Positions 1-64,000 of a stretch of 64,000 nucleotides of DNA are shown here, in pieces. A program made the position numbers and the translations under genes. Source of the DNA: a virus; the IMG/VR virus record IMGVR_UViG_3300007639_000002, positions 15,144 to 79,143 of that record; one strand, given 5' to 3'. Under the pieces are notes generated by a model. It made no database searches. It was not told where the DNA came from and was given only the letters and a program-made list of their open reading frames with translations. The first letter of the stretch is position 1, and each line of letters starts with the position of its first letter.

Positions 1-544
1 TATTAAGAGCCTTTATACACAGGGTTTTGGCAGAGGCTGGGGTTAACTTGCTCTTACCCGTGAGCGCTTTTAATGCTCCTAGAGCATAAGATGCCCCAGT
101 TCCCAATGCATATACACCGCTTTGGTCTGATGCCCATGCGTAACTACTGTCAATGACATAGATGGTGGCGTTAACAACCGCTATGATTTCTGAACTTTGT
201 TCCGCCTTATGGTCAGACGATTCCTTTTCAGGAGAGGCATATCCAGTCTTGTCAAAGCATTCCCTGAGTTCAGGAATGAACTTGTTGGTAAAGAACTTGT
301 CCAGTTGCAATCCAGACAGATTGGCTGTGGGAGTAGGCGGGATAAAGACATGGTGCAGAATATTGATAGCCCGCATGTCTCCTGCTGCACCTAGTAGGTA
401 CTTACCGTTCTTTGCAATCTTGTTAGCGTTTGACCTGATGGTCATTATCTGAGATACAAAGCCACCGGAATCCATTTCGGACAAACGAGAATCATTACCA
501 ATTACGGCAAACCCGTCACCTTGAATTCCTACAATTGTGGTCAC
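1..544 (-). CDS. Ntn-hydrolase, HslV/proteasome beta-like threonine peptidase (runs off the window edge)
   Basis: Hand-translated from GTG at 544: (M)TTIVGIQGDGFAVIGNDSRLS...KIAKNGKYLLGAAGD...YALGTGASYALGAL. N-terminal Thr nucleophile and GxG motif of T1 peptidases. Absent from the ORF track. Confidence 0.75.
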   Translation of the reverse strand, partial: MTTIVGIQGDGFAVIGNDSRLSEMDSGGFVSQIMTIRSNANKIAKNGKYLLGAAGDMRAINILHHVFIPPTPTANLSGLQLDKFFTNKFIPELRECFDKTGYASPEKESSDHKAEQSSEIIAVVNATIYVIDSSYAWASDQSGVYALGTGASYALGALKALTGKSKLTPASAKTLCIKALN

Positions 545-1689
545 TCCCCGCCCAGCAACTTTCCTTTATAGAACATTGTTCCGTCATGGATCGGCAACAT
601 CTCAGGATGGAAAGGTCCGTCACCTTCTTGGTAATGAATAATACCAAGACCTTGTTGCCAATCTTCTACGCAGGTAATTGGGCGACCATCTAAGTCCATA
701 CCACCCTTAGTTGATGGCACCATTCCATCTACACGTGCTAGACACCCAAAGGAAATAGCGGCAATGGTTTTTGGACCATCCCAATCACCACGGGTACGCT
801 CAGCCCACTCACGGCGATGGATGTGCCCGTAGACTACAGATGATTTCTCTGTACCTAAGTACTTGTGTGCAGTAGAACCACCCGAAGCCACTTTGGTTCC
901 ATGAATAATCTTGATGCGGTTATTCAACCAAAACTGACTGGCTGGGTATCCAGCAAAGTACTCCACTCCAAAGTCTTCAAAGCGACACAGGAAGGGAATA
1001 GAAAGTACTGGAAAAGAGTCAGGTGTATTACCCTGCTTCAAACCAAATGCTGCTTTTGCGTTGTCAATAATGTAGTTGGTAAGACGAATTTCGTGGTTAC
1101 CCTCCATCCAAACAATACGAGCATGTGGAGCAGCATCTCTAAGTTGTGCACAAAGAGTTGTCAAATAGTTAATGGTTGCCTGTGTAGTTAATGAGAACGC
1201 AGGACTCAAACGATACTTTGACATTTCAGGAAGGTCTGCGTTGTCACCGTTAAGTGCAATGATGTCAGGCTTCTCTTCTTTAATGACTGTAAGAGCGTAA
1301 TCCATAGCAACTGGATCATGGGTACTAATTAATTCTCCATTAGCATCTCTAAAAAAACCAGCCTGAATATCAGGAAGAACAACACACTTCTTCCAATTAG
1401 ATATTGATTGCTTAACAGTAACCTTAGGCAACTTAATAGAAGGTCCTTGATATACAGGGTCCCATTCAGGTCCTTCAGCCCACTTAGGTGAAAACTGAAT
1501 AGCAGCAAGGTCATGTACTTGTGCTTCACCATCTTGGTCTTTAGTTAAAGACTGGTAAAGAGATACACGTTTTACAGAACCAATTTCATTGATGTCAATG
1601 TTTTGACGATCAAGAATTTCAACAAGACGACCAAGCGCTTGTGCTTTTGATTCAGGTGGGTTACTCAGTTTATTTGCCAAATCGCTCAC
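541..1689 (-). CDS. Calcineurin-like metallophosphoesterase
   Basis: Motifs LPDIQ, LNGDNAD, MEGNHE, IIHG, YGHIHR. Confidence 0.8.
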   Translation of the reverse strand: MSDLANKLSNPPESKAQALGRLVEILDRQNIDINEIGSVKRVSLYQSLTKDQDGEAQVHDLAAIQFSPKWAEGPEWDPVYQGPSIKLPKVTVKQSISNWKKCVVLPDIQAGFFRDANGELISTHDPVAMDYALTVIKEEKPDIIALNGDNADLPEMSKYRLSPAFSLTTQATINYLTTLCAQLRDAAPHARIVWMEGNHEIRLTNYIIDNAKAAFGLKQGNTPDSFPVLSIPFLCRFEDFGVEYFAGYPASQFWLNNRIKIIHGTKVASGGSTAHKYLGTEKSSVVYGHIHRREWAERTRGDWDGPKTIAAISFGCLARVDGMVPSTKGGMDLDGRPITCVEDWQQGLGIIHYQEGDGPFHPEMLPIHDGTMFYKGKLLGGE

Positions 1690-1954
1690 AAGAACACTCC
1701 TTGTTTACGTGGCGTTGAGTGGTGCTTACACTAAGTGAATAACCAAAGTTTTTAAGAACTTTAGTAAGCCAAGCAGTACTGTACGTTTTTGCTTTACCTA
1801 CTCCGGCTTCATCACGAATACCGTTTACGGCTTTATCAAGTGCTGCTTTTTCAGCATCGTTAAGGTTCTCACGTATCTGTGAAAACTTACAAGTAGCAGG
1901 GTAGTTGCCGTTGTCTGGCTTGTTTAAAGCCTCTAGCAAAGAATCGGGTGTCAT
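1670..1954 (-). CDS. Hypothetical protein
   Basis: 94 aa ORF overlapping the start of the phosphoesterase. Confidence 0.6.
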   Translation of the reverse strand: MTPDSLLEALNKPDNGNYPATCKFSQIRENLNDAEKAALDKAVNGIRDEAGVGKAKTYSTAWLTKVLKNFGYSLSVSTTQRHVNKECSCERFGK

Positions 1955-2035
1955 GCGTAATCCTTTTGGTAGCCAAAGTGCCCCTCACGAACACTTTCAC
2001 TATCATACTAGCACTCCACGCATGGACGCAACTAA

Positions 2036-2287
2036 TTATTTCTTCAGATGCCAATCAATATGACCGTCTAAGCGGTCACCAACGTGGGTAACACTATCTT
2101 GTACCTTGGTCAACCTACGAATAATTATATTATTCTCATCTTGCACTTGATCTAGTTTATGCATAACTATGCCGTGATCTAGGCTATTTGATTTCTGCAT
2201 GTGGCGAAACTCTTTAATTGCAAGCCCAACTAAACCCCCAAGTACGGGAATGGTAGCGGCAATGATAGTTGCCCATGCAGCGTTCAT
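2036..2287 (-). CDS. Small membrane protein, holin-like
   Basis: N-terminal TM helix followed by a coiled-coil-like tail. Confidence 0.5.
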   Translation of the reverse strand: MNAAWATIIAATIPVLGGLVGLAIKEFRHMQKSNSLDHGIVMHKLDQVQDENNIIIRRLTKVQDSVTHVGDRLDGHIDWHLKK

Positions 2288-2290
2288 AAA

Positions 2291-3334
2291 TTACATCCCA
2301 TGCCCAAGATCAAAATGAGCACGACGAATGGCAACAGGGACATCAGCCGCTGCACCTGCTCTATGTTCACGGACAAATCCAAACCTATTGGAATGGGGAT
2401 TTAATGCATAAGCGCCAGTCCCAAAATTGCCTTGTAGTTTTTCAGTAAGGGCACCAATGTGCCCTCTTTCAGGATCTGCCCAACGAGCATCGTCACGATC
2501 CATATTAAATGTAGGGGCAGTTATTGTTCTACCTGCTTTATCCTCAATAACCATAAATGGATGAGGTTCTTCTTTTCTTGTTTTTATTACTGGAACTGCA
2601 ACGTTTCTGCCACTTTCCAAAACTTGTTGAATACGTGGAGCAGTAGTAAGTTCACTTACGCTTCCTGTAATATGAACACCTTTATAAGGAATTGTTTCTT
2701 CTTTATCTACAGCATCCCGCATAGTTTCTTTAGAATATTCAGAAGTTGTAGCCCCCGTAAGATGCTTCAACTCCTTTGGAATCATAATTCCACTTGGGTG
2801 CTTTTCAAAATCACCAATAATAGTTGGGGCAGTAGGTAATTTATGCCAAGGAATATCACTTAGAGTGTTGCGGCGAAATACTGGGTGTAAACCATTCTGC
2901 CAAGCATCTTCAGCATGTGCTCGTTGGGAATCTCGTAAGTGCGCCAAAAACAAGTCTGGATGCAAATGGGCAAACTTGGTGCGAATTACCTGTGCTCTTT
3001 GTGCTGCATCTTGAGAAAAATGACCAGAATCACTGAGGCAATTTTCTCTACATCCCGGAGTAGAGCAAGACCCACAAGTGTCTGTAACTCCTGATGTAGC
3101 CGCTGGCGCTAAAGCCAGTGTTGCTTGTAGTGATAAACGTGCCATTGGGTTAGTAGATGTTTCATTTTTCTTTGTTTTAGTATTAGATTTTTGACCAGTT
3201 AGCAACTGTAAATTTGGACTAGCACCCTCTGATTGGGCAAACTTCTTAAAAGCAGCACCACCTCGTGCTGGTGGGATGGCTCCTAAGTCAGTATCAGATA
3301 CTTCCTGAAGCGTTTTAAAAAGTGGTTTTACCAT
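2291..3334 (-). CDS. GP88-like Cys-motif protein
   Basis: CGSCSTPGCRENCL Cys cluster, RRNTLSD, and DRDDARWAD resemble the phage gp88 family. Confidence 0.5.
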   Translation of the reverse strand: MVKPLFKTLQEVSDTDLGAIPPARGGAAFKKFAQSEGASPNLQLLTGQKSNTKTKKNETSTNPMARLSLQATLALAPAATSGVTDTCGSCSTPGCRENCLSDSGHFSQDAAQRAQVIRTKFAHLHPDLFLAHLRDSQRAHAEDAWQNGLHPVFRRNTLSDIPWHKLPTAPTIIGDFEKHPSGIMIPKELKHLTGATTSEYSKETMRDAVDKEETIPYKGVHITGSVSELTTAPRIQQVLESGRNVAVPVIKTRKEEPHPFMVIEDKAGRTITAPTFNMDRDDARWADPERGHIGALTEKLQGNFGTGAYALNPHSNRFGFVREHRAGAAADVPVAIRRAHFDLGHGM

Positions 3335-3336
3335 AT

Positions 3337-3831
3337 TTAGTCTACCTTTATCGGGTTGTTACGGCGAGTTTCTGTGTTTCCCCTGTTTTCCGATTTGTAG
3401 GCACGGCGACCAGCGTTCTTGTATTCCTTTTTAGTGGCGTTCTCTTCTTGTGGAGTAACGACTTCATCGGCAGAGGATTCTTTAAACTGTTGCGGAGCAA
3501 AGTTTTGCATAGGGTCAACCGGTGCAGGCCCTACCGCTTCCATGTTCTTTTCAACCCTTACAACGCCAGTAGAACCCCTGTGCTGGGCGCTGTAATCAGA
3601 ACCATAGGCTATAGGGCGTGGCAAGGCAGGCTTTGATGCGTGTATACCATTACGGAAATGGATGCTTCTAGAAGCGTTGTATTTATTAAATACAAATCCA
3701 GAACCGGCGTACACAGGGGATATGGGCATGCCAGATCCTGTAAAGGTGAGTTGGGGGGTATACCCCTGCCCAACTACTACCTCGTTTTGCCCTGCGTCAG
3801 CGGTCTGGGATATTTCCCCAGCCGCTTCCAC
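3337..3831 (-). CDS. Hypothetical protein
   Basis: 164 aa ORF, tightly packed with its neighbours. Confidence 0.55.
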   Translation of the reverse strand: MEAAGEISQTADAGQNEVVVGQGYTPQLTFTGSGMPISPVYAGSGFVFNKYNASRSIHFRNGIHASKPALPRPIAYGSDYSAQHRGSTGVVRVEKNMEAVGPAPVDPMQNFAPQQFKESSADEVVTPQEENATKKEYKNAGRRAYKSENRGNTETRRNNPIKVD

Positions 3832-3833
3832 GA

Positions 3834-4247
3834 CTAATCGCTTACGACAGTTGGGTTTGGACGGTTCATTTTACCGCCCGTGTTGTATTCATACTCAAAA
3901 GATGGCATTCCATCGCCAGCCATTGCGCCCTGAACAAAGTCAGACAACACTGTAGGTGCTTCAATCCAAGATGCAGAACCTACGTGAGCACGCTCACGCA
4001 TTGTGTCCATTGCATGCTTGTAGAACATCTCAGGGTTATTATGGTTGTCACGTCCGGGTGCAGACGTTGTGTCCATATATGCGCCTTGAGCAAAGTCATT
4101 AGGTACATCGGTGTCTGTGGCTACGCCTTCTTCAAAACGAAGTGGTCCCTTGTTACCGGGAATGCTAGGTGCAAAACTACGTTCAAATACGGGTGTGCCT
4201 TTTTCAGGGAACATCGGTGCTGGTGCTACGTTCACTAAATCCTCCAA
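3834..4247 (-). CDS. Hypothetical (possibly virion) protein
   Basis: ORF directly downstream of the terminase; the real start may be the GTG after GGAGGA. Confidence 0.55.
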   Translation of the reverse strand: MEDLVNVAPAPMFPEKGTPVFERSFAPSIPGNKGPLRFEEGVATDTDVPNDFAQGAYMDTTSAPGRDNHNNPEMFYKHAMDTMRERAHVGSASWIEAPTVLSDFVQGAMAGDGMPSFEYEYNTGGKMNRPNPTVVSD

Positions 4248-4294
4248 ATAGGGGTGTGGTTACTTACTATTACTTTACACTATTTTGATAGTGC

Positions 4295-5857
4295 TTACCT
4301 AAAAAACGGGTTATCAGCCACCATGATCTGGGGCATCGTGTCCTGAACCGTCATATGGCAGGCAATAGCAAGACTGTCGGGGTAGTCGTCAAAGGCTCCC
4401 TTTTCGTCAGGAGCAGCGGCGAGCATGTACGGGCCACGGTAAACCTTTTCAAGATCAGACATTTGTTGGTTAAAACGCTTCCACATACGGTTACGTCGTG
4501 CCTTAGAGTGTCCCGGAATAATCAACTGATCACGCTGAATCAGTTCAGTTAAGTGAACCCACCGCTCATGCTGTGCCTTGGAGTCAGAGGATACCGAAAG
4601 TACTTCAATGTCTGGTAGCAATACCTGTAGACGTTCGGCTACCGCACCACCAACACCCTGTGCGTCTACACCCATGCGTAGAACGTCATAGTTTCTGATG
4701 AAGTCAATAATCTGAAAGTATTGGCTTTCCCAGTCCTCGTTGTTAATTTCCATCCAGTTAAGAATACGGTGCTCGTAGAAGCCAAATGGGTCTGGGTGGT
4801 CCCAGTCAACCCATACGGCGGTTACTACCGTGGAGTCATTGGCACGGGCTACGTCCACTCCGATAACAACAGGGGTACGCCACCACTGCTTGACCAGCCC
4901 CATAGACGGGTCATACATACGCTCCATGCGTTCTTCGGTGACAAACATACCCTTTTCCAGTACCCACTTGTTGCAGTAGGACATTTGGAATTCGTCAGAG
5001 TCTTCCCCAATGCGTAGTTTTTCTTTAGAAATAAACTTGGCATAGTTGTTGTTGTACTTAGCGGCAGTGCGCCAGTCATATTCAAAGTGGGCTTGGCGTA
5101 CCCTACGGCTGTTGATGGTACGTCGTTTGTTGTACTGAATCATTTTGTAGAAGTAGCATTTGTTTCTACTAGCCGTACCAGTCAAACAAATAGAACCGTT
5201 GTTAAACGCCAACATTGGTTTGATTGACTTGGTAATCATAAACTCGTCGGCTTCTTGAGCCTCGTCAATAAGAACAAAGTGATAGGTCTTAGATTCAATC
5301 TTTGCTTTAGGGTTACAAGTCTGCATACGACAGATAGAGCCTGAGTGCTTGAGGGTAATGATGCGACCACGACCACGTGTACCACCGGATGTGGCTTTGT
5401 CGTCAATCTCTGGGTCAAGCAGGAAGTCCATTGCATGATCGCTAGTTAACTTACTTACAATACGCCCAAACACCGTTTCAGCCTGCTCTTCAACAGGTGC
5501 AAACACCCCTACCCAAAAGCCTTTGTCAAACTTACTAAGCCACGTTGGGTATATAGGTGCCAACTTTGGAAGGATGACCATCATTGAAGCGCATACATTA
5601 GAGAGCACTTCAGACTTACCCGACTGACGGGTAGCCACTACAGTTATTTCTTCACCGTCACCCAAGATGATTGATTCAATAAGACGGTACGCAATAGGTA
5701 CTTGGTATGGAAAGAGTGTGATATTACAAAACTCTTCCATAAAGATAATCAATCGTTTTACGAGATTATCAATAAACTCAGCAGAGGTTTCGTCTAACTC
5801 TTCTGCTAAATCCGCTTCCGCCTCAGCGTTTTCTATTTGTTCTTCTTCTGTGAGCAC
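4295..5857 (-). CDS. terL: Terminase large subunit
   Basis: Walker A ATRQSGKS, Walker B VLIDEAQ, RNase H-like nuclease motifs IGVDVA and DDYPDS. Confidence 0.9.
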   Translation of the reverse strand: MLTEEEQIENAEAEADLAEELDETSAEFIDNLVKRLIIFMEEFCNITLFPYQVPIAYRLIESIILGDGEEITVVATRQSGKSEVLSNVCASMMVILPKLAPIYPTWLSKFDKGFWVGVFAPVEEQAETVFGRIVSKLTSDHAMDFLLDPEIDDKATSGGTRGRGRIITLKHSGSICRMQTCNPKAKIESKTYHFVLIDEAQEADEFMITKSIKPMLAFNNGSICLTGTASRNKCYFYKMIQYNKRRTINSRRVRQAHFEYDWRTAAKYNNNYAKFISKEKLRIGEDSDEFQMSYCNKWVLEKGMFVTEERMERMYDPSMGLVKQWWRTPVVIGVDVARANDSTVVTAVWVDWDHPDPFGFYEHRILNWMEINNEDWESQYFQIIDFIRNYDVLRMGVDAQGVGGAVAERLQVLLPDIEVLSVSSDSKAQHERWVHLTELIQRDQLIIPGHSKARRNRMWKRFNQQMSDLEKVYRGPYMLAAAPDEKGAFDDYPDSLAIACHMTVQDTMPQIMVADNPFFR

Positions 5858-5883
5858 GTACTAAGCATACTCCAATAGTAAGT

Positions 5884-5970
5884 GTGAGCACCCGGGAAGG
5901 AAAGGGGGACAACCCGGGTGCTCACGGGGCTGCTGGAAAAGAAGGGAAAACCAGCAGACGACTAAGTATA
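5884..5970 (-). ncRNA. Candidate two-hairpin sRNA with C/U-rich loops
   Basis: TATACT (5965-5970), then a 7 bp stem (5930-5957) and a perfect 13 bp stem GTGAGCACCCGGG (5884-5925). Intergenic. Confidence 0.45.
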
Positions 5971-5971
5971 T

Positions 5972-6190
5972 CTAGTGGATGTCTCGCTGTGCAAGTTCAT
6001 CCCAAACTGAATTAAGAACAGTCAGCGCTTCTGACACTTCTTCTTTAGGACCATCTTTAAACCGCCACTTATCAAATGACGCTGCAAAGTTCATGATGGT
6101 GGAATCCATCCAAGGGGTAAGCGCTGACGTTTCCATTTTTGCAATACGGTTATCCGCTTTTGCTTTTAACTCTTTGTTAAAAAACCTCAT
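5972..6190 (-). CDS. Hypothetical protein
   Basis: 72 aa ORF with stop/start coupling to the upstream gene. Confidence 0.55.
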   Translation of the reverse strand: MRFFNKELKAKADNRIAKMETSALTPWMDSTIMNFAASFDKWRFKDGPKEEVSEALTVLNSVWDELAQRDIH

Positions 6191-6774
6191 TACCAGTTTC
6201 CAATTTCACTAGGGGTGTCATCAGTAAACCTACCCTGAATAGCGGCGAGTACGCCAGTCTCATCAGTCAACTGTTGCCTCTTACAAAAGCCAATTTGAAG
6301 GGTGTATTTGAAAGCCCGCACTTGGATACCTTTACCGTGCCTCCAAGGTGGGTTTATTTCTTTCATAAACCCTGTAGCAATTAAAGGGGTATTAGCAGGA
6401 ACGTAGTCTCGTACTATTAAATAAACTCTGCCTACAGCCTGCACGGTGTTTAATGTGTTTTTAAAAAGAAAATAAGAAAAAAACAAAACAAAATACGTAA
6501 AGTACAAACCTTTAAAGCCGTGTACAACGGTCAAGATTAAGGTGGTTAATACAGTTAAAACAAAACCAACTAAAGGTGTGTACGCTTTACTCAGGGAAAG
6601 CGTCTGCTCCACCCAGTTTCGTGTAGTTATACCTATCCAATGACTTATGAACATACGCTCCCTTTGAATTGCTTCTTGAGAAGTCGTGGTATATAGCGAG
6701 TGGGACGTTTTCATATTTGTAGACATCTGGTCCTTTTGGTCTTCCATTTTTTCTAGTTCCCTCAAATAGTACAT
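6190..6774 (-). CDS. Hypothetical membrane protein (true start probably downstream of 6587)
   Basis: Two hydrophobic helices; the 5' part overlaps the 6587-7069 gene. Confidence 0.45.
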   Translation of the reverse strand: MYYLRELEKMEDQKDQMSTNMKTSHSLYTTTSQEAIQRERMFISHWIGITTRNWVEQTLSLSKAYTPLVGFVLTVLTTLILTVVHGFKGLYFTYFVLFFSYFLFKNTLNTVQAVGRVYLIVRDYVPANTPLIATGFMKEINPPWRHGKGIQVRAFKYTLQIGFCKRQQLTDETGVLAAIQGRFTDDTPSEIGNW

Positions 6775-7069
6775 AAACAGTACCCAAGTTATTTGAGGTA
6801 GGGATTAAAGTATTAATTCCACCTTTAGGAATAAATTTATGTTTAGTAAGGCGGGTGCTGAACTGAGGTCCTTTTCCATAGTTCTCAGGTACTTCTACTA
6901 AAGAATTTACGTCTTCTGTGTTTGTTTGGTAGAGGTCGGCAATTGTCTTAGTACGGCTGATAACTTTTTGAGTTACCTCATCCGGAATAGCCCAAGGGAA
7001 AGCAGCACCTTCATTGTAGTCTACGTTACCTTTACCCCTGTTGGGACCAAGCCCACCTTTTCTAGCCAT
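6587..7069 (-). CDS. KTSC-domain-like protein
   Basis: C-terminal VYVLF...YKYENVP...F..SNSKGAYV pattern of KTSC domains. Confidence 0.55.
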   Translation of the reverse strand: MARKGGLGPNRGKGNVDYNEGAAFPWAIPDEVTQKVISRTKTIADLYQTNTEDVNSLVEVPENYGKGPQFSTRLTKHKFIPKGGINTLIPTSNNLGTVYVLFEGTRKNGRPKGPDVYKYENVPLAIYHDFSRSNSKGAYVHKSLDRYNYTKLGGADAFPE

Positions 7070-7203
7070 TACCTACCTGTTGGGATTGCTGTGAGTTAAG
7101 TGCTTTTAAAACTGCCAACTCTACATTGAGTCGTGCAATTTCATTAGTAAGGTGCTGAATGACCTGTTGTAGGTCTACTTGCTGGTCTTCCATTTGATGT
7201 CCT

Positions 7204-7761
7204 TTAGGCTGGTTTTAATGCTGGTGGCACTTTATCAGCAATGGCGTACTGCCAGTGCCATGCTTCAAACTCTGCTGACGTAGGGTCAGAGCCTTGAAGG
7301 TAGAAGCCGTATTTAGGACCATTGGTGCACATCCACTTAAGCATCTTAGGGTGTGCCGAAAGGCTTTCAATCTTGCCCTTGATCTCTACACCAAGGTCAA
7401 TAGCAAGACCCCATCCGTGATTTGACTTGCCGGGAGTTGAGCAGGGGGCCATGCCGGGCTTGAGGTACCAAGTAGCACCTTCATAGGTACGGGTTACTTG
7501 TGGCTTGCGACCTTTGTCTTCTTTGGAGTAACGCTCAAGAAACAATTTTAATGCTGGCTCAAGTGGGCGGTAGTCACCAATGTTCTTAAGTTCAATACCA
7601 GCGGCTAAAGCAGCGTCGTACATGGCATTGAAAGACTTAGCGGCGGTAATCCACATTTGACCACCACATTTTACTTTTGCAAGTAAAGCGGCATCCATTT
7701 TACCGTTAGGCACTTTTGCAAGTGAGGGGGGCATGACCAGTTTGATGTAAGGATATTCCAT
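7204..7761 (-). CDS. M15 (VanY-like) peptidase, probable endolysin
   Basis: YR, SNHGWGLAID (SxHxxGxAxD) and EAWHW motifs. Confidence 0.8.
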   Translation of the reverse strand: MEYPYIKLVMPPSLAKVPNGKMDAALLAKVKCGGQMWITAAKSFNAMYDAALAAGIELKNIGDYRPLEPALKLFLERYSKEDKGRKPQVTRTYEGATWYLKPGMAPCSTPGKSNHGWGLAIDLGVEIKGKIESLSAHPKMLKWMCTNGPKYGFYLQGSDPTSAEFEAWHWQYAIADKVPPALKPA

Positions 7762-7770
7762 GCACCCAGT

Positions 7771-8829
7771 TTAGCGCAGTTCGTACCAGCCAGCGCCCCA
7801 CAAAGACAACAACCGATTGAAGTATTTGTCATACATCATGGCAACCGTATCTAAACCGTATCGTTCCTTGGCGTACTTACTAATGGCTTTACGGTCAAGG
7901 GTTTTGACGTTCTCAGCGGCATCCACAAACTCTTGCAGAGAATGGCACCTAAAACCCGTTACGCCGTCAATGACCGTTTCCGTGAATGCACCCCAGTCGG
8001 TAGATATAACTGGGGAGCCACATGCCATAGCCTCAATAGCAACAGTGCCAAAAGGCTCAACATAAAGAGTTGGGGTAAATGTGGCGATAGCACCACCCAT
8101 TAACTTGGCCCGCTCCTCTGTACCCACCACACCGACGTATTCACCGTATTCTGGGGGAATGCCCTGCCCAGCGATGATTAGGCGCTTACCGAGCAATTTA
8201 CATACGTCTACGGCAATCTGGTACCCCTTACGGTCAATCAGACGACCAATGTACAAATAGTAGTCATCAGATGTTTCCTGTAGCGGGAAGTCTTTAACGT
8301 CAATGTAACTTGGGATTACGGTGTCAAAGAACTTGCCGTCAAGGGCGTGGGGGTCAGTTACCTTAGATCCATAGCAGGAGTGCATCCACGCATAAGACTC
8401 AAACACTTTGTAGTCTGCAAATGAACCACCATACCCAATACCAAACTCTACGCTGAGCGCTTGAGGGAATGCGTCTGCAATAGGTTTAGAAGCATAACCT
8501 GTAATTAGGCAAATAAAGTCTTGTTGTTCAAGGCGTTTGCCAATCTCCCTAATCGCATTACCATTAAATGTCTGCCAGTGAGGAAGATTCCAGTCAAAAG
8601 AAGCCGCTGAGTAATGGTTACTACCAACTGCCTCTAAACGCTGTTCTTCAGTAATGCACGTAATCCATTCGTCACATGGCGCTTCATTGGATGAGCCTGC
8701 GTACAAGTACACAGTGTGCCCAAGGCTCTTCATCATGATGCAGAACTTACGGACTTTCTCTGTGTAGGCACAGGCCGTGAATTCTTCTGTTGTATTTGTG
8801 TGGGGAAGGCTAACTACGTGAAAACGCAC
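7771..8829 (-). CDS. GT4 family glycosyltransferase
   Basis: YIGRL..RKG and EPFGTVAIEAMACGSPVI. Confidence 0.85.
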   Translation of the reverse strand: MRFHVVSLPHTNTTEEFTACAYTEKVRKFCIMMKSLGHTVYLYAGSSNEAPCDEWITCITEEQRLEAVGSNHYSAASFDWNLPHWQTFNGNAIREIGKRLEQQDFICLITGYASKPIADAFPQALSVEFGIGYGGSFADYKVFESYAWMHSCYGSKVTDPHALDGKFFDTVIPSYIDVKDFPLQETSDDYYLYIGRLIDRKGYQIAVDVCKLLGKRLIIAGQGIPPEYGEYVGVVGTEERAKLMGGAIATFTPTLYVEPFGTVAIEAMACGSPVISTDWGAFTETVIDGVTGFRCHSLQEFVDAAENVKTLDRKAISKYAKERYGLDTVAMMYDKYFNRLLSLWGAGWYELR

Positions 8830-9174
8830 TTAGAACCACCAGAAGTGTTTAAGGATTGAAAGTGATGCAAGTACAACCCAAGCGCAGTTAAACAAAATGA
8901 TTGTTGGAAGTGTTTTACGGGTTGAAGTCCAAATAAGAGCAACGCTTGAGATAATGGCAAAGATGTAGAGCCACCAGAATTGTTTGCCAAGAAGTAGACC
9001 GGGAAAGATAATTGCAATCTTGGTAGCAAATCCCCACGCCTCTACTGTGTTTACCTTGTTCCAGTACTTCTTGGAACTCATGGTCTTGACAGCGTTAAAT
9101 ACCTTGTTGTCCATTTTTGGTTTCTTAATAAACGGTTTGTAAGTTTCCCCAAGTAAGGGGGATAAGTCTTCCAT
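8830..9174 (-). CDS. Small membrane protein
   Basis: Three hydrophobic segments. Confidence 0.55.
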   Translation of the reverse strand: MEDLSPLLGETYKPFIKKPKMDNKVFNAVKTMSSKKYWNKVNTVEAWGFATKIAIIFPGLLLGKQFWWLYIFAIISSVALIWTSTRKTLPTIILFNCAWVVLASLSILKHFWWF

Positions 9175-9848
9175 TAAAAGCGTTCCTCAAGTTTTTTAAG
9201 TGGGTACTGGTCCATCTTTGCAGAGAACCATTCCTTCATAGCATTTGAAATGTTTGGAAACTCGGTAGGGCGTGTTCTAGCATTTAGGTCACCCTTGAGA
9301 TATCTAAACACATGCATGTCTGGCATGTTCTCTATTTCTTGATACAACTCTGACGGCATCTCCATGACTTCAAAGAAGCGTTTGGAGTGGGTTGCAATTG
9401 CTTGGGTATTGTTCCAAGGCTCTTCGGTAACTTTTGACCATTCATATGTCAAGCGGAGCCACTCTCCAAGGCTCTTTGCCAACCATGTCTGTGTCTCCAT
9501 AGGTGGATTATGCGTTTCCATCTCTGGTGCAGGTGTACCTAAGTTGCCAAACACCCCGTCCTCTTTGTACAACTCAAAGTACATTACAAAGAAATCAGGA
9601 GCAGCGTCTATTAATTCTTTGTTATTGCCTACGTTTGGTAGGGCAAACCATGTTGCACCAAAGTGTGTCTTTGTTTCTGGGTTCCATGCAAACCCTACTG
9701 GCGCATAGTTCAAGTTGTCACAACGACCAGCCTGAGCAGCAAACTTGCTTTCGTCTACAAAAACAGCCCGTGCAAGAGCAAACAATCCATGATTGTTGAC
9801 ATCAAAAGGTTTAAAAACTTTAGTCTCTTTAAAAGAATCGCTTACCAT
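9174..9848 (-). CDS. Hypothetical protein
   Basis: 224 aa ORF within an operon. Confidence 0.6.
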   Translation of the reverse strand: MVSDSFKETKVFKPFDVNNHGLFALARAVFVDESKFAAQAGRCDNLNYAPVGFAWNPETKTHFGATWFALPNVGNNKELIDAAPDFFVMYFELYKEDGVFGNLGTPAPEMETHNPPMETQTWLAKSLGEWLRLTYEWSKVTEEPWNNTQAIATHSKRFFEVMEMPSELYQEIENMPDMHVFRYLKGDLNARTRPTEFPNISNAMKEWFSAKMDQYPLKKLEERF

Positions 9849-10647
9849 TTTTTAATTTACTCCAAAAACTAGACTGTTCTTCCTCTTCAATTCTATCGTC
9901 AACAACTTTTACGTATCGCCTGTATGGGGCGGCAGTACCAATCGCAGGGATTGGTTGCAGCGGAGAATCCCCAAAACCTCTTCCAGATGAGAGTAAGTAA
10001 TCATCCGTTGTACCCGTCACTATCTTTTCAAAATCTTTATTCCTTTTTATAGGAATAAGGTGAGCAATTGGCGTGCCGTACTTAATGTTAAAAGAGTTAC
10101 CAGTAGTAATATTCAACACTACATTCATTGTGTGGTACACATCAGTATGCACAATGCTTGGGACTATCGTGTAGTTGGGATTTGGGTCAAATAGTGGAGG
10201 AAGTATCAAAGTAGACCATCCCGGAGCGGTACGCACCATGAACGGGTTTACTAATTTTGGGTAACCTGCGTCTTCTATTTCCCGAACGCTGGTCATAGGG
10301 CATTTACCAGTGGACTCAAAAGTAAATGGTTCATTTGAAAAGAAATTGCCAAAGGGCAGGTTTTCCATTTCAACACTCCACTTCAACTCTATATTTGGGT
10401 TGGGTGTGAAGTAAGCGTTTGACCAGAAGGGAAGCGTTGCCCCAAGAGACAAGTAGTCTAATGTCCCAGCACATCTGCGAATAGACCCTTGTTGTTTTGA
10501 TGAGTTTTTAAACCAGTCCGGCAACGTCTTATGGGTATTTATGTAAGGGGATGCCTCTAGTAAACGCTCATCCCTTGGCATGATGAGTAGTTCACCTTCT
10601 TTTGGTTGATAAACATTTTTGTATAATCTGTGTTTTTTCTTAGTCAT
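9829..10647 (-). CDS. Hypothetical protein (phage beta-rich family)
   Basis: 272 aa; PDWFK, RRC.G..D and GTPIAHLIPIKR motifs. Confidence 0.55.
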   Translation of the reverse strand: MTKKKHRLYKNVYQPKEGELLIMPRDERLLEASPYINTHKTLPDWFKNSSKQQGSIRRCAGTLDYLSLGATLPFWSNAYFTPNPNIELKWSVEMENLPFGNFFSNEPFTFESTGKCPMTSVREIEDAGYPKLVNPFMVRTAPGWSTLILPPLFDPNPNYTIVPSIVHTDVYHTMNVVLNITTGNSFNIKYGTPIAHLIPIKRNKDFEKIVTGTTDDYLLSSGRGFGDSPLQPIPAIGTAAPYRRYVKVVDDRIEEEEQSSFWSKLKNGKRFF

Positions 10648-12127
10648 ACCTAGTTAAGTTTCTAAGAGATTCCGCATGATCTACCAATTCGTGGTTATTG
10701 CGTCCTGAGGATTTATCATACATATCTTTTTTAACAATATTACGAATACCTAGACGATCTATTGCTCTAGTTGTAGATTGTATGTTAAGCACATTTTGTC
10801 CTTGTGCAACATGTATAAAATGACCAGACGAGAACAACCCGTAAAAACTACCAAAGTCGTCGTAACGCATAGGTGGTCTTTCAGACCACAAATCAAGCAT
10901 TTCTTGTAGTGTGTCGTTTATTGGCATTTCCGATACTGCTTGCCAAAATGGTGTGTCTCGCCTATCACTGATGTAATGAAGACGAATCATTGTCAGCAAG
11001 TTATCCATAACACTGGACATCGCTTTGTTGTATTGCTTTTGTGAGTGCTTATAAGTAGGAGTATAACTTGCTAAATAAGGAATTAAAGCCTTTATTTGTT
11101 GGATAGTACTGCCAATGGATGTGGCCTCTAAAGGTTCCACAAATGACGAGGCAAGCCCCACAGCACAGCAGTTGTTAACCCAAGGTTTCTTTAAGTATCC
11201 GGGGTCAAACTTAAAGTGACGGTGTTTATCAAAAGAATAACCTGTTAGGTTAGATAACTCTTCTGCTGCCTTATCCTCATCCATAAATTGTGAAGAGAAT
11301 ACATAGCCATTGCCACGTCGTTCCTGTGTAGGAATCTCCCACGCCCAACCTGAAGACATTGCCCGTGCTCTAGTGTATGGGCGTATTTGGTTAGAGGGGT
11401 CTGACTCTGTTGGGCCAGCAATAGCCGAGTCACAGAGTAAGTATTTACTAAACGACTCCCAATCGGTGTTTCCTATATGGGTCATTAGTACTTTGGAAAA
11501 ACCGCTTGCATCAATCCAGAAGTCGCCAGATAAAGAGCCGTGAGTCTCCAGTACAACAGATTCAATGTTTCCGGTCTCAGGGTTCTGCACCACGGACAGA
11601 ACATCGTCGTCCATTAATTTTATGCCTCTCTCAAAGCATAAAGATTCAAAATAATTATTTAATTTAAAAGTATCAAAATGAAATTGATTTGTATTTTCAT
11701 GCAGGTTTACACGACGAATCTTATTTTCTGTCAAACCAGCAGACGTGGTTTGTATGGTTAATAGTTTTTCACGTTCTATAAACCCCATATAAGTTGGGTA
11801 AAGACCATAAGCAAAAATGGTCTCATCACCAGAAACGCTATGGAAGTAATCAGGGGTTTGACGTGTCCAATTTTCAAAACGAATCCCGTATTTGTGAGTA
11901 GCGTCTGTGCGTACTAATAATTCTTCAGTTGGTATCTCACAAATACGCATGAATTCACGCCAGTGCTCAGTAGAGCCTTCGCCCACCCCTATTATCCCTA
12001 CTTTTTTAGAAGAGACAACAGTAATGGATGAGTTTGAAAAGGCTTTTTGCAGAGATAACGCAGAGATTAGACCAGCAGTTCCAGAACCAATTATGACAAT
12101 ATTTAAGTTGCTATTCATCTGTACCAC
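10640..12127 (-). CDS. prnA: Flavin-dependent tryptophan halogenase-like protein
   Basis: GSGTAG FAD motif, GVGEGS, catalytic Lys in THKYGI, WAWEIP, FVEPLEATSI. Confidence 0.85.
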   Translation of the reverse strand: MVQMNSNLNIVIIGSGTAGLISALSLQKAFSNSSITVVSSKKVGIIGVGEGSTEHWREFMRICEIPTEELLVRTDATHKYGIRFENWTRQTPDYFHSVSGDETIFAYGLYPTYMGFIEREKLLTIQTTSAGLTENKIRRVNLHENTNQFHFDTFKLNNYFESLCFERGIKLMDDDVLSVVQNPETGNIESVVLETHGSLSGDFWIDASGFSKVLMTHIGNTDWESFSKYLLCDSAIAGPTESDPSNQIRPYTRARAMSSGWAWEIPTQERRGNGYVFSSQFMDEDKAAEELSNLTGYSFDKHRHFKFDPGYLKKPWVNNCCAVGLASSFVEPLEATSIGSTIQQIKALIPYLASYTPTYKHSQKQYNKAMSSVMDNLLTMIRLHYISDRRDTPFWQAVSEMPINDTLQEMLDLWSERPPMRYDDFGSFYGLFSSGHFIHVAQGQNVLNIQSTTRAIDRLGIRNIVKKDMYDKSSGRNNHELVDHAESLRNLTRYD

Positions 12128-12711
12128 GTTACTAAAGAGTATTTAACCCCGTCAACCACGGGATTGGCGTAGTGGGTGTAGGGGTAAGAGGACGGAAATA
12201 TAAGAACAGAGTTTTCTTCTGCCTTTATAGTTGTATTAAAGTACGGCAATTCTAAATCTCCCCCAGTTGATGTGTTTTTAAGATACGCAACAATGCTAAA
12301 CACCCTGTGCATGTCAGGACCATAATCGTAATGGCTTCTGTAGTGTGCACCTGCCGAATACTTTAACAAATTAAAAGGTTCATGTAGCCCATGATGTACT
12401 GTGTACTGCTCGCAGTAATCATTGACACACTCATATATTTTATTTCTAATTTCCTGCGTAAATAAACTTTTTACAGGAGAGTCTTGTCTAGGGTCCATGA
12501 ATAGATCAAGATGGCAGGCAAGAGATGACCTATAGTCGGAAAGACTGCCATTTCCAGTAAAAGAGTCATCCCAGTACAGACCCCCAGTGCTGTCGGAGCA
12601 CTCTTGCTCTATGGCATCAATAAAAGTTGAAACGGCTTTTAGATTAAAAACGTCAGTATATATATTTACAGCAGGAACTGGGGTACTAACTGTATTTGGT
12701 GCTGATGGCAT
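12115..12711 (-). CDS. 2OG-Fe(II) oxygenase (prolyl-hydroxylase-like)
   Basis: HYD, YL...GGDL, IFPS..PYTH..NPV..GVKYSLVTW. Confidence 0.85.
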   Translation of the reverse strand: MPSAPNTVSTPVPAVNIYTDVFNLKAVSTFIDAIEQECSDSTGGLYWDDSFTGNGSLSDYRSSLACHLDLFMDPRQDSPVKSLFTQEIRNKIYECVNDYCEQYTVHHGLHEPFNLLKYSAGAHYRSHYDYGPDMHRVFSIVAYLKNTSTGGDLELPYFNTTIKAEENSVLIFPSSYPYTHYANPVVDGVKYSLVTWYR

Positions 12712-13117
12712 TTATGTCTTCTTCTCCTACTACATTTTGTTTATTTTTTAAAACAACATGCCATCTTCCCAACAGCGGGAGCCTAGCAATATACTTTACA
12801 TAGCGTTTTTCAACCAAAACAGGGGTACCCTCAACTACGGTACCATCTTCAGACGTATATATACAAGACAAATTCTTTATATCAAAATCTTCAAAAAAGG
12901 TGCATGACACTGAGTGTGCTTTGTGGACAACTGCTTTTGTGTAAGTTTCAAATGCAATAAGTAGGTTTGTATTGATAATTTGAACTTTTGTTCTATCAAA
13001 GTTTAAATTAACAGTTTGAGAAGAGTCCCCAACGAGAATGGGAAGTTTTAATTCCTTTGCTAGTTTTTCAGCCTCTTCTAAACAGTTTTCAGAAGGACAA
13101 TAGACTAGGCGACTCAT
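12686..13117 (-). CDS. Hypothetical protein
   Basis: 143 aa ORF within an operon. Confidence 0.55.
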   Translation of the reverse strand: MSRLVYCPSENCLEEAEKLAKELKLPILVGDSSQTVNLNFDRTKVQIINTNLLIAFETYTKAVVHKAHSVSCTFFEDFDIKNLSCIYTSEDGTVVEGTPVLVEKRYVKYIARLPLLGRWHVVLKNKQNVVGEEDINAISTKYS

Positions 13118-13118
13118 T

Positions 13119-13388
13119 TTAACTATTTAATGTTTGTATCTGCTCAGTCAATGCTTTGTGTCTTTGGCACATATCATATAGGTTTTGCTTGTCACCATAA
13201 TTAGAATGTATTGCAATTACTGTAGGATCAAAGGTTAATGACGGGTCTGGATACGTGTTGGGGTCAAAAGTCTCGGGGTCTATAGCAAGAATACTGCACA
13301 GTCTATAAAGTTCACGAGTTACGGAGTCCTTCATAGAAGTTGCAATAGTCAGTTTTTCTGCATTTGAAAGGTTTGCAAAAATGGTCAT
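13119..13388 (-). CDS. Hypothetical protein
   Basis: SD GGAG upstream; 89 aa. Confidence 0.6.
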   Translation of the reverse strand: MTIFANLSNAEKLTIATSMKDSVTRELYRLCSILAIDPETFDPNTYPDPSLTFDPTVIAIHSNYGDKQNLYDMCQRHKALTEQIQTLNS

Positions 13389-13396
13389 TAAGTCTC

Positions 13397-14953
13397 CTAG
13401 GCGTTTAAAACGATATAAGTATATCCAGATGATCCTGAGTAATTATCTGAATCTGCTGTCTGTCCAGCAAGCGTATCATAGGAAATTCCAGATGGAGTTG
13501 TATCAGTTATAACAATTATACCTCCACCGCCTCCTGCTCCGCCTCGTTTACCAGCAGAACCGGTTACAGCAGGTGCACCTGCTCCACCAGCGCCACCGAC
13601 ACCACTTGCCCCTCCCGCACCACCTGCACCGCCTGCGTAATGAGTGTGATTTGGAGTATGACTTAACGTATGGTGATTTGGGGTATGGTGCCAGCGTGCA
13701 GTGTTGTCCGAACCCGTGTTGTGCACGTATGGTTCATATTTTCTATACGACGGGTTTTGGTGGTGTATGTTTGCGGTTGAGTAAGTGTAATGGTTGTGTG
13801 CATATCCAGCACTATCATGATGTGTAGTGTCTATATAAGCAATATGCGGGTAACCATGATGAAAGTTTCCAGCGTGCCACTGGTGGCTATTGTGTCCTTG
13901 GTGCGATCCATGATAATGCCCTGTATGGTCTCCACTTTTTCCGCTACCACCCGTAGAATGGGAATGAAAGTTTCTGCCGACGTGGGCAGTGTTTGTGTGG
14001 TTTGGTGTATGAGGTCCGTTGTTATGTGCATGGTAGGTGTGCACTGGGCTGTGGCTCGTAATTACTGCAATTGATGGTGCCGTTGCGCCCGGAGTTCCAG
14101 TTGCACCGTTAGCCCCAGCACCACCGGGGGTTCCCGATGCGCCAGCAGAACCAGCAGAACCAGCGGCTCCACTTATACCTCTAGAGATAACTTTGCCAGT
14201 TCCTGTAATCGTTTTTGCTGCAAGTAAAACTATTCCACCTCCTACACCTCCTGAACCACCAGCACCACCGGGTCCAGACGTATGGTTAGTTACAGTTCCC
14301 GGTGAACCACTTGCCCCAGCGGTGCCAGAAGCACCAGTTCCACCTTTACCTCCACCCGCACCTACCGTTGAGGCATTTGGTGGATAACCACCATTTGCTC
14401 CAGCAGCACCTGCGCCACCCGGAGAACCCGTTGCTCCTGCTTTACCGGGCCAACTATCAGGAGCAGTGTAAGCCGTACCTGTTGCACCAGTAGAACCGCT
14501 TGATCCAGCAGATCCACCAGAAATAGTTGTTATGGTTCCATCATTTTGAATTACTTTTCCACTTATCAAAGAGTTAATATGTTGTCTATAACTCACTGGA
14601 AGTTGCGTAGCAGTAGTTGCCGTGCCACCTCCACCAGTGTTACCCACTGAGTAAGTAAGCGAAGTAGATGTAGAAGTACCGGCAACTGTTCCTGTAGAAA
14701 CAGAAGATGTTGGTTCAGCGCCTGCCCCGGTGCCATGCCCGATGTAACCGTTTAAAGTTAATGTTCCCTGCACAAACACACGGAATCCGTTAGTTTTAAG
14801 GATAACCCCAGAGTTAATCGTGAGGTTTTTGTAGTTCATGTCTGTTGTCAGAGTGGTATCCGCAGAGATAATAACTGTTCCGTCTGCTCCAGTGCCATAA
14901 ACTGTGTCATTACCAAGACTTGAAACACTTTGTTCGTATCTAGATATAGCCAT
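13397..14953 (-). CDS. Gly-rich fibre-like protein with a His-rich insert
   Basis: GxxGxxG runs flanking a segment of about 140 aa very rich in His. Confidence 0.7.
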   Translation of the reverse strand: MAISRYEQSVSSLGNDTVYGTGADGTVIISADTTLTTDMNYKNLTINSGVILKTNGFRVFVQGTLTLNGYIGHGTGAGAEPTSSVSTGTVAGTSTSTSLTYSVGNTGGGGTATTATQLPVSYRQHINSLISGKVIQNDGTITTISGGSAGSSGSTGATGTAYTAPDSWPGKAGATGSPGGAGAAGANGGYPPNASTVGAGGGKGGTGASGTAGASGSPGTVTNHTSGPGGAGGSGGVGGGIVLLAAKTITGTGKVISRGISGAAGSAGSAGASGTPGGAGANGATGTPGATAPSIAVITSHSPVHTYHAHNNGPHTPNHTNTAHVGRNFHSHSTGGSGKSGDHTGHYHGSHQGHNSHQWHAGNFHHGYPHIAYIDTTHHDSAGYAHNHYTYSTANIHHQNPSYRKYEPYVHNTGSDNTARWHHTPNHHTLSHTPNHTHYAGGAGGAGGASGVGGAGGAGAPAVTGSAGKRGGAGGGGGIIVITDTTPSGISYDTLAGQTADSDNYSGSSGYTYIVLNA

Positions 14954-14956
14954 TTT

Positions 14957-15747
14957 TTACACCTGTTGAATATAAATTGAGGTTCCTGCGTTTGCGCCCG
15001 TTACATCAGTAGAGATGGATGCAGGAAGTGCACTAGCAGAGGATACAACAATGATGACACCACCGCCGCCGGGAGATGTTGCAGGGGCTTTGATATAACC
15101 AGTTCCAGAAGATGGTCCAGAAATGTAACGAGCAGCAACGATTACTACTCCTCCACCAGCCTGAGTAGTTCCTCCAGCACCCCCACGCAGGGGCGTAGGA
15201 CCGCCAGAAGCGGTTATTGAATAACCAGTAACTGCTTGCTGTGCAACTCTAAAATAACTTGTTCCACCCTGAGCGGCGGTTGGGGCAGTTGCCGTGTACG
15301 TGGCTGCTGCGTTTCCACCAAGACTGCATGTAACAGATGTTCCTACGCTTCCCGTAGTAGAACCGCCTTGGGCAATAGACCCAGCAGTAGAAAACCCAGC
15401 AGTAAACCCAATAATTGAGTTGTTGTTTAACTTTAATATATTTTTTACAAAAACACGGTAACCGTTGGGCGCTATTCGCACGCTTGCGTTAATGGTTAAG
15501 TCATTGAAGTAAACATCTCGTGTTAGGGAGTAAACGCTTGATGAGGGAACAATAGTTGTGGAGTCACCCAATGTAAGAGTGGTGGTTCCGTCTAGTGTCC
15601 TATCACCGTCGTAACCGTTTCCATAAACAATGTCTGGGCTTTCGTTGTAGTAGGAAACCCAGTAGGAGCCATCCCACTGCCAACTTTTAGAGCCAACAGT
15701 GTAAACCTGATACTGGTAAGGAGAAGCAGGAAAAGTAATTGCTGGCA

Positions 15748-15748
<1 letters not shown>
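14957..15748 (-). CDS. Gly/Thr-rich structural protein
   Basis: Shares VYG.G.DG...LTIN..V....NG.RVFV with the 13397-14953 product. Confidence 0.6.
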
Positions 15749-17112
<1,364 letters not shown>

Positions 17113-17145
17113 CTATGTTGTGACCCCTCAAGGTCTATTTAAGTA

Positions 17146-18480
17146 TTAGCCTACTACAACGATTGTGTAATCGTTAGCGGAAATAGTACCGTAGAGAACA
17201 ACGGAGAGAGCATCTGCGTTAGAACGGGTTACATCCCCAATAACGGTTGCACCGGTTGATACTTCGTAAATCTGTACGTTTACATCAGTAGTATTAAAGT
17301 TGTGAGTAACTACGGTAGTAGAAACACCTGTGCTAGAAGCAGCACATCCCTGTTTAGCAACACGGGCAAGAGCGGGCGTGCTAGTTGTACGACCTGTGGC
17401 TTCAGCGGCTGCCGATCCCAAGTTAGTACGAGCAGTTGCTGCCGTTGAAGCACCAGTACCACCGCTTGCAACAGCAATATTTGTTGCGCCAGAACCCCAA
17501 ACACCAGTGGTAATTGTGCCAAGTGTTGTGATTGAGGACTGACCAACATAGTTGGCTGAAATATCAATAGCATCAGACGTAATTGCTGTTCTGTTAGCGG
17601 TTACGTTGACATTGACTTGTGTGCCGGTCTTTGAGAGTCCGTCACCAGCCTCAAACGAGCCAGCACCAGAGAACTGCGTCCAAGTAATTCCTGTTGAGCC
17701 AACAGTTATTGTTCCGTCTGTGGAAATAACAAAACCCGAATCAAAGTTAACGGTTCCTTCTTCAACAAAAGCAAAAGTTCCTGATTTGAGTTCACCGGTA
17801 TCGGCTGTTCCGTTAGCGTCAGAAGAACGAGAAGCGGCACCAGAAGCGACAGCAACGTAGATACCGTTTTCTGATGTAGTAGTTTGGTTTTTGAGAAGTA
17901 CACGGTCACCAGCGACAAGTGTTACCCCGTCAATTATGTCTCCGGCTTCAAGTCCAGTTGAAATGGCTACGTTTGCAGTTGATGCCACTCTTACTGATTG
18001 TTTTACATCAAGCCCTTGGCGGGCCGAGTCAACATAGCCCTTGGTGGCAATATGTGCGGAATCTGTTGGGGTAGCGACTTTGGCCCGACCGCTTGCGTCA
18101 CGAATTACTAGTTTACTAGCAGTAGCATCAGCAGTCGCATCAGCAAGTTTTGTGAAATCGGCAGCGCTGAGGAGACCAGCGTTTGTTCCGTCGGCAAGAT
18201 TTGGTGTGACGGTTATCTGACCATTATCTTCAGTGATTGTTAAAGCAACAGAATGTGTTCCACCAGAGATAACGCCTGCGGTTACACCATCGTAGCCAGC
18301 AACGATTTTTCGCCAACGAGATGCCGTGGAGTCGTAAACCTTGATAACGCCTTCTTCGCTATCAAAATACATCCGACCATCAAAAAGGTTCGTACTAGGG
18401 TTGGTTGCCAAAACCTCAAACTTAGCGTTAACCAGTTGGTTCTGGTTGAGGTCAATGTTAGTTAGAAATTTCTGAGCCAT
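17146..18480 (-). CDS. Tail fibre / virion structural protein
   Basis: ATKGYVD, QGLDVKQSVRVAST, GDRVLLKNQT..ENGIYV fibre-type motifs. Confidence 0.7.
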   Translation of the reverse strand: MAQKFLTNIDLNQNQLVNAKFEVLATNPSTNLFDGRMYFDSEEGVIKVYDSTASRWRKIVAGYDGVTAGVISGGTHSVALTITEDNGQITVTPNLADGTNAGLLSAADFTKLADATADATASKLVIRDASGRAKVATPTDSAHIATKGYVDSARQGLDVKQSVRVASTANVAISTGLEAGDIIDGVTLVAGDRVLLKNQTTTSENGIYVAVASGAASRSSDANGTADTGELKSGTFAFVEEGTVNFDSGFVISTDGTITVGSTGITWTQFSGAGSFEAGDGLSKTGTQVNVNVTANRTAITSDAIDISANYVGQSSITTLGTITTGVWGSGATNIAVASGGTGASTAATARTNLGSAAAEATGRTTSTPALARVAKQGCAASSTGVSTTVVTHNFNTTDVNVQIYEVSTGATVIGDVTRSNADALSVVLYGTISANDYTIVVVG

Positions 18481-18489
18481 TAAGGTTCC

Positions 18490-18915
18490 TTACGTGAGAT
18501 AGGCAAATCCGGAGAACGCTGATGTAAAGTTTACTACAACTTGTGTAGTACTTATGTAGTTAATTTCCCCAACAACCACTGTTTTAGCGCTATCTACAAT
18601 GGTTACCGAAGGGTAGCCCCCTAAGGCGTGGTTAATCGTCCATGCCGTTGAAACAGTCCCTTGGGTATGGATATGGCGGGTAGAAGTAGGGTAAACAAGA
18701 TTTAATACTTGGTTTGGAGCAACGCCAGTAATAGTGGCACTTGCGTCAGTTGCAGTTGTAACTGTTCCAATAGTAAGAACATTTGGAGGTCCGGCAACAC
18801 CGGGATCGCTTACTTCCAACACCTGTTCCGCTGGTTCAATTACAGTGGATACGTTTTTTTGTTGAGTGACCGTTACATACCTGTTAGGGGTTCTTGTAAC
18901 TTCTATAGTGCTCAT
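18490..18915 (-). CDS. Virion structural protein
   Basis: WTINHALGGYPSVTIVDS motif typical of fibre-associated proteins. Confidence 0.6.
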   Translation of the reverse strand: MSTIEVTRTPNRYVTVTQQKNVSTVIEPAEQVLEVSDPGVAGPPNVLTIGTVTTATDASATITGVAPNQVLNLVYPTSTRHIHTQGTVSTAWTINHALGGYPSVTIVDSAKTVVVGEINYISTTQVVVNFTSAFSGFAYLT

Positions 18916-19622
18916 GTGGGCGGTGCTGAAACCGCTGCCTCAACTACAAGGGTTCCTGATGATAGGCAGTCCCAGTCACCTGCTGAGTCTTGTACAAAGA
19001 GGTCAAAGGAGTAAGAACCTGCGGCTACGTTGTTTGTGTTAGAAACGTGCAATTCTAGGGTGGCACCAGTTGCCGGAGCCAAATAACCACGCTTGTTGGC
19101 GGGTGTTAGGGCAATTACAGTGGCTTCAGATGGCGTGGCGGAATACCATCGCAAGTCTAGAACGGTAGTACCCGTGGATGTCTTAGCCTGCATAAAGGCA
19201 CTTTGGACAGAGATAACAACCCCATCTGCGTCTTTCCAAGTGAAGGTACGGCGGTAATCCGTGTATTGCTTGAATCGGATTTCCATAGCCTGTGCGTCCT
19301 CCAGTGGGGTGATGTTATCTAATGCAGTTACAGTAATTGTACCCTGAGTGATAGGGCGCTGAATCCCATTAACAGTAGCCAACACGTCGTACTGTAGGTC
19401 GCCCAAAGGCAAGTCTTGCGTTTCCTCAGCAGTCAACGACAAAAGAACACCGTTTTCAGTAGTAATGCTTGTAGTTATTTCAAATTTTGAGGTAGTTCCT
19501 GTTTTAATGTAAGAACGGGAATCTGTTGGCTTTAGCAATTTGTGGTTGTACTTATTTTTGATGATTACTAACCGACTCCACGGCAAGCCACGGGTAAGTG
19601 CGTAATTGATAGTACGAGTCAT
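18912..19622 (-). CDS. Structural protein with two BppU-like Ig-type repeats
   Basis: Internal duplication ...YDVL...GTITV / ...FDLFV...GTLVV. Confidence 0.5.
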   Translation of the reverse strand: MTRTINYALTRGLPWSRLVIIKNKYNHKLLKPTDSRSYIKTGTTSKFEITTSITTENGVLLSLTAEETQDLPLGDLQYDVLATVNGIQRPITQGTITVTALDNITPLEDAQAMEIRFKQYTDYRRTFTWKDADGVVISVQSAFMQAKTSTGTTVLDLRWYSATPSEATVIALTPANKRGYLAPATGATLELHVSNTNNVAAGSYSFDLFVQDSAGDWDCLSSGTLVVEAAVSAPPT

Positions 19623-19642
19623 GTATCTATTCTACTTCAGAG

Positions 19643-19810
19643 TTAGCCGTCTTTTTTTACGAGCACTCCACCAATGTGGACAATAAGAGCAGAAACACTG
19701 ATAGCGAGGGCATAAGACTGTACTTGACCAGATAAAGTGATTAAAACTAGACCTGTACCAGCCAAAGTCCACGCTAAAGAATGTAGTTCTTTAATTAGTT
19801 TTTTAAACAT
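19643..19810 (-). CDS. Small two-TM membrane protein
   Basis: Hand-translated, 55 aa: MFKKLIKELHSLAWTLAGTGLVLITLSGQVQSYALAISVSALIVHIGGVLVKKDG. Confidence 0.55.
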   Translation of the reverse strand: MFKKLIKELHSLAWTLAGTGLVLITLSGQVQSYALAISVSALIVHIGGVLVKKDG

Positions 19811-21153
19811 TAATTCCTCATACCAAAACGGCGTTTACGAGACTCGGATGAACCGCTGGTATCACTTCCTCCCCCACCGCCACTTCCACCAGACGGGCTA
19901 GGAGCCGGTGCTGGGGGACTGGAAGAAGGTAAGGAAACAGTTGGTGCTACAAATAATACACCCGTTGCGGCTATCAGCGTTTTACGGGTTCTTACGTTGA
20001 CTTTAGAGTCAACAGGAACGTATGTACCAAACTTCTCACCAAATACGTTAATCTCTGATTCAAAGGCGTTACGGACCGATTCAGGGGCATCCTGTACCGC
20101 TGTGATGAGTTGGTCGGCTTGCGCTGTAGACAATTCACCCGTGTCAATGGCATCAAAGATTTCAGTTGCTTGACTCGTAGTTAGAACTGCAAGTACCTCG
20201 GAATTAGTAGCAAGAGCCACAGCCTCTTTATCATTCACTCCGCTAGAGATAATGTCCTCAACAGCAGATTGAATTTCATCTTGACTCTTGTCCATTAACG
20301 TAGTTATCAGGGCTGCTACGGCAGGATCTACTTGTTCAGGGGTTGGTGCAATTGTTGTAGTTGGAGTTGCTATAGTAGTGGGAGTTTCAACAACGCTGGA
20401 GGTAGTAGATGCGACACTTGTGGAAGGCTCTGGGAGCGTTGTTCTTGGTATTGTGCTGGTGGTTGTGGCGACAACAGTCGTTGTTGTGGCAACGGTTGTC
20501 AAAGGAACATAGGCTTGAGTAGTAGTTGTAGGGGGGACAGTTGACGACGTTGTTGTGGTCGTTGGTAATTCCGTTGTTGTTGTTTGCAACATGGTGGTTG
20601 GGACCACGAGAATAGTTGTTGTAGTTGGTTCCTGAGTTGTAGTCGTAGGTGGCACTGTTGTTGTAGTGGTCGTAGTTGTAGAAGTAGTTGTGGTTGTACT
20701 AGTTGTAGTTGTGGTCGTAACTTCTGGCTGAGTAGTGCTCGTAGTCGTCGTTGGCACGTTTGTTGGGGCAGAGTCGGATTCCACCATGTAGAACTGGTTG
20801 TACCACCTATTAGGGTCGCCACAGCAAACACTTGTGCGTAGACGATAAATACCTGATTCCTGAACATTATATGAAATGTACGAATCTAGACCAAACCAGT
20901 CGTCATTTACGGCTACAACGGTGTCGGCGCTGTTGTAAAGCCATAACTGACTGTCAATGCCATATTGCTGGGCGTAAGTCCTTAGGGTAAAGGTTGTGCC
21001 GGACTCTAACTCAAAGTAGTAGTCATTGGCACCTTCAGTACGAAATGACTCTGCTTTGGCTGGAGATACGGGGTAAATAGCAATAATGCTAAGTAATACG
21101 GGAAGTAATGATATGGGGCGACTAATTATCCTACGAAAATTAAATCGTAACAA
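19810..21153 (-). CDS. Secreted Thr-rich (mucin-like) protein with PPC-like N-terminal domain
   Basis: Signal peptide ending AKA, DSQLWLY...NDD...DS motif, long poly-Thr stalk. Confidence 0.65.
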   Translation of the reverse strand: MLRFNFRRIISRPISLLPVLLSIIAIYPVSPAKAESFRTEGANDYYFELESGTTFTLRTYAQQYGIDSQLWLYNSADTVVAVNDDWFGLDSYISYNVQESGIYRLRTSVCCGDPNRWYNQFYMVESDSAPTNVPTTTTSTTQPEVTTTTTTSTTTTTSTTTTTTTTVPPTTTTQEPTTTTILVVPTTMLQTTTTELPTTTTTSSTVPPTTTTQAYVPLTTVATTTTVVATTTSTIPRTTLPEPSTSVASTTSSVVETPTTIATPTTTIAPTPEQVDPAVAALITTLMDKSQDEIQSAVEDIISSGVNDKEAVALATNSEVLAVLTTSQATEIFDAIDTGELSTAQADQLITAVQDAPESVRNAFESEINVFGEKFGTYVPVDSKVNVRTRKTLIAATGVLFVAPTVSLPSSSPPAPAPSPSGGSGGGGGSDTSGSSESRKRRFGMRN

Positions 21154-21398
21154 TCATTCTCCTCTAGAGTATTTAAGGTTATTTAATTCTACCACTAGAC
21201 ACGAAGAGGGACCGCTCGCAAGCAGCCCCCCTCGGTGGGTTAGACCTCACTAATAATTATACACGATTAGGTATAATTAGTACACGCCCTCACAGCAGGC
21301 ATCTCTTTGCCCGCATTGGTTACAACGATAATGGGCATGTTCCTGCCTCATGTCCCCACCACACCATACACACTGCTCTGACGTGTCATCAGAGCAAA

Positions 21399-21686
21399 CT
21401 ACTTTGGGAATTTCCATTCAGGGTTAATAGATTGACGGATATTGCGCTGAATATCACCTTGAATGTTTTTAATGGCACGGGAGTCGCTGGGGGTCTTAGA
21501 CAAATGCACTAAACCATCTCCAACTATTTTAAGTTTAATGTGTTCACTACCAGCAGACGCAACAAACTTAACGTCATTATCTACAAGTTTGCCAAGAGTT
21601 TCACGAACGCCTTTGTGTGACGTTAGGCTCTTAATATGAGCGTGATTCATGTGCTGGTCTGAGTTTAGAGCGTCAGAAGCAGACAT
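21399..21686 (-). CDS. HicA-like toxin-fold protein
   Basis: GSEHIKL followed by SKTPSDSRAIKNI. Confidence 0.5.
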   Translation of the reverse strand: MSASDALNSDQHMNHAHIKSLTSHKGVRETLGKLVDNDVKFVASAGSEHIKLKIVGDGLVHLSKTPSDSRAIKNIQGDIQRNIRQSINPEWKFPK

Positions 21687-21833
21687 TACTTACTCACGTC
21701 TAAGGTAATGAGCCATTCCGTTTCAGCAAGCCGTTGAACGCCCAAAGTAATAAAGTTTGTAAAGCCGTGCGACTTAGCCGTGTTTTTGGCAATGTCAATA
21801 GCAGAAGACTGGGAAACTACGTTAACTGGGTAT

Positions 21834-22076
21834 TTAACAATCATAGATATCCTTACGGCATTCCCATGTTTTTAGAGAGTCACGAGTGTTTTCTTCTGAT
21901 GTAGTGTCATCCAGCAAACAAGGGCTGTCAAACAAAAAGGATAAGTCATAGGAGTGTGGAGACTTCTCCATAGCATTCATTGTCTGGTTAGCAACTGCCG
22001 ACAAAAGTAAGTTTAAAATAAACTTAGTTGCGTCTATTGCCTTGATTAAAGCAATAAAACGAATACGTTTTATCAT
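21834..22076 (-). CDS. Hypothetical protein
   Basis: 80 aa ORF. Confidence 0.4.
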   Translation of the reverse strand: MIKRIRFIALIKAIDATKFILNLLLSAVANQTMNAMEKSPHSYDLSFLFDSPCLLDDTTSEENTRDSLKTWECRKDIYDC

Positions 22077-22088
22077 TTTAAATAGTCT

Positions 22089-22907
22089 TTACATATCCCA
22101 AGGAAGAGGGTACTTTTCAAAGTCCATGTCACCTGCTGGGTGATGGTGCTCTAAAAGATCCTGAGGCTGGAAGAAGGATTCTCCTCCGGCTTTATCTTGA
22201 GCAAGCAACGCTTTCCATTCAGGATGTTTTGGGTCAGCAACTTTGTACTCACGCACCATTTGGCCTTTACGAGATTGTTTTCCATCTATCATAGGATATA
22301 CACGGGTGTCTGTAGGAATACTAGGAATTGGTGGTTGGCCCGATGTCCAAGAAGAGCCTGTACCGGTTTGGTAACGAGTATCGGCACCCATTAGTTCCAT
22401 ACCTTTAGCACGGATGGCTTGGCAACGAGGGTGTTCACAACGACCAGCAGTACGTAACATAAATACACCAGTTTGGTATCCGGGGTTTTGTTTGTGAGTT
22501 TCGTAGTACCTAGATGGGGCACCACCAAATGCTCCTGCACCTGAACCAGCCATAGAAGGACGTAAAGACGCAGGGTCATCACCACTGGAGCCTTCGTCAA
22601 GTGACGGGTTCTTAACGTAGTCACCAGAACTTCCTGCTGCTTCTTCTGAAACTCTAGCGGCATCTATTTTATTAACAGAACCACCCAAGTTTACTGAGGT
22701 GCTCAGTCCAGCGCCACCACGTTGTGCAGAACGTGTACGTGCGTAAGCAGGATCAACCCGTTCATTCATCCTACGAAGACCTTCTACTTGGTCAGCGGTA
22801 AAAGAACCATATGATTCTGCTTCAGGAGCGCCGGACTCAATACCGGCAAGTTCTGCGTCAGAAGGTCCACTTAGACCAGAAAACTGTGATGAGGAAAGAT
22901 CAGGCAT
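22089..22907 (-). CDS. Hypothetical low-complexity protein
   Basis: Leaderless-type start; N-terminus MPDLSSSQF. Confidence 0.6.
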   Translation of the reverse strand: MPDLSSSQFSGLSGPSDAELAGIESGAPEAESYGSFTADQVEGLRRMNERVDPAYARTRSAQRGGAGLSTSVNLGGSVNKIDAARVSEEAAGSSGDYVKNPSLDEGSSGDDPASLRPSMAGSGAGAFGGAPSRYYETHKQNPGYQTGVFMLRTAGRCEHPRCQAIRAKGMELMGADTRYQTGTGSSWTSGQPPIPSIPTDTRVYPMIDGKQSRKGQMVREYKVADPKHPEWKALLAQDKAGGESFFQPQDLLEHHHPAGDMDFEKYPLPWDM

Positions 22908-22927
22908 GTATGTATTCTACCTTATAT

Positions 22928-23182
22928 TTAGAAGTTAGGATTACCAAGATTGTCAAATAGTGTTGTAGGCATTTGGTCTTCTTTGCCGTGTGCTTCATGG
23001 AACTCTTGCGACCTATTGCCGTATTTGTTGGGTTCGGCACGCCCGTGCAGAATGTCCATTTTGCGTTGCAAAGAGTCTGCATCTTGTTGTTTTCTTTTAG
23101 CACGCCACTCAGCCATTCTACGGTTTTTGTTTGGCGTAAAATCCCCTGAATAGCGGTCATAATCTTCGCCGGACATCCCCAT
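22928..23182 (-). CDS. Hypothetical protein
   Basis: 84 aa; GAGGA upstream. Confidence 0.5.
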   Translation of the reverse strand: MGMSGEDYDRYSGDFTPNKNRRMAEWRAKRKQQDADSLQRKMDILHGRAEPNKYGNRSQEFHEAHGKEDQMPTTLFDNLGNPNF

Positions 23183-23354
23183 TAGTGGTCGTCCTCAGAG
23201 TAGTGGTACATCTGCTGGTATTCACGATCATTGTGATTAAACTTGCGAAGTCGCCCACGCTTGTCGTAATATAGGATGTTACCCTCGTCATCAGCATAGG
23301 AATCGTCGTCTGGTTGGCTCCAGTTTTGGGAGGAAGGCATATCTACAGTATAAA

Positions 23355-23942
23355 CTAACTCTTAGGTATATTATTGAAGCGGTAGGCTAACTGCCAGTAG
23401 AACTTACCCACGACGGGCCAAGTAACATTCGTACTTCCTTCAAACCATGATGTACCACTTGCGTCATTGGGAATTACATCAAATACGTTGGTAACATCGT
23501 TAAAATTCAAGGAATTCAACAACTTCTCAACCCTTGTCTCGTGGCAGTTCCAGTGATGATGAGCGCCGTCCCACCATTCCAAGCCGGGAACGTGGGTATC
23601 AGGAACATCTAAATGCTCCATAACTGACTCTACTAACCACCAAGGCTGAGTGCCATCTTTCCATAATTTAATAGTTTTATGAACGTCTGGACCAACAACA
23701 AGCATCGGTGCATTGGGTTTAGCAATGCGTTGCATATCTTTAAGAAATGTGGATACTTCTAACCATGGAATGTGCTCCAATACGTGACCCATATACACGG
23801 CATCAAACGTATTGTCTTCAAAAGGGTATGGTTCACCGGGAGTTACTTTGACATCTGGTTTGGTGTCTTCTGTTTCCCACGTATCCGAATTTACCCAACC
23901 CTGTGCATAATGGGTTCCACAACCTACATTTAATAGTTTCAT
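23355..23942 (-). CDS. Class I SAM-dependent methyltransferase
   Basis: LNVGCG, PFEDNTFDAV, HVLEH. Confidence 0.8.
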   Translation of the reverse strand: MKLLNVGCGTHYAQGWVNSDTWETEDTKPDVKVTPGEPYPFEDNTFDAVYMGHVLEHIPWLEVSTFLKDMQRIAKPNAPMLVVGPDVHKTIKLWKDGTQPWWLVESVMEHLDVPDTHVPGLEWWDGAHHHWNCHETRVEKLLNSLNFNDVTNVFDVIPNDASGTSWFEGSTNVTWPVVGKFYWQLAYRFNNIPKS

Positions 23943-24724
23943 TTGAGGGAACTACTTTCATCATCTACTGGAAAACAATAACCGTCACCGTGTGTGTATG
24001 CTTCAGGCATATCTTGTCGGTGGTTAATACCCGAATAATGGGCAATTAAAGATTTACGTTCCATATCGGGAATGTTTGGTAAAGAACCACGGTGCAATAG
24101 TCGCCCATGCCATAAAAGCACATCTCCACGCTTTGGTAGGTGAGAAGTTATTTCTGCGTTTCTAGATTCAATCTCTTCAGTGAACAAAGGGGTAAGTAGG
24201 CGCTCTGAGTGTGTAGGCCACCTGTGGTCACGCTCTGAAGGGTCAAGAGCCTCAAGTATCTTTTCACGAGTAACTAAAGGCCACTTATGGGACCCTTTAA
24301 CGTATTGAAAAGGTCCTGAATCAGGATGAATAGTGTCTAAGGCAATCCAAGCAGCAACATAATAGTCACCAACGTGTGGAGGGTTTAAATAGGAATCTTG
24401 GTGCCAATTACGGGTGGTTGACTTCCAACCCGTTAAGTTAAGGTGCACACCTGCCGGTTCCCCAATTAACTTCTGCATTTCCTCTTGTAATGGTCCATAA
24501 CAAAGGATGTCACGTATTTCTTCATGCTGGCGATAAGGGGTGCAGTAATCCCATCCACCTAATCTTGGGTTTACACCCTCTGGTCCATTTTGACGCAACC
24601 AGCATTCTTCGTAGGCAACCATTAACTCTTCAGGAATAAAGTTCTCTAGAACTACTACTCCGTCTTCATTCCAGTCAATGGCACCATTTGGGCTGTACGG
24701 GATTGTTATATCGTCTAGTTTCAC
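23939..24724 (-). CDS. PhyH-family 2OG dioxygenase
   Basis: WHQD, WIALD....SGP...KGSH, GDVLLWHGRLLHRG. Confidence 0.8.
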   Translation of the reverse strand: MKLDDITIPYSPNGAIDWNEDGVVVLENFIPEELMVAYEECWLRQNGPEGVNPRLGGWDYCTPYRQHEEIRDILCYGPLQEEMQKLIGEPAGVHLNLTGWKSTTRNWHQDSYLNPPHVGDYYVAAWIALDTIHPDSGPFQYVKGSHKWPLVTREKILEALDPSERDHRWPTHSERLLTPLFTEEIESRNAEITSHLPKRGDVLLWHGRLLHRGSLPNIPDMERKSLIAHYSGINHRQDMPEAYTHGDGYCFPVDDESSSLK

Positions 24725-24739
24725 AATTTAAATCCTAGT

Positions 24740-24964
24740 CTATTTTTTGTCTACCTTGTTAAACACATCATTAACTTCGTCGGCATCAAGTTTGCCGTCG
24801 TCCATGAAGGCTCTTGCAAGACCTTCAACTACAAATGCTACACCACCAATACCCGCCATAAAACAGGCTTTAAGTGGGGAAACGCCTGCTAAGGCTCCGG
24901 CACCAATTACACCAAGGCCAGAAGCGGCAAATGCAGCCATAATTCTAAATAAAATGTTCTTCAT
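24740..24964 (-). CDS. Holin-like membrane protein
   Basis: Two TM helices and a charged C-terminus. Confidence 0.5.
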   Translation of the reverse strand: MKNILFRIMAAFAASGLGVIGAGALAGVSPLKACFMAGIGGVAFVVEGLARAFMDDGKLDADEVNDVFNKVDKK

Positions 24965-25106
24965 TACATGCTTTCTCTATAAGGATATAAACATGTTATT
25001 CATCGTCTTTAGAAGTGGTTTCACGGATAAACGCCAAGGCTTGGCTAACTATTAAACATGAGACCACGAATATAGCAACAACTGTAAAACGCATTAACCT
25101 ATTGTA

Positions 25107-25280
25107 CTACCCGCCGTTGCGATAGAATCCCCTACCAACAAGATTTACTGTTGGAGCGCTAAATACACGTTTTAGTTGTTCAGCGCATTCTGGGCAAAGC
25201 ATAAGGGGTTCATCGTCATGGATTCCCCGTTCCTGCTCCCACTGGTGTTCATTTGGGCACTTATATTGGTACGTTGGCAT
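25107..25280 (-). CDS. FmdB-family zinc-ribbon protein
   Basis: Hand-translated, 57 aa: MPTYQYKCPNEHQWE...CPECAEQLKRVFSAPTVNLVGRGFY. Confidence 0.75.
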   Translation of the reverse strand: MPTYQYKCPNEHQWEQERGIHDDEPLMLCPECAEQLKRVFSAPTVNLVGRGFYRNGG

Positions 25281-25295
25281 GGCAAAGAGTATAGG

Positions 25296-25901
25296 CTAAA
25301 AAGTCTCCATGCCGGGCAAGGGAGTGTTTTCCGCTGGTGCAGGTGTTGCTTTTTGACTTGTTTTTCCACGTAATTCTCTTAGATGCTTTTTTGCACGACG
25401 CATTGTGCCCGCTGGAATCTCATGCATTGTGGAATCTTGCCTAAAATCGTCAAGTTCACCAGCGTTCATAGTGTTTTCCATTAAACTCATGCTGTTATGG
25501 TTTGAAATTGGCTCAGTAGTCACAGGCAATCCTAGTTTTTTAGCGTGTTCTACCAGTTGACTACTGTATTTAGACAAATCGTTACTAGGAACAATTGGTG
25601 CATTGTACTTTTGATGTAAATTTGCAACCATTGTTGGGGCATGAATACGCAAACTAGGGTCAAATACCATGTAATTTACGTGAATCCCAGCCGGGTTATG
25701 ACTAAAAAGGGTACGATTGCCATTATCGTCCGTACTATGGTAGTAACTGTAGTAATCTGGCCTGTATTCACCAGTGATGTTACCGTAAGGTCTTTCAAGG
25801 TTGCCAGAAAAGGCTTTTACAGATTGAGAACCAAGCACAAAATGGTCAAAACGCTTTGTGCCGTCACCCCTAGCGAATTCGCTTTCGTGGAAAGTACTCA
25901 T
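25296..25901 (-). CDS. Hypothetical protein
   Basis: 201 aa ORF. Confidence 0.6.
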   Translation of the reverse strand: MSTFHESEFARGDGTKRFDHFVLGSQSVKAFSGNLERPYGNITGEYRPDYYSYYHSTDDNGNRTLFSHNPAGIHVNYMVFDPSLRIHAPTMVANLHQKYNAPIVPSNDLSKYSSQLVEHAKKLGLPVTTEPISNHNSMSLMENTMNAGELDDFRQDSTMHEIPAGTMRRAKKHLRELRGKTSQKATPAPAENTPLPGMETF

Positions 25902-25906
25902 AACTA

Positions 25907-26596
25907 CTAGTATTCTTCTCTTTCGCCTACATGCTTAAGAAGTTGCTCTGTCTCTGGGTTATAAGTGTACCTTTGAAAACCATGCTCTTCGGTTGGGTGG
26001 CCCAAATTAGTGTAATGCTCAACATTAATAAGGTTAGAAAAAGGAGGTAATGGAGCAGTCAATATTTTCATGCTTTCACCAAGGTTTTTAAGTCTTCCCT
26101 CTGCATGCCAGTTACTGGTGTCAATTTTATTATGTGTTGCTAAATGTTCATGAATATCTTTAACTGTTTTATTAGTCATGTCGGGGTGTGGTGCCCATAC
26201 ACCGTTTGTATTAAAAGCGCCACCGCCGTTTTTATAGTTTATTTCAAAAAACCTGTCATGACCAGTGCCCTCTTCGTCATGTCTTTCATACCCAAGTTCT
26301 AGTGGAATCATTGCGTCAACCGCACGAGAGTGGTATCCAGTTTTAATATTACGACCAGTAGTAATACTGGAAACAAGTGGGCTTTCTGATTGCAATACGT
26401 TTGAGTCTAAATGTTCAGTACCCCAACCACCACCACCACCATGATAGTCTTTAAGGCTCAATGTATGTCCCAGCGCCATGCCATACTTTTTTCCATCAAT
26501 GTGTGCTGTTTTAGGGTCTGTTAAAACATCATGACCCATATTGGAAGCATGGCGTAGTGCTTTTTGAACTCGGGTAATGTCAAGGTAATTGTCCAT
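25907..26596 (-). CDS. Hypothetical protein
   Basis: 229 aa; TAAACT-N7-ATG start. Confidence 0.6.
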   Translation of the reverse strand: MDNYLDITRVQKALRHASNMGHDVLTDPKTAHIDGKKYGMALGHTLSLKDYHGGGGGWGTEHLDSNVLQSESPLVSSITTGRNIKTGYHSRAVDAMIPLELGYERHDEEGTGHDRFFEINYKNGGGAFNTNGVWAPHPDMTNKTVKDIHEHLATHNKIDTSNWHAEGRLKNLGESMKILTAPLPPFSNLINVEHYTNLGHPTEEHGFQRYTYNPETEQLLKHVGEREEY

Positions 26597-26601
26597 GTCT
26601 A

Positions 26602-26889
26602 CTAGTTTACGTTAAACCCACGTTGAATGCCCTGAGACTTTTGAAACTTTCCTAGGGCAAGGGACTGGCGCATTTTCTGTGTAGCAGGTGGGCAACCATG
26701 GCGACCAGAGCAGGTGCTGGACGCAGTATAAGGATTCCCTCTATCGTCAAAGTGCAGGTGCCCCGGCTTTAACTCAGGAGTTCCGTCTTTACGAGTGTAC
26801 TCTTGGTCTAACTCAGGCTGTAGAGATACTTCCCAAGCCCAGTCATGGTGCTCTTGTGGAATGAACTGTGGACCATCAGGTGCGGGCAT
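26602..26889 (-). CDS. Hypothetical protein
   Basis: 95 aa; TAAACT-N7-ATG start. Confidence 0.55.
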   Translation of the reverse strand: MPAPDGPQFIPQEHHDWAWEVSLQPELDQEYTRKDGTPELKPGHLHFDDRGNPYTASSTCSGRHGCPPATQKMRQSLALGKFQKSQGIQRGFNVN

Positions 26890-26899
26890 ATCTACTAGT

Positions 26900-27538
26900 T
26901 TACTTTACATTTACAATCTTGTAGTCGTAAGCGTTGTCGTCAGAGGTAAGCCACTTGCTACCGTCCTCAACACCCCATACCTTATCGCTTACTAGTCGCT
27001 CAATGAGCGTTTCACCCTTTTTGGTTGTATGAGAGGGGTCCCATAGTTTTATTCTATTGTTTGGCTGGATTGCAAAGTTGCCGTCTTCTCGCTCAATAAC
27101 GTGCCCACACTTGTGGTTAGCGGAGTCTTCTGAGTAGTTTGTGTTCGGGATGTTGTTGTCGGGGTGGTGCCAGTCAAGAGTAAACAGGTAAGAGCCGTTT
27201 ACGTCCTTCTTATGCCTGTCAATGTACGTGACAGACCTGCCACGCATGTGCTCAAATGTCGTTACTGCTATATAAGGGGAGAAGCAGTTCCACATGACTA
27301 AATCATGGATATCCACTTCAGGGCTGTCTTCTCGCATGCAGAACGCATTTATTGGTGCTCTCCACCAAACTCCCCCGTCTTCCATCAAGAAGTGGAACAC
27401 AGGCGCTCTATCCGTTACTGAGGCGACTCCAAAGATAACAACTGGGAACTTTAAGTCATGACTGTCCTCTTGGTTCCGAAGGAAGTTGCCTCTAACAAAA
27501 CAGTGAACTGGAGGAACATTGGCGTTAAGTTCAGGCAT
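26900..27538 (-). CDS. Phage hypothetical protein
   Basis: 212 aa; LNANVPP, YLFTLDW, FAIQPNNR. Confidence 0.65.
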   Translation of the reverse strand: MPELNANVPPVHCFVRGNFLRNQEDSHDLKFPVVIFGVASVTDRAPVFHFLMEDGGVWWRAPINAFCMREDSPEVDIHDLVMWNCFSPYIAVTTFEHMRGRSVTYIDRHKKDVNGSYLFTLDWHHPDNNIPNTNYSEDSANHKCGHVIEREDGNFAIQPNNRIKLWDPSHTTKKGETLIERLVSDKVWGVEDGSKWLTSDDNAYDYKIVNVK

Positions 27539-27547
27539 GCATGAAGT

Positions 27548-27862
27548 TTACTCTATATGCTTTAGCATGTACGGGTGAATGTCGTGCGTGAGCACATTAC
27601 CATGAGATTCTGTCCATCCCCAAGGCGCAGAGTCAGGAAGTTCTACGGAGAACACTTCGTCGCCGTATTCTTTAGCGGTATTAAGGTCTTCAGTAAGGTA
27701 CACGCCTGTAGGATGCCCCGAGTCTTCATACCCCTCTGGAAACTGGTCACTATCAGCAGCAGGGTTATTTGCTTTTAAGCCGTGCTCTTTAATTGACTCC
27801 ACGTTATGCGCCCCTGTACCGTGGTAATAAGTACGAAACTGATGTGGATTAAGGGAAGCCAT
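27548..27862 (-). CDS. ADP-ribosyltransferase-fold protein (H-Y type)
   Basis: YYHGT...SIKEHGL...GVYLT...AKEYG. Confidence 0.6.
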   Translation of the reverse strand: MASLNPHQFRTYYHGTGAHNVESIKEHGLKANNPAADSDQFPEGYEDSGHPTGVYLTEDLNTAKEYGDEVFSVELPDSAPWGWTESHGNVLTHDIHPYMLKHIE

Positions 27863-27905
27863 CTATTTAGTTTACTCTACTACCGAAGATTTTTTAGCCG
27901 TCTAC

Positions 27906-28478
27906 TCAATCCCTGCCCCAAGGACCAGTTTCAACGTCCTTGTTCCTAAGCCCTAAGTAGTCCACTTGGTCGGGGTTAACCAGATGTTTAGGCAACATAT
28001 AAGAAACAGAGCCTTTATCCTCAAACTGGTTAAGGTATGGCACTACTTTATTACCACGCCCCACATCTTCAACGGGCTTTACGGTTGTCTCCCACAAACT
28101 TCTTTGCTGTGGTCCATGTATGTTTTCGTTGTCTTGGGGATTAAAGGAATAGGCAGAATCTGAATCCATGTGTACTTCGTCAAGCATTGTTTTTGGAACC
28201 TTGTAGACATGGTGCCACGAACTTCTTCCAGCCCTAGTACGGGCTGCGCCCAGTGTGCCAAGGTGGATTACGTCGTTGGACTGGTTAGACGAGAAGGGAC
28301 TAGAACCTAATTCTAGTAAATGCAAATCAGGATGGTCTTGAGTATGCGGGGGGACTGGGCTGCTACTTGCGTGGTACGCCAAGACATGTGTGCGTGGTCT
28401 TACCTGAACAGGTGTTTCTTGAGGTGTGGGGCGGGCAACGTTCCCAAATAAATCTAAATTGAGATGGTCTGCTGACAT
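27906..28478 (-). CDS. Possible divergent ART-fold protein
   Basis: AYHASS...IHLGTLGAA...YLNQFED.GSVSY. Confidence 0.35.
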   Translation of the reverse strand: MSADHLNLDLFGNVARPTPQETPVQVRPRTHVLAYHASSSPVPPHTQDHPDLHLLELGSSPFSSNQSNDVIHLGTLGAARTRAGRSSWHHVYKVPKTMLDEVHMDSDSAYSFNPQDNENIHGPQQRSLWETTVKPVEDVGRGNKVVPYLNQFEDKGSVSYMLPKHLVNPDQVDYLGLRNKDVETGPWGRD

Positions 28479-28496
28479 CTAACTAGTTTACTATGC

Positions 28497-29480
28497 CTAA
28501 TCAAAGAGATTGAGTTGTTCTGGTTGTTTTTTAGCAGGAGCAGGCTCATTTTCCATATTTTCAAAATGGTGCCCCGTGGCTTTTTTAAAAGTATAATTGC
28601 GGGTTTGAACAAAAGTATCCCGTGCTTCAGGATCATTAAATAATTCTGGTTTATACCCATAACCGGGGCGAGTGCCTGCATCACTGCCTAAATTTCTTAT
28701 AAGTCTTCCAAATTCCCCACCAGCAGCGTCTTGGTCACGCCTTTTCTGACCACGTGTAACACGGGCATGCGCCAAACGATAACCTTCTGCAACTCCTTCG
28801 GCACGTGGTAATACCAGTGAACCCATTGGATTAGTTGTAGTTGCGTTGTAGGTATGCCCTGCGGGGTCTTTTTGTGCTTTGATACGCTCACTATGGAATT
28901 TAAGTGGGTTTTGGTTAGCATCTAAAGCATGCCCAACTTCGTGCAATAAAGTAGTTTGGATGTTTGTAGACGTTGGACCCGTTTGAGACATGCCAATATG
29001 ATAAGGCTCTTCGTCTGGAATAGTTAACTTAACTTCATGATTGATAGGAACATACGATGGATTGTCGTCACCTTTAGATACAGAAACTTGTAATTGACCT
29101 TCTGGGCGGTGTAATTTCTTTAAATCTGAAATTGGTGCCGTAGAACGTGCAAGACCTTCTGTGACAAGAGATTTTGCTATTTTGTCACTTGCTGGGATTA
29201 TTTTATCATGCAGCAGCATGGAATTACGAATGCCAGACGCAGGGTTTGACATGTCACGCACATACTCTGGATGAAGGTTAGGAGAACCATTAACATCAAA
29301 ATGCATGTTGTTAATGGCTTCAATACGCTTAGGATTGTAACCTTTAGGCCATACGTGCTCATGGAACAGTTTTAACTGCCCGCCCCTGCCTACAGGGTGT
29401 TGTTGACCCTCTTTAACCTCTGTGAACTTCTCTGCATGGGCAACTGGTACAGGGGGAGGTATTTTTCTAGAGGATGCCAT
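28497..29480 (-). CDS. HExxH zinc metallopeptidase-like protein
   Basis: TLLHEVGHALD, downstream EGVAE, QLKLF and C-terminal QLNLF. Confidence 0.55.
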   Translation of the reverse strand: MASSRKIPPPVPVAHAEKFTEVKEGQQHPVGRGGQLKLFHEHVWPKGYNPKRIEAINNMHFDVNGSPNLHPEYVRDMSNPASGIRNSMLLHDKIIPASDKIAKSLVTEGLARSTAPISDLKKLHRPEGQLQVSVSKGDDNPSYVPINHEVKLTIPDEEPYHIGMSQTGPTSTNIQTTLLHEVGHALDANQNPLKFHSERIKAQKDPAGHTYNATTTNPMGSLVLPRAEGVAEGYRLAHARVTRGQKRRDQDAAGGEFGRLIRNLGSDAGTRPGYGYKPELFNDPEARDTFVQTRNYTFKKATGHHFENMENEPAPAKKQPEQLNLFD

Positions 29481-29524
29481 ACGTCTAGTTTACATGTATA
29501 CAACAGGTATACAAGTTCAATACA

Positions 29525-29540
29525 TGTTCCACGTGGAACA
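29525..29540. promoter_or_regulatory. parS-like site 1
   Basis: Perfect palindrome TGTTCCACGTGGAACA. Confidence 0.75.
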
Positions 29541-29542
29541 AT

Positions 29543-29842
29543 TTAGTCTTCTTCATGAACCATAATTGGTATTTTTTCAATACCTAAATCACGAGCCACA
29601 ATTGCTCTATGGTGACCATCTATTAATAGGTTTTTTTTAAGAGACACACTAAGTGGAACTTTAATACCTTCATTTTTAATGGAATCATGGAGTGAGTTAT
29701 ATCGTTCACTATCGTGTTGAAAGATATTTTCAACGTCTAATTCCCCAATTGTGTAATCTTTGCCAGAAGGGTCATCAATTTGCATATCCCTAGAAATGAG
29801 ACCACGCAGTTGCTCTTGATTAATGTGTTCGTGTGCTGCCAT
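29543..29842 (-). CDS. ParB N-terminal (ParB/Srx) domain protein
   Basis: L.DSIKNEGIKVPL...LIDGHHR..A..LG..KIP; no HTH seen. Confidence 0.75.
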   Translation of the reverse strand: MAAHEHINQEQLRGLISRDMQIDDPSGKDYTIGELDVENIFQHDSERYNSLHDSIKNEGIKVPLSVSLKKNLLIDGHHRAIVARDLGIEKIPIMVHEED

Positions 29843-30020
29843 ATACCTAGTATAGGGCTATCTAGGCGTTGTTTTTTGGTTAGCGGATTTTTGGAATAGG
29901 GCTATTGGGCCACTGGGCTGCTAGAGGGGGGTGGGTCCTGCCGGGCCACCCAGTAGTAGCGGCGACTTAACCATGGGGGGTATCCACAGTATAGCACCGC
30001 TACCTTACTGGTCACGAATC

Positions 30021-30215
30021 CTAGGCGAGTAACAACTCCCTGTGCTTCCGAGCCACTTCCATGTCTAACAGGTTCACCAGTGCATGAGCCAGTACGTCGT
30101 ACTCGGCTTCACGCCCTGCTAAGACTGCGCCAATATCATCCACCATTGTCTGCATCACATCTACCAATGCGACTGCTGTAACCATTTGCTTGCTGAGTTG
30201 TTTTGTTGTTGTCAT
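30021..30215 (-). CDS. Cassette ORF, hypothetical (MTTTKQ)
   Basis: Leaderless ATG 6 nt after TAAGGT; TAG lies inside the repeat. Confidence 0.7.
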   Translation of the reverse strand: MTTTKQLSKQMVTAVALVDVMQTMVDDIGAVLAGREAEYDVLAHALVNLLDMEVARKHRELLLA

Positions 30216-30254
30216 ACTGCCACCTTACCATGTCCCTGCTGGGAGTCACGATTC

Positions 30255-30446
30255 CTAGATTTCCTCTTCCCAGTCTGAGTTCAGGCGCTCCAATGCCCGC
30301 AGTTCCTCCGCCACATCAAATGCAGTAGCGCATGGTGTGCAGAAGTATAACTCAGTGAGCCACCTGTCCGAGTACATAGGCTCGTGCGTTGGGCTAGGTA
30401 TTGGAGCGTTGCATTCAACGCAGGTGTTTTGTGTTGTCGTTGTCAT
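30255..30446 (-). CDS. Cassette ORF, CxxC...CxxC zinc-finger protein
   Basis: CVEC and CTPC; leaderless start. Confidence 0.7.
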   Translation of the reverse strand: MTTTTQNTCVECNAPIPSPTHEPMYSDRWLTELYFCTPCATAFDVAEELRALERLNSDWEEEI

Positions 30447-30490
30447 GCTTCCAACCTATCACATGACCCTCTCAGGTCACGATTCCTACA

Positions 30491-30511
30491 TAATGAGAAT
30501 GATTCTCAACT
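30491..30511. promoter_or_regulatory. Fur/Zur-family-like box
   Basis: 7-1-7 palindrome TGAGAAT-G-ATTCTCA (30494-30508). Confidence 0.4.
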
Positions 30512-30513
30512 AA

Positions 30514-30529
30514 TGTTCCACGTGGAACA
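30514..30529. promoter_or_regulatory. parS-like site 2
   Basis: TGTTCCACGTGGAACA. Confidence 0.75.
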
Positions 30530-30549
30530 TTCCTAGAGTTGGGGCTATA

Positions 30550-30565
30550 TGTTCCACGTGGAACA
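30550..30565. promoter_or_regulatory. parS-like site 3
   Basis: TGTTCCACGTGGAACA. Confidence 0.75.
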
Positions 30566-30623
30566 TTGGTGCGGAGCGTAGGCAGGTATCCACCTACCCA
30601 CACCCACCCAGCCATTGCTGGCA

Positions 30624-30785
30624 CTACTTGGGAGCACATGATGCCCAGTGCTCCAATGCCCACTCTGCCCATGCGTTATGATCCAATGCCCACATATCCA
30701 GCGTGACAGTCTCGTCACAATAAACGCAGTGAGCGTTCAAGTACTGTGGGCATTCCATGTCGTTGATGTTCTGTGTTGTTGTCAT
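30624..30785 (-). CDS. Cassette ORF, 53 aa Cys/Trp-rich
   Basis: Hand-translated MTTTQNINDMECPQYLNAHCVYC...WASCAPK; below the ORF-track cutoff. Confidence 0.6.
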   Translation of the reverse strand: MTTTQNINDMECPQYLNAHCVYCDETVTLDMWALDHNAWAEWALEHWASCAPK

Positions 30786-30824
30786 GTAACCAACCTATCA
30801 TCTAGTGGCTCTGAGTCACGATTC

Positions 30825-30992
30825 CTAGTCCCTGTATTCTTGGGCGTTGTTGTAGTGATATAGAGCCATGGCGTACTGTTGCTTTTTCAGGTCTGCGTAT
30901 TTGCAAACCTCTGCCCTGTCTGCGTATTTCTTGGACAATCCCATGTAGTAGTCGTATTGCTCTTTATTGGTAAATTGTTTTGTTGTTGTCAT
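30825..30992 (-). CDS. Cassette ORF, 55 aa
   Basis: MTTTKQFTNKEQYDYY...; TAG inside the repeat. Confidence 0.65.
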   Translation of the reverse strand: MTTTKQFTNKEQYDYYMGLSKKYADRAEVCKYADLKKQQYAMALYHYNNAQEYRD

Positions 30993-31031
30993 GTCTCCAA
31001 CCTATCACGCCACCCACGTGAGTGACGAATC

Positions 31032-31226
31032 CTAGATAAATATATTCTGATACTCATTTTGCGCATAGTACTCAGTGCGTAACCTTTCAGCACTGTTCAT
31101 GAACCTACCCTCAGCCCGTGTTAGACCATAGGTGTACTCATGTGCCTTTAATGCATTCATCAGGTCTTCCAAAGCCTGCATTATTTTGATCTCAGTATCT
31201 GATAGTTGCTGTTGCGTTGTTGTCAT
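31032..31226 (-). CDS. Cassette ORF, hypothetical
   Basis: MTTTQQ; leaderless start; TAG inside the repeat. Confidence 0.7.
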   Translation of the reverse strand: MTTTQQQLSDTEIKIMQALEDLMNALKAHEYTYGLTRAEGRFMNSAERLRTEYYAQNEYQNIFI

Positions 31227-31265
31227 GCTTCCACCTTACCCTAGGGTCACCTTTGGTGACGATTC

Positions 31266-31433
31266 CTAGAACCTTGTATCTGTCACTGGGCGAACCTGCA
31301 TATCCCTATGGCTGAGCCAATAGACGTTGCAGGCTTGGCGACTGCCGACCATGACTACACACTTACGTGAAGAGTCATAGACTTCATGTGCTTTAGTGCT
31401 GGGCTTTACCTTTTTCATTTGCGTTGTTGTCAT
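31266..31433 (-). CDS. Cassette ORF, 55 aa basic protein
   Basis: MTTTQMKKVKPSTK...; TAG inside the repeat. Confidence 0.6.
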   Translation of the reverse strand: MTTTQMKKVKPSTKAHEVYDSSRKCVVMVGSRQACNVYWLSHRDMQVRPVTDTRF

Positions 31434-31472
31434 ATCCACACCTTATCAGGTCACCCTGCTGGGTCACGAATC

Positions 31473-31721
31473 CTACTTCAGCATTGCTTTCAGTTCAGCC
31501 TTCACCACACGTGCCGTGTCTCCACGCCATGCAGATGCATTGCTGAGGAAATAGGCGACGATATCCCTAGCGGAGTCGTACCCATATGAGCCACTGATAG
31601 AGTCCAGCGAACGCATAGCGTCTAGGTACGGCACAGCACCAAAGTATGGCTTTTTCCAGTCTGCACTAATGTCACGTGCAATGGTTGATATTGGGCGATG
31701 TTGTTGTTTTGTTGTTGTCAT
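31473..31721 (-). CDS. Cassette ORF, phage hypothetical protein
   Basis: RPISTIA..I..DW...YFGAVPYLDAM...WRG..AR.VKAELK. Confidence 0.7.
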   Translation of the reverse strand: MTTTKQQHRPISTIARDISADWKKPYFGAVPYLDAMRSLDSISGSYGYDSARDIVAYFLSNASAWRGDTARVVKAELKAMLK

Positions 31722-31760
31722 GTAATTACCTTATCAGTTAGTCGGGTTAGGTCACGAATC

Positions 31761-31970
31761 CTAGATGTTATGTCCATCTAGTTCAGTTATTTTGGCGATT
31801 GCCAAAGATAGTACAGGCTTCAGCCCTAAGAGGAACATCCACACGCCGATCATCTCAGTGCGTAGTTCATCATCCTTTAGGGCATCTTCCACGGCAGTGT
31901 TCCATTCACCGAGCCTGCCCAGTACTTCTAATGTTGATGGTAGTGGTTTGGTTGTTGTTGTCGTTGTCAT
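31761..31970 (-). CDS. Cassette ORF, hypothetical
   Basis: Leaderless ATG at 31970 (TAAGGT-N6). Confidence 0.65.
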   Translation of the reverse strand: MTTTTTTKPLPSTLEVLGRLGEWNTAVEDALKDDELRTEMIGVWMFLLGLKPVLSLAIAKITELDGHNI

Positions 31971-31979
31971 GTTCACACC

Positions 31980-32171
31980 TTACCAGCCTGCTGGCTCTAG
32001 TGACGATTCCTGATGCTCTTCTACTAGGTTGTCGTAGCACCATGTGCATACGTCAGTTCCCCAGTCTTCAGGGTCAAATCCATTATGCCCATCCACGATA
32101 GGGATCAGCATAGAAGATGCTCCACACCGTTCGCAGGCTCCGATATAAATGTTGTTGTTGTTGTCGTTCAT
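31980..32171 (-). CDS. Cassette ORF, zinc-finger-like
   Basis: CERC and CTWC; reads through the repeat and stops in the next -10 box. Confidence 0.6.
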   Translation of the reverse strand: MNDNNNNIYIGACERCGASSMLIPIVDGHNGFDPEDWGTDVCTWCYDNLVEEHQESSLEPAGW

Positions 32172-32210
32172 GTAATCACCTTACCACCTAGGAGCGTTAG
32201 GTCACGAATC

Positions 32211-32444
32211 CTAGATACCTTTCATATCGCAGATGTAATTGTGGCGAGCGTCAAAGTACCAGTCAGACTCTTGAAAGGCTTGCTCGTCGCTGGGCGTTCC
32301 ATCCTGTGCATATGCCATGAACTCTGCCCAGTTATCTAGGTAGTCGTCAGAGCCAATGTAGGACTCTTCCCATTCTTCTATATCTTCAGGTGTTACGACT
32401 AATTTAGCCGATTCCATGTCTTCCACAGATGTGTATGTGAACAC
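32211..32444 (-). CDS. Cassette ORF, very acidic protein
   Basis: Leader AACAACGACAACAACGGAGG and GTG start; D/E-rich. Confidence 0.65.
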   Translation of the reverse strand: MFTYTSVEDMESAKLVVTPEDIEEWEESYIGSDDYLDNWAEFMAYAQDGTPSDEQAFQESDWYFDARHNYICDMKGI

Positions 32445-32503
32445 TATGTGCCTCCGTTGTTGTCGTTGTTGATAGTTCTAACTTAGCACGTCACCCTGCT
32501 GGG

Positions 32504-32683
32504 TCACGAATCCTGCCGTGTGTCCATGTTCCACAGAATGCACTTAGCATCTTTTAAGATGTTGTATAGATTCATCTCTTCCCATGTCATGCCATAGTAC
32601 CCATCACGCTGGGTCAAATCAGCCATGAACATAGTAAGCGTTTCATACATTTCAGTGTTGGTTATTTTCTTTGCTGTTTTCAT
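32504..32683 (-). CDS. Cassette ORF, 59 aa
   Basis: MKTAKKITNTEMYET...; stops at the TGA within TCGTGAC. Confidence 0.6.
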   Translation of the reverse strand: MKTAKKITNTEMYETLTMFMADLTQRDGYYGMTWEEMNLYNILKDAKCILWNMDTRQDS

Positions 32684-32722
32684 ATCTTCACCTTACCATG
32701 TAGTCGGGTTGAGTCACGATTC

Positions 32723-32799
32723 CTAGTGGGTATATTTGGTTAGATTAGCCTCAATATACCAGTGAGGTGCTTTCCCCGCTAACCATGCGGGTTTTCGTT
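32723..32799 (-). ncRNA. Candidate double-pseudoknot RNA cassette
   Basis: Own cassette promoter, no credible ORF; both hairpin loops are complementary to consecutive segments of the 3' tail. Confidence 0.6.
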
Positions 32800-32838
32800 A
32801 ATCCCAACTTACCATGATGGAGTGTTGGGTTACGATTC

Positions 32839-32907
32839 CTAATAAAGGATGGCATTCAATGCCTTAGGAGGTGTCATGAATGCCACCCTCTATTAGTTGT
32901 CGTCGTT
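32839..32907 (-). ncRNA. Candidate hairpin sRNA with anti-SD loop
   Basis: Own cassette promoter; 20 bp stem with two G-U pairs; loop contains CACCUCCU. Confidence 0.6.
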
Positions 32908-32946
32908 AATCCCAACCTACCACGTGGGTAGGCTGGGTCACGATTC

Positions 32947-33372
32947 CTAGAGGCTGATATGCGCTCCTGAGAGCAAGTCTTCAACCTCATTGCGGATGGT
33001 GTCGCTGATGCTGTCACTGAAAGATGAGTTATCAGTGAAATCGTATTCATGGAGGATGTCGTTAATGCGATCCTCCAAAGCATCTACTACTTGGTTCATT
33101 ACCTTGTCACTGATTGCATTGACAAGTTGATTAAGCAATTCTTCCATGGTCATGTTGTTAGTGCCTTTCGTTGTTGTTGATGAGTTCACTTTATCAGGTG
33201 GTTGTACTGAGTCACGATTCCTAGACTCCATGGCGATTTGCTCTTCATGATACTCACGTAATAACTCTACGGTATAGTTCATGTAGATACCCTTTGCCAT
33301 GGCATCTTCTACTTCAGTCTTTGCCATTAGTAAATGGAACACTTTAAGTTGTTGTTGCGTTTCGTTGTTCAT
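32947..33372 (-). CDS. Two cassette ORFs fused in frame (second start at 33153)
   Basis: Repeat and promoter at 33211 lie inside the ORF; internal AAAGG-N-ATG. Confidence 0.6.
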   Translation of the reverse strand: MNNETQQQLKVFHLLMAKTEVEDAMAKGIYMNYTVELLREYHEEQIAMESRNRDSVQPPDKVNSSTTTKGTNNMTMEELLNQLVNAISDKVMNQVVDALEDRINDILHEYDFTDNSSFSDSISDTIRNEVEDLLSGAHISL

Positions 33373-33411
33373 GTAAGCACCTTATCAGGTGACATTGTTA
33401 GGTCACGATTC

Positions 33412-33639
33412 CTAGCGAATCTCTACAACCCTGCCTAAGCAAGTGAGTAAGTTGCCTACGCTCGTAGTGGTTTCCCCTGCCGTGGTGGTGATAACTGCAT
33501 CATCACCCACTACTTCTACAGAGATAACCCTTGTAATGATTGGGCGTGAGACAGGTGTCCATGATGGAATGACGATAAACTCGCCTTCTATAATTTGGTC
33601 AGCCCGTACTGTGAATGCTGGTTGTTGTTTCGTTGTCAT
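33412..33639 (-). CDS. Cassette ORF, hypothetical beta-rich protein
   Basis: MTTKQQ; leaderless start. Confidence 0.65.
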   Translation of the reverse strand: MTTKQQPAFTVRADQIIEGEFIVIPSWTPVSRPIITRVISVEVVGDDAVITTTAGETTTSVGNLLTCLGRVVEIR

Positions 33640-33678
33640 GGTTTCACCTTATCATGTTGAGTTGGTAGGTCACGAATC

Positions 33679-33990
33679 CTAGTATGACCTGAACACGTAA
33701 CCATCAAGTTCCCACACGTCACCACCTAGTTCTAGGTCACGTGCGAATGACTCATAGTCAAAGTATCCAGTTTTGACTGCTTCAGAAAAGATATCGTCTG
33801 CCAACTCTTCAGCGTACTCACGTACTGATGTGACTGCTACGTAGGCATCCTCAAATGCTGATACTTCGCTGTCGTAGTCTTTGGTTATGCCAAGGTTCCA
33901 GCAGTAGATGGCAAAGGCTTGCTCGTCTATGTTGTTGTCTTCTGCTACCTGTGCAATTTCTGCGTTGCTGTATTTATGTGTTGTTTCCAT
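33679..33990 (-). CDS. ardA: ArdA-like antirestriction protein (C-terminal domains)
   Basis: FEDAY...EYAEEL...YFDYESFARDLELGGDVWELDGYVFRSY; acidic. Confidence 0.75.
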   Translation of the reverse strand: METTHKYSNAEIAQVAEDNNIDEQAFAIYCWNLGITKDYDSEVSAFEDAYVAVTSVREYAEELADDIFSEAVKTGYFDYESFARDLELGGDVWELDGYVFRSY

Positions 33991-34029
33991 ACCTGTACCT
34001 TACCCTCTAGTAGTTGTTAGTCACGAATC

Positions 34030-34215
34030 CTAGAACGATGTTCCTACCAGCGCATTATCAAATGTGCGATAGATTACAATGCTCCTAGTTTGGTCTATAG
34101 ATTCCCACATGGATGCCAACCACGTTGGCAGGTGTGCATCATGCAGTGTGCGTATGTACGTTTGGGGGTCACCCTCTAGTTGATATTGTACTTCTACTTT
34201 TTTCGTTGTTGTCAT
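34030..34215 (-). CDS. Cassette ORF, hypothetical
   Basis: MTTTKK; leaderless start. Confidence 0.65.
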   Translation of the reverse strand: MTTTKKVEVQYQLEGDPQTYIRTLHDAHLPTWLASMWESIDQTRSIVIYRTFDNALVGTSF

Positions 34216-34254
34216 GGTTTCACCTTAGCATTCTGAGTTAGTGGGTCACGAATC

Positions 34255-34509
34255 CTACAACTCAAAAGAATGCAGTATCTTAGACGTTTCGTCTTGTGAA
34301 TGTTTATTGGATGTCCAAAAGTGAACCTCTGTACGTGTGTAGATACCACCATGGCACACCATGCCTAGGCGATTACGTGCTTCTTTTTCTGCACGTTCTT
34401 CATTGTCGTAGTCTGCACCACCTACGTAGTCTTCGTTGTTGTCCCAAAAGTGTACTGTGTACCCTGAAGCAATATCTTGATTCATGTTGTTGCCTTTCGT
34501 TGTTGTCAT
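34255..34509 (-). CDS. Cassette ORF, hypothetical
   Basis: MTTTKGNNM: leaderless ATG plus an internal SD-led ATG. Confidence 0.65.
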   Translation of the reverse strand: MTTTKGNNMNQDIASGYTVHFWDNNEDYVGGADYDNEERAEKEARNRLGMVCHGGIYTRTEVHFWTSNKHSQDETSKILHSFEL

Positions 34510-34539
34510 GTAATCAACTTACCACGTGGTGGTGTTAGG

Positions 34540-34905
34540 TCACGAATGCAGTTCCCGCATTTTGACCAACCCAACCTGATAATTGGCGGTATTGGTCAAG
34601 TTAAGCCACCAGCCAGTGACGAATCCATTTTCGTATTCGTCACAGATATGCTCGTTGTATTCGCCATGCTCGGTGAGAAGATCACCCAGTAGTTCGTTGA
34701 TGGATTCCCCTGCCCATTCACCTGATAGTGGTGATGGTGGCATGAAATCGTCGGGGAGATCACACTCGTCATATAGGCGAAGGAACTCTACATATGTTTC
34801 CTGCGTAGTGTTACCGTCAAAGATCCATGATGATGCATTCTTGCCAGCAACTAATCCACGAATGTATGCATCATATGCATCAGTTGTTTTGGTTGTTGTG
34901 TCCAT
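34540..34905 (-). CDS. Cassette ORF, acidic hypothetical
   Basis: PSPLSGEWAGES motif; D/E-rich. Confidence 0.65.
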   Translation of the reverse strand: MDTTTKTTDAYDAYIRGLVAGKNASSWIFDGNTTQETYVEFLRLYDECDLPDDFMPPSPLSGEWAGESINELLGDLLTEHGEYNEHICDEYENGFVTGWWLNLTNTANYQVGLVKMRELHS

Positions 34906-34914
34906 GTGAGTACC

Positions 34915-35139
34915 TTACCCTGCCTTGATGTCCAGTGACGAATCCTGCCATACTTCTTTGTCTTCTTTAAGTTTGTATGCCCATTTGTATGCTGTGTTCA
35001 TTGCTGTCCACATTTGGCTGTATGGGGAATTGAATGAGTCTTCTTGATGAGCGTGTAAGTTGTAGCACACTGATTCCAGTGCATCTATCGCATTAAATAG
35101 TTCTTCAAGTGTCATGTCTTCGTTGATGTCGTGTTTCAT
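34915..35139 (-). CDS. Cassette ORF, hypothetical
   Basis: Leaderless; stops in the next -10 box. Confidence 0.6.
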   Translation of the reverse strand: MKHDINEDMTLEELFNAIDALESVCYNLHAHQEDSFNSPYSQMWTAMNTAYKWAYKLKEDKEVWQDSSLDIKAG

Positions 35140-35178
35140 GTTGTCACCTTATCATTTTGTTGTTGGTAGTCACGAATC

Positions 35179-35688
35179 CTATCCATACACCACCTCACCA
35201 AAGAGAATGAATTGCAGAATGGAGTCTGCTGTGAGAGCGTCGTACCAACCATCAAAGGCATCATCATCGTTGAAATAGATGGCACGTAAGCATTGCAACG
35301 CAGTCTTACCCAGTTGTCCATGGTCAGGTACGTTCTCCTGTGAGAACTCACCTGTGCCTACCTTGACGATAAAATCTATAACCATTTGCTCGTTGATAGG
35401 GTAAGCCTTGCCATAGGTGAACCATTCATCCCAGTCGTTTATTCCTTCTTGAAAACCATGTTCTTTGTTGGCATACAGTGGGTGGGTTTTGTCCACCTCT
35501 GTTACTTCTTCTTCTACGTAGATGGTTGCGCTACAGTACTGATCAGTGTTACCCAATTCGTACTCTCCGTTTGCACTTCCCCATTTGTAGTTCTTGCGAA
35601 TCGCCCAGTACCCACATCCTAGTTCCAAAGCATCTGTAAGAATTGTGCAGGCTCCGTATGTCATTTGTTGTTTATTTGCTGTTGTCAT
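35179..35688 (-). CDS. Cassette ORF, acidic phage protein
   Basis: G.GYWA and C-terminal DA.TAD.ILQ..LFGEVVYG. Confidence 0.7.
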   Translation of the reverse strand: MTTANKQQMTYGACTILTDALELGCGYWAIRKNYKWGSANGEYELGNTDQYCSATIYVEEEVTEVDKTHPLYANKEHGFQEGINDWDEWFTYGKAYPINEQMVIDFIVKVGTGEFSQENVPDHGQLGKTALQCLRAIYFNDDDAFDGWYDALTADSILQFILFGEVVYG

Positions 35689-35727
35689 GTCATCAACTTA
35701 TCAGGTGAGTGTGCTGAGTCACGAATC

Positions 35728-36186
35728 CTACCAACTACTTTGATAGGAGAACTGGTACTCTTCGTCAAGAGACAGCGCATTTTTAATGATGGAAATTGAG
35801 TACTCTAGGCTCTCAAAGTACCACTCGTCGTACTCAATGTTGCCAAAGAAGAAACCACTAGCGGTGGGTAACAGGTCATCGGCAAGGCTATGGTCACCTA
35901 GAACCTGTTCGCAGACGTTCATTAACTCCGCAAGTTTCTCACGTGACACGTATGCATCTTGGCATTCATCTACGCCATCCTGTACGTTGTCCACGAACCA
36001 CTGGTGGATGGCGTTGGCTTTACGCCAGTAGCCCACCATGCACCGTACTGTGATAGATGGATAGTCAGTGTCTAGTTCAATGTCTAATACTTTCCTGACT
36101 GCATGGTACGCTTCATTAACGTCGTCACCGTAGTGTGATGCTGGTGAGAGGTAGCGTTCTGCTTTGAGGTACTGATCTAATCCCAT
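35728..36186 (-). CDS. Phage hypothetical protein (MGLD...YWRKANAIHQWF type)
   Basis: Recognisable motifs including LLPT.SGFFFG and YQSSW; SD AAGGA. Confidence 0.7.
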   Translation of the reverse strand: MGLDQYLKAERYLSPASHYGDDVNEAYHAVRKVLDIELDTDYPSITVRCMVGYWRKANAIHQWFVDNVQDGVDECQDAYVSREKLAELMNVCEQVLGDHSLADDLLPTASGFFFGNIEYDEWYFESLEYSISIIKNALSLDEEYQFSYQSSW

Positions 36187-36259
36187 GTTGTTATCCTTTT
36201 GTTGTTGGTTGTTGTTACTGAAGTTACTTTATCATGTTGTTGTTATGAGTGGCGAATCC

Positions 36260-36332
36260 TGTGGAATACACCGATTTCTACGACTAGGGGAAACAACAAC
36301 GAAACCCTAGGAGCAAACCGATGTACTCCACA
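36260..36332 (-). ncRNA. Candidate long hairpin RNA with a loop antisense to cassette 5' ends
   Basis: Stem GUGGAGUACAUCGGUUU/AAAUCGGUGUAUUCCAC with G-U pairs on the minus strand; inner stem CUAGGG/CCCUAG; loop UUUCGUUGUUGUUUC. Confidence 0.55.
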
Positions 36333-36336
36333 TGAC

Positions 36337-36531
36337 TCACCACTCATGTTCTTGTATAGATAATATCAGCACTAATGCGTTAAACATCAACAATATGCTA
36401 AGAAAACCTAAGAGCAAATTACCTGTATTTTCCATACCACCCATGAACCCAATGCTCAGGATGATAAGAGGCAGAATACAGCGTTTCTTTGTACGTGTCC
36501 AGCGATACCAGTTGGTCACCCTGATCCTCAT
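36337..36531 (-). CDS. Small two-TM membrane protein
   Basis: ATGA-coupled to the upstream ORF. Confidence 0.55.
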   Translation of the reverse strand: MRIRVTNWYRWTRTKKRCILPLIILSIGFMGGMENTGNLLLGFLSILLMFNALVLILSIQEHEW

Positions 36532-36776
36532 AACTCTTCCCCGTTTTCGTCAGTGAAGATCAGGTCAGAGATATCTGTCTGATGACCCCAGCCACATGAA
36601 AAATCATCAGTCTTGGCAAGATGTTCAATGTGCTGAACAACATCGTCTAACGTGATGTCCATGTCTTCATCTATGTCACTATTGAGAGTCCTGATGTCTT
36701 TGATTACGTCGTACACGTCATAAGTTATTACTTTTGTAACGTTGATGTACTTGGGTAGTTCTGTTGTTTCGTTCAT
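36528..36776 (-). CDS. Cassette ORF, acidic hypothetical
   Basis: Leaderless ATG at 36776. Confidence 0.65.
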   Translation of the reverse strand: MNETTELPKYINVTKVITYDVYDVIKDIRTLNSDIDEDMDITLDDVVQHIEHLAKTDDFSCGWGHQTDISDLIFTDENGEEL

Positions 36777-36815
36777 ATCCATACCTTATCTTGTTGTTAG
36801 TGTTAGTCACGAATC

Positions 36816-37217
36816 CTAGATATTGGCTTCCCAGTCAATATCAGAGTCATAAATGTCAATGCCAAAACGTGAGTCCCAACGCCATACTTCCTCAAAGGCA
36901 ACGGTATCTGCACGAACCATTACCCTGCCACGAATGAAACCCTCTTCAGGATTAGTCTCGTCTGCGTTCCATTGTTTCACGTACTCACCTACACACTCGT
37001 ACACGTAGCCCTGTAGGGCATCTACGTGCTGTGGGTTATCTAAACACCATGTGTTTTCTATCACGTCTACGAGCATCCCCATGACCATTAGTTTTGGGTT
37101 GCTTTCGCACATATTTATGATGCGATTGAGCATACGCTCTATTTCGCTTGCTGGTAATACACCATCCCAGTACGCCATGGTTTCTTGCTCGTAGTACAAG
37201 CCTTCACAGCCATCCAT
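36816..37217 (-). CDS. Acidic hypothetical protein
   Basis: TAG inside the repeat. Confidence 0.6.
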   Translation of the reverse strand: MDGCEGLYYEQETMAYWDGVLPASEIERMLNRIINMCESNPKLMVMGMLVDVIENTWCLDNPQHVDALQGYVYECVGEYVKQWNADETNPEEGFIRGRVMVRADTVAFEEVWRWDSRFGIDIYDSDIDWEANI

Positions 37218-37666
37218 TATGCTTCCAAATCTTCTAGTGGGTACAACACCTTACGTGCGTACACTTCTTCAATAGCGTCAAGAAGAACCTCATGGTAGTT
37301 GCTCCATGCTTTTTCATTGGAAATAGCAAACGCTGAAATAATCTCTAGTGTTTCTTTATCAACATCAAAAGCCCATACAACAGAGTCTTTGATATCGGGA
37401 TCGGGAGTACCCCAATGAACTTCTAATTCTTCACGAATAGAGGCAGGTGAGTAACAAACGCTGTTGCTGTAGTTCACGTCACCCCATCCTGTATGGTCAC
37501 CCATAAACTTCAATGAGATGCCATGCTTACGTGCAATGTTAGATATTTCTTCGTCAGAAAATGCTTCTAAGGCTGACTCTTCTGATGTAAGGTCATCAGT
37601 ATCAACGATATAGCAGTTGTCTGCATTAACAATAGTTCCTGATTGTGCGTCAATAAGTAATTTCAT
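37217..37666 (-). CDS. Cassette ORF, acidic hypothetical
   Basis: TAAGGT-N6-ATG. Confidence 0.65.
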   Translation of the reverse strand: MKLLIDAQSGTIVNADNCYIVDTDDLTSEESALEAFSDEEISNIARKHGISLKFMGDHTGWGDVNYSNSVCYSPASIREELEVHWGTPDPDIKDSVVWAFDVDKETLEIISAFAISNEKAWSNYHEVLLDAIEEVYARKVLYPLEDLEA

Positions 37667-37682
37667 AGTTGTACCTTAGCCT

Positions 37683-37925
37683 TCAGAGGCTGTTACTCAC
37701 GAATCCTAGTTTGTCAAGGATAGCGTCACGTACCCATTCAATATCAGGACAAATCTCACATACATCGTACTGATTGCATATTTCTGCCCATGCATCTTTG
37801 GTAAGTACTTCATAATCATCATCGTCATAAAGGCTTGATGCCCATTCGTATGAGTAGATGTCACAACAGATGTCGTCGTCATCTTTTAAGTTTGCGATAA
37901 TCTCTTTTAAGGTTGATACCTTCAT
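37683..37925 (-). CDS. Acidic hypothetical protein
   Basis: SD GAGGA; D-rich. Confidence 0.6.
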   Translation of the reverse strand: MKVSTLKEIIANLKDDDDICCDIYSYEWASSLYDDDDYEVLTKDAWAEICNQYDVCEICPDIEWVRDAILDKLGFVSNSL

Positions 37926-38062
37926 GTTGTTTCCTCTATTAGTTTTTCTAGTTTGTTAATGAGTTCTAGCATTTCATCTGTCAATGGACTGCACCACGTT
38001 GTCTTAACGTTACGTAGTTCTGTCAATAGCAGGTGTAAGCCAAAATCTAATTGCTGTGTCAT
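37922..38062 (-). CDS. 46 aa hypothetical protein
   Basis: Hand-translated MTQQLDFGLHLLL...; ATGA-coupled at both ends. Confidence 0.5.
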   Translation of the reverse strand: MTQQLDFGLHLLLTELRNVKTTWCSPLTDEMLELINKLEKLIEETT

Positions 38063-38340
38063 TGTGTTACCTCTACATTCACTATATTATGAACAGAGCC
38101 TGAGTCACGAATCCTAGAGAACGTGCTACCTTTTGTCGGGTCTGTGCGGATGAAATAGAATGAGTCTGCCCACTGATGGATATCGTCGGCAATGTCTTCA
38201 TTCATGGCGACTACCTGCCCATGCTCATGGTCAATATAGACTGCCAGTTCACCGTCTTCTGTTATATACAATCCGATATACCAATCGCCCATCATTATCT
38301 GTGCGGAGTTATCGGTTTGCTCAATGTAGTTGTTACTCAT
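38059..38340 (-). CDS. Hypothetical protein
   Basis: Reads through the repeat at 38104. Confidence 0.55.
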   Translation of the reverse strand: MSNNYIEQTDNSAQIMMGDWYIGLYITEDGELAVYIDHEHGQVVAMNEDIADDIHQWADSFYFIRTDPTKGSTFSRIRDSGSVHNIVNVEVTQ

Positions 38341-38582
38341 AAACAGAACCCATTACAACGTGGGAATCCGCAGGCTGGGCAGTAAGACTCTTCTTCTTCT
38401 TCTTCTTCGTCTTTTGTGATGCCAAAGATGGTATAACCAGCCTCAACCAAAAGGTCAGCAACTAGGTCTAATGACTCACCATCGGTGTACTCGTACTCTA
38501 GGTCTTTGGGATTAGAACCTTCAACACGCTTTTCTAAGATGTTGATGATTTCTTGAATGAGTTCGTCGTTTGCTGTTGTCAT
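38337..38582 (-). CDS. Cassette ORF, acidic protein with C-terminal Cys cluster
   Basis: MTTAND; poly-E; CPACGFPRCNGFC. Confidence 0.65.
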   Translation of the reverse strand: MTTANDELIQEIINILEKRVEGSNPKDLEYEYTDGESLDLVADLLVEAGYTIFGITKDEEEEEEESYCPACGFPRCNGFCL

Positions 38583-38591
38583 ATCATCAAC

Positions 38592-38873
38592 TTACCATAC
38601 TGGTGGTGCTAGGTCAGGATTCCTGAGAGAAGAGGTATTTGGGATTACGTCACAGTTCATTAAATAAATGGCGTTGCTGAGTAGTGATGAAAGTTCATCT
38701 TCATTGTCAATGTACTCCCCGTCACCAAGATAAGCAACAGACCATTCATGTGTGTCGTTGTGCTGTACTGTGCCGTCAGAGAAATGCTCTTCCTCAGCGT
38801 TAGTATCCCATTCCCACTTGTTGGTGGATGAATCGTATGAGACTATGAAATAGTGTGTATGGTTTCCGTTCAT
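38592..38873 (-). CDS. Acidic hypothetical protein
   Basis: Start at MNGNH (ATGA coupling, GAGG SD). Confidence 0.55.
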   Translation of the reverse strand: MNGNHTHYFIVSYDSSTNKWEWDTNAEEEHFSDGTVQHNDTHEWSVAYLGDGEYIDNEDELSSLLSNAIYLMNCDVIPNTSSLRNPDLAPPVW

Positions 38874-39031
38874 TGTGTTACTTCCTCTATGTCTGTTGTG
38901 TTCCATGTTTCTTGCTCGTCTACACACCATGACTCGTTGCTGTCAAAGAGTTGTTTAGCCTGTTCAATGCTGTCGGCATCTACTTCGTGGCGGTAGTGAG
39001 TTACTTTTTCGTATGTGAGTGTGTACTTCAT
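38870..39031 (-). CDS. DpnD/PcfM-like small protein
   Basis: MKYTLTYEKV...EVDADSIEQA. Confidence 0.45.
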   Translation of the reverse strand: MKYTLTYEKVTHYRHEVDADSIEQAKQLFDSNESWCVDEQETWNTTDIEEVTQ

Positions 39032-39222
39032 GCTGGTTCTTCCTCTTCTACATCTTCTACATCCCATGGAGTGTTCCACTCACGAAAGCCCCACATATCT
39101 TTTGACTCTAAATCGTCATCTGTGAACTTATCGTAAGCCTCTAGCGCACCCTCTTCTGAGTCTGCTTTAATTTCGTAGCAGTGGCTAATTACTTCATCTA
39201 CACGTACTAAATAAGTTTTCAT
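39028..39222 (-). CDS. DpnD/PcfM-like small protein
   Basis: MKTYLVRVDEV...EIKADSEEGA. Confidence 0.5.
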   Translation of the reverse strand: MKTYLVRVDEVISHCYEIKADSEEGALEAYDKFTDDDLESKDMWGFREWNTPWDVEDVEEEEPA

Positions 39223-39282
39223 GTTGTTCCTTTCGTTGTCGTTATTTACAACTTACCATTAGAAGTGTGTTGGTCACGAATC

Positions 39283-39702
39283 CTACGTAGCGTCACTCAT
39301 GACGAATGCCGATACACAAGCCTGCTCGTACTCTTCTGCATTGCGTACCCCATAGAAGAAATGGTCACCAGCACCTGTAGTAATCTCTGCCCACGTCATC
39401 AGTGAGTCTGTTGTGATGTCTCCATTGTCTAGGATCACTGTTCCCCACATAGCGTCGGCAACAGACATGACGTACTCTTTAATGTTTTCAGCCATATCAA
39501 AATGATCTACGTAGTCAATACGCCACCTGCCTTCACAGGGGAACCCACTCTCTAGGTCTACTGGCTCATTCTCATTGGCAGGTATAAACCCCACAAGTGT
39601 AATGTCATCTACATTCTCCACCAGCATTGCTAGGCGGTCATACTTTTGGTTAGAGTCCGATGGCACTACGCACCTCTTCTTCGCAGGCTTCACGTGCTTC
39701 AA
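39283..39702 (-). CDS. Acidic hypothetical protein (start uncertain)
   Basis: TAG inside the repeat; 5' end overlaps the neighbouring gene. Confidence 0.55.
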   Translation of the reverse strand: MKHVKPAKKRCVVPSDSNQKYDRLAMLVENVDDITLVGFIPANENEPVDLESGFPCEGRWRIDYVDHFDMAENIKEYVMSVADAMWGTVILDNGDITTDSLMTWAEITTGAGDHFFYGVRNAEEYEQACVSAFVMSDAT

Positions 39703-40249
39703 TGTATGCGTTGTCTACACGCTCCCACATGGTGTCCATGTCAGTATCCTCAAAACTACCCTCTACCGTGATGTTCTCTGTGAACGAAGAATGCCATTGA
39801 CCGTCATGGTATGAACTAGCACCTGCAAAGCCCATGCCCTGCTCGTCATAAGACAAAACAAACTTAAAGTTTGGATACAACGTAGAGATATGCTCAAAAG
39901 CCTTTTCGGGTGGTGCCCATGCTGAGTTGAAGTAAAACGAACGGTAGCCGATGTCTTCGCCACCCATCTCAGTATCGTAATCACCCCACTTGGTTCCCCA
40001 GTTGTCACAACACCAGTCGTACCAATCCTTGTGACCGTACTTGGCGATGTTCGCCTCTTGTTGTATGCGATGCTCTTCTGCTTTATCTGCACCCATGAAG
40101 CCTGCCACTGTCTCGTATAGTTCTGTAGGGCAAGGGTAAAGAGAACGTATGATCTTTATACGCCCGTCTACTGTGATGTCTTCTACAAACTTCTGTAGTG
40201 CTAATTCGTTACCCCATACGTAGAGGTTATTACTGCAATCGTTAGGCAT
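39650..40249 (-). CDS. DUF1281/YubB ferredoxin-like protein
   Basis: MPN.C.N, WYDWCCDNWGTKW, F.SAWAPP, Y.E.GMGFAG. Confidence 0.75.
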   Translation of the reverse strand: MPNDCSNNLYVWGNELALQKFVEDITVDGRIKIIRSLYPCPTELYETVAGFMGADKAEEHRIQQEANIAKYGHKDWYDWCCDNWGTKWGDYDTEMGGEDIGYRSFYFNSAWAPPEKAFEHISTLYPNFKFVLSYDEQGMGFAGASSYHDGQWHSSFTENITVEGSFEDTDMDTMWERVDNAYIEAREACEEEVRSAIGL

Positions 40250-40583
40250 TTACTTTCCAATCTTCTATGATGCGGTTATTTTTCATGTCTTTTACAAGTA
40301 GGCGTACCCACTCAGACGTATTTGCAAATCCAACTTCTTCGCCGTCGTCGTACTCAACTGGGTACACGGTGACCATGATGTTTTCATCACCGAACTCATC
40401 GTTATAGTCCCATGCAAAAGTGTTGAAATCAAAAGCCAAATCCCCGATGATGATAGATTCCCATGCATCTTCGTCGCCAGTGAACTTACGGCGAGAACGG
40501 TGATTCTTCTTAAGTATCTTGTAAGCGTGTTTCATTAACGCTTTTTTATTTTGTTTAATGTCTTGAAGAGTTGATGTTTTCAT
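40242..40583 (-). CDS. Cassette ORF, hypothetical
   Basis: TAAGGT-N-ATG leaderless start. Confidence 0.6.
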   Translation of the reverse strand: MKTSTLQDIKQNKKALMKHAYKILKKNHRSRRKFTGDEDAWESIIIGDLAFDFNTFAWDYNDEFGDENIMVTVYPVEYDDGEEVGFANTSEWVRLLVKDMKNNRIIEDWKVNA

Positions 40584-40622
40584 ATATGCACCTTATCATT
40601 GAGAGTGGTTGAGTCACGAATC

Positions 40623-40829
40623 CTATTGCTGTTCAATAAGAAAAGATGGGCGTTCAATAGTTGAGTGAGTACCCTCTACGACTGTGATGCCGTAGTGAAC
40701 TTCACCCCAACCTAAAATGTCTGTAGGGTCATTGCCTAACAATGCTTCGTACACAAGGTCTTGTGCCTGCATTTCGTTCTTGGCTTTGACAAAGTATGTT
40801 CCTGTTGCTGTTACTGTGTAGTAGTTCAT
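40623..40829 (-). CDS. Cassette ORF, DpnD/PcfM-like
   Basis: MNYYTVT...VKAKNEMQA. Confidence 0.5.
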   Translation of the reverse strand: MNYYTVTATGTYFVKAKNEMQAQDLVYEALLGNDPTDILGWGEVHYGITVVEGTHSTIERPSFLIEQQ

Positions 40830-40858
40830 ACCGCCACTTTAACTCACGTGATGGCTGA

Positions 40859-40882
40859 GTCACGAATCCTAGGAATCGTGAC
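40859..40882. promoter_or_regulatory. Back-to-back divergent cassette promoters sharing CCTAGG
   Basis: gtcacgaatcCTAGgaatcgtgac, with a -10 box on each side. Confidence 0.85.
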
Positions 40883-40928
40883 TGAAGCAGGTAGAGTGCT
40901 AAGTTGTGTTTATGGAAAGGGACAACAC

Positions 40929-42818
40929 ATGAATGGTCTTACACCACGACAACAACGTGAAATACGTGAAGAACTAGACAAACGTCTTACGCCATTAGAA
41001 ATGGTGAACTGCGTTGATGACTGGATTACGTTGAACGAACTTGACAGGCTTACCTTTAGGGGAGCCTCTGAGTTACTTGACTATATCGCACGGTTGCCTG
41101 TAGAGAGGACTCCTGCGTTAGCGCACGTTCCATCTACCGCCACCAAGATCATCGTCAATAGCGCACGAGGGGTTTGTGCGTTATGTGACGAAATGGTAAC
41201 GGCTGGGCAGGGGCATAAAGCCTTTGTCAATGGGGCATGGAGTGTTTATCATGCCGTAGACGTTTGCCCTGCCGTTACCGTGACTCCTGTCGTTACATAT
41301 TCGTCGGGCTTGCGTAAGCAACTTGATGATTTTGTACAAACGTTAGACAAGACAGAGCCACCGATTCTCCCTGATGAATCATTATTTAATCTTTCTAATG
41401 CACACCAATTTGACATAGATTTTGATCTTGAATTACCGCTATTGGGGTACCAAAAGGCGGCGATTGAATATGCACGTCGTACTCACCGTACCCTTGTATG
41501 TCAAGACATGGGGTTGGGTAAAACGCCTATCGGCATTGCCCTGACTCATATTGCTCTTAATGAGGGTCACAAGGTGTTAGTGGTTGTACCGCCAAACCTT
41601 GTCTACCAATGGACATCGGAGTTCAAGAAGTTTGCTCCATGGATTAAGGTGGGCAGTGTACGTGGGCGTAAGGTCGGCAAGTTGCCCAAGACGGATGTAC
41701 TCATTATCGGGGACTCCATCGTTGAGGCATGGCAGAATGTCCTTGCGGAAAAGTACACCAGCATCATTGTTGATGAGGCACACCGCTTTAAGACTGAATC
41801 CAGCGGGCGTTCTAAGGCTCTGACTCGTATTGCATCGTTTGTTCCCAAGGATGGATACTGCGTTCTGCTATCGGGAACCATCATTCCTAACCGCCCATCG
41901 GAGTTCATATCGCCACTGCGTATCATTGGCAGGCTTGAGCCTGTATTCGGTACTAAGAAGCAGTTTCAGATTAGGTACTGCGATTATCAGATGGTCAATG
42001 GGTTTCCTGTGACGGGTGGAGCCAGCAACGTGACAGAGTTAAATACTTTGTTGCGTAGCACGTGCTACACACGTACCAAGAAAGTAGATGTACTAGATGA
42101 CCTGCCACCTAAGCGCAGGGCACAACTAGACGTAGAACTAACTGAGACATCCATGCGTAAGTACCGTAAGGCTGAGGAGGATTTCCTTGCCTTTGTGTAC
42201 GAGAACTATGGGAACGATGCTTTTCTCGCTGCATCCAAAGCACCTGTGATTACACAGATAAATAAACTCAGGCAACTACTGGGTGAGGCAAAGATAGATT
42301 CTGCAAAGGAGCACATACAGTCCTTACTGGACTCAGGTGAGCAGGTCATTGCCTTTGCGTACCACACCAATGTCCTGAAGACTCTCAAAGAGCATTTTGA
42401 GGATCAGGGCGTAGTGATGGTTGCCGGTGGTATGACCGCTGAGGCTAAAGACAAGGCTGTGCAGAAGTTCACTAGCGGTGAGGCACGACTGTTCTTAGGT
42501 CAGTACGAAGCAGCCTCAGTAGGTCTTAACCTACAGGTCGCCAGTCACGTGGTCATGGTTGAGATGCCATGGTCACCTGCTACTGGTTCACAGGCAGAAG
42601 ACAGGGCATGGCGTTACGGCAACAAGAATGCTGTAGTGGCATGGTGGCTCACTGCCATTGACCCCAATGCCCCCACCATTGACTCACGTATGTGGAGTCT
42701 CCTGAACGCAAAGGCAGAGACCATCTCAGCCTGTTTAGACGGGTGGGGAGAAGACATGAAGGCTGAAGCAGGTAGCATTACCGCCCTGCTACTTCAAGAC
42801 ATGATGAGTGCTTCGTAG
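40929..42818 (+). CDS. SNF2/HARP-like helicase
   Basis: DMGLGKT, DEAH, LLSGT, GLNLQ, QAEDRAWRYG; start MNGLT after SD GGAAAGGG. Confidence 0.85.
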   Translation: MNGLTPRQQREIREELDKRLTPLEMVNCVDDWITLNELDRLTFRGASELLDYIARLPVERTPALAHVPSTATKIIVNSARGVCALCDEMVTAGQGHKAFVNGAWSVYHAVDVCPAVTVTPVVTYSSGLRKQLDDFVQTLDKTEPPILPDESLFNLSNAHQFDIDFDLELPLLGYQKAAIEYARRTHRTLVCQDMGLGKTPIGIALTHIALNEGHKVLVVVPPNLVYQWTSEFKKFAPWIKVGSVRGRKVGKLPKTDVLIIGDSIVEAWQNVLAEKYTSIIVDEAHRFKTESSGRSKALTRIASFVPKDGYCVLLSGTIIPNRPSEFISPLRIIGRLEPVFGTKKQFQIRYCDYQMVNGFPVTGGASNVTELNTLLRSTCYTRTKKVDVLDDLPPKRRAQLDVELTETSMRKYRKAEEDFLAFVYENYGNDAFLAASKAPVITQINKLRQLLGEAKIDSAKEHIQSLLDSGEQVIAFAYHTNVLKTLKEHFEDQGVVMVAGGMTAEAKDKAVQKFTSGEARLFLGQYEAASVGLNLQVASHVVMVEMPWSPATGSQAEDRAWRYGNKNAVVAWWLTAIDPNAPTIDSRMWSLLNAKAETISACLDGWGEDMKAEAGSITALLLQDMMSAS

Positions 42819-42893
42819 GATTCGTGACTACGTACACCCCTGAGATAAAGTAACAATAAGAAAGAGGCAAAGCCTCTCAACCAAAGGAAACAC

Positions 42894-43925
42894 ATGAGCA
42901 AAGAAACGTTCAAGACATTAAACACAATGACGTTGATCGGCAACACCGACAAGCGCAACTCAAAGGCATGGCACTATCGTGCAGACCTACAAGGTGATGA
43001 GCCAAACCACTATGCAGGAGCAATCCCCGTAGAGGAAGTACGCCGTCGCTTGTTCAACTGGCAGGCTATTGAAGCACCAGTGTTCGTGGGCATCACAGAT
43101 GGAGACAATAAAGTAGTGCGCTACGTACAACAAAATGATCGCAAGGCAATTATGCGTAACGACAACAACCATGTAATGGGTGTGTTCAAGGACTCATACG
43201 CCATCCACCAATACGACGAATGGCTCATTGAGAACGTCAGCACCATCATTGACGATCACCAACTGGTCATTGACTCAGCCGGTGCTTTACGTGAGGGTGC
43301 TATTGCATGGGTAACCATTTCTATGCCCGACAACGTAGAAACGTCTGCTGGGTTCCCTGTTCGCCCATATCTCCTTGCCACCACCTCACATAACGGCACT
43401 ATTGCCACCACCTACAAGCAGGTGTACAACGCTCCAGTATGTGACAACACGCTGTTCGCAGGGTTGGCTGAAGACGGGGCACAGCACAAGACACGCCACA
43501 GTAAGCACAGCGTCAATCGCATCCAGTCAATCCGTGATGCTTTAGACATTGTGTTCACCATGACAGAAGACATCGTTGCTGAGATTGAGCGCCTGTCAAG
43601 TATTACGGTCAGTGACCGTGAGTGGGATGCCATTGTGAATCGCATTGTGCCAGTGGGTATCAGTGGTGAAGTAGCACAGTCTGCTATCTCTAAGATGGAG
43701 AATAAGCAAGAGGTAATTCGTAACATGTACCGCAACGACGCAATGGTGTCACCTTGGGCAGGCACTGCGCTGGGTGTGCTTCAGGCATTCAACACCTTCA
43801 ACCACCACGTGTCGGGTAACGACAAGACACGCTCTGAGCGCAACGCACTGAACGCCATCAACGGCAAGATTCAGCAGTCAGACATCAAAGTAATCCAAGC
43901 CATCAACGAATTGGTGTTGGTGTGA
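42894..43925 (+). CDS. DUF932 family phage/plasmid protein
   Basis: AWH, SAGAL..G...W, YLL.TTSHNG, VCDNTL, GTALG.LQA. Confidence 0.8.
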   Translation: MSKETFKTLNTMTLIGNTDKRNSKAWHYRADLQGDEPNHYAGAIPVEEVRRRLFNWQAIEAPVFVGITDGDNKVVRYVQQNDRKAIMRNDNNHVMGVFKDSYAIHQYDEWLIENVSTIIDDHQLVIDSAGALREGAIAWVTISMPDNVETSAGFPVRPYLLATTSHNGTIATTYKQVYNAPVCDNTLFAGLAEDGAQHKTRHSKHSVNRIQSIRDALDIVFTMTEDIVAEIERLSSITVSDREWDAIVNRIVPVGISGEVAQSAISKMENKQEVIRNMYRNDAMVSPWAGTALGVLQAFNTFNHHVSGNDKTRSERNALNAINGKIQQSDIKVIQAINELVLV

Positions 43926-43936
43926 CAGGTGCTGTA

Positions 43937-43979
43937 AAGGATGGGGGGTTCAGTCCTATGATTGAACTCCCCAGCCTTA
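43937..43979 (+). terminator. Hairpin after the DUF932 gene
   Basis: GGGGGGTTCAGTC-CTAT-GATTGAACTCCCC; no clear U tail. Confidence 0.35.
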
Positions 43980-43987
43980 AGCACGTA

Positions 43988-44269
43988 ATGGATTTGGACT
44001 GGCGTGAGCATTCTGCCTGTTCCACGGTATCTAAGAATGTGTTCTTTGACTACAACTCAGTGAGTCTCCTTAAGGTACAGAAGAAGGCATACGAGCGGGA
44101 GGCATTAGATACTTGTGCCAGTTGCCCTGTACACACCCAGTGTTACGAGTTCGCTGTTAAGAACAACGAGAAGTACGGAATATGGGCAGGCACATTCCCT
44201 GACCAACGCAAGGCACTGTACAAGATTTATAAAACTACAGGTGTTCTAGAAACTCTACAAGTTGTTTAG
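43988..44269 (+). CDS. whiB: WhiB family transcriptional regulator
   Basis: W...SAC, C..CPV...C, YGIWAG. Confidence 0.85.
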   Translation: MDLDWREHSACSTVSKNVFFDYNSVSLLKVQKKAYEREALDTCASCPVHTQCYEFAVKNNEKYGIWAGTFPDQRKALYKIYKTTGVLETLQVV

Positions 44270-45311
44270 TACCAACCCCGATATCCCTTTGCCATACTGC
44301 TTCTCTTAATGCAGAACCTTCAGCAGAACGGGTGTCGGGGTTTTTTAATGCCTTTAAATGCTTAATCCACTGGGTAGGTTTCTTTGCAATACGCCCCATG
44401 CCCCAGTCACTAGCCAGTTTTGAGTACGCAGAGAGATTTGAAGCAATCCATGGGATGCCCGCTGCGGAGTATTCAAGTAATTTAATATCACTCTTGGCGT
44501 GGTTAAAAGGAGCATCACGTAAAGGTGCAATGCCCACATCCATTGTCAATAATGCTGGATACAACTCAGGGTCTGAAGCAGGAATACGTAATACAGCGTC
44601 TTCAGGTAACAGCCATGCATCAGATACCAATGCATTGCCGTCATGGTAACCGCTGTGTTGTAGGCGAATGTCCCCGTTGTCATACAACGGTTTTATAATA
44701 CCCCTAAGTTGCTCTAGGTCATTAGAACGGTGACTGGTAGACCCAACCCAACCGACTATTGGAGTAGTGGTGTCTGAATGCTCTAACGGTGTGAACCTGC
44801 CAACGTCCACCGTGTTGGGGATGACCTCAATAGGGCAACGAACAAAGTTCTTGATGCGGTCTGCTAAATACTGTGTTGATACTGTGACTACATCACTAGC
44901 GTTTAATACCGACTTGTAGTGGTTGATATTTTCAGTCGGGTTGCTTTTAGGGTGTGACGACATGAAGGCGTGGTTGCTGGGGTCTAACCCCCAATACCAA
45001 TCGTCTAGGTCATTGACAACAATTTGCCCTGTTGCACGTGCTTTGTAGATATGGTCGGCAAGACCTTGGTGCATAAGACGTTGAATATAAACAACATCTA
45101 CGTCTACGTAGTACTGTTTATCATCCGTGATGTCAATAGAAAAATGATCCCTGTTCCACACCAGTGCGCCTGTGTAGGTCTCAAAGCCATGTTCAGACAG
45201 GCGATTTTGATATTGTCCTAGACGAACCCATCCTGCACCACCCCAATGGTTTTTACCATCGGTTGCTTTGCTAGGTGAGATCCTATCTCCGCTTGCTATC
45301 CCTACTATCAC
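44235..45311 (-). CDS. Glycosyltransferase (GT-B fold)
   Basis: DLDD, IVGWVGS, GIAPL...FN.AKS.IKLLEYSAAGIP. Confidence 0.8.
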   Translation of the reverse strand: MIVGIASGDRISPSKATDGKNHWGGAGWVRLGQYQNRLSEHGFETYTGALVWNRDHFSIDITDDKQYYVDVDVVYIQRLMHQGLADHIYKARATGQIVVNDLDDWYWGLDPSNHAFMSSHPKSNPTENINHYKSVLNASDVVTVSTQYLADRIKNFVRCPIEVIPNTVDVGRFTPLEHSDTTTPIVGWVGSTSHRSNDLEQLRGIIKPLYDNGDIRLQHSGYHDGNALVSDAWLLPEDAVLRIPASDPELYPALLTMDVGIAPLRDAPFNHAKSDIKLLEYSAAGIPWIASNLSAYSKLASDWGMGRIAKKPTQWIKHLKALKNPDTRSAEGSALREAVWQRDIGVGTKQLVEFLEHL

Positions 45312-45450
45312 GTTTCTCCAGTTCGTAAACCTTGTTGAGTCTCTTCTTACATTCGTGTGTTGGTGGCTCAGGAATCGTAACACCGATACCTACAGATACC
45401 CCACATACTGAACATTCATATTGTGTTATCTGTGTCATTGTTTTATCCTA

Positions 45451-46236
45451 CTAAAATCCCCAGTTACGCATAGGGTGAGAGTTACTGTCTATCATAAACT
45501 TACTAACCTTTAGGTTACAGTCTAGTGTCCGTAGTATGCCCGACTGTGGAGTTGCTCCACATAGTTCCTTTGTAACGCTGTACCAACTGCTATTGACCTG
45601 AAGTAACCCACTATCAAAGGTGTCCCACGCTTTGCAGGATACTAAGTACTTTTTAAACTCTTGTCGTTTGCAGTCCCATGCTGATTTACCATGCTTGTAG
45701 TTCCAGCCCACTGCTTTTACATCGCAACGGCTTTCACGCCAACTGACATATGACATGATGTCCACGGGTAATCCATACTTGCGGAAAGCGCTTTCATACT
45801 TAATGCACCTTTTGCTCTTGTCTAATGGCAGGCTAATCTTCTGTTTTTTATAGTGGACTGTGTACCACTTGTTGATGTATTTGGTGGGCACATCAGGCAA
45901 TATGGCGGTGCTAAGGCTGTTGGCAATAAGGTAGGCACGATGTGCTGACCACGTGCTTGTCCCATAGATACCATCAGTGGTTGTCTTAATGACCTGCTGC
46001 AAACGTCGTACTGAAGACCCACGATCATCAAAGTCATAAGACCGTTGAGCAATTTCAGTGGGGGTTGGGATGGTCTGAGGAGCCACTACAACGAGTGGTG
46101 CTCTACTCACACTCCTTACGGGCTGGGGTTCCCTTGTAGGTGTTACTCCTAAGAATGTTGTAACTGTCAAAACTCCGGCTGTAAGAGTGCGTAATATCAT
46201 CAGTCTCCAATGTCCGTACAATAAAAAAGCCTTCAT
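45451..46236 (-). CDS. Secreted PG-binding / lytic transglycosylase-like protein
   Basis: G.SVRRLQ...DGIYG PG-binding motif, RESRC, DSGLLQVNS. Confidence 0.6.
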   Translation of the reverse strand: MKAFLLYGHWRLMILRTLTAGVLTVTTFLGVTPTREPQPVRSVSRAPLVVVAPQTIPTPTEIAQRSYDFDDRGSSVRRLQQVIKTTTDGIYGTSTWSAHRAYLIANSLSTAILPDVPTKYINKWYTVHYKKQKISLPLDKSKRCIKYESAFRKYGLPVDIMSYVSWRESRCDVKAVGWNYKHGKSAWDCKRQEFKKYLVSCKAWDTFDSGLLQVNSSWYSVTKELCGATPQSGILRTLDCNLKVSKFMIDSNSHPMRNWGF

Positions 46237-46259
46237 AGGCTCATGGTGAGGTATGAAGG
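46222..46259 (-). terminator. Intrinsic terminator-like hairpin
   Basis: CCUUCAUA...UAUGAAGG followed by CUUUUUU on the minus strand. Confidence 0.45.
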
Positions 46260-46274
46260 AGTTACCCTAGTGTA

Positions 46275-46691
46275 CTAGTCTTTGCTTGACAAGAGACTGA
46301 AATGGATCATTTCCAAATCTTTAACTGGTTCTTCCCAAGATGGAATTGCATTCATGTTGATGTTTTCGTGTTGTTTCTCATGTGCCTCAAGGCACGAACG
46401 ACATTGGCACCCTTGTCGGTACCTTATCCATGAACCATGTGGCTTATGGGCTGATGCCGATGGCTTAAGCGCACTAAACACGGTACGTTCAAGTGGCGTA
46501 AGACCACCCCACATACCCCAGCGTTCGTCAATACCCGCATCTAAACAGTCTTGCCACACAGGGCATCGGTGACAAAGTTCACGACCCACGGAATAGTATT
46601 GTTCGGGTACTTTTGCTTCTAGTGGGGGGTACCAAAAGATGTTGTTACGTTTCTTACATAGGGCATCAGACATCCATTCATGTAACTGCAT
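46275..46691 (-). CDS. whiB: WhiB family regulator with C-terminal HG...GCxC motif
   Basis: ALC, CHRCPVWQDC, WGMWGG. Confidence 0.85.
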   Translation of the reverse strand: MQLHEWMSDALCKKRNNIFWYPPLEAKVPEQYYSVGRELCHRCPVWQDCLDAGIDERWGMWGGLTPLERTVFSALKPSASAHKPHGSWIRYRQGCQCRSCLEAHEKQHENINMNAIPSWEEPVKDLEMIHFSLLSSKD

Positions 46692-46924
46692 TAGTTGTCT
46701 GCTTTTCCTTCTCTTGCTACACGTAAAACAGTTTCAATGCTGTCTTGTAGTGTGCTTAGCATGCGGTCATAACGTTCGTTTAAAGCATTTAATTCTTTTT
46801 TAAGTTGAAAGTTCTCTTCTGTAAGAACCTCAACAAGGTCTAGTGAGGTGGCGTTGATGTACGCCTTGCTCATCTCCTCAAAATCCATTAAAGATATGTA
46901 CTCTCTATGCATTCCCAGCCACAA
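46691..46924 (-). CDS. Hypothetical coiled-coil protein
   Basis: 77 aa. Confidence 0.45.
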   Translation of the reverse strand: MWLGMHREYISLMDFEEMSKAYINATSLDLVEVLTEENFQLKKELNALNERYDRMLSTLQDSIETVLRVAREGKADN

Positions 46925-47247
46925 CCTGCGTAACCAACAATGTCAAGCCAGTGGTCACGTTTAGCAGGAGTCCATGACAGACGTGAAATCTTAAGGAGCA
47001 TCATCATTACCGCAACGTCATGTGGGTCAAGATAGATCTCTTCCAATGAACGTGCTTCCATTGCTCGTCGTAGGTACACCTGCCACAACTGAGCAGTCAT
47101 AGCAAAGTCGTCTACTGGGTCACCGTAATCATTGTTACGGTCACCGTTGATTAGTCGGGCTGCCTCATGAAGAAGTTTGGTTCTTGGGGGTAATTCTGAT
47201 TCCTGAATATCAGGTCTTTGTTCTTCTTCTTGTCGGGGTAAATCCAC
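46888..47247 (-). CDS. DUF6378-like protein
   Basis: GDR..DYG.P...F, DVA.MM.LLK..R, D...D..GY. Confidence 0.7.
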   Translation of the reverse strand: MDLPRQEEEQRPDIQESELPPRTKLLHEAARLINGDRNNDYGDPVDDFAMTAQLWQVYLRRAMEARSLEEIYLDPHDVAVMMMLLKISRLSWTPAKRDHWLDIVGYAGCGWECIESTYL

Positions 47248-47867
47248 GGTGGTGTCTCCTGTTTTACGGGGGTTACTGCTGACGGCTTAATAACTACTGA
47301 AGAGTTATATCCTTTAATGAATCCAATAAACTCAGTAAGTGTATTTACCCTGTTGAGACTATCTTCCGTTTGGTTCCACGGGCGGTTTAAAAGACAAGGG
47401 ATGATACTGGATGACTTGGCTTCTTTGTAGTATTGCACGTGGTCATCAATCATTACTGCTTTGCCCTTGGCAATGTTAAATAAGAATTTCTTAGAAGGGT
47501 GAAAGTGCAGGCTGTCAGCATACAATTTATGAGCGAATAACCATTCAGCGGTTTGTGCCCATGCCGACTGAGGGCGAGCGGTCATTACGTGGATACCTAA
47601 ACCCATGTCCTTCATCTGTTGCCAAGCCTCTATTACCTCTTTGTCAGGGGCATAGGTAGAAAACACTTTGTGGGTAGTAGCAGCCTCGGAAATCCACTCT
47701 TGAAAGGTGTCGTGGTTAATGCCCCAGTCCTCATAGAAGTTCCACTTTGTGGCATCAGGAAGGTAACTGACGTTGAGGCGTTCTTTGCAATAGATTTTAA
47801 AGGCATCAATGAAGGGGTAAATAACACCATCTAGGTCAATACCTACGTCTGTAATTAAATCGTTCAT
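47151..47867 (-). CDS. HAD 5'(3')-deoxyribonucleotidase-like protein
   Basis: IDLDGV, MTAR, IDD, RPWN. Confidence 0.75.
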   Translation of the reverse strand: MNDLITDVGIDLDGVIYPFIDAFKIYCKERLNVSYLPDATKWNFYEDWGINHDTFQEWISEAATTHKVFSTYAPDKEVIEAWQQMKDMGLGIHVMTARPQSAWAQTAEWLFAHKLYADSLHFHPSKKFLFNIAKGKAVMIDDHVQYYKEAKSSSIIPCLLNRPWNQTEDSLNRVNTLTEFIGFIKGYNSSVVIKPSAVTPVKQETPPWIYPDKKKNKDLIFRNQNYPQEPNFFMRQPD

Positions 47868-47880
47868 TTAAGGAACCCTA

Positions 47881-49317
47881 TCATGTTTCTTCTGAGAGGT
47901 CAATGATCTCCGCATACATAGCGTTGGTAGCATCAGGACCCATTCCACCGCCGGGAAGCATTCGTGCCTGTTCTCCTGCCTTGTTGCCAAAGAGTCGGGA
48001 GAGTACTCCCGAACTACCACGTGCCTCTACCTCAAAACGAACGGTGTCACGGGTATCGGAAATGTTCTTGAACTTGTCTACAAGGTTAAACAGTCTGTCC
48101 ATCTCTTGTGACAGGGCGGGGTCAAGACCTTGCCCCTCTAGTTCTTCAGCGAACCTAGCGAACATCACACGACCTACTTGCATCTCCATAATGGCTCGCA
48201 TCGCAGCCTGAAGTTGGTCTTTTGTGCGGATCTCAATGGGCAAAGAAAACGCACACTCAGAATGTTCCTTAAAACTGGGGCAACGTGAGGAGAGATAGCA
48301 ACTATCACACTGCCTTAAAGGGTTCGCATTGTACTTAATTACAGGGGTAGATTCAGGGGCAATTTCAATAGATTCCCCTTCATTATCATAGGTTTGGCTA
48401 CCTATAGACACCACGTTTTCAATGCCCATAACTGGTAGCAATAGACGTTCACTCTCGTGCCGCTTCTCAGGGGCATTGATAGCAATAGATGACCCCCTCT
48501 GTGCCACGTTTGGCAAAGTAGGGTTAGGGGGGGAGATAGCAACTATGTCCCCTGTTTTAGGGTCAATAAACTCATGCTCATCATCATCACTTACAGGGTC
48601 ATAGCCCCCAAAAGTTCGGGTCTCCCACTGCTTCCAAGACTCAACTGCTAACGCACCAACTACGGCAACTTCATCCTCAATCACGGCATCGTAGTCAATA
48701 CCCAAGCGCATGATGTCGGCACGGTGCTTACGACGAGCAGAGTCTTTTTGCTGTGCAGGATATCTTCTTAGTCCGTGCCCATCCCACACCTGTGTCTCGC
48801 CATAACGCAATACACTCGTCCACGAGACCACGACTACAGACTCCCAAGGGATGCCCTCAATGAGGTCAGGCTTGGATGTAATACCGATGAGTTTGGTTCC
48901 CCAACGCTCAGACAACTGGCGAATACGAGACTGGTTCTTGTTGTTAATTGCCTTGTCACTAATGGCTACTCTGCCATTCTTTTGGCACAGCCAAGCAAGG
49001 CGCTCTACGTCATTCTCATCATTCCAAATGGGTACATATTTCTCACCCAACCAAGCGCCGTCATAAGTGGGGTGCCCAATAATGATGTCTAACTGGTCGG
49101 CGTTGTCACGAATAAAACTATCGTAACGTGCCAAGTCCTCGTCACCCTCTGAGATGTATACAAGGATTTCCCCACCATTGAACATGGTTGGAAGGTCTAG
49201 TTCTTTCTTCTTTGGTATGGGCAAATGGGTGAGGTTCATAGCAAACCTCTTGACATCCAAGTCCTTTAGGATATTACGGTATGTCCCCTTTTCAGCCCCA
49301 CCAAAGTAAACCTTCAC
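47881..49317 (-). CDS. Hypothetical protein with a C-terminal Cys cluster
   Basis: 478 aa; CDSCYL..RCP...EC. Confidence 0.65.
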   Translation of the reverse strand: MKVYFGGAEKGTYRNILKDLDVKRFAMNLTHLPIPKKKELDLPTMFNGGEILVYISEGDEDLARYDSFIRDNADQLDIIIGHPTYDGAWLGEKYVPIWNDENDVERLAWLCQKNGRVAISDKAINNKNQSRIRQLSERWGTKLIGITSKPDLIEGIPWESVVVVSWTSVLRYGETQVWDGHGLRRYPAQQKDSARRKHRADIMRLGIDYDAVIEDEVAVVGALAVESWKQWETRTFGGYDPVSDDDEHEFIDPKTGDIVAISPPNPTLPNVAQRGSSIAINAPEKRHESERLLLPVMGIENVVSIGSQTYDNEGESIEIAPESTPVIKYNANPLRQCDSCYLSSRCPSFKEHSECAFSLPIEIRTKDQLQAAMRAIMEMQVGRVMFARFAEELEGQGLDPALSQEMDRLFNLVDKFKNISDTRDTVRFEVEARGSSGVLSRLFGNKAGEQARMLPGGGMGPDATNAMYAEIIDLSEET

Positions 49318-49556
49318 TCCCAGCCACTCCTACGCCACGACGACGGGCTGTGGTTCTGTTCTACAAGCAGGCGTTCAAGGTCATCGGCGTACAGGCGCAC
49401 CATGCTAAAGCAGGGCATCTCGCCGTTCTCTTCTGTCCACTCGTCTTCTTCTTCAGTGGTAGGAAATCCGTCATGCTCCACACATAGTGGTGGTCCACAG
49501 AACGACTTCTCCAAACCTAACTTGTACCATTCCACAAATGTCATTTCTTCAGACAT
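49314..49556 (-). CDS. Hypothetical protein
   Basis: 80 aa, coupled to neighbours. Confidence 0.55.
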   Translation of the reverse strand: MSEEMTFVEWYKLGLEKSFCGPPLCVEHDGFPTTEEEDEWTEENGEMPCFSMVRLYADDLERLLVEQNHSPSSWRRSGWE

Positions 49557-50037
49557 CTCCCCAGTCCCTTTCGTTTCTTGCTAATTGCTGAGTTTCTATT
49601 TCTTCTACCAGCATGTCCCATGCCTTCATGGGTTTGCCTTCTACCCACTCGGGTCTTACTACGTGCGGCACCGTCGCCAACAACGTTGGGATGCCGTACC
49701 GTGCCACTCTAGCAATAGTCTCGGGGTCCGTGTCAATGAACCAGTGAGGGTTTCCATACACAGAACTAAGAGATATGACTCTATCCATCTTAACTTCTGC
49801 GCCCTTAGCCTCAACCATGTCTACTGAACTGGCTTTGAATCCTTCTTTCTTTAGCCATTCAAGAAGTATCTGTTGCCCCTGTAACCCTTCCTTTTTAATG
49901 CCGTCGGCAATAACAATAAACCTGCCGTGGTAAAAAGGAAACAGAGCGTTCCATAGTCGCCGTGTCTCAGGACGTGGTTGCCGTGCCCCTAAGTTCTCTG
50001 ACGGCAGTGAAAGCGCATCATGGGTTATGAAGATCAC
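49549..50037 (-). CDS. Hypothetical protein (degenerate HAD-like)
   Basis: 162 aa. Confidence 0.5.
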   Translation of the reverse strand: MIFITHDALSLPSENLGARQPRPETRRLWNALFPFYHGRFIVIADGIKKEGLQGQQILLEWLKKEGFKASSVDMVEAKGAEVKMDRVISLSSVYGNPHWFIDTDPETIARVARYGIPTLLATVPHVVRPEWVEGKPMKAWDMLVEEIETQQLARNERDWGDV

Positions 50038-50498
50038 TTGCCGTACATACCCATTTGTTTACGTTCAACGTGGGCTACGTGCGCTCCCACTGGGCAGTAC
50101 ATGCAAAGATACTGACGGTGCTCTGTTGGAACACCCGTCTTTCTACCAATAGTTTTACTTTCATCACACCAGTCGGGGCATCCATCGGATGGACGGTTGT
50201 GGCGGTTAAAGCAACGTAGAGCGTCTACCTTGAGGTCATCACGGAAGTCTTTGATGTACACGTCGTGGTCTGCCATCTTGTTCTTGAGGGCAGTCTCTAC
50301 GTCAAGTTTTGAGGCAGTATCAGGATCGGTGCGAAAGATCATTGCCCGACAGTTGTCAGGGTCACCTATTTGGGCATTGTGGCGGTCACAGAGTTCACGT
50401 AACTCCATGTCGTACTCAGGTGGTCCATCGTATGGACGCATTTTCCACATGACGTTGTGGGTTTTACAGACAAGCAGGCGGTCATAACCTTCAGGCAT
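50034..50498 (-). CDS. Cys-rich hypothetical protein
   Basis: SD AGGAG; several Cys/His motifs. Confidence 0.6.
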   Translation of the reverse strand: MPEGYDRLLVCKTHNVMWKMRPYDGPPEYDMELRELCDRHNAQIGDPDNCRAMIFRTDPDTASKLDVETALKNKMADHDVYIKDFRDDLKVDALRCFNRHNRPSDGCPDWCDESKTIGRKTGVPTEHRQYLCMYCPVGAHVAHVERKQMGMYGK

Positions 50499-50559
50499 AT
50501 TGTGCTCCTATTAGTGGCTTAGGCGTACAGCCTAGCAAATAACTAAGAGGGTTGTCTAA

Positions 50560-50907
50560 TCACGAATCAAGATGTTGGTAAAAACCATTGGGGCGACCAG
50601 ATGTGTAGGGCCTATCAGGTGCATACGGTGATCCTGATTTTTCCATCTTAATTGCTTCACCAATGTATTTTGCTGTTTTTGCCACTGTGTCGGGTGTTGA
50701 ACCATGATCACGGTTATAACGGTAGTTATCCAAACCGGCTTGAACCTCATCAACACTTGGTCCTTGTGTTGTTCTGTACAAGTGAGGGGCTGTATCCCAC
50801 GTAGAAACTTGAGTGTCATAACCTAAACGCTTTGCTACAGCCTGTGCAACACGTGGAGTTGGACGGTGGTTGCTACCAACTGGGTTCATACGGTGGTCGT
50901 GAGCCAT
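50560..50907 (-). CDS. Hypothetical protein, MAHDHRMNPVG family
   Basis: N-terminus shared with 52739-53089. Confidence 0.65.
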   Translation of the reverse strand: MAHDHRMNPVGSNHRPTPRVAQAVAKRLGYDTQVSTWDTAPHLYRTTQGPSVDEVQAGLDNYRYNRDHGSTPDTVAKTAKYIGEAIKMEKSGSPYAPDRPYTSGRPNGFYQHLDS

Positions 50908-50916
50908 GATTATTCC

Positions 50917-51111
50917 TTACAGGTGTGATTCGGGCATTTCAGGCAACGGTGTTGTCTGAATGTTGTACTGGATATTAAGTTCGGACTGACGAATTGCAGC
51001 GGAAGTTGGGTCAACCACGCCACCACGGTCAGGGGTAAGAGACTTAAACTTGCCGTCTACTGCACCCTTGCGAAGGTCTGAATTCATTGAGCGGGAGTCA
51101 TTAACTGCCAT
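50917..51111 (-). CDS. Hypothetical protein
   Basis: 64 aa. Confidence 0.5.
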   Translation of the reverse strand: MAVNDSRSMNSDLRKGAVDGKFKSLTPDRGGVVDPTSAAIRQSELNIQYNIQTTPLPEMPESHL

Positions 51112-51263
51112 AATATAATCCTATCATTATTTCTTGAGTGGTACCCATTTGCCGTCTACTTCTCTATGGAGTTTTGCGTTGCCGTCGGCATCTTTCATCA
51201 TCTTTACGTTTGGAATAACGGCATCAGATTGGGTCGGAGCAGGTGTTGAATTAGCCTGCCCCG

Positions 51264-52427
51264 TTACGCTTTTGGGTCTTTTTTAGGTGCAGCCTTTGCT
51301 TTAGGTGCAGCCGCTTTTTTAGCAGCAGGTTCTTTTTTAGCAGCAGGTTTACGATTTGAAGCCTCTTCAGCAAGGTCCCGATTAGTATTTTTAGATGTTT
51401 CTGACTCTTTAGAAGGGTCGGCACCGGCAGGTGTTGGGGCTGAAGCCTCAGTAGCAAGATCACGCTTGGTATTTTTAGCAGTGTCTGACTCTTGTGCTGG
51501 TGCGTCTTTCTTTTGAGCAGGTGTCCTAGGTGCAGCCGCTTTCTTCGTAGGTGCTGTTGCAGGTGCAGAGGCTGGAGTACTTGCAGCAGGTGCAGCGGCT
51601 GGTGCAGCCTTGCCACTAGAACGTTGCCCCGCTGCTTTCTTAGCAGGTGCAGCCGCTTTCTTAGCGGGCGCTTTAGTTGCAGGTGTGTTACCAGCAGGTG
51701 GTGGGGGTACTGCATTTGGAGCCGACCCCGGTGCTGGAGGTGCAAACTGTTGAGGAGCACTAGGGTTGTTTGTAGTGTTTGTAGTGTTGTTAGTGGTATT
51801 GGTATCACCGCTAGTGGTATTGGTGTTGCCACTAGAGGTAAGGGTATTGCCCTGACCCTTTTGAACGTTGTAGTTGTTACCTGAGTTTACGTTGGTGGCA
51901 CCGGCACTAGGCGGAGTAGCCCTACCCTTGCCCGCAGGAGCACCTTGGCTAACGGCGGTTGTTCCTGAACCTGAAACCCTGACTTGTGATGAGTTTCCAC
52001 CGGATACTGAACCGGTATTGCTCATGTTGCCAAAGGAGTCGTTACCAAAATCAATATTAACGGAACTCTGATTAACACCACTATCACTGCGCTTCATGTT
52101 ACGTGAAGATGACGGAGCGGTAGCCGACTGACCTCCGCTGTTTCCTCGCATGGTACGCCATGCCTGAGAGAATGAACCGCCACCGTTTGCGGGCTGTTGC
52201 TGTTGAGCAGGCGCTTGGTAATGCGTCTGCTGTGGAATGCCATAGTTGCGTTTAGCACCCGACAATGGGGAGTTGGGCTGTTGCTGGCGTGGTGCCTGTG
52301 GAGGTGGGAATGCACCAGTAGGTGCTTGAGTACCTAGTCCTTGTTGGAACCCAAACTGACGCTGTTGCGCTTTTTTCTGCTGTGCACTGTTGTCATTGAA
52401 CGATTGACGATAGTCATCTACTGCCAT
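51264..52427 (-). CDS. Disordered low-complexity protein with PAKKAA repeats
   Basis: Q/P-rich, N/T-rich and histone H1-like K/A/P segments. Confidence 0.7.
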   Translation of the reverse strand: MAVDDYRQSFNDNSAQQKKAQQRQFGFQQGLGTQAPTGAFPPPQAPRQQQPNSPLSGAKRNYGIPQQTHYQAPAQQQQPANGGGSFSQAWRTMRGNSGGQSATAPSSSRNMKRSDSGVNQSSVNIDFGNDSFGNMSNTGSVSGGNSSQVRVSGSGTTAVSQGAPAGKGRATPPSAGATNVNSGNNYNVQKGQGNTLTSSGNTNTTSGDTNTTNNTTNTTNNPSAPQQFAPPAPGSAPNAVPPPPAGNTPATKAPAKKAAAPAKKAAGQRSSGKAAPAAAPAASTPASAPATAPTKKAAAPRTPAQKKDAPAQESDTAKNTKRDLATEASAPTPAGADPSKESETSKNTNRDLAEEASNRKPAAKKEPAAKKAAAPKAKAAPKKDPKA

Positions 52428-52735
52428 TATTGACCTAATCCTTGCATTGAGTAGCGGCTGGTTCCGGAGAAGTTGTCTGCCATAAATCCGTTACGGAACA
52501 TGACAGGCGCTCCTGAAATCCATGAGCGACGGTTAACTGAAAAACGATCTGTGTTAAGAATATCCATAATACTTGGTTCTTGTTTAAGGAACCCCCGTGC
52601 CTCGGGCTGTAACTCCTGTGGGACTACAGGACGAATTTGCCTAATAGTCTCAGGGTCAGAGATAGCCGCCATTAACGCTTGGTCAACAAGTACCTCTTGA
52701 CGAGACTGATTGGGCTTATAGGGAACTTGAGGCAT
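52427..52735 (-). CDS. Hypothetical protein
   Basis: 102 aa. Confidence 0.55.
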   Translation of the reverse strand: MPQVPYKPNQSRQEVLVDQALMAAISDPETIRQIRPVVPQELQPEARGFLKQEPSIMDILNTDRFSVNRRSWISGAPVMFRNGFMADNFSGTSRYSMQGLGQ

Positions 52736-52738
52736 TAA

Positions 52739-53089
52739 TTACTTTACTTTTACTGTGGGTGGGTATTCGTAAGGAGAACTTTTGCCTGAACGAGCGTCTA
52801 CGGCTTGTCTAATAGCCTGAGGAATATAATCAATACGGCTTCCAATATTATCGTCATCTGGATGACCGTGTACATTTGGGTCATAATTTGAACCTGCTAC
52901 TGATGCTGCATGAGGGTAATCAAGGCCGTAATATGCGTCGTCTAAATAATCGTTCCCAGCACGGTGTTCATCAATAACATCATGTGCGGTGTCTGAATCA
53001 ATTTTATAAAAACGTTGGAGTGCCTGTGCAATACGAGGTGTTGGGCGGTGGTTACTGCCAACTGGGTTCATACGGTGGTCGTGAGCCAT
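52739..53089 (-). CDS. Hypothetical protein, MAHDHRMNPVG family
   Basis: N-terminus shared with 50560-50907. Confidence 0.65.
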   Translation of the reverse strand: MAHDHRMNPVGSNHRPTPRIAQALQRFYKIDSDTAHDVIDEHRAGNDYLDDAYYGLDYPHAASVAGSNYDPNVHGHPDDDNIGSRIDYIPQAIRQAVDARSGKSSPYEYPPTVKVK

Positions 53090-53091
53090 GA

Positions 53092-53379
53092 TTAATTTCC
53101 TCCAAACATATCGGTTACGGCATCAAGTTGTGCATCTCGCATCGCACGACTCTGAAGTTGTTCGTATTCAGTAGGTTCCCATTCAGGGGTACGGCTGAGT
53201 GTCATACTACGTGGACCTACAGCCTCATCGTATGGCTCGTCTTCGCCCGCACCATAAGTAACAGGATATTCCTGTTCATAGTTTGTTGGGTTAGTTAGTG
53301 CGTCCAACAAAGACGGGCGACGGTTAACGTGATGTTCACGGCGCTCTCCTCGTTGTGATGGGTTAACGTTGTATGCCAT
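53092..53379 (-). CDS. Hypothetical protein
   Basis: SD GGAGG. Confidence 0.6.
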   Translation of the reverse strand: MAYNVNPSQRGERREHHVNRRPSLLDALTNPTNYEQEYPVTYGAGEDEPYDEAVGPRSMTLSRTPEWEPTEYEQLQSRAMRDAQLDAVTDMFGGN

Positions 53380-53382
53380 TAT

Positions 53383-53877
53383 TTACCTCCAAGAAGGTTT
53401 CAGCGTTTGAAAATAAGAACGACGAGCAGGGTCTATTGATTTTGCCTGCCTGTCGTCAAGTGTGGGAAACCCACGTGGTCCAACTTTTCCATCATTTGTA
53501 AGACGTACAGGTTCAGCCCCCGGAGGAGCAAACTTCTTTCCTTGTGATTCTAAAACAAGTCCAGTCATGGGATTGAACTCATCAGGCCAAAGATAATCAC
53601 TGGAGTTGATGCGCTCGCCCTTATGGACACCACGGCTATACTGCCGTGCATTCATTCTACTTAAAGATCCAAGTATTTTATCGTTACGTCGGTTAGCCGA
53701 CATAGTGCCAAGGTATCCGTCTGGATACTGTGTATCAGGTTGTGAACGGGAGCCTGAAAGTAATTCATCTTTAGATGAACGCCATACAGGAGAAGGACCG
53801 TAGGGAAGTGACGTGCCAGCGCCGGGAGGCTCTGACGGGTTATTCCATGAGGTAAACGACTGCTGTGCCATTACCAA
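53383..53877 (-). CDS. Hypothetical protein
   Basis: 164 aa; YPDGYLG. Confidence 0.6.
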   Translation of the reverse strand: MVMAQQSFTSWNNPSEPPGAGTSLPYGPSPVWRSSKDELLSGSRSQPDTQYPDGYLGTMSANRRNDKILGSLSRMNARQYSRGVHKGERINSSDYLWPDEFNPMTGLVLESQGKKFAPPGAEPVRLTNDGKVGPRGFPTLDDRQAKSIDPARRSYFQTLKPSWR

Positions 53878-54003
53878 AGACCTACCGATGAGCCTTGACC
53901 CATGATGCCACCTTGACCGCCACCTACAGTCCCTATAGGACGAGGAGCGCCGTACCTAGTAGCACGTGAACGATACCTACTCGCCGTTGGACGGCGGGAA
54001 GGC

Positions 54004-54246
54004 TTACGATTCGGGGTCATTAAGTTCTTTTCCTTGGAACCTAGGGTGCTTAGTCATGTCATAAACATTGTCGTACTGAGACCCATCGCCTGTAGTGACC
54101 TTAGGGGTAGATGGAGGTTTGGCTCCAGCACCCCCTGTAGCCGTCTGAGGAGCACCCATAGTTGGATGCCATTGAGTAGGCACGTGCCCACCATGAGCAG
54201 TCTTAGGGTTCCCTACAGGGCGGTTACGGTGGTCAGTAGGTGACAT
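54004..54246 (-). CDS. Hypothetical protein
   Basis: N-terminal DHR.RPVG. Confidence 0.5.
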   Translation of the reverse strand: MSPTDHRNRPVGNPKTAHGGHVPTQWHPTMGAPQTATGGAGAKPPSTPKVTTGDGSQYDNVYDMTKHPRFQGKELNDPES

Positions 54247-54251
54247 TTAAA

Positions 54252-54878
54252 TTAACGAGTGCCGGGATACTTTGCAGATTTGTAACTATCTGAAGCACGT
54301 ACCTTTTCGGTAACGTCTGTGTAGTTATCAGTGTCAGCAGCAATCTGTGACCCACTTGGCCTGTCACCGTAAACGCCTGAAATATTACGGTCATTTTTGG
54401 TGTTGTTCATTTGACCAGTGGCAGTGGTGCCGTACTCATTAGTATGCTCTCCAGCGGTTTCAACAAAGTTACCGCTTCCCTTGTGCTGGTATACCTTTGA
54501 CTTGGCAGTGCCGTGGGCGTAGTCAGTAAGAGCCTGACGTGCTCCAACGCCAGTTCCTTGTTTGTCGCTCTGACCATTATTTTGATCCATTTGCAGTGAT
54601 GGGTTCATTTGCTGATTTTGGCTACCATCGGCTTGCCAGTTACCACCTTTTGCTTGACCTTTGCCACCCAAGGGCACTTGACCTTTTGGTTTCCCGCTCA
54701 TCCCATCAGATGTTGAACCATAAATTTCACCTACACGAGGACCTTCAAAGTTATCTGCGTGGGCAAGAGAGTGTGTTTCCTGCTCTTTAGCAGTTGCCTG
54801 ACGACCAGCGCCACGCTGTACGCCCGTGTGTGGGCTGTCACCCTCTGGGTAACCTTTGTGAAAAGATTTAATTGCCAT
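54252..54878 (-). CDS. Gly-rich hypothetical protein
   Basis: Start MAIKSF after SD GAGG. Confidence 0.6.
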   Translation of the reverse strand: MAIKSFHKGYPEGDSPHTGVQRGAGRQATAKEQETHSLAHADNFEGPRVGEIYGSTSDGMSGKPKGQVPLGGKGQAKGGNWQADGSQNQQMNPSLQMDQNNGQSDKQGTGVGARQALTDYAHGTAKSKVYQHKGSGNFVETAGEHTNEYGTTATGQMNNTKNDRNISGVYGDRPSGSQIAADTDNYTDVTEKVRASDSYKSAKYPGTR

Positions 54879-54885
54879 AATTACC

Positions 54886-55176
54886 TCACTTAATGATGGG
54901 CTTGAATGACATAGCGGAAATGGTTTCCCCATTTTCACCGGCAACATCATCAAAGCCAATGATGAACGATAGATCAATGCCACGTGGGGCTACAAAGCCT
55001 CGTGAGATTGCACATGCTTTAGCGGCTTGGTTTACTGCTGAAGCGCCAATAGCACGCATTTTAGGCAACTGACCTGAGTTAATTGCACGAGCCATGATAG
55101 AACCAACAGATTGAGGGTTACTAGAACCTGAGACTTTTAGAACGTCGTCAATGGTAGTAGTTAATTCTTGAGACAT
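54886..55176 (-). CDS. spoVS: Stage V sporulation protein S family
   Basis: LKVS.SSNP.SV, RAIGA.AVNQA.KA.AI.RGFVAP.GIDL. Confidence 0.9.
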   Translation of the reverse strand: MSQELTTTIDDVLKVSGSSNPQSVGSIMARAINSGQLPKMRAIGASAVNQAAKACAISRGFVAPRGIDLSFIIGFDDVAGENGETISAMSFKPIIK

Positions 55177-55213
55177 AAGGTACTCCTGTTTATATTTTGT
55201 GTACCCTAGTATT

Positions 55214-55576
55214 TTAAGTGTAGTCAGCCTCTATAAGCAGGTCTGACAGGTCACGCAACCGCATCACGACATATGTATCATCCAATGCTTTTTCTCCCTT
55301 ACCAGCCCGTTTGACAACCAACACAGGTAGCGCCCCATCAAGGCGTTCAGCCTGCTCCACGGTGTCATTCAACCACTGGCTTAATTGAAACTGCTTTTGG
55401 TTCTTGCACTGTACTGCTACCTTGCGAAGGGTAGAGCGACGAGCAATGCCGTTGACATCTCCCGTGTCCTTGCCACCTGACAAAGCAGGGCGATGAGCAT
55501 GGATGAACCCTTTAGAGATTAAATAGTCTCTAATAAGTACTTCAAAAGACGTACCCTTTTGTTTAGCCTTACTCAA
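55214..55576 (-). CDS. Holliday junction resolvase (Hjc-like PD-(D/E)XK)
   Basis: K.KG..FE, D.GDV, VQCKN. Confidence 0.75.
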   Translation of the reverse strand: MSKAKQKGTSFEVLIRDYLISKGFIHAHRPALSGGKDTGDVNGIARRSTLRKVAVQCKNQKQFQLSQWLNDTVEQAERLDGALPVLVVKRAGKGEKALDDTYVVMRLRDLSDLLIEADYT

Positions 55577-55778
55577 CTGTTGCCTCTTCGTAAGCGTCTT
55601 CTATCTCAATCCATACCTTATGGTCGCTGTACTCCTGATCTATGCTGAACATCTCCTTGTAAGCACGAACGGCTAAGTTACGCCACATGTCACGGTCATC
55701 AGTCATTTCCTTTAGAGACATGGCACGGTTTGAGGCACGCCCCTTCCAGAAGTCAGCAAGTTCAAGTTCTTCCGACAT
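55569..55778 (-). CDS. Hypothetical protein
   Basis: 69 aa, coupled to neighbours. Confidence 0.5.
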   Translation of the reverse strand: MSEELELADFWKGRASNRAMSLKEMTDDRDMWRNLAVRAYKEMFSIDQEYSDHKVWIEIEDAYEEATVE

Positions 55779-55904
55779 TAGTAACCTCTGTACTTTCTAA
55801 GTTCTTCCTTGAGTTGCTCAATTTCGGTTTCTAGTTTACGGCAATGCTTGGTCCAGAGTGCCACTAGTTCCTTTTGTGCCTTGGGTATTTCTTTGAGGGC
55901 AGGT

Positions 55905-56189
55905 TCATCCATTAATCTTAGATGCCCTTTCCTTGTTACTGCCTTGGTATTTCTTTGCAACACTGTGCAGGTAATGGCTTCCCCAATTCGTAATGGCATA
56001 ACCATCAGGGGTTTCAACAATAAACCCATGACCTTTTAAGGATATTACTATCCTGTTAATGACTTGAGCGTCACGAAAGACATGGCTATAAAACTTAGAG
56101 ATGTCCTGTTTTTTAACAGGCTTACGCTTCATTTGTAGGTACAAGAGGGTCAGGTGAGAAGGTCCGTGGTATTTAAGCCTTACGTTCAT
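55905..56189 (-). CDS. Winged-helix-like hypothetical protein
   Basis: L..HGFI....GY.IT..G. Confidence 0.45.
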   Translation of the reverse strand: MNVRLKYHGPSHLTLLYLQMKRKPVKKQDISKFYSHVFRDAQVINRIVISLKGHGFIVETPDGYAITNWGSHYLHSVAKKYQGSNKERASKING

Positions 56190-56692
56190 GCGCTGTACCG
56201 TGCTGCACGGCGCTCATTTGGTGCCATAGATATGCGACGGCTAAGTTCACGGCTCAACACTTGGGCATTACGCTCACAGCGTTCAAATACGGACTCCACC
56301 AACTTACGGTATGCCCGTGCCTCTAGGTGAGTCTCTTGTTGACCTACCACCTCAGGATCAATGTCACGGCGAGCCTTAGCCAAGGTAACGGTGTCTCCTT
56401 TTACTGAGTCACCCCACTGGCTGATGAGAACCTTTGCCTCTGTTAGACGACACGTGTTAGCGGCACGCTCTTCAATAATCTCTGCCTGCACAAGTTCTGA
56501 CTTGGCGTATGAACCCCATGACATGAACTGACCATACAACTCCATTAACTCAGGGTCGGGCAGTTCATCTAAGAACGATGGCAATTCAGGTAACTCATGA
56601 CCCGGCTTTTCAGGCAACGAGAACTTACTAAGGAAGTCCCCCATTATCGGACCAGACGGAGCCAGCGGATGGCGTACTACTGTTTTCATCAT
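56186..56692 (-). CDS. Helical protein, possibly a recombination mediator
   Basis: Coiled-coil ending LSRELSRR; sits in the recombination block. Confidence 0.45.
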   Translation of the reverse strand: MMKTVVRHPLAPSGPIMGDFLSKFSLPEKPGHELPELPSFLDELPDPELMELYGQFMSWGSYAKSELVQAEIIEERAANTCRLTEAKVLISQWGDSVKGDTVTLAKARRDIDPEVVGQQETHLEARAYRKLVESVFERCERNAQVLSRELSRRISMAPNERRAARYSA

Positions 56693-57476
56693 CTACTTCT
56701 TTCCAACACACCTTTTGATATGCACATGCCTTGCATGTTTTGCTTGTAGGACTTTCTACCCACACGGGACGCATGGGAGGGATGCCTGAGTCTAAACCAC
56801 GAACTACAGTTTGACAACCAGACAAAATGGATTCAATTTGCTCAGGTTGAAACTTAACAGAAAACTCTTTTACGTCTTGTGTTGCTTTCCATTCATACAA
56901 GAAAACACCTTCATGGATACCTGTGCAGTACATGTACAGCATGATTTGACGTAAGTGAGTTTGAAATGGCTGACGAATCTGTTTCCATACTTCGTCCATT
57001 GTTATTTCCTTGTGGCTATACCGAAGCCACAAATCGTAGTGTTCCATACGGACTGTGCCAATGCCAACACTTTTAATCTCTAAGATTGCTTTACCCTTAG
57101 CGTCGTTAATGATGCCGTCGGCGTGACCCATGAGGTGATGCTCTTCGTTAATGATGGGTACTTCAACTTGTTCAAGTACTCCTGCCTTAGTTAACCACGT
57201 CTGCCACTTGTCGTGAATAGCGTGACCTTCAGCAAAGATGTTAAGGGTCTGGAAACTTAAAGGCTTATCATCACGTTCGTAACCCTTGATGGTGTACCAA
57301 GAAGAACGGGGACACCAATCCTTCTTACAGATCTCTGAAGGATGCAGATGCTCTGTGTCACGTGTGCTCTCTAGTTGCTCACGCATAAGCATCTCTTCTG
57401 CAACAGGTATAAGCCTGCTGTGTGACAGCAAGGACTTCTTATAGTTCTTGAGGTGCCATGGGGTATCGTCAGTCAT
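56628..57476 (-). CDS. Cas4-like PD-(D/E)XK exonuclease
   Basis: HPSE...CPR, G.AIH, GHADG, LEIKS, Q..LY, CKAC.Y..VC. Confidence 0.8.
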   Translation of the reverse strand: MTDDTPWHLKNYKKSLLSHSRLIPVAEEMLMREQLESTRDTEHLHPSEICKKDWCPRSSWYTIKGYERDDKPLSFQTLNIFAEGHAIHDKWQTWLTKAGVLEQVEVPIINEEHHLMGHADGIINDAKGKAILEIKSVGIGTVRMEHYDLWLRYSHKEITMDEVWKQIRQPFQTHLRQIMLYMYCTGIHEGVFLYEWKATQDVKEFSVKFQPEQIESILSGCQTVVRGLDSGIPPMRPVWVESPTSKTCKACAYQKVCWKEVDDENSSTPSAGSVWSDNGGLP

Positions 57477-57798
57477 TAGTTGTTAACTCCAAAAAATCGT
57501 CTTCAGTAAGTATGACGTAGCGACGATTAGCGAGATCAAACTGCAAAATCGGTACACGGTCTTCAATAATTGCACGTTCTCTCAATTCTCTTAAATCTAC
57601 ATCTTTGATGGTAATGCTTTTTGTGGCTATCGTGAGTTTATTTTCAATAAGAAACTCTTTAGACCGGACATCATTTTTACGCATCCAGCCGCTACCAGAA
57701 CCTGCGTTACGGCTACCACGATAAGTATCCGCTGAACGCTTCTCCTGCTTGCGAGACTTCTTGATAATGTCTTTGCGTTCTTCTCCACCGAATATCAT
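57469..57798 (-). CDS. PD-(D/E)XK nuclease / resolvase-like protein
   Basis: QEKR, GSGSG..KNDV, IENK. Confidence 0.65.
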   Translation of the reverse strand: MIFGGEERKDIIKKSRKQEKRSADTYRGSRNAGSGSGWMRKNDVRSKEFLIENKLTIATKSITIKDVDLRELRERAIIEDRVPILQFDLANRRYVILTEDDFLELTTND

Positions 57799-58823
57799 AC
57801 AACCGGAACATTGAAGTGCGTAAGTACTTCAGTACGTAGTTTCTCTTGCATGCCAATGTCCTCACGGAATCCGAGGATCATTGCATCTTTACCCTGCCAA
57901 CGTTGCCCATCATATGAATAGTAGGCACCGGCACGTGTAATGATGTCACATGATGCTGCAATGTTTATCATGTCCTTGATGGTGTCAAATTGACCTAAAT
58001 CAAACCCTTTAGTACCAGCAAAGTAAAAGTCAACAACGGCTACCTGCTGTGGGCGATAGGTCTTGTTCTTGATAGTGCGACCCTTAATAGATTGCCCGAC
58101 GGTTTCGTCTTTGTCTTTAATCCATTCGTCACGTTTTACTTCTACACGACAGAAGTAATGGAAGTTCTTAGCCTTACCACCGGGAGTAGTGCGTGGGTCA
58201 CCCCACATCACGCCAATCTTGTCACGCCACTGGTTGATAACAAGACCGGTGCACCCACGGTCTTCATGCACCAACGAGCGCTTTTGTGCCTTAGACGACT
58301 TACGGAAGAACTTACCCGTTAAGCGAGCACCAAGACCCATAGTGAACTCGTCCATGTTTTTCTCAAATTCATCTCCGGGAACCAGTGAAGGGAGTGAGTC
58401 AATGACAATAAGGTCTACGGCACGGTTATCTAGTGTGCGAATGATGAGGTCATAAACCTGCTCCATGATGTTGGATTCAACTACCCACAGACGATCAAGG
58501 TCTACGCCGATAGCCTTTGCGTATTCTGGTACATAGTCTTCAGCGGCAATCCATAGCGCACAGAAGTTTGGGTCAAGCGCTTGGTTAGCGGCAATAGTCT
58601 TGTAAGCCATAGCGGTCTTACCTGATGACTCTTCACCAATGATTTCACTCCATTGGTTCATAGGCCACCCACCCCCAAGCATGAGGTCAAAAGCAAGTAC
58701 TCCCGTAGTAATACGGGGCATCTCTTCTTTTACGTCGCTACCCTTGACAATGATGTCGTCGCCATACTTCTTTTGAATAGAAGAAATAATGGACTGTAAT
58801 GATTCTCTTGTATCTGCTGGCAT
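57795..58823 (-). CDS. recA: RecA recombinase
   Basis: GEESSGKT, VIDS, INQWR.KIGVMWGDP.TTPGG.A. Confidence 0.92.
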   Translation of the reverse strand: MPADTRESLQSIISSIQKKYGDDIIVKGSDVKEEMPRITTGVLAFDLMLGGGWPMNQWSEIIGEESSGKTAMAYKTIAANQALDPNFCALWIAAEDYVPEYAKAIGVDLDRLWVVESNIMEQVYDLIIRTLDNRAVDLIVIDSLPSLVPGDEFEKNMDEFTMGLGARLTGKFFRKSSKAQKRSLVHEDRGCTGLVINQWRDKIGVMWGDPRTTPGGKAKNFHYFCRVEVKRDEWIKDKDETVGQSIKGRTIKNKTYRPQQVAVVDFYFAGTKGFDLGQFDTIKDMINIAASCDIITRAGAYYSYDGQRWQGKDAMILGFREDIGMQEKLRTEVLTHFNVPVV

Positions 58824-58832
58824 CTTGTCTCC

Positions 58833-59204
58833 TTAGTTTGACCATGCTGATTGGCTGGCTTGGTCATACATACCATTCCAACCGCATTCGTAGCAGCGTG
58901 GTGCAGGTGCTGCACCATTTTGCATATTTCCTTTTGCCCTAGTAAACACGTAACCACTTCCACAATCAGGGCATGTCTGTTCTTGACGTGCTGCTTCTCC
59001 ACCTTTGGTGTACCCCATACGTAGTGCTTCTGAAAATGATTCAGGCTTTACGTTTGGATCAGGCTGTTGAGAAGTTACACGGTTAGGTGGGTTCTGTGCC
59101 TGTGGAAACCTAACAGGTGATTCCACTGGAGGCAAGTTTGGGCGTGGTGCAGTAGGTTTTTCCCCTGCAAGTTTCTTTGACCACCAGTCAGTCATAGTAT
59201 TCAT
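58833..59204 (-). CDS. Zinc-ribbon hypothetical protein
   Basis: CPDCG...CYECG. Confidence 0.6.
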   Translation of the reverse strand: MNTMTDWWSKKLAGEKPTAPRPNLPPVESPVRFPQAQNPPNRVTSQQPDPNVKPESFSEALRMGYTKGGEAARQEQTCPDCGSGYVFTRAKGNMQNGAAPAPRCYECGWNGMYDQASQSAWSN

Positions 59205-59541
59205 CCTTTAATGCATCGTTTACAACTAAAATAACTAAACCACGTTCTACCATTTTATTTAACATGGAAACCGCAAAGACTGTCAAGGCACTTTGAAATT
59301 CATCAGCGGGGGATGATATCTTATCCAAAGAATGCAGGAAGTGGGCAAACCATTCAGCCGACTCAGTAATGTCTTCGTACACTCCAGACTTCGCAAACAA
59401 AACCCATCTAGACAATATGTCCATTATTTCAAGTTTTTGCACATCCTCAGACGGAATTTGAAACCCCATCTGATGAGCGTAGGCTTGCCCTTCTGTGGCA
59501 GACAGCATCAAGTAAAACATTCTTTCATCGGTAACAGACAT
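59188..59541 (-). CDS. Hypothetical protein
   Basis: 117 aa, coupled to neighbours. Confidence 0.55.
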   Translation of the reverse strand: MSVTDERMFYLMLSATEGQAYAHQMGFQIPSEDVQKLEIMDILSRWVLFAKSGVYEDITESAEWFAHFLHSLDKISSPADEFQSALTVFAVSMLNKMVERGLVILVVNDALKDEYYD

Positions 59542-61613
59542 TAACCCTTCGCTTCTGCCCAGTTGAGCGCATGGTGATAAGAGACTTTTAGGGGAACCCC
59601 GTTAATTACCTTATCATCTCCCATTGCGGTCAAAAATGGATGGATAATGTCATCTAGTACACCGTCAGGAACAGCAACCACAAGTTCGTCGTGTACCTGT
59701 ACCAGCATCTTTGCGCCGGTTCCAATAAGAGTCTTGTGAATGTCAATCATGGCTTGCTTACAAAGGTCAGCAGCACTTCCTTGTACCACAGCGTTCACAG
59801 CCTGACGTTCGGCACGTGAGCGTGCTTCTTGGTAACCAGACCGTAGGTCGGGGAGGCGACGATACCTGCCCGCCAATGTAGACACGTAGCCATACTTCTT
59901 ACCCTGAGCAACTACCTGTTGCTTCCACTCAGTCAGTCCTGAGAACTGACGATAATACTCTTGAATCATATGCTGAGCGTTATCAAAAGAGATACCAGTA
60001 GTACGTGCCAACTTGCCAGCACCACCACCGTAAGCGGTAAGGAAGTTAACGCCTTTACCTATTTGACGTTCTTCACTAGTAACATCCTCTATCTTCTTTT
60101 TAAATAGAAGAGCAGCAGCGCCGGTGTGAATGTCAATGTTGTTATTAAATACATTCATAAGTTCTTTGTCTTGAGAGAACATCGCCATAACACGTAGTTC
60201 AATTTGGTCATAGTCTGCTACAAGCAGGGTGTGCCCTTCGGGGGCAACAAACAAACTACGCACGTTAGAACCACGTGGGACGTTCTGAAGGTTGGGGTCA
60301 CTAGAGGACAGGCGACCTGTTGCGGTGCGGTGCAAGTGAAATGATGGATGCAGCCTGCTCTGATATAACTTTGGAAGAAGACCATCAACATACGTTGACT
60401 TTAACTTCTGTGTTTCAGACCACTCCAGCATCAAAGTTAGTGCAGGGTGTTCTTTCTCTAAGAACCGTAAGGACTCTTCATCAACAGATGGTGCGCCACC
60501 CTTAGTCAACTTGTGAGGCTTAAGACCTAAACCACCTTCACGCTTTTTATTAAACAAAAACTCCTGTTTATTTTTAGTGGAGTCAGGATTAAAGCCAACG
60601 GGTGTGTGCTCAGATAGCGCAAGCAAAGTGTCACGCATCTTGTTGTCCAATTCTTTACCCAGCACCACCATGTTGCGGTGGTCTACTGGGATGCCCTCGT
60701 TCTCCATCTCCATAAGAATGCGAAGAACCTGAGAGTCTTGATAAAAACACTTGACTAGAGAGTCATTTATTTTAATCTTTCCCCACAGGCGCTGATACAG
60801 CATCCATGTCCAGCGAACGTCAAGGTGCACATAGTTAATAGCCTTGTCGTAAGGGACAATACTAATAATCTTTCCCAACTTGCCATCACGTGCGTAGGCT
60901 TCATGCTTGTCGTAATTATGGATGATGAGGTTCTCAAGAGAATATGACATCAAGTTCTCATTGACAATGTGCTGCATAACCATCGTGTCGGCGTATGGAC
61001 CCGGTGGTAGTTCACCGTAGTACTTAGAAATACTGCGAGCGTCAAACTTGACGTTGTGACCTATCTTAACAATGTCACTAAAGAACAAGGGCTTTAGAAC
61101 TTCTAAAACCTCAGACCTAGACAACTGTTGTGGAGGAGCACTGTATGTTGCAGGAATATGGTAACGGTCTTTAGCCGTAGACTCTTGACCATTCTTAAGA
61201 ATCTTGCGGTAACCCTCAGGTGGAACGGTAGTCCCGTCACCTACTTCTTCGGGTGTCAGCATAAGACCAAGGGGATGCCCCATAGGTACAGCCCACGACT
61301 CACCTTGCGTTGCAAGACCAATCCAAAACACTTCATTGCGTAGAGGATCTAACGCCAGCATAGAACTATATTTATCTACATAGTTATCATGAGCACGGCG
61401 TTGTATTTCAGGACTTGGGTTTTTAAGCGTAGCAATGTGCTTTTTCCATGCAACTTCCATGGTCTGCACAAGGTCAGGGTGGCGTTCAAGAATGCCACGT
61501 GTTTCTACGTCAAATACAAAAGCCCCGACCTCTTTAATACGTTGAACTGCTTGTTCTAACTCTTGGATAGTTGTAACAACGTTGTAAGTCGTAGGGGCTG
61601 CACCCCTAGGCAT
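59541..61613 (-). CDS. polA: DNA polymerase, family A, with 3'-5' exonuclease
   Basis: FDVET, HNVKFD, TATGRLSS.DPNLQN, ADYDQIELR, R..GK.VNF..AYG, QVHDE. Confidence 0.92.
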   Translation of the reverse strand: MPRGAAPTTYNVVTTIQELEQAVQRIKEVGAFVFDVETRGILERHPDLVQTMEVAWKKHIATLKNPSPEIQRRAHDNYVDKYSSMLALDPLRNEVFWIGLATQGESWAVPMGHPLGLMLTPEEVGDGTTVPPEGYRKILKNGQESTAKDRYHIPATYSAPPQQLSRSEVLEVLKPLFFSDIVKIGHNVKFDARSISKYYGELPPGPYADTMVMQHIVNENLMSYSLENLIIHNYDKHEAYARDGKLGKIISIVPYDKAINYVHLDVRWTWMLYQRLWGKIKINDSLVKCFYQDSQVLRILMEMENEGIPVDHRNMVVLGKELDNKMRDTLLALSEHTPVGFNPDSTKNKQEFLFNKKREGGLGLKPHKLTKGGAPSVDEESLRFLEKEHPALTLMLEWSETQKLKSTYVDGLLPKLYQSRLHPSFHLHRTATGRLSSSDPNLQNVPRGSNVRSLFVAPEGHTLLVADYDQIELRVMAMFSQDKELMNVFNNNIDIHTGAAALLFKKKIEDVTSEERQIGKGVNFLTAYGGGAGKLARTTGISFDNAQHMIQEYYRQFSGLTEWKQQVVAQGKKYGYVSTLAGRYRRLPDLRSGYQEARSRAERQAVNAVVQGSAADLCKQAMIDIHKTLIGTGAKMLVQVHDELVVAVPDGVLDDIIHPFLTAMGDDKVINGVPLKVSYHHALNWAEAKG

Positions 61614-62284
61614 TAATCTAAATCTTCGTTAGCGACTACTAACAAGTCTTTACGTGCTGGAATAGAAATGATGTCGGCAGTGTATGCACGTGCAATCAAA
61701 TCGTTAAGCCCGTTGTCTGTAAGCGAAGCAATGCCCCACTCTTCAAGGTCACTTGCCTTAACCATTTGGTGGTTAGTTGCGGTAGTTGAACCCTTACCGG
61801 TTTTTGATACTGCCCAAAAATGCTTTGAGAGAGGTCCTGTACGTGGATCAGTGTGAAAGTTCTTCAACTGGTCAATAATACGAGGTCCAACTTCATAGGA
61901 CTTGAGTACAGGCTCTTCGCCGGGAATAAGCAATGCTACGTTAAAAGCAATGCGGATTGATGGACGGCTACCCGCATCACAAAGTGGGCAACCCTTTTCG
62001 TCAAAGTCTCCAATGCATACAAAGGACTTCTGACCTTGGCGTTCAATCCAATGCTGCCTCCATGAGGCATAAGGTTCGTCGCTAAGGAACTTCACAATCT
62101 GTGGCTCCTCAACAACTTTGAGGCGTTGTGCAAATGGAGAGTCGGCATTCTTAACTGCCTCTACACCACCCCAGCCACCACGCACAAGTGTGCGAGCAGG
62201 TGCTGTTGCAACGCTACTTACTTCATCTGTCTTTACGTCGTTATCGTCGTCGTACTTTCCCATATATCTTCCTAACGTTTCCAA
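61613..62284 (-). CDS. Single-stranded DNA-binding protein (gp32-like)
   Basis: QHW...C.......CPLC Zn motif; adjacent to polA. Confidence 0.55.
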   Translation of the reverse strand: METLGRYMGKYDDDNDVKTDEVSSVATAPARTLVRGGWGGVEAVKNADSPFAQRLKVVEEPQIVKFLSDEPYASWRQHWIERQGQKSFVCIGDFDEKGCPLCDAGSRPSIRIAFNVALLIPGEEPVLKSYEVGPRIIDQLKNFHTDPRTGPLSKHFWAVSKTGKGSTTATNHQMVKASDLEEWGIASLTDNGLNDLIARAYTADIISIPARKDLLVVANEDLD

Positions 62285-62706
62285 TTGTCTTTGATGTATT
62301 TTCTGAAACCATCCCAGTCACCTGAGTAGTGTTCCGATATTCCGAATCTTTCCACACCGTCTAGCAGTGTGTCAAGTTGATCTTGGCTGTAGAGCCTACG
62401 ACCTTTCGGTACCTTACCGGGAATTTGTTCAGATTGTGGAGTGGGAGTACGAAAACTGGGTTTTGGAATCCAGCCCTTACTTTCCCACATCCTGATTGTT
62501 ACTGGGCTTTTACCCAGTGCTTTGCATACTTCACCAATGCTGTAAAACGTTTGCCTTACTCCATTGATGATGTAATCCTTACCCTTAGCGCCGTTGTAAC
62601 GGTCATTAAGGATAGAAGACTGTAACTGTGCTTCAGGGCGATTCTTTGGTTGTTTCTTGCCGGGAAAATCCGGTAAGTCCCCAAACAAATCAAGGACATC
62701 TTTCAT
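62272..62706 (-). CDS. MerR-like HTH DNA-binding protein
   Basis: YSIGEV..ALGKS.VTIR.WE.KG.IP...RRLYS. Confidence 0.75.
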   Translation of the reverse strand: MKDVLDLFGDLPDFPGKKQPKNRPEAQLQSSILNDRYNGAKGKDYIINGVRQTFYSIGEVCKALGKSPVTIRMWESKGWIPKPSFRTPTPQSEQIPGKVPKGRRLYSQDQLDTLLDGVERFGISEHYSGDWDGFRKYIKDNWKR

Positions 62707-63089
62707 GCCTTAAAAGCCCATGACTCTTTCTCTACATAGAAAGATTGAATAACTTCTTCAGATTCTTTGTGGTTCCATGCGTACCCAAGAAGTTTGTCCT
62801 CACTAAGGGCTTCCACAACTTCTTTTACGTCATCCCATAAACCCTTCTCACGTGCCCATGCTTCTGCTGCACTTGTGTTTAGTGAACGAGATACACGGCG
62901 TTCGTACTTGAGGTCAGAACCAGCAATAGACCACCACAGGTGTCCTTTGTCATCAACAATGCCTTTTTCCTTTAGAGCCTCAACAAGTTCCTTTTTTAGA
63001 ACATCTTGACGTTTAGTCAAAGAGTCTATGGCTTCTTTGCTTTTCTTAAAGTCTTCTATCAACTTTGCGTAATATGTGTCGTCTTGCAT
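62703..63089 (-). CDS. Hypothetical protein
   Basis: 128 aa with an N-terminal coiled coil. Confidence 0.55.
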   Translation of the reverse strand: MQDDTYYAKLIEDFKKSKEAIDSLTKRQDVLKKELVEALKEKGIVDDKGHLWWSIAGSDLKYERRVSRSLNTSAAEAWAREKGLWDDVKEVVEALSEDKLLGYAWNHKESEEVIQSFYVEKESWAFKA

Positions 63090-63090
63090 C

Positions 63091-64000
63091 TTATACCTCT
63101 GAGTGTGAAAGGAACTCGGAAAGAGTTCCTAGATTGAGTTCAAACTTACCTTGCGTATCATAACCTTTGTCAATAAACGCCTTATTAATTTCTCGTTTTT
63201 GTTGGAGCATCTCGTACTGACGTTCTTCAATGCTGCCTTTCATGACGAAGGCTGTAATTGTAACATGGGGATGTACGGATGACAAACGGATTATTCGGGC
63301 ATCTCGTTGGTCCAACTTACCGGCAGACCATGGGAGGTCAAAAGAAATGAGATAGTTTGCGTTCGGCAAGTCAACTCCGTACCCTCCCGCATCTGAGGAT
63401 AAAAAGATACGACAATTGGGGTCGGTTGCAAACTTGGTCTTGGCTCGGTCTCGTTCTTCTGCTCCCATTCCTCCCATGAAGAGGACACTATCCGTAATAG
63501 ACGCAGTTGCTTCCTTGATAACCCGTAGGTTCTTTTTAAAAAACGAAAATAGAACCACCTTGTTATTTGGGTCCTCATTTAGTACATCCTCAATGTAGTT
63601 AACAACGGCATCTAGTTTGGGTGCCTTATAGACCGTGGGAACACGCCCTTGGGCAACCAGTTTGGATGCATAGGCGCTACCTTCATCGTGCTTATTAGGG
63701 TCATTAAACGCTGCCGCTGACTCCAACACCAACTTAGGGTTGTCGCACAGCATACGAAGAACAGTAAGCCTAGACATAATTTGACCCTGTGCTTCATTTC
63801 CACCACCTCCGTTGTAGTGAGACCACAGGTCAAAACTACGACCATGTTGAGATATTGCCTTCTGAATCTCATTCAATAAATCTTTAGCAATGCTTTCGTA
63901 TAACGCTGCACCGGCTTTATCAAATTGAACTGGTATTACTTGATGTATAACTTCAGGTAACTGGTCTGCAATATCTTCACGTGTCTTGCGAACCATTACC
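63091..64000 (-). CDS. SNF2-family helicase, C-terminal part (5' end outside the window)
   Basis: KVVLFS, SSDAGGYGVDL, DLPW....QR.ARI.R. Confidence 0.85.
   Translation of the reverse strand, partial: VMVRKTREDIADQLPEVIHQVIPVQFDKAGAALYESIAKDLLNEIQKAISQHGRSFDLWSHYNGGGGNEAQGQIMSRLTVLRMLCDNPKLVLESAAAFNDPNKHDEGSAYASKLVAQGRVPTVYKAPKLDAVVNYIEDVLNEDPNNKVVLFSFFKKNLRVIKEATASITDSVLFMGGMGAEERDRAKTKFATDPNCRIFLSSDAGGYGVDLPNANYLISFDLPWSAGKLDQRDARIIRLSSVHPHVTITAFVMKGSIEERQYEMLQQKREINKAFIDKGYDTQGKFELNLGTLSEFLSHSEV

What the first reader, a model, noticed from the sequence alone, without database searches (positions are those of the whole stretch)
36260..36332. Hairpin RNA whose loop is antisense to the shared 5' ends of the cassette mRNAs
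Seen: a 73 nt minus-strand hairpin just after the stop at 36337. The outer stem has several G-U pairs and the inner stem is CUAGGG/CCCUAG. The loop UUUCGUUGUUGUUUC is the reverse complement of (A)ACAACAACGAAA, which occurs exactly at the start of the cassette transcripts at 34215, 34509 and about 33180, and partially at many other MTTT starts. Inference: a trans-acting feedback repressor or timer that could silence many early cassettes through their common CAA tag. It would be the counterpart of the anti-SD hairpin.
Basis: partly seen in the sequence, partly recalled or inferred. Interest (0 to 1): 0.85.

Follow-up and report, generated by a model that had tools for sequence, protein, structure and literature searches.

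The report
Phage hairpin mirroring early mRNA starts
An uncultured phage keeps a very stable RNA hairpin in its early-gene array, and the exposed loop is the mirror image of the CA-rich start shared by about 25 of its own early messages, so it probably damps their translation, though no experiment or transcript data exist.

Summary
It is a 101-nt hairpin (window 36246-36346, minus strand) with 42 pairs, 7 of them G-U. MFE is -57.3 kcal/mol (z -10.9), against -39.8 for the opposite strand.

It lies in a phage early region of about 30 tandem promoter units (GGATTCGTGAC, 17 nt, TANNNT, 6 nt, A). Most of these should give leaderless mRNAs starting AUGACAACAAC.

The 15-nt loop pairs at -10 kcal/mol or better with 23 of 29 predicted 5' ends. 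Only 3 of 87 internal control windows reach that value, and loop shuffles give z -3.8.

Syntenic hairpins follow the same small membrane-protein gene in three diverged relatives. Their stems change by compensatory substitutions. Two of the three keep the loop core UUCGUUG; the third, on a 1.4-kb contig, has a different loop. In one relative the whole 9-nt loop complements that phage's own commonest 5'-end 9-mer, GGCAACGAA.

My reading (about 45%): a GcvB-R1-like anti-enhancer RNA carried in a 3' UTR. The main rival is a PeSL-type attenuator or processing stem.

No transcript data could be obtained. Earlier notes of this scan describe similar anti-leader hairpins in other phages; I did not check them.

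The parts
36246..36346 (-). Full RNA hairpin: lower stem of 13 bp, a mismatch, a 17+3 bp middle stem, a 6-bp GC clamp and the apical loop
   Evidence: 42 pairs, 7 of them G-U; MFE -57.3, z -10.9. The opposite strand gives -39.8. The fold persists in a 391-nt context.
36290..36304 (-). Apical 15-nt GU-rich loop UUUCGUUGUUGUUUC, the anti-tag
   Evidence: opening cost about 1 kcal/mol. It is the only sense-strand occurrence of TTCGTTG, GTTGTTG or CGTTGTT in the 11-kb array.
36337..36531 (-). Gene for a 64-aa two-helix membrane protein. Its TGA stop (36337-36339) is paired inside the lower stem, and the hairpin travels with this gene in relatives.
36776..36816 (-). Nearest upstream promoter unit (predicted +1 at 36776). 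Its transcript, an 84-aa gene plus the 64-aa gene, carries the hairpin as a 3' UTR. No promoter unit lies between it and the hairpin.
36219..36259 (-). Next promoter unit: -35-like GGATTCGCCAC at 36249-36259 (its RNA copy is the 3' arm of the lower stem), then 17 nt, TAAAGT, 6 nt, and predicted +1 at 36219
36187..36219 (-). CAA-rich leader of the downstream 152-aa gene (35728-36186). It holds AACAACAAC and is a possible target in cis.
   Evidence: -10.5 kcal/mol, 9 contiguous pairs.
29981..40869 (-). Array of about 30 tandem promoter units. Their predicted 5' ends (AUGACAACAAC and variants) are the proposed targets. The best matches start at 34509, 34215 and 33181 (12-13 contiguous pairs).

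Best explanation
The element is a conserved structured RNA made as the 3' untranslated end of the early transcript that encodes the small membrane protein.

Its long, G-U-containing stem should make it resistant to exonucleases. The stem also exceeds the 22-bp idealised substrate length of E. coli RNase III, so the apical part could be released as a small RNA.

The conserved GU-rich loop is displayed on a GC clamp. I propose that it base-pairs with the CA-rich sequence at about +3 to +15 of the phage's own early mRNAs, most of which are predicted to be leaderless. CA-rich sequence next to a start codon is a known translation enhancer. Covering it, and the G of a 5'-terminal AUG, should lower ribosome binding. 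As the hairpin RNA accumulates, translation of the early cassette genes would be turned down together.

What is shown: the structure, its strand, its conservation, the compensatory changes, and loop-to-tag complementarity that tracks each phage's own tags. What is inferred: that the promoters fire at the predicted +1, that a stable hairpin RNA accumulates, that pairing happens in the cell (in trans, or in cis on read-through RNA), and that the effect is repression.
For: 1. Structure on the sense strand. MFE is -57.3 kcal/mol (z -10.9) against -39.8 for the antisense strand, with 7 G-U pairs.

2. Synteny. A hairpin directly follows the stop codon of the homologous membrane-protein gene in L202, L194, L199 and L203.

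3. Compensatory change. In the middle stem, window against L199, 8 pairs are unchanged, 6 change on one side, 3 change on both sides and none is broken. In L199 the -35 element is GGATTTGGACA, and the 5' arm of the lower stem has changed with it.

4. Loop conservation despite stem turnover. UUCGUUG is present in the window, L194 and L199. L194 and L199 share an identical 9-nt loop on quite different stems. L194 also has a second hairpin whose GC clamp and 16-nt GUUGUUG loop resemble the window's apex.

5. Complementarity. The window loop reaches -10 kcal/mol or better with 23 of 29 predicted 5' ends, against 3 of 87 internal windows. Shuffled loops give z -3.8, and 0 of 300 do as well. Twenty of the 29 ends have 8 or more contiguous Watson-Crick pairs.

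6. Loop and tag change together. The commonest non-AUG 7- and 8-mers of the window's 5' ends (ACAACAAC in 15 of 29) lie within the complement of the window loop. The commonest 7-, 8- and 9-mers of the L194 contig (GCAACGAA in 8 of 31, GGCAACGAA in 5 of 31) are exactly the complement of its loop.

7. The tag is an RNA-level or DNA-level signal rather than a coding one. It is shared by coding leaderless starts and by non-coding leaders.

8. Precedent. CA repeats after the start codon enhance leaderless translation (PMC9031893). The GU-rich R1 region of GcvB silences CA/ACA enhancers in many mRNAs (PMC3879156).
Against: - No transcript, end-mapping or binding data could be obtained.
- There is one hairpin gene against about 30 promoters of similar consensus, so repression would require the hairpin RNA to be much more stable than its targets.
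- A closed 15-nt loop cannot hold a 12-13-bp helix without strain, and a 9-nt loop allows only a short one. The usable pairing is therefore shorter than the nominal match.
- Both partners are low-complexity (GUU against CAA), so part of the signal is composition.
- The joint change of loop and tag amounts to essentially one evolutionary event between two lineage groups.
- The 24-nt loop of L203 is not complementary to the 5' ends of the other genomes.
- L197 carries the membrane-protein gene but has a second small ORF where the hairpin would be.
- The hairpin has no promoter or terminator of its own.
Confidence: 0.45

Rival explanations
1. It is a PeSL-type attenuator or insulator stem-loop. 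The hairpin stops or slows RNA polymerase that has read through from upstream units just before the next promoter, or it protects the 3' end of the upstream mRNA. On this view the loop's likeness to the antisense of the tags has no pairing function.
For: In T4-type phages, early-promoter cassettes contain stem-loops that can overlap or lie upstream of the -35 box, next to the stop codon of the upstream gene. One such stem-loop cut reporter expression about as much as a strong terminator (PMC2839356). Here the stem runs from the stop codon to the -35 element. In unrelated phages the homologue of the downstream 152-aa gene is preceded by a hairpin with a T run and then a promoter (my reading of the sequences).
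Against: None of the four homologues has a U tract after the stem. The loops are large (9 to about 25 nt), which weakens a terminator, yet their sequence is conserved while the stems turn over. Only one of about 30 units in the array carries such a stem. This reading does not explain why each phage's loop matches that phage's own tags.
Confidence: 0.27
2. It is an RNase III processing site that cuts the polycistronic early RNA between cistrons, as in the T7 early region. Only the duplex would matter.
For: The near-continuous duplex has 34-42 bp in the window, L199 and L194. The idealised E. coli RNase III substrate spans 22 bp (PMC3867540). The overall shape drew weak miRNA-precursor hits in Rfam.
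Against: L203 and the second hairpin of L194 have stems of only 13 and 10 bp yet keep a large GU-rich loop. Loop conservation is not needed for RNase III. This reading is compatible with the best explanation, as its biogenesis step, rather than exclusive of it.
Confidence: 0.1
3. It is a cis-acting leader switch. On read-through RNA the loop pairs with the CA-rich stretch immediately downstream, just before the next gene's ribosome-binding site, and tunes only that gene.
For: AACAACAAC lies 2 nt after the extended stem and recurs in the leader of the 152-aa gene. In L194, an 11-nt complement of the second hairpin's loop lies in the next promoter spacer, by my reading.
Against: The gene downstream of the hairpin differs between the window and L194, whereas the hairpin stays with the upstream gene. 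Transcripts from the next promoter do not contain the hairpin. The best matches are to distant 5' ends.
Confidence: 0.1
4. The loop is a binding site for a protein, or a mimic of a host RNA segment with which the CA tags normally interact. Complementarity to the tags would then be indirect.
For: A conserved loop on a variable stem is also the signature of protein-binding operators. Two other hairpins in this genome display pyrimidine-rich loops of 16-18 nt.
Against: No candidate protein or host RNA could be tested, because the host is unknown. Direct pairing is the simpler reading of a perfect 9-13-nt complement.
Confidence: 0.06

Closest known systems
GcvB small RNA, R1 region (enterobacteria; PMC3879156)
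   Same: A conserved, unpaired GU-rich sequence is complementary to CA/ACA-rich translation-enhancing elements at or near the start sites of many mRNAs, so one RNA can lower a whole gene set.
   Different: GcvB is a roughly 200-nt chromosomal sRNA with its own promoter, acting with Hfq on 5' UTRs. Here the GU-rich sequence is the closed apical loop of a 101-nt hairpin in a phage mRNA 3' UTR. The targets would be the phage's own, mostly leaderless, 5' ends. There is no Rfam match.
PeSL (promoter-early stem-loop) cassettes of T4-type phages (PMC2839356)
   Same: Both are dense arrays of small early genes, each with a sigma-70-type promoter. A stem-loop sits beside or over the -35 box and the upstream stop codon. 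The window and L202 are mosaic with breaks at the units.
   Different: PeSL stem-loops occur in most cassettes, are short and G/C-rich, and are read as attenuators. Here one unit in about 30 carries a 42-bp stem with a conserved 15-nt loop that is antisense to the cassette 5' ends.
RNase III sites of the phage T7 early region (my own knowledge), and sRNAs matured by RNase III (PMC8687705, from the start of its abstract)
   Same: A long hairpin lies between early cistrons transcribed by the host polymerase, and the duplex exceeds the 22-bp idealised substrate length (PMC3867540).
   Different: T7 sites have a characteristic internal loop and no conserved apical loop. Cleavage here is untested.
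c4 antisense RNA of phages P1 and P7 (my own knowledge; Rfam holds a C4 family)
   Same: It is a phage hairpin RNA cut out of an mRNA precursor, and its loops pair with ribosome-binding regions to block translation.
   Different: No match to any Rfam family, at curated thresholds over the whole window or at E up to 10 around the hairpin. c4 has a single target operon rather than dozens of 5' ends.

Membership tests
GcvB (Rfam RF00022) | Match to the family covariance model | tested here: not met
   No Rfam family reached its curated score in the window. GcvB was not among the matches at E up to 10 in 36100-36500.
GcvB (Rfam RF00022) | Conserved, unstructured GU-rich pairing region complementary to CA-rich elements at start sites of many mRNAs | tested here: met
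   The loop is unpaired. The core is conserved in three lineages. It pairs with 23 of 29 predicted 5' ends.
GcvB (Rfam RF00022) | Independent sRNA gene with its own promoter and intrinsic terminator | tested here: not met
   No promoter unit lies between 36816 and the hairpin. There is no stem followed by a U tract.
Intrinsic (Rho-independent) terminator | G+C-rich stem with a short loop, followed directly by a U tract | tested here: not met
   The sequence after the stem is A/C-rich in the window, L194, L199 and L203. The loops are 9 to about 25 nt. The hairpin is not listed by the terminator scan.
RNase III substrate | Duplex of about two helical turns (22 bp) or more | tested here: met
   42, 34 and 36 pairs in the window, L199 and L194. 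The 22-bp figure is from PMC3867540. L203 has only 13 pairs.
RNase III substrate | Cleavage by RNase III | not testable with these tools
   This needs an enzyme assay or an rnc mutant host.
PeSL cassette stem-loop (PMC2839356) | Stem-loop within or next to a sigma-70-type early promoter, adjacent to the upstream stop codon, in an array of small early genes | tested here: met
   The stem spans the stop codon at 36337-36339 and the -35 element at 36249-36259. The array is shown.
PeSL cassette stem-loop (PMC2839356) | Attenuates transcription from upstream | not testable with these tools
   This needs a reporter or Term-seq experiment.
tRNA or tmRNA | Cloverleaf recognised by ARAGORN | tested here: not met
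   No genes found in the window.

The most novel reading that the evidence does not exclude
Lytic phages with arrays of leaderless early genes may carry a dedicated shut-off RNA. This would be a nuclease-resistant 3'-UTR hairpin whose loop masks the CA-rich enhancer tag, and the first base after AU of the 5'-terminal start codon, of the whole early regulon. Translation of dozens of early mRNAs would then be switched off together without any protein repressor. Loop and tag would co-evolve as a private address code in each phage lineage. Together with the anti-Shine-Dalgarno-like hairpins in the same genome, and the similar hairpins noted by this scan in unrelated phages, this would be a widespread and undescribed layer of phage temporal control.
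Probability: 0.3. Interest if true: 0.85.

Novelty: new variant of a known kind. Interest (0 to 1): 0.6.

Why it matters
Shut-off of phage early genes is usually explained by proteins: repressors, sigma or anti-sigma factors, or nucleases such as RegB. An RNA that addresses a common 5' tag would be a compact, programmable way to time a whole regulon. It would also be the first proposed regulator aimed specifically at leaderless mRNAs, whose regulation is poorly understood (PMC9031893).

The system can be tested directly with short reporters, because both partners are only 9-15 nt. The tag, the loop and the fixed promoter geometry could also serve as orthogonal parts for synthetic biology.

If the rival reading holds instead, the element is an unusual U-less attenuator overlapping a promoter. 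That would still inform how arrays of about 30 co-directional promoters avoid interfering with one another.

Tried and rejected
Searches that led nowhere
- The INPHARED phage collection has no DNA match, near or distant.
- The exact apical sequence is absent from IMG/VR.
- The 14-nt promoter motif returned only single chance hits.
- A composite promoter pattern found only L197 and L102 plus two chance hits, L204 and L205.
- The 152-aa neighbouring protein is widespread, but its 80 loci are unrelated phages without this architecture.
- The GTDB genome scan found no relative.
- Ten closer homologues of the membrane protein exist in the protein collection.
- Pfam gave no hit for the six flanking proteins.

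Methods that did not help
- RNAcofold cannot represent pairing between a hairpin loop and a linear RNA, and it returned no interaction. I used duplex energies plus the loop-opening cost instead.
- MAFFT could not align the arms in register. I compared helices directly and built no covariance model.

Readings I rejected
- Inverted cassette remnant, or a plus-strand promoter firing into the loop. No TANNNT lies at the required distance on the plus strand, and the order of elements is not that of an inverted unit: the -35 complement is outside and the tag complement is in the centre (my reading).
- 6S-RNA-like promoter mimic. The -35-like duplex has the wrong polarity relative to the open loop.
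- A short ORF across the hairpin (36243-36347, 34 aa). The sequence changes in relatives preserve pairing, not amino acids.
- A hok-like fold-back onto its own mRNA's 5' end. This pairing is possible in the window (tag at 36776), but the 5' end of the corresponding L194 transcript matches its loop poorly (tag at L201 6913).

Full report
**What is there**

The window is part of a 79-kb IMG/VR virus contig. It has no DNA match among deposited phage genomes.

The reported 73-nt minus-strand hairpin is real: MFE -33.6 kcal/mol, z -7.6. It is the upper part of a larger structure. From 36346 to 36246 the RNA forms 42 base pairs, 7 of them G-U, with MFE -57.3 kcal/mol and z -10.9. The complementary strand reaches only -39.8. 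G-U pairs become A-C mismatches on the other strand, so the structured molecule is the RNA of the sense (minus) strand.

The lower stem encloses the TGA stop of a 64-aa membrane-protein gene (36337-36531). On its 3' side it consists of the RNA copy of the -35-like element of the next promoter unit. The 15-nt loop (36290-36304) sits on a 6-bp GC clamp. It costs about 1 kcal/mol to hold open, and the fold survives in a 391-nt context.

No tRNA and no Rfam family matches. At relaxed thresholds only miRNA-precursor-like noise appears.

**Surroundings**

Between about 30.0 and 40.9 kb the minus strand carries about 30 copies of one unit: GGA(T/A)TCGT(G/C)AC, 17 nt, TANNNT (mostly TAAGGT, often preceded by TGn), 6 nt, then an A. 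In most units that A begins ATG, usually ATGACAACAAC. In many units the TAG just before the motif is the stop codon of the preceding gene.

Four observations favour sigma-70-type extended -10 promoters over mere Shine-Dalgarno sites:
- The spacing is fixed.
- A divergent back-to-back pair sits at 40870/40871.
- Units without an ATG at +1 still start A-CA-rich and then carry a separate ribosome-binding site (39243, 33181, 32473, 36219).
- Relatives L197 and L199 have GGATTTGGACA at the same position.

Most cassette mRNAs should therefore be leaderless. This is a prediction, not a measurement. CA repeats just after the start codon are reported to enhance leaderless translation (PMC9031893, citing Martin-Farmer and Janssen 1999). 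ACA motifs are translation enhancers (PMC3879156). No promoter unit lies between the one at 36816 and the hairpin, so the hairpin is the 3' UTR of that two-gene transcript.

**Relatives**

A helicase search found contig L194, which has the same unit architecture. Its strongest hairpin directly follows the homologue of the membrane-protein gene. Further homologues of that gene were found in these loci:
- L202: nearly identical to the window.
- L199: hairpin of 34 pairs, 7 G-U, -48.0 against -25.0 antisense.
- L203: 13-bp stem with a 24-nt loop.
- L197: no hairpin; a second small ORF sits in its place.
- L207/L208: a promoter-driven hairpin with a CUCCUAAGG loop instead.

Between the window and L199 the middle stem has 8 unchanged pairs, 6 changed on one side, 3 changed on both sides and none broken. 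The 5' arm of the lower stem follows the change of the -35 element. In L202 the single substitution closes a mismatch.

The loop behaves differently from the stems. The core UUCGUUG is present in the window, L194 and L199. L194 and L199 share an identical 9-nt loop on entirely different stems. L194 also has a second hairpin one gene downstream, whose GC clamp and 16-nt GUUGUUG loop resemble the window's apex. Stems that vary by compensation around a conserved loop are the pattern expected when the loop sequence is what is recognised.

**Is the complementarity more than chance?**

- Duplex energies between the window loop and the first 20 nt of 29 predicted transcripts average -10.95 kcal/mol.
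- 23 of the 29 reach -10 or better, against 3 of 87 internal windows of the same transcripts.
- Composition-preserving shuffles of the loop average -5.75 (z -3.8), and none of 300 is as good.
- 20 of the 29 ends have 8 or more contiguous Watson-Crick pairs. Three have 12-13.
- On the sense strand of the 11-kb array, the anti-tag 7-mers occur only in this loop, whereas CAACAAC occurs 30 times.
- The commonest non-AUG 7- and 8-mers of the window's 5' ends lie within the loop complement. In the L194 contig the commonest 7-, 8- and 9-mers (GCAACGA, GCAACGAA, GGCAACGAA) are exactly the complement of its 9-nt loop. That loop pairs poorly with the window's tags.

So loop and tag differ between lineages in a matched way. 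This amounts to roughly one evolutionary event. The loop of L203 shows no such match to the tags of the other genomes, and its own contig is only 1.4 kb.

**What it is not**

- No homologue has a U tract after the stem. Canonical terminators are not enriched anywhere in the regions I scanned, so the missing U tract is only weak evidence against termination in this unknown host.
- No plus-strand promoter fires into the loop.
- The arrangement is not that of an inverted copy of a unit.
- The short ORF across the hairpin is not conserved as protein.
- A 6S-like promoter mimic fails on polarity.

**Mechanism**

My preferred reading (about 45%) is an anti-enhancer RNA. The hairpin accumulates as a stable 3'-end fragment, possibly trimmed or released by RNase III, since the duplex far exceeds the 22-bp idealised substrate (PMC3867540). 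Its loop pairs with the CA-rich tag and the G of the 5'-terminal AUG, lowering ribosome binding on many early mRNAs together.

The closest working analogue is the GU-rich R1 region of GcvB, which silences CA/ACA enhancers in dozens of mRNAs (PMC3879156). By membership the element is not GcvB: there is no model match and no promoter or terminator of its own.

The main rival (about 27%) is a PeSL-type attenuator or 3'-end protector. PeSL stem-loops can overlap the -35 box next to the upstream stop codon, and one was shown to attenuate strongly (PMC2839356). That reading leaves the conserved, lineage-matched loop unexplained. The remaining rivals are pure RNase III processing, a cis switch on the adjacent CA-rich leader, and a protein-binding or RNA-mimic loop.

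**Limits**

- Only four independent hairpin lineages are available.
- A closed loop of 9-15 nt can hold only a short helix.
- One hairpin gene faces about 30 promoters.

Earlier notes of this scan describe hairpins with anti-leader loops in several unrelated uncultured phages. These are unchecked AI notes and are not evidence for this case. If they hold, the phenomenon is recurrent.

**Verdict**

The element is a new variant of known kinds: multi-target antisense regulation of CA-rich enhancers, and stem-loops in early-promoter cassettes.

Noticed in passing
L194:3555-3600 (minus strand), and L194:3465-3555: A second GU-loop hairpin lies at the stop codon of the next gene. It has a 10-bp GC-rich stem and a 16-nt UUUUGUUGUUGUUUGU loop. 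About 110 nt of further structured non-coding RNA follows, closed by a 10-13-bp stem, with no Rfam match.
   Followed up: partly
L207:6237-6300 (identical in L208); window 32838-32908 (minus strand): In a more distant relative the membrane-protein gene is followed by a promoter (TTGATT, 17 nt, TAAGGT) that drives a hairpin with loop UCAUCUCCUAAGGCUU. The loop resembles that of the window's promoter-driven hairpin at 32.8 kb (UGACACCUCCUAAGGCAU; -32.3 kcal/mol, z -7.8). A Shine-Dalgarno GAGGAGGG lies about 30 nt downstream in L207.
   Followed up: partly
window 5867-5936: A 14-bp hairpin (-34.6 kcal/mol) lies just upstream of the large terminase gene. Its minus-sense loop is pyrimidine-rich (GUUGUCCCCCUUUCCUUC).
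   Followed up: no
window 29981-40869 (minus strand); 40872 and 42818 (plus strand): The -10 hexamer TAAGGT would also read as a UAAGG Shine-Dalgarno, 7-8 nt before the AUG, on read-through RNA. Each gene could therefore be translated both from a leaderless transcript and from a polycistronic one. Relatives L197 and L199 use GGATTTGGACA as the -35 element at identical spacing.
   Followed up: partly
window 35700-36200 against L202:4378-4824: The window and the near-identical contig L202 are mosaic. Blocks of 95-100% identity alternate with blocks of 62-80% whose breaks fall at promoter units. The whole 152-aa gene, for example, is a 51%-identical allele. This suggests cassette exchange by recombination at the repeated units, as proposed for PeSLs.
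   Followed up: partly
window 29525-29540, 30514-30529, 30550-30565: There are three perfect copies of the 16-bp palindrome TGTTCCACGTGGAACA. Two of them, 36 bp apart, form a very stable structure (-40 kcal/mol). From memory they resemble bacterial parS sites.
   Followed up: no
window 29925-30016 (minus strand): The last promoter unit of the array (predicted +1 at 29981) is followed not by an ORF start but by a strongly structured RNA (-33.7 to -39.1 kcal/mol). It may be another non-coding cassette.
   Followed up: no
window 47881-49317 and 10640-12127 (minus strand): The phage encodes a homologue of queuine tRNA-ribosyltransferase (PHROG 887) and a protein of PHROG 2928, annotated as tryptophan halogenase. 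It also encodes DNA polymerase I, a helicase and a large terminase.
   Followed up: no
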